A stretch of 64,000 nucleotides of DNA, taken from contig JALMLS010000568.1 in the NCBI GenBank assembly GCA_038496445.1, forward strand, positions 1 through 64,000. Reading direction: 5' to 3'. The translations under genes and the position numbers were made by a program. The notes beneath the pieces were generated by a model. The model saw only the letters and a list, made by a program, of their open reading frames with translations. It searched no databases and was not told the DNA's origin. Positions within the stretch are counted from its first letter, which is position 1. The number at the start of each line of letters is the position of its first letter. Positions 1 to 64,000 of this stretch are shown piece by piece. This DNA is from Trichosphaerium sp. ATCC 40318. Taxonomy: Eukaryota > Protista > Tubulinea.

Positions 1-1924
1 CTTTTTGCCCCAAGTTAAACAGTAAACTAGGTGTACTTTAAGATGGAAGTCAATTCGGTTGGTTGATCTATCTTGACGACCAACAGCTTCATGATTTACT
101 AAATTACAGTGATATCGAACCTACAGTACGAAATGCGTATAGCTATGGTATCAGATCAAGTATGGAGGTATTTGGGTGGTTTTACCATGTGTTCTTTGAA
201 TTTTAGCAACTTTACTGCTCAGCTTGTTCTTATCTTTCATGTTTAGAGACGACGTCAAACATTTAAAAAGTTGAGTTTTACGGAGTAACGTTGAACGAGT
301 TTGTAAGCCCTGCTGATATGACAAAAGACTATAATCCAAATGAATTCAAACGTCTAACTCATACGACGAGGTACAGCATAGAATCAAACTCAAAACAACT
401 TTCTGACAACATAATTAGGTTTCAAATGCGTTACACAAATAGCAGAAAATCCACAAGTGTACGAAACAAACCACTCCTATCAAAACAGAGATCAAGTTTC
501 TTACCTCCTATCTTATCAGAAACAAGTCAATTTTAGCAACGCCCTTGATTCCTCTATAGACTCAGATCCATCTACAACAACAGATCATGGTTATAGCAGC
601 CTCAATTCTTCTCAGGACGATACAGAAGAAAGAGCAGTTGAACCTGATCATATGAGTATCCATTACCAACTTTGGCATACGACACAAGGACTTTGCTTCC
701 AAATGATACAGGGAATATAGATATTTCAAACGAGACTGTAAACTATCGAGATTGGTAGCTTCTTGTTAAAACAATAAATTATTATAAGTCATTTTCTAAG
801 CCTTTCGCTTTGTTTGAAGTTGCTACTAGAGCTTTGGCGGTTTAGTAACATTAGGTTTGATTGAATTTGGTAAGGGGGTATAGGGTGTTCAAGTTGGTTG
901 GGTTTGTGGGTGTTGATAGCCATAGTTTAATTGTGTTAATGCGTCTTCTGTTGAGGTCAATGTTGAACTTCGGTCTCACGAATTCAAACGCCTGAAATGG
1001 TGACATATTCATCCACAAAATTCTATATTGGGCTTCCGTCATAGAATTCCAAAACCCGATCTCATACTCACAACAATGGTGACAGAAAATAGTTCTCGTA
1101 TCTACCCCTAACGCTCTTGAAACGTGTACAAATCGTCGAATTTGGCTCTCGCACTCAAAGCCCATACAGAGGCGGGTGTTAATCGACATTTAAAAAATTG
1201 TGTGGACCATAATGGCAAAAGAACCTCAGGCAAATATGCGAAGAACTATAGTTAACAAGTAGTTAGAACTAAATATGGAACATTTAACAATCCCAGCTCC
1301 CATATATAATAGCCCTAATCAAGACCAAAATCTCGCAGTCAAAGCTTTTACGAAGAAGTAGCAGTCAACAAACGATAATAAAACTACCAACTTTTTTTTT
1401 TTCAAATAGCGCTGTTTGTTGCCTTGTTGAAATAAAAAAGAGAAAAGGGCGTTACAATAGGTTTTAGAGGCTTTCAAAAAGGAAATTCGCCTACTAAAAA
1501 CAAGCCTCGTACTACTTCGTTCCTACTTGGGCACTACACTAGGTATAAACCACTTGAGTTTTGGTACAGCGAAATAGACACATTTCCATTTCAAAGCCGA
1601 AAATTCCACTTCGTTTCAAAGTATTTTGTTAGCAAATGGCCATTGAGATTATAGTTATGCTATTTTTTGTGTAATTAAGCTTTTTTGGAGTGTGGACAGC
1701 TTATAGAGTTCAAACTTATAGGTGTAATCCTCTTTAAAATGGATGTATCAGCATCTAGAGGTTAATACATGGTTCCGCAGGTAGTTAGTTTCGCAAAAGG
1801 TTAAAGGAATATTCACCAAATAGGGTTTTTCAAGCAAAACCGGAATTTTGCCAAAAAACGGAACTAACAAAACCAAAATAATCCAACACACGTCTCTCAA
1901 TGTTTTAATCGTCTTACTAGTAGT

Positions 1925-2180
1925 CTTATGTCTAGTTCTACCTACCGATTATTCCCCGCTATTACGAGCCACTTTCGTAGCGCTCAGACGACGAGAAAAC
2001 GATCGTAATAAGCCTGAGCTCAAGACGACCAAGGAAATAAGAATACCAAGATATGGCGTTAGAGGAAATGAAGTTAGTTAAGCACCTCTCGCGTAGGTCG
2101 GCCACCATACTGTTGCAAGTGCAGACCCAGACTTCGATGGTTTTAGAAACAGACGCATTTAACTTTGGTTTTAAGGCTCC
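1925..2180 (+). mobile_element. Possible decayed retroelement (DIRS/Ty3-type) RT-RNase H junction fragment
   Basis: Frameshifted translation EIRIP-MALEEMK...VLETDAFNFGFKA resembles the retrotransposon RNase H start motif (hxTDASxxGWGA). Short and degenerate. Confidence 0.25.
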
Positions 2181-3685
2181 GGAAGATACTGCGTCAACCA
2201 ACAATCGAGGCAACCGTGACGGTGGAAAAAAAAGGGTTGGTGCAAGCTCAATGAATGGAAGAAAATCAAAATATTGGTATCCATAATTGCAAATAAAGAC
2301 TGTATTCGTTCTTTATGTGCACGAGCTAACACTAGTTCATCCATAAAAAAAAAAATCAAATAAATCACATTTGCCTTTTCTTGATATACTTGAGTTAGTT
2401 TAAAATGGTTTTCTTGTAAGCCGTCGATAACGTAAATAGGCTAGCTTAAAAATATTTATTCTTGTAATGTGTCTTTAATGTCACCAAGTGCTTTGTGGTA
2501 CATCACTCAAATTCCTGTCGAGAAATACTTCCTTTTAAACTTGCACATTTACCTTTTGCGAGATGAGCCTTCGTATCAATGAAGAACAAATCTAGCCGCT
2601 AGCACAAACAAATTTTGTGAATATTCAGGTAACAGTGTTTGCACATGCCATAAAAGACAACTGGAACTTCCTAAATCTAAATCGACTCAAATTCCACAGT
2701 TGGAAACAAAGGTACTACTCTAATCACGTTATATCAGGATAATAACACACACTAAGAAATTGCAAATACAAAATGTCTCGGATGTATAGACCATCACTAG
2801 CTCTCACCAAGGCACTGGAGACGCCAAACAAGTGGATTGCCACGCTTTAGGAAACGCAAAGGGACGAAGAAGCTAAAATGATTTGACTTCAAAGATAATT
2901 CTGACCTTAACTTGAAGCGAATAACTCCACGTTTGTACTGATGTACATAGGAGACCTAGTGAACCTCGTATGTAAATGTTTAGTTATTGGTTGTAATAAA
3001 CTCAATTTACAGTACGCGGTGGCATGAGTAGGCTAAGAAAACATGAATAAAAAAGATTTTGACGATCTTCACAATGAACGCTTTCGGGAACAATATTCAC
3101 ACTTGAAGAAATTCTTTTCATTGCCACAGTAGCACCATTAACTGTGTTAACATTCTATTACATTACCCAACTCATTTTCCCATTCATCTGTAATCGCTGA
3201 TGGCAAGTATACGCCACCAAGATTCTCGCTTGCAATGAGAAGGTTACCTTTAACAAAACTAATCGAAATCAGAAGTTGGCTAATCACAAAACACATTAAA
3301 AAATACAAAGTTGTTCTCGTACAATGAAAACAGTTTATTAAAACAAGTGGCACCTTTATCTATATTAATAGTATAGCTACTCAAAAAACAAGTACCTGGT
3401 GAGATAAGCGCTGTTATTAAGCTTACATGATAAAACCGATATACACTTTATCAACGGCTAACAATTTTATTGTAGTAAAAAACACACAAGAAATGTATGG
3501 ATACTTCGTGTTACCTCGTTCAGCAATTCGTATATTACTACGTACTTTAATGAGTTGTATATTTCTCCCAAAGTCTTCAGTACGTCATGCGTACAATAGA
3601 CTAAAAAACAACAAACACGAAAAAAATAAGAAACAGCATTCCCAAACAAAAATAGGAATACCTATTAAGTTTTTTGGTTTATGGT

Positions 3686-4126
3686 TTATTTTTGAGTTTC
3701 TTTCTTATACACTGTTTTAGGCGCTAAGTGCCTCAGTCTTCGGAAAGCTCGGCCAGACTTTCGTTTGGCTGCCTTATAGGACTTTTTCATTTTAGTTTTA
3801 AGTCCGCCCTTTGACTTGTGATGATCGAAACTGCATGATAATACAGCCTTCGGAGAATCTACCATAGAGAAATTCTCCGAGTCGATCATCACAATTTTAT
3901 TGTCAGTAGGGGGAGGAGTCGGTTTAGGACTCGGAGTCGGTTGAGGACTCGGGGTAGTTGGGGCCGTCATACAAGTATGAGGCCTAGCAGGAGGAGGAGG
4001 GTTTAGGCCTGATATAGCAGTAAATGCTAATATCATCCAGCATGCGACAAACAGGATTGTCAGCACGAGAGCAAAGGGGTCAGCGATTAAGCTGAGAGCG
4101 CACAAATAAATGTGTGCAGTAATCAT
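3686..4126 (-). CDS. Hypothetical membrane protein with hydrophobic N-terminus, Pro/Thr-rich linker and basic tail
   Basis: 146-aa ATG-initiated intronless ORF with a hydrophobic stretch (FALVLTILFVACWMILAFTAI), PTPSP repeats and a Lys/Arg-rich C-terminus. Confidence 0.45.
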   Translation of the reverse strand: MITAHIYLCALSLIADPFALVLTILFVACWMILAFTAISGLNPPPPARPHTCMTAPTTPSPQPTPSPKPTPPPTDNKIVMIDSENFSMVDSPKAVLSCSFDHHKSKGGLKTKMKKSYKAAKRKSGRAFRRLRHLAPKTVYKKETQK

Positions 4127-6063
4127 TTTGTGATAGTACTAAAAAAGAAAATCGTTTAAGAACACGAGATTTATTGAAAAAAATAAATTATGGTTACAAT
4201 GTTGTAGCCGCTCAAACTGCAGCAGACGCGTTCCCAGACCGTTGTGAACAAGTGTGTGGACTTTCAGCGCGATTTGTGGATGGGTCATTATCACCGAAGC
4301 GGTGCACTTTTTGTTGCAAATTAGAAAACAAATGCTACCACACGGTTCAGCACAACATTTGCAGCATTTTGTTGTTCAAAAGTTGCATTTGGTTGTTCGA
4401 AAGAGGGTTGTTATCCGAAATTCGAATCCGATTCTCTACTTTATCACTTCGCCGAAAAGCCCTAAAGGTGTGCGAAATGAGCATTACATACACTAGCTAC
4501 AACGGTTGTATACTTACCGGTTCAATTCCAGACAGAAGTGCAAAAACTAATTAAAAACAGATCCTTCAGCGTCCCAGAGCTGTCAATAGTGATAGAACCA
4601 TTGTAATGGCGCCAGATTTCACCAGCAACAACATCACAACGGTTAGTAAGTTTCAGGTTGAAGAGTTTAAACTACACGTAGCAACGAGCCAGAGACCATC
4701 TGATAGTTTATCGTTTGTTTCCAGCTGAAATTTGTAGGGCCAAGCGAAACATGCTCTAGATGCAGTTAAAGTCTGTGTATCTCACTGGCGCCAAAAGATA
4801 CTGTTTCAAGGTGCATGGTATTGTATCCCGTATCTGGCATACGTTGATAATACTTACGGTGAATACAAGCTGAGGTCTGCTGCTGAAAGAAACCAAGCTG
4901 GGTTAGAATTGCTTTGAAAATCTGAGAAACTTGTTCAAAACACCGGAAGTCTACCGCATCCGCGCTAATAACAACAAACAAACTTCTGAGTAGCGGCTCG
5001 GTGATGATTTGTTGTCTACTTCGTATCTAGCGACATTCAACCACTGAGCCACAATCCATGTGTTCATCGGGGCTGTATTACAAGGGAACCTTGTTTTAGA
5101 CCCAATCTGAAACTATTGAATCATTAAAATCCAGTTTTACGATGTATACCATTGCGTCAATCATGAGACCAAGTACGAGCGTTCAAACTCTAACTCTTCT
5201 GATTTTTTTTCAAACAGGCTCTTATTTACTTTCTACAGATATACTTTCTAAGCGCACGCATTCTACAAGATTATTCATAAATTGTTCTACAAAACGTAAC
5301 TGACTACGCGCAGGACCAAAAAGAGGGAAGAAGCTACGTAGGATTCGCAAATTACTGCCAAGCGACCTAATAGCTTGTACTGTAGTCTTGAACTGAAGAA
5401 AACGTAATTTTAGGGGTTTTGTTTGGTCTATGTTTGAACGATGACCAACACGGTTTTTCTAAAGATGACGGGATTCCTGAAGATATTGACGCTTGTAGAA
5501 CCGATTGATTTCTATGATGTGATTATTGATCAATAATGCTCCGTCAACGAAGGCCTCGGTCGTTAAACAACCTAGTAATAAAAACCGCGTACTCTTTTTT
5601 TCAAAGGCAATAAAAATCTTCTAATTTTGGTGACGTTTGTATGTATCTTTAACTTGCAATTGATCCATTATAGCGAACGTGCGCGTATTAATGGCCTTTG
5701 GGGTTTTTTGTTCCAAATTTTTATTTCCCATTTTCAGATTTTTTTGATCAAGGCTCCTACTGGTTATAGTTCATACGCACTCATCAACTACGCTGTAATT
5801 CACTCGCATCCCATGATGTACACATAGTAGGTATGCGTACTCTTCTGAGATTCGCTTCCTAAAGTAGTGTCTGTTTAACCAATCGCGTCCAACTATGTTT
5901 CTTGGGTTATAAGTACATCTGCAAGAGCGTGATACTGATCACTTACAATAATCATTCTTCAACAATAAGACGCTCTTTTACCGCTTGTATTACAAGCAAA
6001 TCAAAATTAGTTGTTCACGTAATACAAAACTAGTGCACGTGGGATTAGAAAACTTTTTTTTAA

Positions 6064-8315
6064 TTACACTCTTTTGACAATCTGAACGATATCTTCATCC
6101 ATTAGAACATGTCCAAGACCTACTTTTTGAGGGACATGTTTTGCTGACTCTCCCCAAACAAGTGCGCTAAAAGAAGGAAAAAAATAAGAATAAGAATAAC
6201 CAAAGAAAGAAAAGAGAAAAACATAGAATGAGTTGTAGTTTCGATGTTACTGTTTGTACGCATGATGCGTGTGTAGTTATAGCGTGTGAATAAGCTGCAA
6301 GAGCAATTTAAAGCAGTACAACTAATTTTAAAGCCAAAAAACGGAAAATAACAAAAAAAAAGAAAACGTACTATTTGAAATCATTCAAAAGAGTTTTGTG
6401 AATCTTGGTACAGAAGTCCTCAACACTTGCGTCCTTCTTTAAAATAACAGGATCAGAGTAATCTGGGATAGTTCCCTTTGGTTTTGTGTAGCTATTAAGG
6501 AAAGTCAACGCATAATAAAAACAGTAACGGAAAAATTCTTTTTCAAAAGCAATTAACTAAATTGAGTTTCTGTTTGCATTTTTCTCGTTTTTACGCTAGA
6601 TTACGTCGCAACTATACAGCCTCTGCAACACAAGGGATGCGTTTTATGGACATTTTGCGATAAAAATTTTAATGAGGATGTTGACGTACATGCGAATCAA
6701 GTCCAAGTAATCCCATATTTTTTGGAGCAAAGCGTCAAAATTCCACATGTTATAAGCAGATATTGGTACACAATGTGGTAATTTATAACAAATATCAAGC
6801 TCTTCAATAGTGATTTGATCGATTTTGTTTAGTACATAGATAGCAGGTATGTAACGCCTAAAAAGAAAAAATAAATAAAAAACAAAAAAAAATGCGAGTT
6901 TGAGGCTCCACGAGCATATAAAAACTAATTATCCCTCGTGGTTACTTTCCGTTTTATGATTTTGTTTAAAAGTACTAAAAGAATGCGTACCTGTTGCCTT
7001 CGATGACATCAATCAAGTCATCAACTGTACAATCCTCAGCAATCCTTACATCTGCGCAATGTATCTTGTATTCAGCGCAAACACTCTTCACAATTTCTTG
7101 GTCCAAGTGCGTTGGCGTTTCACCGCTTTTAAGCTTAATAAAAATAAGAAACTCAAACTTTTTGTAAAAAAAACGATTTTTACCCTGTAGGAGAATTGAA
7201 CACCACCCTTATCAGTTCTTGTGAATTTTATACGCTTCTCACGACCATTTAGACGAATACCCATACCTTCTACTTCTTTCTAAAACACATGTTAATTTTT
7301 TTCTTTTTTTGTTTGAGTTAAAACAATCGTTTGAATTTCTCTTCCGTTCTACAACAGAATCTGTTTCTTTTCGGAAAAAAATACGCAAATGCCTTCATTG
7401 ATTATACAATAACAAAGTGACACGTATAATCTGCAACTTCCCGCGAACAAGAACTGAAAAAAAAATGGTTTTTGAAAAGTTGTTTTTCTTTTCGGAAGTG
7501 TCAAGTTTTATTCGGTGGTGTATTAGCTTCCAAACGTACCTCAATGATTCTCTTGTGGCCCAAAGGCTTTAAAATATCCAAACATATCAAGATAACATCA
7601 CATGAGCGTCCTACAGCAATAACCTGTCGACCACGACCTTTACCATCGTTGGCTCCTTCAATAATACCTGTACAGTCGTGAGATAACGTTTTCGCGTATA
7701 CCACAGGGTTTTTGGTTTGTTAGGAGCGATTTACGAACCTGGAAGATCCAAAACTTGAAGTTTTGCTCCCTTGTATCTTAATACACCTGGAACTGTCTTG
7801 AGTGTTGTAAACTCGTATTCGGCGGATACAGAGTAAGTGCCAGTAAGTCTCGTCAAAAGAGTTGATTTTCCAACCGAAGGGAAGCCAATCATGCCTGTAT
7901 TAATTAATACGCGGCTGTGTTGTTAAAAAGGGAGTAAAGCGATAGCAAATGGGCAACGAGGGCAATTGTTCACTTTCTTTTCTCAAGTATTACGATTATA
8001 ACTTTGTGACATACCTATACGTGCGTCGCCAGTCTTAGAAACGTCGAAACCTCAAAAAATGTTAATTTGATGATTTTCACAAATTGAAGAGTGTTTGACG
8101 TACCTTCGCCCTTTCCGCCACCGCCTCCTTTTGGTGCGATGAGTTCTCGTTTTAATTGAGCTACTCTAGCTTTTAAACGACATAAATGACTCATGGTGGC
8201 CTTGTTTTTTTGAGTCCTGCCAATCTACGGTATTGTTAACCATTTTCTCTCTTTTGTAAACTCTGTTTACCTCATCTTCCAAGTCCTTAATTTTGGCTCT
8301 CACAGCGTCAGACAT
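6064..8315 (-). CDS. DRG1: Developmentally regulated GTP-binding protein 1 (DRG1/Rbg1, OBG family), multi-exon
   Basis: Spliced translation [15 protein letters not shown]...[71 protein letters not shown] and TGS end [15 protein letters not shown]; GT-AG introns. Confidence 0.95.
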
Positions 8316-8629
8316 GATAACAGTGTTTGTAAAATACGGTACAAACCGAAACTGCGACTTAAAACCAAGATTTTGTAGTGTTTAAGTGTGAAGTAAAAAA
8401 CGCTACAATGCAGTTTCGCGTGGAGCATCTACTCTAAATTCAATACTAATTATGTACTTGACAGTTTTTGTTTCACACAGTCGCATGTACTATTTAAATA
8501 CGTTGTCGTCTTTCTTTTCTGAAAAGAGGAGGTTGTCGAGAAGTTGATTCACGTATTTGATTTCATGTTGGCGATTATTTTTGCGAAAATCGTCAAACTT
8601 AGATAAACAAAATAACACATTAATAAATA

Positions 8630-9573
8630 ATGGCAACTACACTGACAACATTTAAACAAGAGTTTAATGGTACTCTTATGGTATGTTACAACACTGCACA
8701 GTCAAATTTGCACGTTGACTGTTAAAGTAGGATCCTGTTCAAAGAGAATGGACTATACGCAATAAGAAGGAGTTTAAAGAGTTCCAAGTGCGTACTTTAT
8801 CTAATACTCTAACTAAACCTTAATCAAGGCTTCTATGACGCGCACACGGCCAAAGTTCGTACCTAGAGCAAAGAAAATTGCTGGTTGGGTTCCAAACACA
8901 GAAACACTATTCGCAGATCCTCCAAAGTTCGACTGGGACAAAGTCATGCTTATCGTATGTACAGCTAAGGGAGTTTCAAAAATAGCACAAACAATTAGAA
9001 AACGCGTCAAACAGCCCGAAACAAGCTCCGTTACGCTTAATTTTATTCCCCATCGCGTATTCTATTGGTAATTACCTCTCTAAGGATCTTAGGCGTATGC
9101 TGGAGCAAAAATCGATAAAATTGCCATTCAAAGCGGTGTAGCAAAAGTATCTGGAACGTACACTCCACAAGATAACAAGTATCATGCCGTTGTAGTGAAA
9201 TCAAAGGCAATTTCTAAGGTTGAATTCTCTTCAAGCGGACGGTAGGGTCATTATTGTCTTACTTGACTAGTCTTTTCTTTGGTTGAAACTAAATTGGTAT
9301 AGGCGTTCTATTCATTCAAGACCGCGACAATCGAAAGGAGGACGTGCTCCAGTTAGGAGACCTATATCACAAGAACCTGCTATGGATATGGGACCTATAT
9401 CTCAAAGGTGTACTGATGATGGTCCTGAGTTTATGCAAATGGAGAGTGATTGTCCTATGATTGAACAAAGGTGTACTGACGATGGCCCTGAGTTTATGCA
9501 AATGGAAAATGACGGTCCTATGATGGAACAAATGTGTGCTGGTGGCCCAGAGATCATGCAAGTTCCACAATAG
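8630..9573 (+). CDS. Hypothetical 4-exon protein with a possible PrcB-C-like domain and C-terminal 21-aa tandem repeats
   Basis: Spliced MATTLTTFKQEFNGTLM|DPVQREW...PPKFDWDKVMLI|AYAGAKIDK...YHAVVVKSK...|RRSIHS...; head-to-head with DRG1. Confidence 0.7.
9403..9570 (+). repeat. 63-nt coding tandem repeat (QRCTDDGPEFMQMExDxPMxE x2 plus a partial copy)
   Basis: caaaggtgtactgaYgatggYcctgagtttatgcaaatgga occurs twice 63 nt apart, followed by a degenerate third copy. Confidence 0.9.
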
Positions 9574-9953
9574 TGAGCAAGGCGGTGTTTTGTAATATAT
9601 AAAACAGTATTCTGTTAACAATTGATATGTGCGCTCTCTAACGCATACTGTTTTTCTTCATGAGTTGCGAAAGCCAAAACAACTTAGCAAACCCTATCAT
9701 TTATCTGAAAGCAAATACCATAGTAAACGTTAGTTCACTGGTTCGCTAATTTATGGATAGCAACTAGTGAAAAACTAGAAAAAAAAAAGCGGGTACCTTT
9801 TGTACACTTTTGGCTCTCGATTGGAAAGTTCCACTAGTATTCATTCTGTGAAAAAGTTACAAAACTGCACAATTTAAACATATGTGTAGGTGTGGCCCTT
9901 TAACTAAATTGAAATATAAGAAAGTTGCAAGATTGCTTCGTGTTATACCTTGA

Positions 9954-10210
9954 GTGACAGATAAAAGTGTTAGAGCGTTAACTGGTGTCCATACAATAAA
10001 TTTGGCTCGTACTAAAGTGACAGATGAAGGTGTTAAAGCATTAGCTGGAGGTCATATGATCGATTTAATCAGTACTGAAGTTACCGATGAAGGTGAATCA
10101 CTGGTGTTCATACACTGAACCTAGAATCATGTAGGGGCATTATCAGATCATGCATGACAATGCTTGCTAATGTGGACACTTTAAATATGTCAGATCTATG
10201 CATCAGATGA
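9954..10210 (+). pseudogene. LRR remnant of the local GVHTI-type F-box/LRR family
   Basis: VTDKSVRALTGVHTINLARTKVTDEGVKALAGGHMIDL... bounded by stops, with a frameshift near 10098. Confidence 0.8.
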
Positions 10211-11167
10211 TTGGCTTATTCTACTTTCTGGAAAGGAGTTTGCATCATTAATAAGTATACAACATACAGTTCAGCAGTATTCGGGTTTTAAGAACATATA
10301 GATGAACTAACAGGAAGAGGCGTTAGAAGGATTTGGAGGCCGTAGTTAAAAATGAAGAAAAACTGTTTGGATATTACTTACATTATATTCCTGTTCTCCC
10401 AACTCTTGTACAGTTGTTGAAACAAGTGGCCATACTGGGGCCCATGGTGTGTACTAGGCGCAACACTCAACGTATCTAACTATATAATTACCTGTTAGAT
10501 AATGATAAGAACAATTGATATTCAAGAGTTGTGTTGTTAGGATAACACGTGTTAAACACTCGATTTCGAGTGACTGACTCAAAAAATATGTATTGACCTA
10601 GTTTATTTGTTTATCCTACCAAGTTGTTAAGTGATAGAAACGAAGTAGAAATTCATTTTGAACCAATGATTTCTGTCGCCGAGATTTTCGTTTTGCGGCT
10701 TCAGCGAGTGGGTCCTGTTGCTAAAACGTAAAGTAAAATAGCGTATTTCGTCGTTTTGGCTATACCATGAGAGTAGATGGGATCTTGGAACTTATCAGGA
10801 ACCAACACCTAAAAGAGAAAATTGTCTTAATTTGGCTATTGAGCCTTTTTAAATTTTATAAGCTTATACGTGGCACGTGGTATAAAAGTCTCCAACTCTT
10901 TGTGAGACTATTAAAAATGTGTTACATGACGCGAGTTCTGGCATTTTTCACTTTTTTTTTTTGATCAATCCTAAAATGACTTAATCTTACACTTAATCAA
11001 ATAACTCGAGTTGTTGAGTAGAGAAAAACCTTTCAATTAGCGTATCATTACTAACATCATAGTATACAACGCTGTGGTACGTTTTTACTATCGTGTCAAC
11101 TTTTTTACACTTGCGAACTTGAGAAAGTGAGTAATTTTGCTTTAGAACATTCGAAAGGACAACACAG

Positions 11168-14100
11168 ATGGAGGTTAACGTATCTGACCCATCAACACCG
11201 CCAAATGTTGAAGATAAAACAGACATTTTCACACTCGATGAGCAACCAGAGAATGACGCTCCAATCAAGTCCAGCGAGCCAATTGACGTCGTCAACACAC
11301 TTGCAAAAACGTTAGAACCTGTTGTCGTAAACTCGTACAGAGAAGAAGCATTTGACAAGTGGAATGCTAGAGTACACGTCGAGAGGTCACTACAAGCTAC
11401 TAAACGCTCAAAACTATCCGAAAAGGTAAAATCTCGGACAAATACGCATAAATAAGCATAAAACCTTTTTTGAACGCATAGAAAAATACGTTATTATAGC
11501 GTTAACGCTAGGGAACAGGTCCCGAATGTCACTTCAACTAACACGTTTTTTTTTGTAGATTCCGCTCAAACTATCGAATAGAATACAAATACACATCCCT
11601 ACACCTCTGTTCGCAGCTGTTTCTGCATTATGGGAAGCGAACCCATCTAAACCTACCATCCCTGATTCAGCATCAATAGAGAGAGAAGGGTTAATTGTAA
11701 GTTGTTGTTTTTATTTTTTTTTTCTTGGGTTTTTTTAGTTTTTTGTTTTTTGCTTTTCGATCACAAGAAAAAGGTTGGTTTTGGTCTCGTACTCGAGTTA
11801 ATTGTTACACAAATAGGTTTGGCTTGATTTCTTAAAACTTATCTATCGTACACCTTCTGTAGACTCTATAAGCAAGTCTATCAGTACTGGTACTTTATAT
11901 GCTGATGATAGACTTTACTTAATGTACCTTGCTCTTCGTCACATGACCTTATTGTTGCGTGGTACGCTCTCTTTCTACTGTTTCGGACACTATAATTTCT
12001 CTCCACAAAATCACGTGTTTTTTCTACAACTAGTAATACGCCAAAAGTGATGTCACCCGCGTTTGGTTCTGTCGTTGTTTTACCGTCTAACATTGCATAG
12101 GTAATGATATTCATGCTGTAACAAAAGGTATGGAGGACCAGGAAGAAGTTTTAGAGGCGTACACTGTTGCTCGCTTGCAATTAGAAAGCAGCTACTTGAA
12201 AGAAGAAGTACCTGAGTATAGCGAACAGAGTGCACTTGTTAGTCTTGCATCAAAGAATGAAGCTGGTTTATTTGCAATATTTGGTGGTCAGGTATGCGTC
12301 TTTGTTGCATCGTTGTGTGTTCTTGTCATTAATCGTATACAGGGCGTTTCGTGGCTAGAAGAGCTATCTCAAATATATCACTCTTATGCTTTTGTACGAT
12401 CTACTATAGAGACAGCAATTAAGAAGTACAACACGGAAGCTGATGCCTATGATACAGAAAGGTATATATTTTTGTAGTCTTTCTGTCCGAGTATAATTTT
12501 TGATCTTCTGCCTAGGTCTACTACTGATGTACTAAATTGGATACGTAATCCTTCTGAGGCCCCTGAATCATTATTACAAGATCCTATGTTGAGTTATCCT
12601 ATGATTGCATTAACACAGCTTGCAAACGTTTATGTTACGCTTAACACGTGGAATATGCCACTAAAAGAAGTCTTCCCATTATTCAAAGGTGTAGCCGGAC
12701 ACAGCCAAGGCACGTTGTCAACCATGACCTACAAAAATAACGACCAATAATTCTAACCCTCTACAGGTATACTGGCAGCTGTTGCTTTTGCAGGAAGCTC
12801 AAACATGGAAGAGTTTGTCGCTAATATTTACGAAACTGTCCGATTATCTTTCTGGATTGGTCTTCGTACTCAACTATGCATGTCTCCAAAGATATCTCCT
12901 GAGAAGACAAATATTCTCGAAGAAAGCGCTAAAAACGGTGATGGCAAACCAACGCCTATGCTTGCAATCTTTCACCTTGATTACACTCTCGTTGCTCAAT
13001 ATGTAGCAAAAGTGAACCGGTATGTATTCTTTTTGTTAGCCATTGACTTAATGCAACTTAACTGTTTGACGTTCCTTTTAGAGCTGTCCTACAAAGGGAA
13101 AACAACCAAGAAGATAAAGAAATTCATTTACGTATTATAAACGGTCCACGTGCAGTTGTACGTGTTCTTTATTGTAAAACACGTGTTTATCACGTGATAT
13201 GTTTTCACTTTTTTGCTTTTTTTTATTGAGGAGTGTAGCCTTATCGTTTATTTTTAGGTTGTTGTTGGACATCCGGAGACTTTGTATTCTCTTACAGTTG
13301 CTTTACGTAAACGAGAAACTCCACGTTCTGCAAAACTCGACCAATCTCGTGTCCCTTTCTCTAAGAGGAAAAAAGAGTTCTCGTTAAAATACTTACCTAT
13401 CACAGTACCTTATCATTCTCCAAAGTTAAAGGTACGCTCACTGTTTATTCGACTAGCACTTTGATTAGTTTTTTCTGAACTTGCTTTTTTAGGCTTGCTT
13501 TCCGGAGATTATGAGTGATATTCAAGAAAGAAAGATCAAACAGTTTTCTGTTGATAGTCTTAATATACCTGTTTTAAGCACGTTAGACGGTAAACCAATC
13601 GGAAAGGAGAAGTTCATGGAGCACCTTCTTGACCTACAATTCGTATCAGAAATTGATTGGTCTAAGGCTTTGAGCTCTGCTGTACCAAGTTCTGGTGTTA
13701 CGCATATTATTGATTTTGGGCCTGGTAAAACTGCAGGTATAGGAAGTGTAACTGCACTCAACAAAGAAGGCTTTGGAGTTCAGGTAAGGTTTCCTTTCTT
13801 CTAAAGCAGTTCTTGAGTTTTTGTCTTTTTTCTTTACTCCTTCTCATTCGTTTCGTTTCAGGTTATACTAGCAGGTGCATTAGAAGTATTTTCACCTCTA
13901 GTACAAGATAAATCAGTGTTGTTCGATACACGTAAGGATAATATTCCTTTTGCTGTAAATTGGCAAAAAAAGTTTGGTCCAAAACTAGTACAACGAAAGC
14001 ACGATAAGAAAGTATTCCTTGATACGAAATTCTCAAGATTACTCGGTAAAGCACCAGTTATGGTGGCAGGAATGACACCAACTAGTGTAAACCACAACTT

Positions 14101-17100
14101 GGTCGCAGTAAGTACACCTTAAACATAAGATCTATTTTTCCATTATTTTTTTTACCATCCCTCATTTTCCATCTTTGAAGATTTGTCTAACACAATATCA
14201 AGGCCACTTTGAACGCTGGGTACCATGGAGAATTAGCAGGTGGAGGATTACCAACAGAGAAAATGTTCAAGTCAAGAATCGATGCTTTAGTATCAAAACT
14301 TGAGCCTGGAAATGGTGTATCAATTAATGCTTTATTCTTGAACCCAAGACTTTGGGGACTTCAGTATCCATTAACTTGTAAATTATCTGAAGAAGGATAT
14401 CCAATTGATGTACGTCAAAACGGACTTGACACCATTCTTTGTTTCAAGATTAGCTTACAACTCTGTAGGGTTTTTGTATTGCTGCTGGTGTACCAACACT
14501 AGAAAAAGCAAATGAAGTCCTTAAATCGCTTAAACGTGTTGGCGTGAAGCATGTTAGTTTTAAACCAGGATCTCTTCAAGCTATTAAAGATGTTGTAGAG
14601 ATTGCAAGGTGACATCTAACTTCAGCAACCGATTTATTTGTTAACCTTTTGCTTAGACAAAACCCAAAGTCCCAAATTATTATGCAGTGGACTGGTGGTC
14701 GTGCTGGAGGACATCACTCTTTTGAGGACTTTCACAGACCTCTTTTGAGTACATATGGTCTTATTCGTCAACAGTCAAATATAACACTTGTTGCTGGAAG
14801 CGGTTTCGGCGATGCAAAGGTGAGATTGTTTACTAATCTGCTTTTTTCTTATTTAGTAATAGGGTTCGTTTTTCTACATGACTGGAGAATGGAGTAAACA
14901 GTTTGGTCTTGCTCCTATGCCATTTGATGGTGTCCTAGTAGGCTCTCGGTGCGTATTTCGTTTGATTGTTTTTTTGAGGCTGTGGCTTACTTTCTCGCAG
15001 TGTCATGGTTGCCAAAGAGGCAGGTACTAGTCTTGAAGTAAAGAAGTTACTTGTAGCAACTCCTGGTGTACCAATGGCTGAAGAGAGGAAATGGGAAAAA
15101 TCATATGATCAAGACGCTGGTGGTGTTATCACAGTAAAGAGTGAACTAGGCGAGCCTATCCATAAAATTGCTACAAGAGGTGTTCGGCTATGGCGTGAAC
15201 TTGATACAAAAATATTCAGCTTAAAGCGAGATAAAAGACCTCAAAAGATAGAACAAATGAAGGACTATGTCATTGCAAAACTAAACAGCGATTGGCAAAA
15301 GGTAAAGACAAGTTGAGAAAAAAACAAGAATATCTCTTGTTACAAAAAAAAAGTCGTGGACGAGAACGTTGCGAAGTAGCCATTATAAGAACTTTAATTA
15401 TCGCCAATGTTTGGATAGGGGAACTAATTTTACATAGGTTTACTTTGGTAAAAAGCGTAATGGTGTTGTTGCTGATATACCTGATATGACATATCATGAA
15501 GTTATTTATCGTATGGTTGAGCTCATGTTTGTTTCAAAAGATGGCTCAGAAGGGCGATGGATTCATCCTGATTATGAAACTCGCGTATTTAACTTTGCAT
15601 TACGTGTAGAAGAACGTTTTAGACGCCTGGATAAGCGAGAACCTTCGAAGTTGCCTCCGAGAAAGGATTTGCATGAAAAGCCTTTCGCTTGGGTTGACAA
15701 GGTACGCTGTTTTTTGTTTTTCACGTGCTTTGCTTATAGAATTATAGGTTTGTACTGTACTATTCCGTGGAGCTTCTACTATGCTTCTGGGATCTGAAGA
15801 CGTTGACTATTTCGTACAATTATGTCGTAAACGTGGACAAAAACCTGTCAATTTCATACCAGTAATTGATAAGGACTTGGAATATTGGTTCAAGAAGGAT
15901 TCTCTATGGCAATCTGAGAATCTTTGGGCAGTTCAAGGACAAGATGTTCAACGTGTTGCTATCTTACAAGGACCAGTAGCCGTAACACACAGGCACGGAA
16001 GCTTCACACCATACGACACTTTCTTTCATTTTTACACCATTTTTTTTGTGTGGTGTGCTGATCTAATGTTCGCGCTATAGTAATAAGGTTGATGAGCCTA
16101 TCGGTGATATACTCGATGGTATTCATGAAGGACTTATTGAAATGCTTAAAAAGGGATATAAGGATGATATCCGAGTTGTTGACTCGATTGGATTACCTGA
16201 GCCTAGAAAGCCTAGTTTGTCAATCGATGTCATTGAAGATAAGACAACATGCTCTGTCACTGTTCCACAAGGTTCAAAAATTACTCTTTGTGCATGGAGA
16301 GCATGGTTATGTCAAGGTAAATATAACGCCTGTGATATCCTACTTTTCGTTGTGCTTACCTATTTGTTAAGGGAATTCTGGATGGCTTCATGCTGCGCTT
16401 ACAACAAATCATATAATACAAGGTAAAAAGAAAGGAGAGAATATAATCAGAAATCTTCTAGAGCCTGTTCCTGGCAATTCATATAAGGTACGTATAAAGT
16501 GTTAAGTTACTATTATTGTGTTGCTTATTCGTATGTTTGTAGCTTATTAAAGAACCAAAAGAGAATCGCGTTATAGCTGTTGAAGTATCTAAAATACGAG
16601 ATTCTGCTCCAGAAGAGAAGATTGTATCGGTTAGAAGAACAGCAGATCAAACGCCAAATGCTGAAACTTTCTCACTTAAAATCTATCATATCCGCCCAAG
16701 ACTCGATGGAATACCGCCAGAAAGCATACCGTTAGAGCTTAAATATGAATTCAAGCCATTGCAAGGTACGTACAACATGATGTAGCAGTTCAAGTGTTCG
16801 CGAAGTTATTTGTTCTTTCTTTTTTTTGCATTGTCGCTAACTTTACCAGGTTATGCACCTATTCATGAAGTCATGTCTGGTAAAAACCTACGGATAAAAG
16901 AGTTTTATAGCAAGTTGTGGTTCCTTGATGGACCACCAAAAGGTGTCAACGAGCCGCTACTTCAAGCACGCTATACATCTCAAACAACTCTAACTAAAAA
17001 GGTACTTATTTATTTCCATTATTATTTGCGCTTCTGCTTTGGGAGATAACTCAACCTGCTTGCCTTTTATGTACTTAATAATTGTTCCAGGACATCACTA

Positions 17101-20100
17101 CCTATTCTAAATCGATCAATCATGTACCAATGAAGAATTCAGAGCGTAAACTTTGTGCACCAATGGACATGGCAATTGTTATTGCTTGGGAGTCTTTAAT
17201 CAAACCTTTATTTTCTCCACATGTTGATGCGAATATCCTTGAGTTGGTTCACTTACGAAACGAGTTTGCATGGACCACTGCAGCAACACAATCTCATTTA
17301 CAGTTTGCTGAAGGCGACGTTGTGACTGTAAATTCAGAAGTTGTCAAAACTGAAAATTTACCAGCTGTACGTGTTGCTTCCTTTCTTTTACCTCTTTGAT
17401 ATCTATCACGTGATTTATAGTTTGTTTATGATTATTAGGGACAACTTATTTCCGTTCTGGCCACACTTAAGAAAGCAGGGACTGACGGACCCTCATTGAA
17501 AGTAAAGAGCGACTTTTTATTCAGAGGTGGAAAACCTTTTGATGTTACATTCACAAAAGATCAACATTTACGTTATACTGTTATTGAGTCAAAAGAACAG
17601 CTTCGTATTTTACAATCAAAGCCATGGGCTGAGTGGAATTCGGACGGTATGCCAAAACTTGGCGATCAACTCATTTTCGAAGTCAGCACATTATCGCTTA
17701 AAAGGTACCTTAACTTAGATTGAACTTGTACTTGTCGTGTAGCTCCACAATTATTTTTTTCTTGTTGTTGGCAACGCCTTGTATACTAACGCTCGTGTTA
17801 GTGCTGAAGGATCATCTGTTACTTCCACAGGAAGAATTTGGAGGAGACAAGAATCAATCGAATTGCATCACAATACTGCACCTGAAGGCAATATTATTGG
17901 AACTATTAATCATGAACACAAGAGTTCAAAGGGTATTGTTGATAGTTACCTTAAGCGTGCTACTGTATTGTTTGATAGTACAACATACTTTAAAAGCGGA
18001 GGATATAACATGCTAGCACAAGTACGTCGATGTCTTCCAAACGTAGTGCTTATACTTCTTTTTCTTAAGGTTGATAAAATTGACGCACCGAAGAGTAATG
18101 GAGAATACGCTATTGCCAGTCATGATTTGAATCCAATTCACACAAACCCATATCTTGCAAGGCTAGCAAAATTACCAACAACAATCACACATGGCATGTG
18201 GAGCAGTGCAAATGCTAGGTATAACTATTTCACTCTCAAAATCTAGTTTATTAACGAATCATTAGACGTGTTGTTGAGTGCTATGCTGCTCAAAATAGAC
18301 CTGAGAGAGTAGTATCTTTCCTTGCTGAATTTAATGGCATGGTTTCTCCTGGAGGTCTGTTATTCTTTGTATTCTGTCAAGGTAACTCACTGTTTGTTTA
18401 GACGTGCTATCAACTACTATAAAACATGTCGGTATGAGACGTGGTAGACAACTCATTGAAGTCGCAACAAGAAACCAAGATGGTATTGTTGTTCTAAAAG
18501 GAAAATCAGAAGTACACTCGCCACCTTCTGCTTATGTATTCACCGGTCAAGGTAAGTTCAACTGGTTGCTTTAAGCACTCTAAAAACTGATGAGTTTTTA
18601 ACTTCTTTGTACAGGTTCTGCTGAAGTTGGTATGGGTATGGATCTATATAAAAAGTCCTCAGTTGCTAGTAAAATATGGGATAAGGCAGATCAATACTTT
18701 ATACAGAATTACGGTTTCTCTATTTTGAACATTGTCCGAGCCAATCCAAAAGAAATTACAATTTACTTTGGTGGTCAACGTGGTGATATTATAAGGGAGA
18801 ATTATCGTAAATTAAAACAACGTGTTAATGTTAAAGACAGTGAGGGTAAAATTATTGCAGAAGAAAGACCACTGTTCCCTGACATCACCGTAAGTTTATT
18901 TTTCATCCTTTTTTTTTGATCATCACTTTTCTTACTTTATTCTCATAGGAAATATCACCTTTCTTTAAGTTTCTTCATCCTGATGGTCTTTTATTTGCAA
19001 CGCAATTCTCTCAACCTGCTTTGGTTCTTGTAGAATTAGCTGCATTTGCAGATATGGAAGAAAGAGGCTTGGTACGCTCTTAAACACAAGATTCCTTTTG
19101 GCAATGAGTATCTAATCATGTTTACAGATCTCTAATGAGTCTTACTTTGCCGGTCACTCCCTTGGCGAATACTCAGCGCTGGCTTCAGTTGCTTCAGTAC
19201 TAACTGTAAAAGCATTGGTTGAAATTGTCTTCTTGCGTGGTATGACAATGCAAAATGCTGTACAAAGAGATGCACAAGGAAGATCTCAGTATGGTATGGT
19301 TGCTGCAAACCCAATACGTGTGAACGCTCATAAATTCAACTCTGAACATTTACATGAAGTAATAAACGCTATTGAAAAGCAAGGAAAAGAGCTCCTACAG
19401 GTATGATTTTAATGACAACCAAAAAAAAGTCATAACATTTCTTGCTATGCGTTTCTCGTATGTTAATTTGCTCCTAGGTTGTTAATTACAATGTTGAGAA
19501 CTATCAATACGTAGTAGCCGGTGAAAGAAGCATGTTGAGTGCATTGAGCTTCGTTTTGACTGCTTTGAAGAAAGATATTTCTCAATTGAAGAACTTGGAT
19601 GCCCTCGTTTCGGAATGCCTCAAAAAAACTGAAGTACACATCTTTAATCTACTCATGAAGCTTACTTGTTTTTCTAGCAATCAAGGAATCCAAAAACAAA
19701 GATTGTACCACTCTCTCGTGGAGCTGCAACTATTCCACTACCTGGTATTGATGTACCTTTCCACTCTCGTTTCTTAAAGAGTGGTGTACCACCTTTCAGA
19801 CAAATTCTAATGGAGCGTATGGATCCACGATCTCTTGTTCCAGATGTTCTTGTTGGTACGTATTAATTTTGACCACAAAACTCAACACGTGTTTATCATT
19901 TCAGCCGTTCTAATATGTGTTTGCTAGGCCGTTATATACCTAATGTTGTAGCTACACCTTTCAGTCTTGATAAATCATATGTTGCTCTTGTACAGCGAGA
20001 AACAGGAAGTCCTGTACTTACAAAGACTCTTGCCGATTTTGAAAAAGCAGCAGCTGATCCTCAAATGCTCGCTTTTACTCTATTGGTAGAACTTCTTGCT

Positions 20101-23100
20101 TTCCAATTCGCATCTCCTGTGCGATGGATAGAAACGCAACACCTTCTTTTTGGTGAAATGAATATACAACGCTTGATTGAGGTAGGACCAGCGCCTACAC
20201 TACTCTCGCTAGCCAAGAGGACTCTTACTCTTCAGCAAGTACGTATTACCTTTTGAATGTACTGCACAAGAAGGTTGCTTGTGTACCCAGCCTTCAGCAA
20301 TTTTGATTCTTTGAGACTTCTATTTTTAATTGATTGTATCTACTAGGAGCAATATACTCCGCTTATGCCAAGAGAAATCCTTTGGATAAAACGTGATTTC
20401 GATGCTATTTACTATAACGTAAAGAATGAAGAACCTGCCGCACCTCAAGCAGAAAAAAGCCAAGTCCCAGCGCCTAAGGTTGTAGCTCCAAAGGCGGCAG
20501 CACCAGCACCAGTAGCAGTAGTACCACAAGCTACTTCTTCAGCGTCTGTACCTGAGGCTGATATAACAGCGCTGGCATTTGTTACTACACTTATTGCTTC
20601 TAAACTGAAAAAACCAATTGGTGATATCAAGCAAGCTGATACTATCAAACAATTAACTGGTGGAAAGAGTGCACTACAGAATGAACTTGTAGGTGACATC
20701 GAAAAAGAATTTGGTGGAAACTTACCAGAGGTACAGAATAGTTTGTTTGACTTCAAGTCTAATTTCTTTCGTAAAAAAAAGGGCGCAGCTGAAATGGGTA
20801 TTGGTGAGTTTAGTGGGAAGATTACATCCTATAATACTCTCGGATCTGTTGGTAAATCTCTCGTACAGAAACTTATATCATCTACAATGCCTGGAGGTTT
20901 CAGTATGTCCAAAGTGAAGGTACATACTAGCAACCAAAACCCATTCTAAATTTACTTTCAGGCGCACTTGAAGTCTACTTTTGGTCTTGGACCAAAAAGA
21001 AGTGATGGAGTTTTGCTACATGGTATAACAATGAAACCATCAAAACGTTTAGCAAATGCAAGCGAAGCTGAAGCTTGGCTTGGTAAAGTAGCAAGCGCAT
21101 ACGCTTCGCACAATGGAGTGTCATTAGGAAGTGTATGAACTCTTAGCTTTCTTTCGTTTTGTAATTCTTTACCCTAGGGAGCTTCTGCATCACCTGCTTC
21201 TGTTATGACTATGGCTGCCCCAGCAGCTGTAGCAAGACAACCTATCGCTGATAAACCAGTACGTTGAAGCTCAGAAAAAAAGGTTTAGTGTTAACCTTTG
21301 TTTCAGGTATCTGCTTTGAGTGTGATGCGTACAATCGTTGCTATGAAGCTGAAAAAACCAATCGGAAGTGTATCTACTACTTCTACAATCAAAGAACTCT
21401 CTGGTGGTAAATCAGCTCTTCAAAACGAAATACTCGGTAAGAAAGTAGTCAACACGTGTTTTTTTAACTTACAATCATTGTTGTAGGTGACTTGGCAGCT
21501 GAATTTGGCAGTGAACCTGAGGGCGCTGGTGAGAAACCACTCTCAGATCTTGCTTCGAGTATGGGCTCTTCATATTCTCAGTTGGGATCTCATGCTAGCA
21601 CGCTTGTAAGAAATATGCTTCGTGCAAAGATGCCTGGCGGTTTTGGACAATCTCAGATTGGTCAATACTTATCTGATAAATACGGTTTGGGACAAGGTAG
21701 ACAAGAAGGAATTCTACTCCAATCCCTTCTTGAGGCTCCTAAAACTAGATTTGGAAGCGATACTGAAGCAAAGGCTTGGTACGCATTCGAGTCATTTCAG
21801 CGCTATTATCTTACGTTCTGCAATAGGTTAGATGGTGTAGCGTCATCGTATGCTTCAAAGGAAGGCATTAATCTCAGTGGCGGAGCTTCTTCTGGTGTTG
21901 CTGTAGCAGGAGTGCAGTTTGATGGAGCTGCGCTTAAAAAGTATAAAGAGCAACAAGAAGTAATGATTCGTGAACAGCTTGATGCATACTACACCTTCTT
22001 AGGAGAAGATCCACTGCAACACCAAAGGTGAGTCTCGAAAATCTTTGCTTTTCACATCATCTCGTACTTATGACATTGTAGAGCTTTGCAATCTCGAGAC
22101 AGCATTGTATCTGAGCTTCAAGAGCGATTAGACTCTTTATCTACTGAACATGGTGGTGATAATTACTTTAAAGGGATACTACCTGTTTTTGATGAAAGAA
22201 AAACAAGGAGGTATAATTCTAGTTGGAATTGGACTCGACAAGATTGTTTGACTTTGTATTATGATTATGCATGCGGTAGAACTCCACGTGCGTTGTTTAT
22301 TATAACACTTTGTGGTCTGTTACAGGTTCGTTGTTTGCTGATATCTTTTGTTCAGAATGGAATCGTCAAATTAGAGAAAGATTGTATCATATTAAAAATA
22401 GAGCAACACATGAGTGTGCTACTATGGTTCAATGTTATATTACTAAAGCTGAGACAGATGGGTTCCCAGTTATTACATCTTTTATCAAGTTCCTTCATGA
22501 GCTATTACAAGAAGTGTTGTCAATTGAAACACCTGCATGTTACAGGCAAGCTCGCTTCTATTATTTTTTTTCGAAGAACGAAAAGCTGATAGTTTCAAAT
22601 AGGGAAATCCAAACGCCTACAGCTCCTCATGTACAAGTAGAAGACAATGGTAAAATCAACTACAGAGAGTTCCCTCGGGAGAATCTAAGAGATATTGCGC
22701 ACTATGTTGGTACGAAAACTAAAAAACAACGAAAAATATGAGTTTTTTGTTGATTGTCTTTCCCAGATGAAATGCGTGAAGGGCCAAAACAAGGACCTCT
22801 ATCAAATACTTCAGACAGTACCACTACAAAAGAAAATGGAAAATCTGAGATCGAGGAAATCGTCAAGTCACTTATTGCTGCAAAAGTTGACCAGAAAATA
22901 ATTGATAGTGTTAAGAGCAAATTTTCAGCTCTTACAGACGCAGTTGAGCAAGTTGAGAAGCGTGTACAAATGCCTTATCTTTTCTTACAACGTGCTGATC
23001 CAAATGATCCTTCAACACGTGTTTATGATAAAGAAGCAACAGACTTCTACTTAGACACCTTGAAGAAAATATCTGATAAAGGTTTCACTTTACAAGGAAA

Positions 23101-26100
23101 GGTAAATAATTGTTTATTTCAAAGATTTCTTAAAAACACGTTTTTATGCACGTGATTTCATGATTTCGCACGTTTTTTTATTACATCGTTCTAATAGATT
23201 ATAAGGTTGTTCTTATCACTGGTTGTGGTCGCGATTCTATTGGTGAACAGTTGCTTAAAGGACTTTTGAGAGCAGGTATGTTTGTTAATGCTGTATCTTC
23301 AGTTTTTTGTTTGAAAGTGTTTGCTTTCTTACTATTGTATTACAGGCGCTAAAGTTTATGCTACAACATCTTCTTTTAGTACATCAAAGTCGAACTATTT
23401 CAGATCTTTGTTTGATAACCATGGCGCTAAAGGCTCAGAACTGATAGTTGTTCCATTCAACCAAGTACTTTTTTTCATCGAAACCTTTTGAACCTTTAAT
23501 GTTATTTTCGTAAATCTCTTGTCCTTGAACTTTGTTTTACCAGATAGCGTTGTACTTGATAGTTTATTCATTTCATTTAGGCATCAATTCAAGATATTAG
23601 CACTCTTGTAGACTTTATTTATGATAAGGAGAAATCAGATGTAGATTACATATTACCGTTTGCTGCTATTACAGAGAATGGTAGAACTATTGGTGATGTT
23701 GATGGTAGATCAAGATTATCTCATCGTATTATGTTAACAAACTTGATTGTACTTATCGGTACTGTCAAGAACAAGAAGGTACATACAAGCGAACCATTGT
23801 CTCTTCAAAATATGTTAATTAATTCCGATTTTTTTCTTAGGCTAAACTTGGTATTGTTACACGCCCTGCTCATGTTATACTACCGTTATCACCTAACCAT
23901 GGTATATTCGGTTTCGATGGGTTGTATGCTGAAAGTAAACTTGGCCTTGAAGCGTTGGCTAACAAATGGAAATCAGAAGGTATCTTTCGGGTTTTTTTCT
24001 CTTTTTTTATCTACCTGTTTGGGCGAATAATTAACTGTTCATATTATAGATTGGAAAGATTATGTTAGTATTGCTGGCGCTGTAATAGGTTGGACCAGAG
24101 GAACCGGACTTATGCAACAGAACAACATTATCGCTCCTGTACATCTTTTTTTGTTAAACGCTTATCTTTTTTCACTTTCAGCTTATTGTACTCTAGGGCA
24201 TCGAAAAGCTTGGAGCTCGAACCTTTACAACCCAAGAGATGGGTTTCAATATAATGGGTCTGTTACATCCTGCTATGGTCAAGAAGGTGAGTTATAAATA
24301 CTTTTCTTTCTGCTTAAAGCAGAATGTTTGTTGTTTTCGGATTGTCTAAGTAATGTGATTTAGGCTCAATATGAACCTGTTTGGGCTGACTTCAACGGTC
24401 TTTTACACTTAGTAGATAATCTTAATGATGTCCTATCTAAGCTCCGTGACGCTCTTTATGAAGAGTCTAAAATCAAAAAGGTGCGAGATTGTTATTGCTT
24501 GTATCTTAGTTGCTTAAAATGCTTACACTGCTTAAAGGCAATTGCTATGGATAATTCGCTTGATAATGAAAGTACCAATGGAACAGCAAAAGCTCCAGTA
24601 GTTGAAGTAGAACCAAGGTACGACTGCTTGGAATTCTTTGTGATATTAACAGCTTCCTAGGGCTCATAATATTTCCTTCTCATTCCCAGAGTTGCCAGGA
24701 AAAGAAGACCTTGAGAAGATGAAAAAACTCAAGTACGATTAACTGCAATTTGTTATTGTTTACTTGGTTGTATAGGGGTATGATTGACTTGGAAAGTACA
24801 GTTGTTGTAACTGGATTTGGTGAATGGGGTCCGTTAGGTATGGCCAGGACTAGATGGGAATACGAAGCCTACGGTATGTCTTTCGGAGGTTTTTTTGTGA
24901 ATTTAATTATTGTTTATAGGCGAGTTTACCTTGGAAGGTTGTATTGAAATGGCTTGGTTAATGGGTCTTATCAAATACTCTTCTGATCCAGCAAAGCTTG
25001 GATGGGTTGATACTAAAACAAAAGCCTTAGTACCAGATCACAAGGTACCTTTCAAATCACTCAATAATTTCTGACGTTCTGTTTTTTTAAGATCAAAGAA
25101 GTTTATGAAAAGATCATTACAGAACATACTGGTATACGCCTTATTGAACCGGAGTTATTTGATGGATATGATCCAAAGAATAAGGTACCAAGAGAATTTT
25201 AGGATTACTTTTGTGTTAGGGAAGTGTTAATTTATTAATTTCTTTTTTTTTAGATGTTCCTTCAACAAGTTGCTATTAATCATGACATGAACCCTATTGA
25301 AGTATCACCTGAAGAAGCTCAAGAATTCACAAAGAAACACGGCGATAGCATAGATGTATTTGAACGTGATGGCGCTTTGTTCATGAAACTCAAAAAAGGT
25401 AAAAAACTCTTTCTTTCAAAAATTCTATTTTGACCGCTCGCCTTTCGTTATGAATGATAGAGCTAATATATTTACAAAGGTGCTGTTGTATACATTCCAA
25501 AAGCAAGAGCATTCACACGCCTTGTTGCTGGTCAAGTACCTTCATTTTGGGATCCAAAGATCTTCGGTTTCCCAGATGATATTTTCAATCAAGTTGATAG
25601 AGTTACTTTGTACACTCTTATATCATGTGTTGAAGCTTTATTGTGTAGTGGAATAGTTGGTAAGGAAAACACCACAATAATTTTTTACGGGCTTTAAACT
25701 CACTACTTTACTTCTAGATCCATATGAATTCTACAAGTTTGTACATGTATCAGAAGTAGGAAACACAATAGGTACAAATTTTTGAATCAAGATTTGACAA
25801 AAAGCATCAAATCAGTTTGCTTTTTTTTCATCTCACAGCCCTTTATTTTAACCTTTCTGGTAGGTGGCGGTATGGGTGGTATGAATAGTATCCGTGATGT
25901 ACATAAAAAAAGATTCTTGGATCAATCCATACAAGGAGATGCTCTACAAGAGATGTTCATAAACACTGTAGCAGCATATGTAAATATGCTCTTATTGAGC
26001 TCAAGCGGTCCTATTAAAACACCAGTTGGCGCTTGTGCTACTGCTGTTGAGTCTGTAGATATAGCAATGGATACAATCTTACAAGGAAAGGCTAAAGTAT

Positions 26101-28909
26101 GCCTGGTAAGTACACGTGCAAACAATTTTTACTTGATTTTGTTTTGTTTTTGTGATGGTTATCCGCTCTTTGACTTTACTGTAGGTCGGTGGTTACGACG
26201 ATTTTGGAGAAGAAGGAAGTTTCGAGTTTGCTCAAATGAAAGCTACTTCAGACGCTGAGAAGGAGTTAGCGGCAGGACGTGAACCTCGTGAAATGTGTCG
26301 TCCTTCAACAGATACAAGAAGCGGGTTTATGGAATCACAAGGTTTGCCTTTTTTTTTTGCATGTTTCTCATAGCGTGAGTCTGCAATCATGATATTAATA
26401 TATCTTTAGGTGCTGGTGTCCAAATCATAACTACTGCTGAAGTTGCAATCAAAATGGGTACTTGTGGTTTAAACTGAAGGTTGTTTTTATTAATAGTGAG
26501 TTATAGGTCTTCCAATATATGCTATTCTAGCTCTAGTTAACACTGCAACTGATAAACAAGGAAGGAGTGTACCTGCTCCAGGACAAGGTATTCTAACTAC
26601 TGCTCGTGAACGACCATTAAGCTTGGCACATCCAATGTTGGGTATGTAACTGTTTTGAAGAAAAACTTCGCAAGTAACACGATTTAGATATTGAGTACAG
26701 AAAGCGACTTCTTGATCAAGAGAAGGAAAAAATATCTTCATGGAAGGAGAAGGAGTTAGCATACTTTAAAGAAAAGGTTGTAGAGCAGTCAAAGACCAAA
26801 TCATTATCAGCGGCAGATGCAACTAGGGTAACTATTCTTTTTTTTCCTTTATTTTTCTTATCTTCTTTGCTTGTGTACTGTTGTTCTAAGTTCTTTCTGT
26901 TTAGCTATCTGAAGATAACAAAGCTGTTGTTGATCAATTAGCCAAGAGAAAGCTTCGTGCTGCTTATGATTGTTACGGTAATGGCTTCTATACGCAAGAC
27001 AATACAATAGCTCCACTTCGTGGTGCACTTGCTGTGTATGGACTAACTATTGATGATTTGGCTGTTGCGTCATTCCATGGAACTGGAACAAAGCTTAACG
27101 ACCTAAATGAAACACAAGTACTTCAAGCTCAACTGGAGCATCTCGGTAGAACAAAGGGCAACATCATATTTTCGATATGGCAGAAGCACCTAACAGGACA
27201 TCCTAAGGTACAAACTTTTTCTTCTTCTTCTTCGAAAAATTTCTCTCTCTTGCAAAACCGATTCTCTTTTGCTTGTTCTTCAACAACAAAACAAACATGT
27301 TCTGTGACTGATTTTGAGAGTTTGTACATCAATTTAGAAGGTCTTTTGAAGCAATTGTTTGAAAAATCAATCAATTTTTTTTAATTCATTTTGTTGTTTG
27401 TCTTTCTCGGTTGCAATAGTCTTACGTACTGTTAAATAGGGCGCTGCAGCTGCATGGATGTTGAATGGTTTGATACAAAGTATGCTTTCAGGAACAGTAC
27501 CTGGTAACAGGAACTGTGATAATGTAGATAGAGAGTTAAAGAGTTGTGATCATGTTGTTTTCTTGAACAAGTCTTTGCAGACATATGGTTTCAAAGCTGG
27601 TATACTAAAGAGCTTTGGATTCGGTCAAGTTGGCGGTGAGATACTTGTAGTACATCCAAAGTACATTTTCTCCCAGTTAACAGTACGTGAATGATCAAAA
27701 CACTTCAAGAAAGAAAAAAAACAACCAAAACTCGTTTCGTTGTATGTTTGAATGAATAACTCATTTCTGTTAAGGATGAAGAACTATCTGAATACAGTCA
27801 AAAACGTCTTTTACGTGAGCAAGCAGCTTACAGGCATTTCCAAAACGCTATCACAGGTAAGAAAGTTAACAACAGCTAAATACGTTTTCCTTTACTTTTT
27901 TCTTTGAATTTTTTGTTTATTGTTCAATTCCTAACTATGTACCACAGGCAAAGCCAATTTTATTAACGTTAAAAACATACCTCCTTATGGGAAGGATGAT
28001 GAGATGCGTGTTTACCTTGATCCACTCGCAAGAGCTTCATACTCAAAGGCTCATCAAACGTATGTTTTTCTTTTTGCTCCGAAACGTTTGCCACTACTCT
28101 TTGTTGTTTCTTCATTACTTATATTCTCTTGCTCTAGATATACATTTGGAAATGTCAAAAGCTCTCCAAGGAAACGTAAGAGTGCTCCAGAACCTCTTAA
28201 AACGTTACCTGTATCACGTACTCTGAGCAAGACTCAGTCTCATTCGAGTTTGGTTCATTTGGAAGTTATGTTAAGAGAAATGGGTGAAACACAACGCAGT
28301 GCCTTTGACCAGTACGTCATAAAACTACAAGCCGCCTTATCATAGTATATTAACATTAAAAACAGGGGTATCGGTGTAGACGCTCAATCAGTTTCAGAAA
28401 TAGAAGCAAGACTTACTTCAAGTGCTGAGTTTACAACAAGAAACTTTACACCAAGTGAAATAAAGTACTGCCAGTTATCAGCAGATACAACAACAAGCTT
28501 TGCAGGTAAGCAATCAATTCATCATCATCTCCTAAACACAACCTCCAAACAACCTCTCACACCAACCTTTGTCCTGTAAAGTCTCAAGCTATTGTTTCAT
28601 TGAAACATTTCAGTTTTTTTTTGTTTATCATCTATGTGTCACAGGACTCATTTTTTAATAGGTCGATGGGCTGCTAAAGAAGCTGTTGTTAAAGCAATGA
28701 GCTCTTGTGATGAAAAAGCAAAGTCTATGTGGCTTGGAGGCGGTGCACCATTGATCGATATTGAGATTCTTCCTGGAGCTTCAGGTGCTCCTGTTGTACA
28801 CCTTCATGGTCATGCAAAGGCTGTAGCCCAAGCACTTAATGTCACAAAGGTTAAAGTATCTATAAGCCATAGCGGAGAATACGCTGTAGCACAGGCATCA
28901 GCAAGATAG
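11168..28909 (+). CDS. FAS: Single-chain fungal-type type I fatty acid synthase (FAS1+FAS2 fused): AT-ER-DH-MPT-ACP-ACP-KR-KS-PPT; more than 50 introns
   Basis: AT GHSQG (~12700); ER VAGMTPT and [12 protein letters not shown] (~14690); [10 protein letters not shown] (~18120); MPT GHSLGEY (~19152) continuing into [13 protein letters not shown] with no stop or restart; two GGKSALQNE ACPs; [13 protein letters not shown] and PLSPNHG; [27 protein letters not shown]; PPT GIGVD...[12 protein letters not shown]...SISHS. The start codon is the best guess. Confidence 0.95.
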
Positions 28910-29047
28910 TAATAAATAAGCGACAGCAGCACAGAATGTTTTTCGAACAAAAAAAAAAAGTTCAATAAAAAAACACTTGTAAAGAACAGCTTCTCACTTA
29001 AGGGCTAACTTAAGGCATAATAATCTCATTCCTAGTGACTTGTAATC

Positions 29048-30091
29048 ATGAGCTTCTCCGGTATTTCGATTGATCAAGCATTCAATCACTATCGTAGTAA
29101 CCACCCAGAAGAATTCAAACAGGTTATGGAAGAGCAAAGAGAAATATTCACAAAACAACTTGAAACTACTCTAAATATCGTAAACAGCAGCATTATAAAA
29201 CAACTAGATGATATTCTGTTAAAACAAACGCACACGTCGTTAAAACAAGCGAACAAGATCGAATTCCTTACCGAAACCAATGAATCAGCTCCAAAACTAA
29301 AACAGCTGCTTCAAGAGTAAGCACACAAGTGATTTCTGTCTTTCGCTGAATTTGAACTGTTTGAACTTGTTTCTGCCTAACAATAACTCTAGTACACCTT
29401 TGATATCGAGGGACAAAGAACGAAACCTGATGGACTTTCCTCCAGAGGTTATTTCGAATATTCTACATCATACAGAAGCAAAAACAAGGTTTTCTGTTGC
29501 TCAATCATGTCACCTGATGGCCGACATCATTCACCGTATTGTTGGATACAAAGAAGTTGTCTTTCAAAAATCTCAGATATTTTAAGGATAAGAGAGTACA
29601 AGGGTATAATGAGCAACACTGAAATTTACTTAGATGAGTATTTACAAAATCACACTATATACTCATTGTTATATGGCTGTAAACATATTGATGCATCTAT
29701 GGGTAATATCAATGATCGTGATCTTGAAGACCTTGCAGGAGTTCATTCAATTGATCTTAGTTCTTGTGATCATATTACAGGAGAAGGGATTAAGAATTTG
29801 AAGGGTGTACATACAATTAACCTTGCGTACACTGCAGTTACAGATGAAGGCATCAAATCACTCAAAGGTGTTCATACAATTGACCTTAATGAGTGTTTTT
29901 ATATTACAGATGAAGGGATTAAGGAGTTGAAGGGCTTTCATAGAATTGCTCTTAATGATACATCAGTTACAGATGAAGGTGTAAAGGAGTTATGTGGTGC
30001 GGATTATATTAGTCTTATTGGGTGTGATGAAGTCACAAATGAATGCATCAGATCGCTTCGAGAAGCCTCAGTAACAGTGAGAAGTCGCTAA
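29048..30091 (+). CDS. F-box/LRR protein with a helical N-terminal exon; one frameshift at an A-run (~29570)
   Basis: Exon 1 (29048-29316), a phase-2 intron, then F-box LMDFPPEVISNILH and GVHTIxL...ITDEGIK repeats. One extra A in caaaaa joins the two ORFs (FQKISDILR). Confidence 0.8.
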
Positions 30092-30376
30092 AGCCAACTG
30101 TGTTCTATTTAATTATTGTTGATTTCTTACTTGTGGGTAGAATGTACATCCAAGCAAGTTTGTAGTTTGATCAACATAAAAGTACACGCTTTCGTTGTAG
30201 GAGACTGGAGACATTGCCTAAATTGCTTCTACTTTGTCTGTGGGCTATTCACATCTACGCTTTTACAACAAAGTGGTCTTAATAACACTGAGTGAATCTA
30301 GAGAAACACAATGTTAACAAAATTTATTTTTTTAAGAAACAACAACATGACTTTATTATCTGTTTTAGTAATGGGT

Positions 30377-32314
30377 TTACAAAGCATTTATCTTTGCCAC
30401 CACTAAGTCTCTTATGTGTCCCATATCTTCAACCTCATTTTTAGGTGCTAGCCCACTTGCGCTGTCATTAATCTCAAGGATATAATCTACAACAGTTAAT
30501 CAATTACACAACAACAAAAGTAACATAATCTGATTGGTCCAAAAAAAAACCAAAAGAAAAAAGGTATGGTGACTTGTTGACTTACTGTTTCCATCTTTTG
30601 TATGGATAGCATCTACAGTGAATATATCCATTCCTAAAGAATTCATAATGTAAGTGATAAAGGCATCAACAAGTACTAAGGAAACAGCAACAAAAAAAAA
30701 TTATGATTGCGTTTTTGTTTTTCTCAAGTTTTCTTGATATTTCAAACGACTTGACAAACAGCGTATCTGTCAAACTCAATTGTTGACTAAACATATGATA
30801 TTAACTGAAGACGTACCACCAAATAGTTTGGCTACCTCATCAGTCCATAATTGATACTCTGGTGTTACTTTGATTTCAGTTAAAATACAATTGCCTACAT
30901 TTCCTTTCCAATTTGCATTGACACGTTTATAAGCTCGCACATGATCACCTATACGCTGAATTCTAAGATCATATTCTCTTTCAGGAATATACTTTTCTAC
31001 AGTCACATAATCCTTATGTAAAGCGAGAACACTATTCAACATTAATAACAAAACAAACAAATTAAAAAAACAGAAAAAAACGGTAGGAACATTTCTTCAA
31101 GTAAAACCAAAGCACGTGATATTCGTAGTATGCTGTGAGAGATATTAACTGATTATATAAAAAAATATTGATGCTGTTACAAACCAAGACTGGTTAGGTA
31201 ATGCGCAGTACCTTCTCATATCGGCCATGTGTTCATTTGTATCGAATTTTATTTTACCATATCCTGCTTCAGCGTATCCAACCTACAACAGATTTAAACG
31301 TAAAAGACTAACCTAAATTCGGTTATATACCTTTACAACAAGTGGAGGGTCTGGAGTAAACATCATACCTTTGTGCACGTGTCAGAAATCAAAACAGAAA
31401 ATAAAATAGACATCAAGAAAAACGTGTTGCTGAGAAGTCTGCTTACCGTTTGCATGGGAATAGTACGATTGGTTTATGAGATTAAACTTTTTACCAAGTC
31501 TTTTATGAATACGTTGAAGCGCTGCTGTTACTACAGGTCTCTTCAAGAAGTCAGTAATCCGAAATCAAAGGCGAATCGAAAAATGGCAAAAAAAAAAAAA
31601 AAAAAAGAAAGAATACCTCAAGACATTGATGAACAGCTTCAAGGCTATTAACAGCAGGAATATTTGCAAACATTAAACCGTATAAAGCATTTGTATAGTC
31701 ATCATCCCTAAAGAAAACAAATGTCAGGCGAAGATTAAAATAGATTTTCTCTGAATTTTGTTCAACCAGGTATGGTCGTTCTGCGAGCTTTTATGCTTCA
31801 ACAAGTTAACGTACTGCGTTACAAGTCCACGCACTAGCTTTCTAACAAGTACAAAGTCCGGTTGAAATACTCTGTACTGATTTTCGTCTGTATTCGGCAA
31901 AGGGTCCTTAATATACCGTCAGCATAATAAAGTCAATGTTTAGACGCCGTTGGTGTCACCTTATTCGGTTTCATGTTTACAGTAACCCTTCCAGTGTGTA
32001 AATCGGACGTCACTATCATGTTTTCCCACCTCACCTTCTTTATAACGATCTAAACGGCGGTTTGAATAAAAATACCGTTAACGAAGACTGTTTACGCATT
32101 TACCTTACGTCCAGATGCTGTTGAAACACCATCAAAGCATTTATACCAATCTTTGTTGTCAGAATCTTATAAACGGTAAATGGAGGGTATTATATTACTG
32201 AGTACCTATAACCAACACTTTGAAAGGCTTAGGAGCCTTCCCTTGCTTTTGGGCTGTAGCCGCGTTATTACTTGCTTTACTTGCTTTCTTTTTACTACTG
32301 AACATGTCGAACAT
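30377..32314 (-). CDS. Synapsin-like ATP-grasp protein (synapsin C-domain only), multi-exon
   Basis: Spliced motifs KVLVID...DWYKCF, FQPDFVLVR, GLMFANIPAVNSL, PLVVKVGYAEAGYGKIK, EYDLRIQRIG..RAYKR..NWKGNVG, FGGMDIFTVDAIHTKDG.DYILEINDS match the synapsin C domain. Confidence 0.88.
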
Positions 32315-32545
32315 TTGCAAAATGGAAAGGTGGAGTTAATGGCTTAGGCGAACTGGCGTGAATGGTGGGTTAAACCCTTCATTGAATATGATTCGTTGCA
32401 AAAGTTTTCGAAACACGAAATAAGCGTGTATTTACATTATTGCGACTTGCAATCGGACTCCCGTAACCCGCTGGTAAAAAAAGTCAATTTCGGTCGTGGT
32501 CACGTGATACTTTCGGTAGAACGCGTTACACATCTTACGTAGGGT

Positions 32546-34018
32546 ATGAATGGAACGTGTATTAAGGTATGGCCACTCTCTAAAGAGTGTAGCGGTCAAG
32601 GTACATGCATAAACAACACGTATTGTATTTGTGATAGCGGGTACGTCTTTTACACGCTCTAGAGTGCACTGACACGCTTTTCTTGCCCCCTCCACGTATG
32701 TGTGATGTTACTGGGCTAAATCTTTTATTTTCCTTCAATAAACCGTCCATAGAACATTGTGGATGCTTGTTTACTATCACGGTTATCTCACCAATAATAG
32801 TTGGAGTGGAGATGGAGTGAGTTTGGACTTCAGGGATGAATTTGGCCGCGATCATGCTTGTACAACTAGCAAAGTGGGCGTTATAGTCTTGTATTCTGTT
32901 GCACTTTTATTCGGATTACTGCCCTTCTACGTTGCAATGTACCGACTATGGAACCTTTATCCTTTCAAACTGAAGGACTTTTTTATACTCAATAATAATC
33001 ACTCATTGTTTGCAATAACGATGCTCATGTGCGCAGGTACTCATGGCTACACTTGCACATATTTAACAAGGTTTGACCTTTTAGCTGGAGGACTTGGGTG
33101 TACCTTTATTATTGGAGGATATAGAATGACAAGAGATATCGTACCTGCTATTTTATTGATTGTGGGATTATTGGCATTTGCTGCTTTTCATTTTGTATTG
33201 TCTCTACGACTTATACGGTAATACTACCTGTTTATTTTGTATACTAAAGTCAATATCTACGTATAGAGTAGTGCGTACAATACCGGGAGACAATAGACAC
33301 GTTAAACTCTGGTTCATATTGTTAAAAAGTAGTTCATCACTCATTAGTGTTTTTTTGGCCTTTGCTGGACCTCTCACAATATACATTCTAGCTGATGAAC
33401 GCATCAGATGTACGTTTTGAAAAGCGCACGATCTCCCAAAACAATTTGTTTCAAAAGACTAGTAGACTAGACGTTGCTTTTTTAAAACAATTTTTTTGCC
33501 TTTGTTCTACATTACCACGTGATTACCGCGACTGAAAGAAGGAACAATATCACCACTTTGTTGCGTTCTATTAATAACAGTGCTTAGTTTTCTTTACTGG
33601 CTATATCGCTGCATCTATTTTCTTCAGCAATATACCAAATATTATTATTGCATTCACTCTTGCAAATAGAATAATCAAAGGCCTCAAGGAAAGTGCAAAG
33701 TTATCAGGAGATATTGAAATAGTACAAGGTACAATAGATAAATTTATTCATCTACGAAGAGCTACTGTCATTCCACTACTAGCCTTAATAATTATAACTG
33801 GTCTAATGTTGATTTTCATTGTACTTCTTGACTATATTTTTGCTTTGGGATATCTCCTATGCTCAATGTCTTGTGCACGTATTGTTTATATAGTACTAGC
33901 ACCAAAAGACACTGAACTTGTACTTAAAAAGAAGAAACAACAAGTCATCTCAATAGCAAAAGGTGTGAGACACGGAAAAAAAGGAGAAAATCGAACTGGA
34001 CAAAAAATAAATACTTGA
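32546..34018 (+). CDS. Seven-transmembrane receptor-like protein with an N-terminal EGF-like module
   Basis: Exon 1 MNGTC...ECSGQGTCINNTYCICDSG spliced (32641-32800) to WSGDG..., then seven hydrophobic segments over several exons with a polar loop before TM6 and a basic tail. Confidence 0.75.
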
Positions 34019-34070
34019 AATTTATAAGTTGTATTACAGACAATCGGAAGCCAGGTCAATATCTCTACAG

Positions 34071-34319
34071 TTAGACATCACAGCAACAACAAAGACAGTG
34101 ATCAAAAAATCCTGAACATTGATCTTCGTTATCGTCCAGCTGCAATGCACAACAACAGTTGTGATAACGCCACGGTTCGTCGTCTTCCTCTGCGTATATA
34201 CAACATATTGTAACAGGCCAAATACAACATAAACATGACCATAGAAGTCCTGGGCCATGGTGACAGGCGCAGCATTCATACCAACTCAGTTTACTTTCTT
34301 TTGAACATTTCTCCCCCAT
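34071..34319 (-). CDS. Small Cys-rich protein (18 Cys in 82 aa)
   Basis: ATG in A-rich context; CC/CCC/CCCC clusters; acidic patches; ends CLCCCCDV. Confidence 0.6.
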   Translation of the reverse strand: MGEKCSKESKLSWYECCACHHGPGLLWSCLCCIWPVTICCIYAEEDDEPWRYHNCCCALQLDDNEDQCSGFFDHCLCCCCDV

Positions 34320-34780
34320 TTTCCTTTTTTTAGTGTATTATACACGTCTGTAGCGCTAATGTTACTCTCCGAAACGTTTTTAAGACGATATGCCGTACCT
34401 ATTGTCAAAACGTATTGTATATGTGCCGATGATGTCCTATCGGTTAGAATATATGGCTATGGTGTAATTACAGGCTAAAGAGGTTCACTAAATCCCTCTT
34501 CTAGTTAGCTAAAGTACGAAAGTTAAAATTGTTAAAAATAGATCAACTTAAATGTCGTATCTAGCAAAATATTTTCCTATATAAACCATTCAAACACAAA
34601 GAGCACAATTTCTTGTACGAGACAGTTGTCATTTTATCATGAATAGCATTATTTGAACGAGATTATTCGACTTGAAATGTAAAAAATTGTTAGGTAACAT
34701 TATTCGTACTTACGAAAGGGTAACTCTAACAAACAACAATGTTTTACAATTGCTGCGTTCAAAATGAAAAAGAATAGTTC

Positions 34781-35040
34781 CATTTAAACGTTTCCGCTAC
34801 TGTATGGGCTTTACGTGCGTAGGAGAGCCACTTTAGACTATTTGTATGCGTTTCAGGAGGGTTGTGAGCGACAGGCAAAAAGCCGAAAACGGTGCGAGTT
34901 TTCTTTGTAAAAAGCGCTCCAACATGCCAAAAAATGACAACAAATGCTACAGCTGAAAACTGTGCGAGCTTTCTTTGTAAAACACGCTCAAAATGACAGA
35001 AACTCGCACAGTTTTCGGCTTTTTTGCCGCAAGCGGAAGT
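34781..35040 (+). mobile_element. MITE-like element, copy A
   Basis: Ends catttaaacgtttccgct ... agcggaagt; internal motif gccgaaaacNgtgcgagtt present twice direct and once inverted; inverted homologue at 37159-37460. Confidence 0.75.
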
Positions 35041-36147
35041 AGACGATCCAGTTCTTGACTAGTTTTGACACCGAGTGCAAAGGAAAAAGTACTTGAAATT
35101 ATACAATGCAAACTTGTTGTTGCTTTTGGTTTTCGAGTTTATCCAGATCCGACTGATCTTGCGTTACAAGATCAAATTGTTTTGAACTACGTAACTATCA
35201 TTTGAAAGAATTCCAGAAGCTTGACTTATACTTTGCATGTCTTTGACAAACTCCAAAAAATCTCATATGGAAGTGACATTTACGTTCAAGGAGGAGTAGG
35301 TATAAGAATTGTTTGGATCTATTTTGCAATTGCCGTGCTTAATGAAACAACACTCATTATTTAACTTTTAGCTTGACTTGTTTTTCTCACTAACCTGAGC
35401 TCTATGGTTTAAAGCTTTTTCGTTCTTGAACTAAGAGTATCAAGCGTATCTCAGTCCTGATTTTACCCCTTTGGAGTCAACAAGTTTGAAACCTTTGGTT
35501 TAGCAAACTGCAGCACCAACTTACGTTGCGAATACCAACATTTGCGTACGATGAAACTTTACAGTAGTTATTTGCGTACAATAACTACTGTATTGTTAAT
35601 CTTAGGAGTACGCCATAGTCGATTTAGTTTGGAATATTGAACCTATATAAATACGACGTGATATGTAAGACGGCTAACTTAGTGAGAAAAGTGTAAAGAA
35701 CAAATCCTGACTTTTTTTTTTTGGCGAAAATGGTGAGAACTATCTCCCACGCCCATCCAACAACCCGAAAACAACAAGTAATGAAAGAAACAAGAAAAAC
35801 GCTCCGAATTAGAAAAGGAGTCTACTTGCAATCAGAGCAGTTGTAGAATAACGATCAGCGTCATGTTTTTTGTTCAAACATGCAAAACGATCAGTGAATT
35901 TCATTAACCACTAAAACGCTTTGTGTTTTTAAAAGAACTCATTTATTGCTTCAAAAGAGCCTAACCAAAACGAATATATATCAAAAACACCATCTGTTAG
36001 GTATTCTATCACGTCCACACAGAAAACAAAAAAATGAAAACAACGAAATCTCGCAACAATTGAAATGCACAAAAAGGTTGCCAAGAATTGAAAACTCCTG
36101 TAAAAAAACCTCCTAAATAGGTCACACACAATTGTCACTTCCCAACA

Positions 36148-36903
36148 ATGACACAACAGCTCATTATTCTTCTTTCCCTCGTATGTGTTGCGTTTGCATC
36201 AGTAATCTACACGCCGCTCGCCACCGCTTCAACCCAAACATGCCAAGGATGTCGTAAAGACATGCACTCAGGAAATTTTGTTTACTGTAATGGCTATTAC
36301 GCAGGTTCGACAGTCACCAACTGTGACTGGGTAGGAGGTCCTGGAGAATGTACTTTCCCTAGAGATACCTCTGTTACGAAAGCAGAATGCGAGCAAATGT
36401 GTACTGACGACGTAAGATGTAACTTCTATACAAGTTACTACAATTCTATCTGCAACTTATTCATGATGAACGACTGTACTCTCATCGCAGGAGGTGCTTC
36501 AGGTGATACACTTCAAAAAGAACCAGCAACAGCAGATACCTTTGTCATGACAACAACCGGTACTGGAGCGAGTGATAAAACAGACGGTCAAATTAGATAC
36601 AGATATGTCTATTCCGACAATACAACATCAGACTGGAGTGCTAACATTGATGACACACGCGTTGATGACTTTAAAAGTGGTGCTGTCGACCATTTCTTTA
36701 TGACTGCACCTATCAAAGACCCTGCAAAAACCTTCTCTGGTCTCGAAGTTAAGAACTTCAGCAATGACGGTTGGAGATTCACAAGGTTCTCTGTATACAA
36801 CGGATTTCACTTTTGCTACAATGGTGATGCTTTCATTGACGGAGATAGTGGTAGTGCTAATGTCATTCTTCCAAATAACGGAGATTGCGCTTGTACTGCT
36901 TAA
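36148..36903 (+). CDS. Secreted Cys-rich protein with PAN/apple-like and PLAT/LH2-like domains, intronless
   Basis: Signal peptide; TKAECEQMCTDDVRCNFYT...CNL (PAN-type Cys spacing); TTTGTGASDKTDG...DDFKSGAVDHF...DGWRF (PLAT-type); aataaa right after the stop. Confidence 0.8.
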   Translation: MTQQLIILLSLVCVAFASVIYTPLATASTQTCQGCRKDMHSGNFVYCNGYYAGSTVTNCDWVGGPGECTFPRDTSVTKAECEQMCTDDVRCNFYTSYYNSICNLFMMNDCTLIAGGASGDTLQKEPATADTFVMTTTGTGASDKTDGQIRYRYVYSDNTTSDWSANIDDTRVDDFKSGAVDHFFMTAPIKDPAKTFSGLEVKNFSNDGWRFTRFSVYNGFHFCYNGDAFIDGDSGSANVILPNNGDCACTA

Positions 36904-37158
36904 GAAATAAAGACATTATTTCCCTTTTAATTAAAGCTGTAGTTCAGTTTGTTTTGATAGAGTATGACAGGGACGTGAGCTTACACAAGTTCGATTTCTA
37001 TGAGTAAAACTGTAGAATTCACATGTGTTTTATTTGAAGCTAGGACGTTTTAGTACTGTCATTTTATACCACTACTTCAGTACCTTGTTTAGTGGTTTAT
37101 TGTTAATTCATTTTGCTCAAATGGATTTTAGAGATTATTTAAAGTGTACGTCGGTATC

Positions 37159-37460
37159 CATTTAAACAGTTCCGCTTTGCGGGAAAAAAGCCGAATATTA
37201 TGCGAGTTTCTTGTCATTTGGAGTTTTATTCACGTGCTCTTGGTGATGTGACTTGCACATACTAGGAACCGTGAATTTGCCAAATCTTGCTACTCGATTA
37301 GCATTTCTACACATTGTGATAAAGTAGCGCTTTTTACAAAGAAAACTCGCGCTGTTTTCGGCTTTTTTGCCTCTGTCACAACTCCTGAAACGTGTACAAA
37401 TAGTCGAACTTGGCTTTCCTATGCATGTAAAGCCCATGCAGAGGCGGTAACGTTCAAGTG
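37159..37460 (-). mobile_element. MITE-like element, copy B (inverted relative to copy A)
   Basis: Reverse complement of 37326-37460 aligns with 34781-34918 (about 80% by eye), and 37168-37222 aligns with the reverse complement of 34987-35040. Ends catttaaacagttccgct / gcggtaacgttcaagtg. Confidence 0.75.
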
Positions 37461-37777
37461 TAAGTCGACATGAGTAGTTTGGATGAAGCATCCGTGGTTT
37501 GCAATGAAGCCCACAACTTTCATTTTCGCCATAACTACAACTGAACCTGCCCATCGAGTCGTCATCAAAAAAGTCAACTTTTGTAAACCCAAAAAGTGTG
37601 GATTTCACAATAAAGAACACGTAACTCCCCAATGTCGCAACAACGACGTGCCTTTTCCAACTGTTATGGCAAACGCCCAAAGGAGCGCGTGTTGAAACGG
37701 TCAAACAGAGAATCCATACAGTATGTACTTCATAACATCTGCGATACTGGCAACTAATATTTTTTTGGGCTCAGATT

Positions 37778-38970
37778 TTGACAGCAGCATTGAAGCCTTA
37801 CGGATTTACCTATGTTGACTATCCCGTGGTAGACGTTTGGACTAAACTTAAAATACAACGTAACGTTATTGGTATTGGAAAAGCCAAGACACCAATGGCA
37901 TTTTTCACCTTCAAGTGGGATAATAAGATTTTTGAAAACTTGTTGTTCATAAGCACATATGAACAACATCACACTGATCTAAAAAATGGGATCACTACCC
38001 ATATGAAGAACTTCTCTGGCATAGTGATATGCTTCTCTGGCATAGTGATATGGCATGGGATTATTGGAATATGGAATATTCGCACATTGTGGAGCACAGG
38101 TGAAGCACAAATTTTATTTACTGTGATAACAGGGTTGTTGCCACTTAATCACTACTTCAACATCTCTGCCAACATGAAATTTGATGCTAACATGATACAT
38201 TCATTTCTAGTGATTGTCTTTAAGCACCACATGGTACCAGGTTATTTCACTTGTGTTGATGAAATCTGTATTCCATCATAATATTTCAATTGCGATATAA
38301 AAACTCACAACATTAAGAAACCATACGCATGGGCCATAGAATTGAAGTGTCTCGATGATTCGAACTAGGTGTCTGATTGACTGTATCAATGCTTTGATAT
38401 AGCCTCATCTCACACCAAATGAATCCTTTTTTCATGTGCAAAATGGTCGAAAACAATTGGAAGGTGCCATTTACATGTGACTCTAATTTTTGTTCAGCCA
38501 TGGATCTCAACAAGCCGGGGGAATATGGCTTATACGCTACTGTATCATGTAATACCACCCACTTTCATTGGCCTTGAAGCAATCACTTGCTAAAAAAGTG
38601 CCTGTGGGATACACAAGACTGGCACCATTGTACAAAACTGTTTCTATTGCAACAAATAACAATGAAATCGTAAAGTTGGCCACCACTCTCTACTGTGTGC
38701 ATGATGACAAAAGTTCATTTGAAGTAGCAAGAAAAGGTATGTTCTAAAATAAAAATGATGACACCAAGGGAAATAGTGATCAATATGGCCAGCTGGTCAA
38801 GTCCTATTGTACAGATAGGCGGTTCAAAAAATGGAACATGACACTTCTTGTTCGTTAGTTTTACTACACCCTCACAAATGGTTTTATTCTGTATAAGTGT
38901 CAAGACGGCCCTTACTCCAAAAGGTTTTTTACAAGAAATTGCAACGGAATTGCTTCTCACAGGAAAATAA
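37778..38970 (+). pseudogene. Decayed piggyBac-like (PGBD, DDD) transposase
   Basis: TPMAFF..., HMVPGYFTCVDEICIP...IKKPYAWAIELKCLDD (first Asp and KP motif), FTCDSNFCS (second Asp), GFLQEIATELL; many stops and frameshifts; no introns. Confidence 0.7.
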
Positions 38971-39503
38971 CCTCCTAATAAATTTGTGACAGTTTTTTTT
39001 TTGTGATTTTTCATGACGACTCCTTTGGCCGGTACAATAGATAAAATTAGAAGCTTCGCGTTGATTACGTAAATGTGAACACGACAAATGCTTGAGCATA
39101 TTACTAGGCGCCTTTCAAGGCCAATCTATGCGCTTTCAGTATCTTGTAAAGGGTAGGCGCCAATAGTGAGTGTGGAGTGGGTTTTTTATAAATCACGTGC
39201 CTTTTGTTAGCTTGCTAGCGCTCTTAAAAAACAAAGTTTTTGTTGAAAAATCCCGTTCGCGTTACGTTTTATTTTACAACACAGGTTCTCCATCGAACCT
39301 GGGGTTTGCCACTAACCACCTCTTGCAATCTCCATGATATTGGTCACTTGTTCTCACCTCAACATAACACGTGATTGTAAAAATGTCTGTCCGTGACTCA
39401 TTTTGACTCTGTAAAAAAAAAGAAAAAAAACAGAAATTAGAATCTTCTTCAGAACTTTTTAGTGCAGCGTTCATACCTGCAAATATTAGATTATAGCTAC
39501 AAT

Positions 39504-40740
39504 ATGTCACAACAACATCTAGATACCGAGTTTCAAAGGTATGCGCCTATTTTTCTCTATTTGACGTCTAACACTTCCGCAAGCACACCAATACACATTT
39601 TAGACTTCCCGACAGAGATTCTGGCACATATTTTACGTCAAACAACTAAAGCGCGATTAGCAGCTTGTCAAACGTGTCATATCTTTGCTTCTATCATTCA
39701 CAATATTATTGGGTACAAACACGTGTGGCTTTCATCAGTCAATGAAGCAAAAGCGCTGTTAAAATACAGTAGTACTCTACGCCATACAAAAATCACAATC
39801 TTGTTTGATTTTTGTGAGGCTACTTCAAAACTATTTGCTGGCGTTCATACTATCAATCTCAGTAACCGCGCCAATAATACAGATGAGTGTATAAAATCGC
39901 TTTCAGGTGTTCATACTATTAATCTCAGTGGCTGCTATCATATTACAGATGAAGGTATAAAAGCGCTTGCTGGCGTTCATACTATCAATCTCGATGGTTG
40001 TCAGAATATTACAGATGAAGGTATAAGAGCACTTTCAGGTGTTCATACCATTGTTCTCAGTAACTGCCATATTACCGATGAAGGTATAAAAGCACTTTCA
40101 GGTGTTCATGCCATCGATCTCGGTGCTTGCTATCATATTACAGATGAAGGTATAAGAGCACTTTCAGGTGTTCATACCATTGATCTCAGTGACTGCCATA
40201 TTACAGATGAAGGTATAAGATCGCTTTCTGGCGTCCATGCTATCTATCTCGGTGGTTGTCAGAATATTACAGATGAAGGTATAAAAGCGCTTTCAGGTGT
40301 TCATACTATATCTCTTGAATAATGACAATATTACAGATGAAGGTATAAAAGCACTTGCTGGAGTTCATACTATCAATCTTATGTGTTGCAATCATATTAC
40401 AGATGAAGGTATAAAATCTCTATCAAGTGTTCATAATATTGATCTTAGACGTTGTAATATAACAGATGAAGGTGTAAAAGCACTTTCAGGTGTTCATGCC
40501 ATCAATCTCGGTGATTGTCAGAATATTACAGATGAAGGTATAAAAGCACTTTCAGGAGTCCATACCATTGATCTCAGTGGTTGTGACAATATTACAGAAG
40601 AAGGTATAAGATCGCTTTCAAGTGTCCATACCATTAATCTCTGTGATTGCAAAAATATTACAGATGAAGCTATAGCATCACTTTCAAATGCTTGTGATAA
40701 ATTATTTACTAATAAATATATCCTTCATGACATTATATAG
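39504..40740 (+). CDS. F-box/LRR protein with 13 LRRs of 21-22 aa; frameshift at ~40320 (possible pseudogene)
   Basis: MSQQHLDTEFQ, 45-nt phase-2 intron, F-box ILDFPTEILAHIL, then GVHxIxLxxC(x)xITDEGI(K/R)xLS repeats across 39840-40686. Confidence 0.85.
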
Positions 40741-41369
40741 CCATATAAGATTTGACATAGACTAAGTGCTTTATTGTTCCTAATATATTTATGTTGTAAT
40801 CAGCTGTAACAATGCAAATAAAAGATGCTCCACAGTCTCACACGTACTTATTCATTAATGGACTAAAAGTACATTCATTGATTGTTGTTGCACAATGGAT
40901 GTATGCATTTGAACAGTATGTATTAATCTTAGACTTAATAGCTACAATAAATGGGTTTGTGTTTTTTGGAGCGTTATATGTGCTGGCTGGTTTTGCAAGA
41001 ATCTGACTTTGCTTGCCTGCTGACGGTGAAGAAGAGTGTAGATATAACAAGTATGCATTTGCCTGTGGGTTGTTTGTAATCTATTTGGAACCTACGAAAT
41101 AGTCACGTGTCAACAGTCAACAATATTGTTTATAAAACTGCAAGAATGGTCGCTTTTATCCATCAGCACTTTTTTAACAAATGTTAATGAACGACATCCT
41201 TTCAAATGAAATAGTTTTTTTACTGTTTTTTTTTCAACTACTAGCTGGCAAAATATCTGTTATCTCTTTTTTGACCAACACGTTTATTGTTAGTGTTGGC
41301 CAGTACCTAAATCACATTCACTGAGGCTTTTTTTAGCCTGGCAATACACAATGCTGATATTTTCAAGAG

Positions 41370-41860
41370 AAAAGAAAAAGGTATGAACTTGTTCCAATGC
41401 TTCAACACCTTTATCTGTCACATTTCTGCCAATACTAATAGTATGAACCCCGTTCAATGAAATGATACCTTTATCTGTTACGGTATCACAACCAGTAATA
41501 TGGATTGTATGTACTCCTGCAAGCGCTTTAATGCCTTCATCCGTAACAAATGTATTGGAAAGGTCAATAGCATGAACGCCAGCAAGTGCTTTGACACCTT
41601 CATCAGCGATTGAAGTATAAATGGAGGCTATTTTCGTGTACACCTTTTAACATCTTAATACCTTCATCAGACACATTTCCTTAGATTAATTATGTACGCC
41701 CACAAGAGCTTTTATACCTTCATCTGTCAACACATAGTTATCATTCTGATTATATTATGTACTCCAGCAAGTGCTTTAATGCCTTAATCAGTAACTTGAA
41801 TACAGTGGCTAAGGTCAATGGTATGAACTCCAGCAAGTGCTTTAACACCTTCATCTGTAA
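41370..41860 (-). pseudogene. LRR pseudogene of the same family, opposite strand
   Basis: Fragments TDEGVKALAGVHTIDL, DEGIKALVGVH, GVHAIDLSNTFVTDEGIKAL in shifting frames with stops; no F-box seen. Confidence 0.8.
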
Positions 41861-42183
41861 GACTTCTGGACCCCAGAAAGATCATAAAGCTAGCTTGGTT
41901 TGCACTTGCTATTTCTTGCAGATCACCATCGAGAATATGTCTGCTATATCATTCAAAGAAATCAAGTGTTTTGCTTTACTAAAAAGTCCTCTTGTTTAGT
42001 GTAAAAAGATTGAGTTATGAACGTTCACATTTCACTTTTCAACTAATACAAGTACTTGGCCTACAAAGTCGCTCAAAGTCTACAACACGTGGTGACAAGC
42101 AGCTTTTACACCTCTTGGGAAATATTAGTGCCTACCTGACACATTCAACATCCATTTGGAGCGTTGGAAGAGATTTTAGTAAA

Positions 42184-43429
42184 ATGGACGAACAAAATCT
42201 GTGGCAGCTTCCTACTGAAGTTATTGTTTTAATATTGGACAACCTACACTTCTCAGACCTATATGCGCTTAGTTCTGTGTGTTTACACGCTTTATCTGTA
42301 TTTAATATTGTACCAAGCATTGTAGTACGTTAATACTACATAGAAAACACGTTAACCGCGTCTGACAGTAGTTTTAGGTTTCAAAAAAGGTGTATAAAAG
42401 AAAGATCTTACCAGGCGTTCATTCTCGCGTTGTGGACATGTGTGTGCTCTCAACAGGCGAGGTATACAGCACACACCTTTTTAATGGATCAAAGATGTTA
42501 ACGAGTCAAGTTTAGATCGTCATTGTTGATCATGCTGCTCACAAAATAGGAATCATTAAAGATGATAGATGCACAACCTTGATAGACATAAACACAAACA
42601 ATGCAACAGACGACTACAATGATGGACCTTTTAAGCAAGCATGTGCGTATCGTTTTTTTTCTGTTTTGTTTCACGTGGGTTTTGCTCACTTTTATTATTT
42701 TGTTGTAGGCTTGTTTTTCCCCACAGGCTGTGTGATTGACTCTGATGATAATGTTATTGTTAGTGATAGATCTCATCATACAATAAGAAAGCTTGACTTG
42801 AAAAATCAAATCATATCAACAATAGCAGGGAAGCCATGTAAACAAGGAAGTATTGAAGACAGCTGCTTGAATCTTCCTACTGGTATTTGCAAGGGCAGAA
42901 ATGACAGTATACTCATATGTGATCAATTTAATAGTGCCATTAGAAGCATGAATGCTGAAGGCCAGCTTATAACTGTAGTTGACATAAAAAGAGGTGATTT
43001 TGACTACACCAAGCTTAAGTCTTCTAGGTTAAATCCATATCCACGACGTGTTGCTTATTGTCCCCAAACTGGTGATATGTAAGTTAATGTATGTTTATGT
43101 ATTATCGCTTATGAAGTTATAGATACTTTGCAGTTGCCAAACTTGTTATAAAACTGAGTAATGGGAAGCAAACACTTATTTATAAACACAATTTACAAAT
43201 ATTTGGGATTGCTGTGGAAAGAACAGGTGATGTATTGTTTGGATCTGCAGGAGATAAGGGAGATAAAGCTAAACAAAATTGCATATTTAGAGTATACACA
43301 AGGATGAAAGGGTATCCAGTACTACCTCTGACCTTATCCAATCCAATAGAGAAGGTTTCAGGGTTGCATTATTATGATGGCATTCTGTATGTTGGTGCAG
43401 GTAAAGAAGCCTGTACAATAAAGCTGTAG
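42184..43429 (+). CDS. F-box protein with NHL-repeat beta-propeller, multi-exon
   Basis: LWQLPTEVIVLILDNLHFSDLYALS (F-box); LFFPTGCVIDSDDNVIVSDRSHHTIRKLD and LNLPTGICKGRNDSILICDQFNSAIR (NHL). Confidence 0.85.
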
Positions 43430-43869
43430 AGTGGTTTGTACATGCGAAAGGATAAAAAATAAAGAACTTTATTACTGTATTGGGTTTTTGTTATACTTGC
43501 ACTTATATCTCTGATATCACAGGTAAGTTGTTATATAAGTATTATGCCGTACTTTATTTTATAGCACCTAGCGCTAACAGCAAAATCTGTACGCTTAGTC
43601 AATGCAAATACTTGCGGTGCTATCAAAATGATAGAAAATAGCGACATCTTCAACACCATTGTACAACCAGCTTGAACTTCGAATCACTAGTGCCACTGTT
43701 GGTTCCCATGCATACCTACTTAGAATAGACAGGATTGACAAAGCAAAGGTCCGAATATTTGTCTGAAATATTGTGTTGAATGGTCTTATCATTAAACTGC
43801 TGCTTCTTATCTTGTTTCTGGTGTTGGTACCACAGCGGTTTTGTTTCATGTTTTTTTCTACCACTACAC

Positions 43870-44285
43870 CATCTCTTGATTTGCTCATCATCTTCTTTTT
43901 CTTTGATTGGTTGTCCATCCTCACTCCACTATTTCATTGTACCACCATACTTCCCCATCAACCACAACATGCCTTGTGTCATGAGTTGTCTGTTTTCATG
44001 CCACTCTTTTATCTCACCATGTTTCTTACCATCTACCCACGTGCTGTGTCATAATAGTTGACCACATTTATACCATTCTTTGGTTTCACCATGTTGCTTG
44101 CCATTGTTCAAATATTCAATGGACTTACTTTTCCTGTTTTGTACCATCTGATCCATTTCCCTTTACGTTGTAGAGATTCATCATGTGTGTTGATGGCTGC
44201 TTTCTTTGATAGGGTATGAAATTTTGTAAAGGTTTCCTTATTGAATGTCACATGGAAGATCGAGTAAAGTCAAAGAAGAAGAAGA
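43870..44285 (-). pseudogene. F-box-like plus MORN-variant (YwqK-type) repeat pseudogene
   Basis: Minus strand LTLLDLPCDIQ*, then GKWIRWYKTGK, NGKQHGETKEWYKCGQLL*, WVDGKKHGEI/KEWHENRQL, WSEDGQ with stops and frameshifts. Confidence 0.7.
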
Positions 44286-44713
44286 TATTTCGCCTTTCTA
44301 TTTAAAAGAAAAGTAAGAATTATTGAGAATATAACTATCAATAGACGTTTTGTGTAGGTTTTAGTTGTATTCGAGTGTCACGTGATATGGTATTTTTGGG
44401 GTCGCAAACTGTAAATTGTAGAAGGATACAACGTTCGCAAGCAAAGTTACAAAAACAAAAAAATACACGTGAGCACCAGAAAAGGTTGTTACAGTTTCAT
44501 ATTTCTCAGTAAAAAAGGCCACGATTATACTATGGTTGGATTTGTTAATATAGTCACGTTCATTCAACCCACTTGTACAAATAGTTTCAAATTCAGGCCT
44601 GTGCACAAGAAAAAATACTGAGAATATCAACTATTAATCCCTTTCGTTTTGTTACAAAAGAAATGGAAATTGTATTAAAATAACCAAAACGAATCAGCTT
44701 TTTTAATACTGTT

Positions 44714-47313
44714 TTATTTATTATCTCTACCATTTCCAGATTTAAATATCCACTCACGTGGAGCACCTTTAGCTGTATATGCAAGTTTTCTCATAATACT
44801 ACTATAGGTCTTTGTTGGTATATCCTTGCCTAACTTTTTTTGACAAGCACCTACAACAGAAGTTAAGGAAAAATATCGAAAAAAAAAAAAGGTTGACAAC
44901 AATTTGAGTTTAGGAATAAATTTCACCGAATTAAATTATATAATGTAATGTCACAATATGTAATAGAATAAATATACTCGAATAAACGATTAAAAAATCG
45001 CAACTAAGAGTATAGTGATGTATGCTTTCAAAAAAGGGAAAAAAAAAGAAAAAAAACAATACACTGACTTTAAACTAAACAACCTACCTCTGACTGTAGC
45101 ACGTGTGATAGATATTTTACCCTCTTTAGATGCTGTCTTAAAACAATTGATAATAATGGCTCGATACTAAGAAACAAAGAATCAGCTCAAACATCAATAG
45201 AAAAAGAGAACGAATGACTGACAGAAAACTCTAAACGCACTTTCTCGATCGCCTTTTGCTTTGGATCATCAGAATCATTCAATTCTTTCAAATAATACGC
45301 TTGCTCTATACAACCAGCAACCTTTGAAAGCTCTTTCTTAATAGCAGAAGCACTTATTGTAGAACCTAAACACAAACCATTAAAAAACAAAATCCAAAAA
45401 AAAAAAAAAGTTTCAGAAAATCGCTGCTCACCCTTTTCCTTATTATACTCAGAAGTGAGTAGACTAATACTACATACACCATACTTTCTTAATGCAGTAA
45501 TAACAAATTCTGTAACTTCAGTTCTGACTACTTCACGAGACATACTATTATCATCTTCTTCATCTTCATCTTCAACAATATCTTCTTCTTTTTGTGTAAG
45601 GAAGTAGGACATAAGTTCGGTTTGCCTTGACGGCCAGAAACGAGCGTATGTTGCATTCAAGTCTTTGTACTTTGCCATAAAACCATGATCAGGTCCTTTA
45701 ATAAGCGTGAAACCTCGTTTGTCTTTTTTGCATATTTTTGATATAAGTGATTTAATCAAACTTGGTGATGCTTTAGTTGTTAATGCCACATCATCGATAT
45801 CAAGGTACTCATGTGTAGTAGCAAAAAGAGAGAGTATATAGTCTCTTATGTTTGATTTTCTTGTAATATGAGTAGAGAGTAAAGGAACGCTCTTAACGAT
45901 CCAAACGCCTCTAACTAAAAGTGCTTTTTCTTGAAGTGTTTTAATAACTTTTCCTATTTTTCCTTCACCGCACAGACCAAGGATTTCGCCCATTTTCATA
46001 ATACGACCTATAATAGTATCTTAGAAAGTTGTACAAAATTGGTTGAAATAAAAAACATTCCAGGAGGACGAAAGAATCGCCAAAAAGAAAAAAGAAAGAT
46101 GAATTTTTTTGATCGCTTTCGTTTAATATCAGTCCAAGAAACGTGTTTGTACCTCCATTCATAACTGCTTCTACACCCTTTTCTTCACTCAGTTGTCTTA
46201 TTTTTGCTATAGAAAGTGTAGATCCATCTGAACCAGTTGGAAGTGATAATCCCCAGTTATCATCTTCAGAATCTTGAGGAGGATTAATATGATCCATGTA
46301 TATCTCTTTATCAATATTCATAGGTAAATCTGATACATTAGTTGAAGGTGTAAGACTATCCATTACACCATAACTAGCCTACTCAAACAATTAATCTCCA
46401 TAAAACGTCAAAAGAAAACTCAAAAAAAAATGCCGTTTCAAAATTTTTTTGTTTTTATACCGTTGTAGCTTTCCACTCTAATTTAACCCATTCTTCATCA
46501 TCTTCTCGCTTCTTAAGATAAGCCCATGATTGTTTTCTACGTCTAGCTTGTTCTTTTGTCTCAGCTCGAGAGTGTAATGTCAAAGTCTTGGCTTGTTTCT
46601 TCTTTGAAGTAGTCCCAGATTTTGCCTCTTCTTTAGCTGCTTTTGCAGCTCTTTTCTTGCGTAAGACAGCGTCTTTATCGTCTATATACGTAAAATCCGG
46701 TCTCATTTGATACACAGTACTCACTGGCGTCAAATAAATAGCGTCTATACGCACAGTTAGTTTTTTCATAACGACTAAAATATTTCTTCGTAAAACTGTT
46801 CTTATCGATGCGTACTATCTCTGTGTAATCCCACTGCATAGTTTGTTTTAAGTGGAATCCCTCTGGCATTAAGAACATTTGCGTCTCCTTGAAAAGCTGT
46901 TGTTTGAATCATTTGATCTTGTTTTATGCGTAAGTGACGTTGTTTGGTGTTTTAATTTTAATGATGCGTACGAGGTTCGTAAAATGACATTTGGAGTCTG
47001 TTGGCTCTGTTGTAGCGCGTTAATAGCTAAAATAGAGTAGTATTAACGCGTGTAGTACCTAGGTTTAACGCGAGCAGCTTTAACAGCCAAATTTTCGTTG
47101 TATGGTGGCCGCCATGGTGGCCTGAGGATATTAGCATTAGTTATTGGCGCGAATTTAACCAAAAGCACCTCAAAGGGTATTGAATGAGACACAAGCTATC
47201 TTTTAGCTCTTGACAAAGTATTACGTCTATCTTTACAAAAACAATTAGCTATAACGTCTATTCGCTAAGTAACTGACTTCTTTAACAATAGGATCATCTT
47301 TATCCTCTTCCAT
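44714..47313 (-). CDS. POLR3E: RNA polymerase III subunit RPC5 (Rpc37/Sin-like), multi-exon, with C-terminal extension
   Basis: MEEDKDDPIVKE|IDVILCQELKDSLCLIQYPLRP..., YLTPVSTVYQMRPDFTYID, QSWAYL...EEWVKLE, ALLVRGVWIVKS. Confidence 0.85.
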
Positions 47314-47616
47314 TGTGCTCTACAATGTCTACTTTATCCTTACAAGCCAACAATACGAAATCTGCGAATTTTCTTTGACAGGCACTTCTGTCGTTATAGT
47401 TAATCCGCCATTGCCTCTCGAATAGTCTGACTGCTACACAGCCTAAGGTGTTAGCTTGGTTGTCGGTTTTGACAGAGTCGCTTCTTTTATTTTTTTCAGT
47501 GATTTGGGAAAAAGTTACAGATAGTTTGCCTGTGTGCTAGCGCAGAAGCCGCTTCTGTGCTGTTTCTTTCTACACAACTTACACACTCATAACAACGTAA
47601 CCCTCCTGACCTAGAA

Positions 47617-48398
47617 ATGAACAGGTACATCTTACCTCGCGTTAATAATAACAACTCAACTATTGAGATAGGACGCTAGATTACTTTCCACCTGAAGTTC
47701 TATGTATTATTTTCTCCAAATTAACCCATACTCGATTTGCTGTGGCTCAAACGTGCTGGGTATTCTGTAACGTTATACATAATATTGTGGGATACGTTAA
47801 AATTAATGTAACGTCAGCAAGAGACCTCAGACGTATCACCAGAAGTTTCGCAAAATCGACGGTAGTAGATTTTGTTAAACATCACAATGTCACAGATAGG
47901 GAGCTCAGCTGGTTAAAAGGATGGCATACAGTTGATCTGAGCTATTGTTACAACATTACAGGAGAAGGAGTTGATGGTTTACTGAATATACACACCGTTG
48001 ATCTTTGCTATTGTAGGCAGTTAACCGACAAAGGTATACGTTCTTTCGCTGGAGTACATGCTATAAATATTGAAGGATGTACTTACATAAGTGATATCGG
48101 TATTGCTGCTCTTTCCGGCGTACATACTATAAATATCTGTGCTACTTCTGTAACTGACATTGGATTAAAACAACTTATCGGATTACATACAGTTTATGTA
48201 TCACATATCGTAAGAAAAGAAGTCGTCAATGATATCGAGAATGCTGGTGGTAACGTATATAATGTAAGTGCAACACACAAGGATTTGAGCAAGTACTATT
48301 ACTCGAAGCCCAAATACTATTACAGTTCTAGAAAAATGGCACGTAATGTTAATTCGTTCAAGTTTTGTAGTGTTGTAACTCATAATACATTTTTATGA
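47617..48398 (+). CDS. F-box/LRR protein (about 5 LRRs)
   Basis: MNR with a phase-2 intron, then TLDYFPPEVLCIIF (F-box), RFAVAQTC...IHNIVGY and HTVDLxYC repeats; head-to-head with RPC5. Confidence 0.8.
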
Positions 48399-48774
48399 TA
48401 ATAAAGAGTTAGCGTTAAAACTGTTGGTTGTGTTCTCAAAGCCATCTAAATACGTGCTTGCTTCGCTTATTTAGTTTCAACCGTTGACTTTCCATTCTGT
48501 CATGTTCGATACACCATACCATGGGCACAGTAAAGCGCAACATGTGGTGTTTTCGCAAAATACTTGAAGGCTCTACGCCACGCTTACGTATTCCTTCGCA
48601 AATGGGTTGGGTGGTGTTCTTTTGTTAGTGTTTATTCCTAGCGGAACTCCTGGTGAAAGCTTAATTGTTGAGTCAATACTTTCAAAATTTGTCTCTTTTA
48701 GCAAAAGATACATGAGCTTGCACCAATAAAAACACAACCGCGTAACAACGCGCTCATATTAATCATCCATCACA

Positions 48775-51159
48775 ATGACAGAGCCAGCACCGCAATCTCT
48801 GTCAGTGTTAAAATCGAGGGTACGCGCTTGTGGGAGGTAGTAATTGGCGCAATATTAACAATAACGATTTTAGCGTGCCAGAAAGTTAAAAAGTCGCTCG
48901 TCTTCACACCTAGCACCTGGTGCTACATCGCAACACTGGTGGCAAGATAATATCACCGTAAAGCGAAAACTTTACAAAACTACGTTTATATTAACCTATG
49001 GGTATAGTATGACGAATTGAGGACATCAGCATTGCTTTCACGACTTCGACGGGTGATGAGACCATCACTCTTCGACACGCAAATTCTGCGTTACTATTTG
49101 GGTGCGTAGCGCATTATTTGTCAACAGTACACTAATGAATGGCAGATTATGGACGAACAGGCTATGTAACGAAGGAAAAATTTAACGTTTTTACCAGCGC
49201 TTACGGGCCACCTGCTACATGCATGAGAAAGGTACTATAGCGTTTGTTAAAGTTTTTACCTTATTAGCCTTATTCGAAACAAAGTCACAATTGATCTTTA
49301 GGTCCGCCCATTGTTTTATAAGAGTTACTTTGCTGGGTGGCTATCACGAGAAGACGCAAGGTATGTTTTTCTGACTACACGCTCCAAAACAGAAATTCTT
49401 TGCGCATCTTGTTGCAGTCGTTATACTTATGCTTGTAATTAGTAATTTACTGGCGAAGTGTAGTGTTGGGACGTTTTTAGTACGGTTTAGTATTGGATCA
49501 CCTCATCTAAGCGTTGGTACGTATTTTACGACTAGTAAAACATAGGTGATGACACTTTAAGAAATTGTGTTTTTTTTTCAAAGTACTTTTTTGATTTAAT
49601 GGTTTTTTACAGCCTATGTCGAGCAAGGTGGAGCTACTATAAACCATATTCGTATTATGTGCGAAAAGGGTCATTTCTACGCTACTTCGGCGCTTAGATT
49701 CGAGTCAGTTGATGAATTAGTTGATCATTACAAAAAATACCTTCTACACGCTTGTGAGCTTGGGTTAATCACAAAACACAGGTAAACCAGTGGTATAATA
49801 ATTATTTGTAATGATTGTTTTTTTTCAGATTTTTCTTCACTGGTTTTGATAGAACTAAAGCGGATGATTTGCTTTCTAGTCAGCCTGGAGGAAGGTATGT
49901 CAATGGTTTTGGTCAAGTATCAACTGAGAATTTTTCGGTTTTTTTCTTATTGTTTTTGTAGCTTCCTCTTCCGCTTCTCGTCTCAACCAGGACACATAAC
50001 GTTGTCTTATGTTAATTCAAAGGAAGAAACTGTTCACTTACCTATAAAAGTGCGCACGCGTAAAGGTCACTTTCTATTCTATTGCTTTAATGGCGAGTAC
50101 ATGTCCTTATTGGATGTACAAAGAAGTCAAGCTCAATTATTAAAACGTCCTCAATCTTCATTCCCGGTTCCATTGGGTACGTTTGAAGACTCTATGCACG
50201 AATTATTTAGTTAAGGCGAACTTATCTATTTTGTAGAGGTTGATACGCTTAAAGTGTTTGCTGAGCAGGGTAGTAAGCTGCAAATAGAGATAGCGTCTTT
50301 GGAGGTAGCGAACTGGCTTAAAACAGACAAGGGTAGTCTGTTAGAAAAAGCATCGTCTACGCTGCTTGCATTGTGTGAAAGCGAAGGTATGATCTTTACG
50401 TACATGCATGTTTACAACTTTTTGTGTTTAGAAAATCGCGAAGTTATAGCAACGTATAACTCAATGGACTTTATGGTATCACTCTTAGGTGGTGAGATTG
50501 ATGATAATGAGATTGTACAGAGCAATTGCTGCCGCTTAATTGAGATATTTCGCCGTGATGGTAAGTTAGACATGCTTTACTTTAAGTGTTCATTTTATTT
50601 TTGTAGAGAAGCTCAATGTACTACTAAAAGGAGCGCCTAAGGATATACGTGCTCCTATGCTTAAACGTGGTATAAGTAATGTCAGTCGGATATCAGAAGC
50701 ACCACAGGCAGATCTAGAAGCATACGCTCAATTACCTTCAGTTGCTTTTGTACGCTCCTTCTTTCTGTTTGAAGTTTTTCTCTTTTCACGTAGTGAATTT
50801 TTGTTTACGCGTTATTTTAGCAAAAAGTGAAGCCTACAAAGGCGCCTGTTACATACGGGTTTGTACCTGCCAAACGAAAAGAAATGAACAAACCAAAAAG
50901 AGAAGATAAACCAGAATTCAAATATGATGTGCTTCCTGTAGTTAAGCACCGACCGCGTCGTTCTTCAGCGCCTAATTCCCATAAACCTTACAAACAACCA
51001 AAGAAAAGTATTTCTGAAGAAGTTCATCGCAAGAGGTCTAAAAAAACAAGTACGTCTTGTTGGAAGTGTTCTTGTTGCTTTAGGTTCTATTCTAAGTATG
51101 ATTTAGGTATATGGGAAGGTAATAAGTCAGCTAGAACGTTCGATTCTAGATTTTCTTGA
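48775..51159 (+). CDS. EF-hand-like + tandem SH2 + ARM-like protein with a Lys/Pro-rich tail, multi-exon
   Basis: LDYGRTGYVTKEKFNVFTSAYGP; SH2-1 YFAGWLSREDA..LL...GTFLVRFS...FESVDELVDHY; SH2-2 FLFRFSSQPGHITLSYV; helical ARM-like ASSTLLALCESEENREVI. The 3' end is uncertain (51159 or ~51200). Confidence 0.8.
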
Positions 51160-52173
51160 CAACAAGCAAAGAACCAAAAGAAAAAAAAAAGAGAACATAA
51201 TCTTATTGTACACTAAAATGTAAAAGTATAAAAAAAGTTGATAATTACGCTGTGTTTATAAGGGAGACTGACATTCTTATCGTTTCAGGCAACCTGTCAA
51301 GAAGTTCTTGTGGGTTGTCTATTTGTTGTTGTTGTGTATCCTTTAAAGTAACGTTTATCAGCAAAAGGGTTGAAGTGAAGAACATTAGTATCAAAAACCG
51401 TTGATACATTGTAAAAAAATCAGAAGACGTGTTGGAGGAAAAACTCGCACTCTTTGGTGGACTCTAGTGTAGCCACACGCGTTTGAATACTTGCAGAATT
51501 TTGGAATTGACCCTCAATATGTCAGAACTTGTGTTGACGACTAGTGAAATACCTACATTGTTGCTGTTGCTAGTAGACACCAGGCGATTTTATTCTACAC
51601 CTTTTTTTGTTTGTTTGTACCATTCAAATAGTATTGTGCCGGACTAGTTAGTAAGGGTAACTTGTAAATGCACAAAAAAAAAAGTGAATTTACGTCTACG
51701 CTAAGAATGTACGGATACTATATTAGCACATTGTACGCATACGTGGACGTAGCTACTTACCCAAAGTGTGCTAGTGTTTACGTTTACTTTTGTTTATCAA
51801 TATGGTGCGTTTTCCACCAAATGGCACTACGCAACGGTAATGGTGCAATTTCTCATAGATAAGACGCATTACGCGATTACTCAATAGTATGGTATTCGGA
51901 CAAATACAAACTCTTTGTTTGAGTTTACCTAAGCTCCTTGCGGCCGCAAAGTGCATGTTAGATTCTTAGTTGAATGTTATGAAAACGCAAGTAGAGGAAG
52001 TTCTGGTTAACTACTCGGCGACCAGAATCGATCGAAAAATGCTTGGAAGGTATCCTAAGCAACGTATGTTGCACTATAGGAATTGTTTCAAGGCATATTC
52101 CTTTTTTAGGTTGTTTAAATACTAATTAGGAAACAGCATACCAAAATTGACCAACATAACTACATAACTTCCG

Positions 52174-52741
52174 ATGAGAACACTACTCGTAACACTTGTT
52201 GTGTTGTGCTTGGCACTTGTAGCCGTACAGTAAGTTTGAACAAACCGAATACCGCCGCCCAAACTAACTTGTATTCTCCTTTAGAGCAAAATCGCGCTAT
52301 GGCGACCGTGGTTTCGTTGGTAGAACATTAGCCTTTTCCACTGACCCACTTCGTGAACGCAACAGGGACAATGGACAAAGGAGACTAGCCTTTTCCACCG
52401 ACCCACTCCGTGAACGCAACAGGGACAATGGACAAAGGAGACTAGCCTTTTCCTCTACTAGACCACTTCGTGAACGCACGCGCGACAATGGAGAACGTAC
52501 CTTAAGTTTTAAGGGAAGAGATCGCTCGAACAGGGAATACATTAATCGTCCACAAAGCCGATTTGGTGACCGTGTTGCAAATTACAACGATGACTACCAA
52601 AGAGCACTCGAGAGAGTAAACAACAGCCGCTGGAGACGTGGTGGTGGCAGGCTTGCCTCAAACTACAACGATGACTACCAAAGAGCACTCGATAGAGTAA
52701 ACAAGAGCCGCTGGAGACGTGGTGGTGGCAGTCTTGCCTAA
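52174..52741 (+). CDS. Secreted repeat-peptide precursor, 170 aa, 2 exons
   Basis: Exon 1 (52174-52229) encodes signal peptide MRTLLVTLVVLCLALVAVQA; intron 52230-52284 (gtaagt..ctaac..ttag); exon 2 is open to TAA 52739-41 followed by aataaa; 513 nt in total. Confidence 0.85.
52328..52510 (+). repeat. 57-nt coding repeat x3 (LAFSTDPLRERNRDNGQRR)
   Basis: Units start at 52328, 52385 and 52442. Confidence 0.95.
52580..52738 (+). repeat. 81-nt coding repeat x2 (NYNDDYQRALERVNNSRWRRGGGRLAS)
   Basis: Near-identical direct copies starting at about 52580 and 52661. Confidence 0.95.
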
Positions 52742-53409
52742 ATAAACTGTTTCAGTTCAATATATAAGTTGTTTGTGTACCATTGCCGGTTTTGCACTCT
52801 GTCTACGACAAGACCTCAAGAGGTATTTTGTTGAACAAAGAGTAAGTTCATTTGTCACTTTATGTTTTTGCAGAGGGGCTAGACTTTATTGTAGCGTTTT
52901 CAGATTAAATCGCTTCTCCTTGAAGTTTGCTCATAAAATGCCTTTTTGAAGAATTGTTAGGAGCGCTTCTCGGTACTTATTTGGTGAGTGCCGGGTATCT
53001 GTTCCAGTAGTTTTTAGAGGGGTGCCAGCATCTAGGTACTGCTATCAACTTGTGTCTTCCTTACTACGTTTGCATTTGTTCGCATCAAATATGCTAGTGC
53101 CCTTGTCTACGCTGTTGAAGCACGATACTTCACTGCATTTTGGGCATTCAGAATCTCACCATTCGATCACATCCCGTACGGTTTGTAACCGGAAATATAA
53201 GACATACATTCAAAAAGTTGTGTTCTAAACAATGTACAAAACGAGAACCGCTCATTTGTGATCATATAGTTCTTGTGAGATGATGTAGTACAGCCACTTC
53301 AATTTCAAGAGATAGTTTTGTTTTGACCGCACGTGAATTGACCCATTGTTGTCATTATTTTTCTGGAGAGATGTATTTCTCAGACTTTTTTTGTACCACA
53401 AACGTAAAG

Positions 53410-54965
53410 ATGGCAACAACAGACTTAGCGGAGCTCATAAACGATAATTTAGAACCTTACTATGCTCTGTCTAAGACATTCGGAGGCCCCGTTGCTGAAC
53501 AGGTAAAATTAGATCAAAAAGTAGTTGTTTCGCCTCAAACCGCGCCTGTGGTTTGTGCAGCAATTGTGTTAGCACATTTTGGCTATTTCGCTCTATCTCA
53601 CTAAAAACACAAAGGCGGACCTCGTAAAAAAAGCTGTTGATCTTGAATTTTCACTTGTTAAAAAAGCGACAGGCACAAACAAACCAGCTCAAGCAGTCTT
53701 CATGAAGGAGGTTGAACCTATCAACAACCTCATGAAGCAAATCAGCGGTATGAAGGACAAGAATAGAGGTCACAAGCACTTTAACCATTTGAGTTGTGTT
53801 GGTGAAGGTAACCCTTTTTACACAAAAAGTTAGTGTTATAATGACTTTGTATGTAGGTGTCCAAGCACTCGCTTGGGTTCGTATTGAACCTACACCAGGT
53901 CCTCACGTCAAAGAAACTATTGGATATGCTGAGTTCTGGACAAACAAAATCCGTTCAGAGTTCAAGGGAAAGTGCGTAGTCCTTTATCACTAAGTTATCA
54001 ATGCTGATGTACATGTTAAGAGATGAGGAACAAATCAAATGGGTTGAGGGTTTCACTGGATTCTTGAAAGCTGTACTTTATTTTGAAACCTCCTCCGAGC
54101 ACTGTACACTGTAACACTGAGCTAATATGGTTTAGCTCGTTGTTTACATCAAACAACACCACACAACAGGTTTATCTTGGGGTACTGGTGCTACTGGCGA
54201 AGCCGATCCAGCAGGTATGCCTTGTTGCTACAAGCGTAAATGTAACTAGTTTGTTTTTCTTAGTTGCTGGTGGCATTGATGGTATTATCAAAGAGTTCCT
54301 CGAACCATACGTTGCAATGTCTACAAAGATTGGTGGTGTAGTCTCTGTTCAAGTTAGTTTTCTTTTTAGAATGTCGTTCTCACGTGATTGGCTTAGGCTA
54401 AAGTTTTCGAAAAAGCTGTAAAACTTGAAGGTGAGCTCATCAAAAAGGCAAAGGAAATGAAGAAGCCTTCTCCAGCTGAATTGCAAGAACTCCTTGCGCC
54501 TATCAGGTACACCTTTTTTGCGTTCTAGCCACAGGTATCATGTTGTTTTGTGTTTATTAATTTGGGATTGCTTAGAAAGGAGACGATGGCTGTTTCAGCT
54601 TTCAAAGATAAGTACAAAACTCATGTGGATATAAACTATGTTGCTGGTGTTGCTGAAGGTGTTGCTGTATTAGGATGGATTGCTGTTGAACCAGCTCCTG
54701 CACTTTATGTTAAGGACGCTATTCGTAGCTCTGCTAAATGGACAAGCAAGATCCTTGCTGAGTTTAGGGGAAATTATGTATCATTTGATCGTAGAATGCG
54801 AGGTAATACAGGTGAAATGCAAAAGAATTGGGTTAGGGCACTCAACGGATTTTTATCGGCTGTGCGGATGTCTTTGTTGTTCGTTGTTCCCGTTTACTCA
54901 TTTTTTCTTAGTTGGACTCATTCATCGAGGCTGAGCATTCTACTGGATTGACATGGGGAAAATAA
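53410..54965 (+). CDS. Protein of two tandem CAP (cyclase-associated protein) N-terminal helical domains, with no WH2 or CARP
   Basis: Unit 1 LEPYYALSKTFGGPVAEQA...KDKNRGHKHFNHLSCVGEG..ALAWV...AEFWTNKI...HHTTGLSWG; unit 2 LEPYVAMSTKIGGVVSVQA...VAEGVAVLGW...EHSTGLTWGK*. Confidence 0.85.
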
Positions 54966-56254
54966 ATTTTGATTTAGTGATCTTATCCTTTTGTACTTAT
55001 TAAACAGAAATTTCAGAGTGGTAGTAGGTAATAAAATCTGTTTAATCATTTTTATTTTTTGCATTTTTTTTTTGTTTTTTCCTATTTTTTGGAATTATTA
55101 CACCTGTAATAGAGCATCTTCTAATCGTTTTGGTATCTCTGGCTGCTTTAGAATTATCTTGAACCTGGTGCAACCTCTAGATTTAGAGGGGAATACCTAT
55201 AAATCCCTAAAGATCCATTGAATAGCAGTAAATTCAACCAATACTATGTACTAGATGTGCAGCGCGCCTAAACATGCGATTTAGGATAATTCTAATTGTT
55301 GCGAAAAGACAATTGCAATTGAGCTGCGATTATTACTTAACAAGCATTGTGAACTTCTTTTTGGTTGAAACCCCAAATATGTAGAACTTTGTCAAAAGAA
55401 GTCAAAAATTCGGCACACTAATTATCCTATATTATGCCATAGGAACTATTTAGAAAGCCCCGTTTTCAGGGGGTTGGGGGGAAGAGCCTAGCGGCGACTG
55501 AGCGCTATAACCCAGTTGTCTCCCTTTGTGGCGAACAGTTCAATATCACTTTGACATTTTTTCGACTTTTTTTTCGACATTTTAGTACACACCCCTGAAA
55601 CCAGTAGCTGCGCAGTTCGCTTTTTGCGTTACTACCGAGTTCACTGTTTTATTAGTTTGCAATGAGACTGATTAGACGCTACGACGGTCAAAATTCATTG
55701 GTGTTGAAATCACAAATGGTTGAAAAAAGGGTTATGTGGAGAACTTGGGAAAACAGTTTAGTAAGCACGCGATGCTTCAAAAGATGCCATTGCCTTTTTA
55801 GTAAATGAACTTACAAAAATAACCGCTCTGTATTTATCGTTTGTAGGCGCCACGCACTGGACAGTGTCTAGGCGCTTGTATGTGTCTATTTGGTAAATTT
55901 CAATTGGGCAAGATGAGGGAACAAATCTGCTAGCGGTGTATTTTCGGAACAAAGTATTGATAGGCGTAGTTTGCAGTTTCTAATAAATGGAAGTCTGAGT
56001 CCAATGACTGAAAATGTGAGGTGACATTGAAGCACGTGCGTTGTTTTTCTTAGCGCCAAAGGGGCTACATAAATAAAGGTTCATTGTATGGCTTTTTTCG
56101 AAAAATGACACAAATAGTTATAAAATACCGTTGATGTTTGTTTTGCGAAGGCGCCTTTAGTGTTTATTTGATATTAGTAACACGTGACTTAAAATATTGT
56201 TTTAATAGCTGTTTTTGTTTACCCATTCACCAACCCGTGCCTCATCTCGCGAAG

Positions 56255-59200
56255 ATGGGAGGATATAACAGTAAATATTGTGTTAATAGCCTTCTATAAC
56301 TAATTTTGCTTGTAGCCTTATTTATTGTGTTGCTACTACTGCTGTTGTTTTCGCTTCTATGTGATGCTTCCACGTGGAGAGGAACAAATAATTTTAACGC
56401 TAGTGTTGATGCTAATTGGCTTCCAACGGGAGTACCTGCGCCAGGCGATAAAATTACTATAGGTACAAACCTATTTTTTATGAAAAAATATTTGACACTC
56501 GTTTTGCTGTTGCGAAAGATATTTAGCTGTAGTAGATAATCAAACAACCGCTATTATGTTCGATGGAAGTGTTGGGTTATATAACGAAACAAATGCTCCC
56601 TTCGCTGAGGTGCGTTCTTTCGTACAATAGTCAGCTAAAAATGTCATAGGTAATAGATGGGAGAACTTTAACGCACTTCTACATGGCTGATATAGTTGCA
56701 CCGCGGGTAACAATTGAATTAACGTACAACAAAAACTACACGCCTGCAAACAATAACTTCTTTATTCAGAAAACAAGCTATTATTTCTCTTAATTGTACA
56801 TTCTCTACGGAGAGGTATATCACAATTGATAGGTAACGAATAGAAGAAATGCTTTAAGCTGTATTGACTGCTTATGAAAATAGCTCAGGAGACAATGCGT
56901 TCTTTGCATCGATGATGTCGCGTAGATTAGGAGAGAGTATTTGTGAAGCAGCCTATACTACCAAAGTCGGAGAAGGACGCTTAGAACTAGCGTCAGCGCA
57001 GTTTACGAAACCTCTTTCAATCGAAGAACATCGAGGAACTCTTCAACTTATATCACTAAACGAGTTGGAAATAGATTCAATTGAGTACGTTTTATTTTGA
57101 AGAATATTCCCAGCGTTAATAAGAATAGTATGTACACAATGAGTTCTTTACTGATAAGGTTTATTCAACCCCATTATGTGTATCTAAATGGAAAGCTGTC
57201 GTGCAATGGAATTTCAGGAGAACAATGTATTATTAGATTTACTACCGAGGTATGGTTTACAATATAAGGCCATCTCTAAGGCACACTAGAATTTTGAACA
57301 ACGGCCACTTAGTATTCTGGAAGTAAATCAAAATTTACATATAACCGGAGGGGCCCAGCCGTTTTACACAGCAATGAAGGGTGTACGATTGTTTTTGTAT
57401 TTTCACGTTCTCATTCACGAATAGTCAATAACTGTGGCAGCTTCTAAAACTCTTACAATATGTATGTTGTTGTTTTCTTCCTTAGTTTTAAACGTAAATT
57501 CTAGTCCGCCAAGGAGATATTATGCTCACAGGTTCTTTAAATGGGCAGGGCACCCTCCTAACTCAAGCAGGCGAAGTAACCATTAGTGTATGATTACTTT
57601 CTTTGTTATTTTGAACATATTGAAAACTGACTAAACAAAGGCATCGTGTGATATAGCTACCATTCGTCACGTTGGAAGTGAAAATTTGATTCTAAACCAC
57701 ACTGGCGGAATATCTACTACATTGGAAATTGGTAATTCTGCAACACCGACAATTGTGTTGGCCAGAGTACATAAACTTCTAACAACACTTAGCTAAACTC
57801 CTATAGGAACAACTCAGTTTACACAAGCTCCATGATATTAGTACTGGGGAGATACAAATAACATTGACGCATTTGGATCTTCCAACCCTCTCCCTTGGCA
57901 TACTCCAAGGTAGGTCCTTGTGCTACTGCTATGGGTATTTTTTAACCTAAAACAGCCAACTTGACGATCAGAGGAATCATGAATCTTGCTATAACTAATG
58001 ACATCTTTCCATCTTCTTCAATTAACTGTTTACTTGGATGCAGAATTACACTTTCGATGCCAGTTGTAGATATGGACGAGTTCGCTCTTCCTAGCCAAGG
58101 TCAGTATTTACTAAGAATTTTTTTCGAATTTGCCATATTTTTTCTTTATCCAGTCGAAGTTAACTTTATGATATTTAGAAGATGTTAATATCACCTTCCA
58201 AGGAGAAAACAACATTGTCAAATTCAAACCTATGCCTAGTTTAGATTTTTTGGTGAATGGTATGGTGAATAGAAAGAGTAGTCCAAATTGATAAAACTTA
58301 CAAAATTAACCAATTGCATTTCGTTTTTAAACACTAAATACTTGTAGGATCGCAAGTTAATATAACGTATGATTCGGAAGGAGACATACAATCGTTTGAA
58401 ATGAGAAAAGGAACGCTCTATGGAGGGCCACAGATAGGATTTACTAAGCTCACACTGAGCGGAGGGACAATTGACAACATAGACATAAGTAACCTCGGGA
58501 ATCTTATAGTAACTGGAACAGATTCAATAGTTCGCAATACGGTATGCTACTGACTATTTTGAGAATTTTTTGACCATGTGTTAGAATATAACAGGGCCCA
58601 CGTTTATGTTTGAGAGTACTTCATCAACTGTTCCCACAACGTTGCATGCTACAGGACAAAGCGTACAAAATTAAAGACAGTTATCATTACTTATTGGTAA
58701 AAACTAGGACTTTATGTTTGACATCTGTGGTTTTACCACTGGTAATTTCGAGTTCACGTCAAGTTCTTCAATTAGCTGCAACAGTAGTACGTTGTAATTT
58801 TTTTTTCCCCCTTTTTTCTAACAATGTTTGCGTAGTTATGATAAACTCGGGAAGTGAAGTGCTATTTGAAGTAGATTCAATAATAATCGTATCTCTACTT
58901 GACGTACGCATATTTTATTCAGTAAAAAACGATCGGTTTCCTTAGTTAATGAGAAATGTACTACAGATATATGGCAAATTTACTTTGACGTCTAAAAAAG
59001 CCGTTAATCTTGCAGAGACTACAATTGCAGATGGTGAATTCAGCACAGCTCGGTAAGAGTGCTATTTACTTGTATTTACTAACCATTGTTGTAAAAAGGT
59101 CTACAGGAGATATAGATGTAACAAAATTAATACTTGATGGTGGCAAAATTACAGTTGATGATAATGCTAATATTTATGCTCTGGATCTTGAATTCAGGCC

Positions 59201-61400
59201 CAAAGAATTAGTATTAGCAGGTATGTATCTCGTGTAAGTTTAGTGCGTACAACTTACTGAGTTTAAAATAAGGCCTTGGTAAATTGTATGTCAAAACGCT
59301 CAATGAGGCAGGAAATCTAGAAATAAATGGAGGAGGCACGTGACAGTTTGTTGTAGTGCCAAATTGAAGTTGTTTTTAACCTTTTTTCAGGAACCATTGC
59401 TTTTTATGAGCCAACGACAACATTAGGAACAAACAACAAACTAGGACCGTACGTCATGAGTTTTATCGCTTGGTTGTAGTTCACACTTATAAACCAGGTG
59501 GGATGTCAATATACATGTCGGTAGTCCTCGTGATGCTGTTGAACTTACATTACAGACTGATCTCGAGATTGATGGAGGAATAAGTGTTGCTGGAGACTCT
59601 AAGATACAAATAAACGGAGATGTAAGAATAACTTCTGGTATTAGAAGTAGAATTGATGGTAACGCTTTTTGTCTTTGATATTTCGAGACTAATTTCGTAT
59701 TGAAGGTGAACTTGAAATTGGGCAAGACCGAAGTGTTCACCTTGATGGTAGCTATCAAATTCGAAAGCTTATAATTAACCTACCTGTAAATAACATTACT
59801 TTCAAATTATTGAACATAAAGGATACAATAATTATCGTAAAGGGTACAGAACCCGTGACTGCTTTCGAGAATCAGGTAAATTCTTATTTTTTTCTTATCC
59901 CTTTTTTTTCGCTTTATACAGCTTCTTCTAACATGATTCGTCACAGGGCATCAAGTTATTCTCAGCAGAGTTGCTTCAAGGGTTTGAAAGTGGTTTAAAT
60001 GTTACGTACATGAATACGAATGACGGTAAGTGTTTTTTTTAGAAAAAACGCCAACTTTTATTAACGTTTTTATCTTTATAGTTTCCGAACACCAGCTGTT
60101 TATCCACTTACCTCTTGCTGGTATTGACAATGTACAAGATGTATTTATGCGTTCAGAAGAGTCTACAGTACCTCCGTACTGCTTACAGGTATTGTTCGTC
60201 AAGCTTTTTATTCAAAAGAGGTTAAGTTTACATCGCTTTCTTACAAGTGTTTAGGGTTGTGAATGTCCTGCTCCTTTTACAAATGCTGACTGTATAAATG
60301 GTGAATGGGTAACGGGAGATATTATTATTAATGATGGTGAAGAGATAATCTTCGGAGACACAACAATAATTATCGGTACAACTCTGCTGCTTGCAAGCGC
60401 TCGACTTATTTTATTTCAAAAGGTAATTTCTCTGTTACTTCTGGAGGTATTGTTACCATCAAACAAGGATCTGTTCTAGATATCAGCCAATGTTCCGATT
60501 TATCTGGTACCTTATCTGTGGAACTAGATGATTTATCAAACGAGCAAATAGAGCTAATAAAGCTTAACAGGTCGTGTTCAACAGGTACAACATTTTGTCT
60601 TTGAAATATTCGACAAAACCTAAGTCACTAACTTTTTTTTTTTTGAAACCCCTGTGCTAGCCCGCTTAACACTCGTTATTTAGGACAATTTGATAATGTC
60701 ACTGTATCAGAGACTGATGTTTGTAATACTATTAAAAGTCAACGATTACAACAGGAAGCTGGGACTGTAACTTTACTCCTAAGCGTCGAAAAGAACTGCG
60801 AAGGAGGTAAGCACTTTTACAAACAAAACAACGCTGACTCAGTTTTTAGATTCCTTCCCTATAGCGTATATTGTCATTATTGTGGTTATTATTGTTATAG
60901 TGCTTTTGGCTATCATTGGAGCGTGTATGTTCCCAAAAAATGGTTTTAGTTTATTTTCCTGTTTGAGCCACGTGTTTTCACCAATTGTTTGCTTTCACCC
61001 ATGCAATTGTCTCAATTTACCAAAACCACCTCCTCTTTATTATGCCTCCTACTTACTATTTTCCGTAGCCGTTGTGCTCCTAGTACCAAGAATTCGACAT
61101 AGGGTAAGTTTATTTTCATTAAATAGTTTTATAATTACGCATAACTTCAAGAAACCAACTTTTTATCATGAAGCTATTTAGAGGTGTAGAGGCTTTTATA
61201 AGCTGTATCCGATTAACCAGTTGATAATAATCTTGTCGCTGGCCAAGCTGGGACTACCTCTACGCTATCTAATTGCATCAAACTATTTTTTATTGTTTCA
61301 TCTCTTTTGTATTGACACGTTATTTCTACAGGTGCTTCCGTATAGACATGTTGCCAAAACTAGACAAGCGTCTAGAGGAAATATTTCAGTGAGGGTATAA
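56255..61400 (+). CDS. Large type I membrane protein with beta-solenoid-like ectodomain and many micro-exons
   Basis: Signal peptide, TWRG...NWLPTGVPAPGDKITI, G/T/I/V-rich beta-type exons, Cys-containing membrane-proximal region, TM IAYIVIIVVIIVIVLLAIIG, tail PRIRHRVLPYR...*. Confidence 0.75.
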
Positions 61401-61643
61401 GAATCAAATAAAACGTGTAGAGTGTAAAAGTGTAAGTAAAGTATTTTGCGGCTATATTTTAAACACGTGTCTATACCTTTACCTTAGACCCTTTTTCAAG
61501 GTTGTGAGTCTTTTGATGAAGTTGTCGCCAATGTATTACTATGTACACATAGGTTGCTTTGCGCTATACAAAGTAGTACTTGAGGTTCATCTGGCGGAAC
61601 CAAATCAATACCAAAATAATATTCTCTAAGGTTGTTTTGTTTA

Positions 61644-62567
61644 TTACCAATAAGATGGTTCAGGAATTATTTTAATTACATATTTAAACGATGATCCAGA
61701 CTCCATTACAAACTGCCAAGTGACTACATGAACAATTTCGCCTTTTTCAAATTTGTCAGCCATGATTTGTTGGATATCATCTTGAGTTTTAAAAATGGCA
61801 TCTAATTGAACAATCTTGACATCATGTTCGTCTCCTTTGAAGTCTAAGCCTGCATATTGACTTATAGATTGTTGATCGTATAGTTCTATAACACGAGAAG
61901 TAAGTGACCATCTTTTGTTAATGTATGAAGCGCAGTAAGGACCGTTTTGGAACAATTTCGTTACACATTGACCTGCTGGTTCAACGCAGTATGCATCAAC
62001 ACCATCTTCTCCATCAACTTCCACACAAAGTATTGACCCGTCTGCGTAGTTTTGAGAGCAATCTCTTATATTTAACTGACCGAAATGAGGAGAGAGATCG
62101 ATGAGTTCTTTAACACTTGGATCCATATATAATGTCAAACATGTTGTTTTGATAGTTTTAAGTGATGAGCAATCTTTTGGAATTGTACATAAACTGACTG
62201 ATTGTAGTTGAGTACAACAAGAAAGGGCTTCTACAATATCATTTATAGTTTTGTTGTCACCAATGCTAGCATCGATAACAACATTTCTTAGTGTCTCGGA
62301 GCAAGATTTTATAGCATCAATAAGAGTTTTCGCGTCTATTGTCCCGTTTATAATCAAGTCTCGCAAAGGAGCTTTTTTTAGAATATTTAATACCTCTGTT
62401 GGCTTGCTGTACGCTTTACTTTCATATTTTACTTGTCCAGCCATATCTTTTGAAGTGTATGGGAGACATCTTGTTGTTTTCGTAACGGAACGCAGCGCTA
62501 CGATTGAGGAGAGTGGGAGGTACTGAGATACCTCAAATACGATATCGTCTTGTGATATTAGAGCCAT
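61644..62567 (-). CDS. Intronless protein with F-box-like N-terminus and degenerate LRR-like region
   Basis: MALISQDDIVFEVSQYLPLSSIVALRSVTKT is F-box-like; LRDLII, CSETLRNVVI and CTQLQSVSL are LRR-like strands. Confidence 0.65.
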   Translation of the reverse strand: MALISQDDIVFEVSQYLPLSSIVALRSVTKTTRCLPYTSKDMAGQVKYESKAYSKPTEVLNILKKAPLRDLIINGTIDAKTLIDAIKSCSETLRNVVIDASIGDNKTINDIVEALSCCTQLQSVSLCTIPKDCSSLKTIKTTCLTLYMDPSVKELIDLSPHFGQLNIRDCSQNYADGSILCVEVDGEDGVDAYCVEPAGQCVTKLFQNGPYCASYINKRWSLTSRVIELYDQQSISQYAGLDFKGDEHDVKIVQLDAIFKTQDDIQQIMADKFEKGEIVHVVTWQFVMESGSSFKYVIKIIPEPSYW

Positions 62568-63271
62568 TGTAATGCTGTGTAGTTGTTCTAGCAATAGAAA
62601 TAAGCGATTGTCTTGTTTGCTTGTTTTCACTGAAAAAAGAACATCGTTGCGTGGCAGTTTGATGAAACAACACGTGTCAGCTATGCGAGTTCATCAGGAG
62701 TATTTCAACCAAGCCATCTGTTGGTTCGCTTGTTGAACAAGCGTCTTGATGACAGAAATCGTCTCAAACATTGGAGGAAGTGTTGTTGGAAAAGTGGATT
62801 GTGCTTGTTTAAACCATTCCCCATTTCACATAATTTTCTCTGTGTGTGCCACAAATAAGTAGTACATTACATTAAAATTATCTATTCTTCTATAGATGAA
62901 ACTAACTATAAACTCTACTGCTGTCGTAGCGCTGCATTATGCACTCATAGTGCTGTTAACGACTTAAGTCGACTTAAAGTCATTTATTTACAGTTGAAGT
63001 CAAGTCGAACCGAGTCATTAGCAACTACTCACTTAGCATGTTGAACAAAGAGGCAAAATCGTTCGCATTTGGATCATCCTGAGATATTGTATATGTCTGT
63101 AAACGCCTGTTGTCCTTTCATATGAAAATTTCAATGACAATTCAAGTGATTTTAAAGTACCCTTGAAAAACTTATCACAATTTTTGTTATTGAAAATCCC
63201 ATCTATCAAACTTTCTGATTTTCAACATACTTTCTCCGTTATTGACACAAAGGGATCAAGAGTACAGTATT

Positions 63272-64000
63272 CTAGTCTTTTTTATTGTGTTTATAGTTAT
63301 ACACCACACGTATTGAAGCACAAGGTGGTAAATTAACAATGTCCTTATCTGAACGAATAAGATGTTTTGGATCTTCTGCCAAGTGCAGAATTTTATATTC
63401 TCCATCAAAATGATCTTTAATCTCTTCATCCAGATCTTTCATTATAAGGTTTGTCAAGTAGACTTCTTTTTTTTCTCCCTATTGTATGGTAAAGATGTCG
63501 TTTTATAAACAAGAATTTTTTGGTTTTTTTGATTGTTAGCAAATACCTTTGGTCCAATAATGTTGAACACATATGAACCGAATGGTCCTCTACCTTTGCG
63601 TGATTTGTAGTTTGGATCATGTAGCTCCATATCATAATCTTCAAGCTGGACAATAAATCCGCTGTTAGGACATATAAGAGGTCTTGCCTAAAAATGTAAA
63701 CAAGGGAATACAAGATTGAATGGATGTACCTTTGATAGTAAATCACGTGCAACATTAAAGTTCATATCACGCTTCCACATCAAATAAGCAATAACAACAC
63801 TTGCAGATCTATACACTTATTATTTTCCAGAACATTTCTAGCAAAGAAGCTGCAGCGCAGTTCGAAGTTAAGAGGAAGAAACAAGTGTTCCCTTTTCACG
63901 TAATTTTGTTTAAACCGTTGTTTGTACCTGGAGACGCCTGCAGAGCAATGAACAAGTGTATTTTCACCTTTAGACATGCATAAATCAATAAATGCGTTGG
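63272..64000 (-). CDS. Dual-specificity protein phosphatase, 3' part (gene begins beyond the window)
   Basis: TLVHCSAGVSR|SASVVIAYLM and ARPLICPNSGFIVQL (HCX5RS and AYLM motifs), plus a C-terminal extension. Confidence 0.9.

Follow-up and report, generated by a model that had tools for sequence, protein, structure and literature searches.

Introduction

Precursors that carry several copies of a peptide are well known in animals, fungi and plants, and the antimicrobial naegleriapores are a further case; to our knowledge, free-living amoeboid protists offer hardly any example of diffusible ribosomal peptide signals made from multi-copy precursors.

Fungal Kex2-processed repeat proteins (KEPs) are defined by a signal peptide without a transmembrane segment, at least four fragments at KR or RR sites, at least three similar fragments and repeats that make up at least 15% of the length; among 1193 known KEPs, 77 combine two kinds of motif (Le Marquer et al., PMC6339444). 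The S1P/SKI-1 protease recognizes R-X-(aliphatic)-Z, where X is not P or C and Z is not V, P, C or E, and RRLA is the cleavage site of LCMV GPC (PMC8310232); its plant orthologue, SBT6.1, processes propeptides of secreted signaling peptides, RALF23 and GLV1 among them, at RXXL/RXLX sites (PMC4983112). The naegleriapores of Naegleria (cited in PMC5850478) show that precursors holding several peptides exist in an amoeboid protist.

The locus analyzed here lies within a 64-kb window (the whole stretch of DNA that was analyzed), and was read in an earlier note as a secreted precursor whose repeated cassettes, delimited by R-x-L sites, would be released as two families of short Arg-rich peptides. 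We compared this locus with the systems above, using its gene structure, RNA contigs, repeat architecture, candidate cleavage sites, homologue searches and genomic surroundings.

Gene structure and transcription

The gene model consists of the following features.

52114..52121, + strand: TATA-like box TTTAAATA, about 53 nt 5' of the ATG; a pattern match with a putative function
52174..52229, + strand: exon 1, with the ATG at 52174; encodes MRTLLVTLVVLCLALVAV and 2 nt of a Q codon (signal-peptide part)
52230..52284, + strand: phase-2 spliceosomal intron of 55 nt, GTAAGT...ACTAAC...TTTAG; skipped in RNA contigs of runs X1 and X2
52285..52741, + strand: exon 2, with the end of the signal peptide (Q-A), the mature chain and the TAA stop
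52741..52746, + strand: AATAAA polyadenylation-like signal, overlapping the final base of the stop codon; a pattern match

As read from the sequence, the spliced coding sequence is 513 nt long and encodes 170 aa followed by TAA. An unspliced reading from the ATG at 52174 runs into a stop two codons after MRTLLVTLVVLCLALVAV, and exon 2, an open frame of 151 codons, lacks an in-frame ATG 5' of the repeats. The ACTAAC within the 55-nt intron resembles a branch-point element.

RNA evidence was taken from contigs of two RNA-type public runs (X1 and X2), which came from different samples and studies and were mapped on 51800-55000. The 52229-52285 joint, with GT..AG, was found in RNA contigs of both runs, with shorter sides of 62 and 37 nt and no mismatches, and no RNA contig covered the intron at 52230-52284. 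Contig depth was zero over 51800-52120 and 52763-53404, with the first cover of the gene in the bin 52121-52227. On exon 2, X1 contigs lay at 52285-52381, 52352-52438 and 52562-712 and an X2 contig at 52285-52351 plus 52409-52528, again with no mismatches in either run. Cover that is limited to the exons, together with the intron-less joint, shows that the contigs derive from RNA, and the GT..AG at the joint places the transcript on the + strand. The latter also rules out an antisense ORF of 81 aa at 52297-52542.

Taken together, these results show that a two-exon gene at 52174-52741 is transcribed and spliced on the + strand. The model put forward in the earlier note, a signal-peptide-like exon spliced to an exon lacking an ATG, is thereby confirmed by both the sequence and the RNA joint: the intron for which that note had called for an RNA check was skipped precisely in the two runs, and the transcript that it expected was represented by contigs on both exons in two independent samples.

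Predicted signal peptide and repeat architecture

By hydropathy scan and reading, the N-terminus has the n-h-c layout MR / TLLVTLVVLCLALVAV / VQA|K. An 11-residue window of the h-region has a mean Kyte-Doolittle value of 3.2, the hydrophobic run extends from T3 to V18 (16 residues), and the putative signal-peptide cleavage site is predicted after VQA at residue 20, before K21. By this layout and hydropathy the N-terminus resembles a signal peptide, in line with the earlier note. It could alternatively be an uncleaved signal anchor or go unused, which would leave a membrane-tethered or intracellular product, for example an Arg-rich protein that binds nucleic acid. At 16 residues the hydrophobic run is fairly long, and the chain carries RD/RE-rich tracts of the kind found in nuclear proteins; however, T3-V18 falls below the typical length of a membrane span, and V-Q-A puts small residues at -3 and -1 with K coming next, in a classical n-h-c layout; we regard an anchor or an intracellular product as very unlikely. 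We hold with high confidence that this is a real and expressed gene whose product is probably secreted.

Beyond the predicted signal peptide (residues 1-20), the protein is laid out as a linker, three close A units and one degenerate A-like unit, a second linker and two B units.

52289..52321, + strand: N-terminal linker KSRYGDRGFVG, resembling the second linker SRFGDRVA; sequence reading
52322..52378, + strand: cassette A1, RTLAFSTDPLRERNRDNGQ; TRF and unit alignment
52379..52435, + strand: cassette A2, RRLAFSTDPLRERNRDNGQ; opens with RR and RRLA sites
52436..52495, + strand: cassette A3, RRLAFSSTRPLRERTRDNGE; diverged, with one extra residue
52496..52579, + strand: degenerate fourth A-like unit, RTLSFKGRDRSNREYINRPQ, and the second linker SRFGDRVA; sequence reading
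52580..52660, + strand: cassette B1, NYNDDYQRALERVNNSRWRRGGGRLAS; furin-type RWRR, an N-x-S sequon, predicted helical
52661..52738, + strand: cassette B2, NYNDDYQRALDRVNKSRWRRGGGSLA; TRF and unit alignment

TRF reported one array with a period of 57 nt (2.2 copies, 97%) and another of 81 nt (2.0 copies, 95%), and the DNA of the repeat units is 91-97% identical. The two-cassette polyprotein layout described in the earlier note is thus real, as are the two copies of NYNDDYQRAL(E/D)RVN(N/K)SRWRRGGG(R/S)LA, which is the B consensus, and the spacer starting with RTLSF. Its three A copies held in part: A1 and A2 are close, but A3 is not exact, having one inserted residue and three substitutions. Each B unit contains one N-x-S sequon (NNS in one, NKS in the other) and a DDY motif. 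The fourth A-like unit has RTL(S/A)F and R(D/E)R.NR(E/D) in common with the A units; within it RTLSF survives in otherwise diverged sequence, suggesting that constraint is strongest on this pentapeptide. In addition, the similarity of the linkers SRYGDR..V and SRFGDRV points to an older internal duplication that was kept in frame.

The RNA contigs also bear on the number of A units. The X1 contig at 52352-52438 runs without a mismatch from the last part of A1 through the whole of A2 into A3, in support of three units in the array. In the X2 contig exactly one A unit of 57 nt (52352-52408) is missing, at a place where 45 nt are ambiguous and the depth is only 2; the missing unit may reflect collapse during k-mer assembly, as the ambiguity and low depth would allow, or a repeat-number allele.

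Properties of the predicted mature chain

The predicted mature chain has 150 aa, of which 35 are Arg (23%), a pI of 11.6, a net charge of +19, a GRAVY of -1.6 and no Cys, and is marked by an alternating R-D/E-R-N-R-D pattern. AlphaFold2 run without an alignment gave a weak model (pLDDT 55), in which the linker, the A array and the spacer all had pLDDT values under 50, no confident fold was obtained for residues 1-90, and two helices with GGG between them lay over the B units (pLDDT 65-78). The mature chain is accordingly predicted by this model to be mostly disordered except for the two B-cassette helices.

These properties are compatible with a protein that is secreted and acts whole, as an unprocessed, disordered, polycationic repeat protein. 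Its repeats would then supply multivalency rather than peptides, and its roles could include binding to polyanions (polysaccharide of the cell or cyst wall, polyphosphate, nucleic acid or the surface of bacteria) or service as a matrix or adhesive component. The Arg content, the pI, the charge and the alternating pattern all speak for an uncut protein, as does the lack of a confident fold over residues 1-90, and orphan repeat proteins like this one are common. Further evidence on this alternative came from the comparison of repeat units and from the site counts, and is given with them below.

After trimming of the terminal RR, the A peptide has a net charge of 0; the description of the products as Arg-rich peptides therefore fails for the A peptide in net terms, and a reading of this peptide as a strongly cationic amphipathic antimicrobial is out. 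The B helix is modestly amphipathic, with a muH of 0.44-0.48 and a mean hydrophobicity of about -0.7.

Sequence constraint and homologue searches

Of the changes that separate A1 from A2, four are synonymous and one is nonsynonymous (T versus R in the x position of R-x-L), giving a pS of 0.30 versus a pN of 0.023 (Fisher p=0.011), which weakly suggests purifying constraint on the A peptide sequence, on five changes only. For B1 and B2 the counts are one synonymous change and three nonsynonymous ones, and their divergence looks neutral and recent. For a protein that acts uncut, the apparently neutral B units are what might be seen, but the synonymous excess between A1 and A2 speaks for constraint that acts on the precise sequence of the peptide, beyond composition alone.

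Homologues were sought with exon 2, the part encoding the mature protein. A word-index search of 5.8 billion proteins returned no match to the mature protein, exhaustive phmmer on 1.84 billion representative proteins found no homologue, and there were 0 matches in a JGI metagenome scan and in Pfam and PDB. The best score in the ESM Atlas (0.72) was at noise level, within the range of shuffled proteins, and tblastn of the 64-kb window detected no paralogue. On these searches the gene is a lineage-restricted orphan, with no conservation seen beyond its own genome.

An orphan of this kind could be a young gene, born de novo or evolving quickly, that lacks a settled function, its repeats produced by replication slippage and its motifs incidental. 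The failure to find homologues in the databases searched or a paralogue in the window would fit such an origin, as would the high DNA identity of the repeat units; in addition, a codon-usage score ranked the proposed frame best of the six frames yet was only marginally positive, and contig depth was about 2-18, compared with 10-100 for the neighboring gene. Several observations weigh against it: the splice joins a well-formed predicted signal peptide in frame to the 151-codon open frame, the GC content of the coding sequence is 49.5% versus 38-39% in the flanks, transcripts occur in two independent samples, A1 and A2 show the synonymous excess described above, and the related linkers imply an older in-frame internal duplication. 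We consider a young gene without settled function unlikely.

Candidate cleavage sites

Three site codes were compared, with motif counts set against 20,000 shuffles. The dibasic pair RR occurs exactly four times, at residues 51-52, 70-71, 136-137 and 163-164, in the contexts QRR|LAFS (twice) and RWRR|GGG (twice), so that A2, A3, B1 and B2 have one RR each and no other part of the protein has any. RR is depleted (4 observed versus 7.9 expected, P(<=4)=0.049; 2 versus 5.7 in the non-redundant sequence, P=0.033), which is as expected under avoidance of internal dibasic sites, and the alternating pattern of Arg and acidic residues would give the same. Both RWRR sites fit the furin consensus R-X-[K/R]-R, a motif whose count is at chance (2 versus 1.9), and in the weak AlphaFold2 model the surroundings of the RR sites are predicted to be disordered or to lie at helix ends beside GGG. 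RR is missing at the start of A1 and at the A3/A4 junction. The amidation signal G[KR][KR] is absent from the protein, where the sites read GQRR and WRRGGG, and an amidated neuropeptide was rejected on the lack of G-KR.

R-x-L is enriched, with 7 observed versus 2.5 in the shuffles (P=0.003) and 5 versus 1.65 in the non-redundant sequence (P=0.008), and the R-x-L boundaries drawn in the earlier note are real and enriched across the A array, except that in its fifth boundary, GRLAS, R and L are adjacent and do not form R-x-L. The four A boundaries (RTLA, RRLA, RRLA and RTLS) fit the S1P motif R-X-aliphatic-Z; the count of this motif over the protein, 6 versus 3.3, is not significant by itself (P=0.085), and the true count is 5 once RPLR, where X is Pro, is excluded. 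The B boundaries (DRVA|N and GRLAS|N) have no R-x-L and do not fit the S1P motif, and inside the B units RALD (B2) fits whereas RALE (B1) does not. No single site rule, RR or R-x-L, delimits all of the cassettes. Furthermore, the tandem duplication is recent, as the 91-97% DNA identity shows, so that recurrence of the boundaries is mostly its by-product and not independent evidence for cleavage, and the phase in which a boundary is drawn within a tandem array is arbitrary. The RR pairs, which the earlier note leaves undiscussed, are more orthodox candidate cleavage sites than R-x-L.

With these counts, the case for a protein that acts uncut can be weighed. RR below chance means that a dibasic-cleavage reading is not forced. 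Against it stand the retention of RxL[A/S]F in the degenerate fourth unit and the full furin consensus of RWRR, exposed beside the GGG linker, in addition to the A1/A2 comparison. We judge the uncut protein to be distinctly possible, though doubtful.

The earlier note likened the boundaries to PEXEL/TEXEL, the export motif in which an aspartyl protease of the ER/Golgi cuts R-x-L after the L, as in apicomplexan exported proteins. An R-x-L soon after the predicted signal peptide is indeed shared, with RTL 12 residues past the predicted cut, and RRL is the same as the first three TEXEL residues. The analogy does not hold further. Position 5 is F, and not E, Q or D, at all four boundary sites; the sole RxLx[EQD] match, RPLRE (residue 78), is a chance-level occurrence (1 versus 0.4) within A3; the motif is reiterated and not single; and the gene content of the window, with its single-chain fungal-type FAS, SH2-like ORF and F-box/LRR_6 arrays, is not apicomplexan-like. 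As the pentamer R-x-L-x-(E/Q/D) is lacking at the boundaries, we rejected PEXEL/TEXEL export, which we hold to be exceedingly improbable.

Comparison with described precursor systems

The locus is most readily set beside fungal KEPs, including yeast MFalpha1 (PMC6339444, PMC7329392, PMC5850478), with which it shares a short chain composed mostly of near-identical cassettes and RR between cassettes, beside an N-terminus that resembles a signal peptide. Like some KEPs, it has two motif types within one precursor; the L-A that follows RR in the A units resembles the STE13 X-A signature of KEPs; and repeat number may vary, as the X2 contig that is short of one unit could imply. When the KEP fragment test was applied, the four RR pairs gave 5 fragments, of which fragments 1-3 each contain an A unit, with similarity judged by eye, and the repeats covered 34% of the protein for A alone (3 x 19 aa/170) and about 65% for A and B, relative to the KEP cut-off of at least 15%. 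The locus departs from KEPs in having no sequence similarity to them, a host that is probably not fungal, RR only and never KR, junctions without a dibasic site at A1 and A3/A4, and only 2-3 close copies of each motif. By layout, it could be a KEP-like secreted multi-copy peptide precursor, unrelated in sequence and probably outside fungi, with cleavage itself plausible but put forward tentatively.

Like the S1P substrates RALF23, GLV1 and arenavirus GPC (PMC8310232, PMC4983112), the protein has sites that fit the S1P motif, and its RRLA is identical to that of LCMV GPC. Those substrates have one or two sites and no reiterated array, in contrast to the A units, and a clean site is lacking in the B cassettes. 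Within the window, the only DNA that was read, no S1P gene was seen.

Antimicrobial polyproteins (naegleriapores, apidaecins and magainins, cited in PMC5850478) likewise hold several related peptides per secreted precursor. Whereas naegleriapores have Cys-rich saposin-like domains, the orphan protein is without Cys, and it differs from antimicrobial peptides in the net charge of 0 of the trimmed A peptide and in the only modest amphipathicity of the B helix. Metazoan neuropeptide and prohormone precursors also combine a predicted signal peptide, repeated cassettes and basic sites, but the present protein has no Gly before a dibasic pair, no KR and no homology to them.

Genomic surroundings

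The orphan gene stands alone between two + strand genes. The upstream gene has an SH2-like exon at 49846-50214 (+), with the core FLFRFSSQPGHITLSY...HLPI... and a Pfam SH2 match of E=0.0014 that is just under the gathering score; next to it comes a tail exon rich in Lys and Arg, and further ORFs extend to about 51160. Fungal origin would be less likely for DNA that encodes a stand-alone SH2 protein. Downstream, at 53.4-55 kb, lies a CAP-related gene in which many introns of 49-112 nt are visible in RNA. Many of the X1 contigs over this gene (53405-55000) were 90-95% identical and had shifted joints, beside others that matched better; the mismatching contigs represent either cross-mapping internal helical-domain copies or paralogues, or a close relative in the sample.

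Elsewhere in the window, a single-chain fungal-type FAS occupies approximately 12000-28000 (+) and contains many short introns; its exons in the ACP region are at 20365-20949 and 21492-22031, the latter matching FAS alpha residues 192-351 in PDB entries. An RPC5 gene and an NHL-repeat exon are also present. F-box/LRR_6 genes at 39462-41643, 29507-30091 and 47742-48398 are built of GVHTI(N/D)L...ITDEGIKAL repeats of about 22 aa, with TRF periods of 66, 129 and 195. The clusters of the ESM Atlas nearest to the LRR array are F-box/LRR families of giant viruses (Nucleocytoviricota) and, by structure, a family of Chlamydiota; both groups are associated with amoebae. Indirectly, the F-box/LRR_6 arrays, together with the SH2-like ORF, favor an amoeboid protist over a fungus. 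A 63-nt tandem repeat at 9403-9541 (+; 2.2 copies, 88%) has one open + frame, QRCTDDGPEFMQME(S/N)D(C/G)PM(I/M)E, and is possibly coding. Searches for rRNA, tRNA and Rfam families gave no match in the 64-kb window. The products of nine ORFs of the window had no exact match, the RPC5 ORF returned no hits, and neither the PDB matches of the CAP and FAS exons nor the literature on fungal-type FAS in amoebae was informative about the host.

Proposed processing

The best single mechanistic explanation of the locus, to which we nevertheless give somewhat less than an even chance, is a polyprotein that subtilisin-like convertases would cut into A and B peptides. In this scheme, in which we infer secretion, cleavage, the choice of sites and any activity, the product would enter the secretory pathway by way of a cleavable signal peptide, with the predicted cut at residue 20, as a 150-aa polycationic and mostly disordered chain organized as a linker, four A-type units, a linker and two B-type units. 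Subtilisin-like convertases of the Golgi or the secretory pathway would then carry out limited proteolysis. Cuts behind the four RR pairs (QRR|LAFS and RWRR|GGG, each twice) would fall to an enzyme of the kexin/furin type and, additionally or instead, an S1P-like enzyme could cut at RTLA|, RRLA|, RRLA| and RTLS|. Either route would free A peptides of 17-19 aa and helical B peptides of roughly 25-27 aa, which may act extracellularly as signals or antimicrobials. Acanthamoeba castellanii is reported to carry three genes of kexin-like type and a single S1P-like one (bioRxiv 10.1101/802215), which makes both enzyme types plausible in such a lineage.

Counting for processing by convertases are the splicing and exon-limited RNA cover in two runs, the exon boundary at the end of the signal peptide together with the features of that peptide, the depletion of RR, the RWRR consensus, the fit of the A boundaries to the S1P motif, the retention of RTLSF, the synonymous excess between A1 and A2, and the passing of the KEP cut-offs for fragments and repeat content in silico. 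Counting against it are the missing RR at the A1 start and at A3/A4, the absence of R-x-L at the B boundaries, the lack of Cys, of a G-KR amidation signal and of homologues, the lack of any sign of constraint between B1 and B2, and a test of A1 against A2 that rests on 5 substitutions. Additionally, the adjacent helices of B1 and B2 in the low-confidence model may form a small folded unit, which counts against separate peptides.

A bolder version of the convertase scheme is conceivable, in which an amoeboid protist would make diffusible signals or pheromones from a multi-copy polyprotein, its cassettes freed at R-x-L-(A/S) by an S1P-type convertase with or without kexin cuts at RR. This would amount to a KEP- or neuropeptide-like system outside fungi and animals, with a non-dibasic code, and we think it quite improbable.

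Conclusions

Short genes for secreted proteins are missed by annotation based on ORFs when, as here, the start codon belongs to a signal-peptide exon of its own. Should the protein be left uncut, the finding shrinks to an ordinary orphan secreted repeat protein. As it stands, the gene is a concrete, expressed and readily testable candidate for convertase-processed repeat peptides in this lineage.
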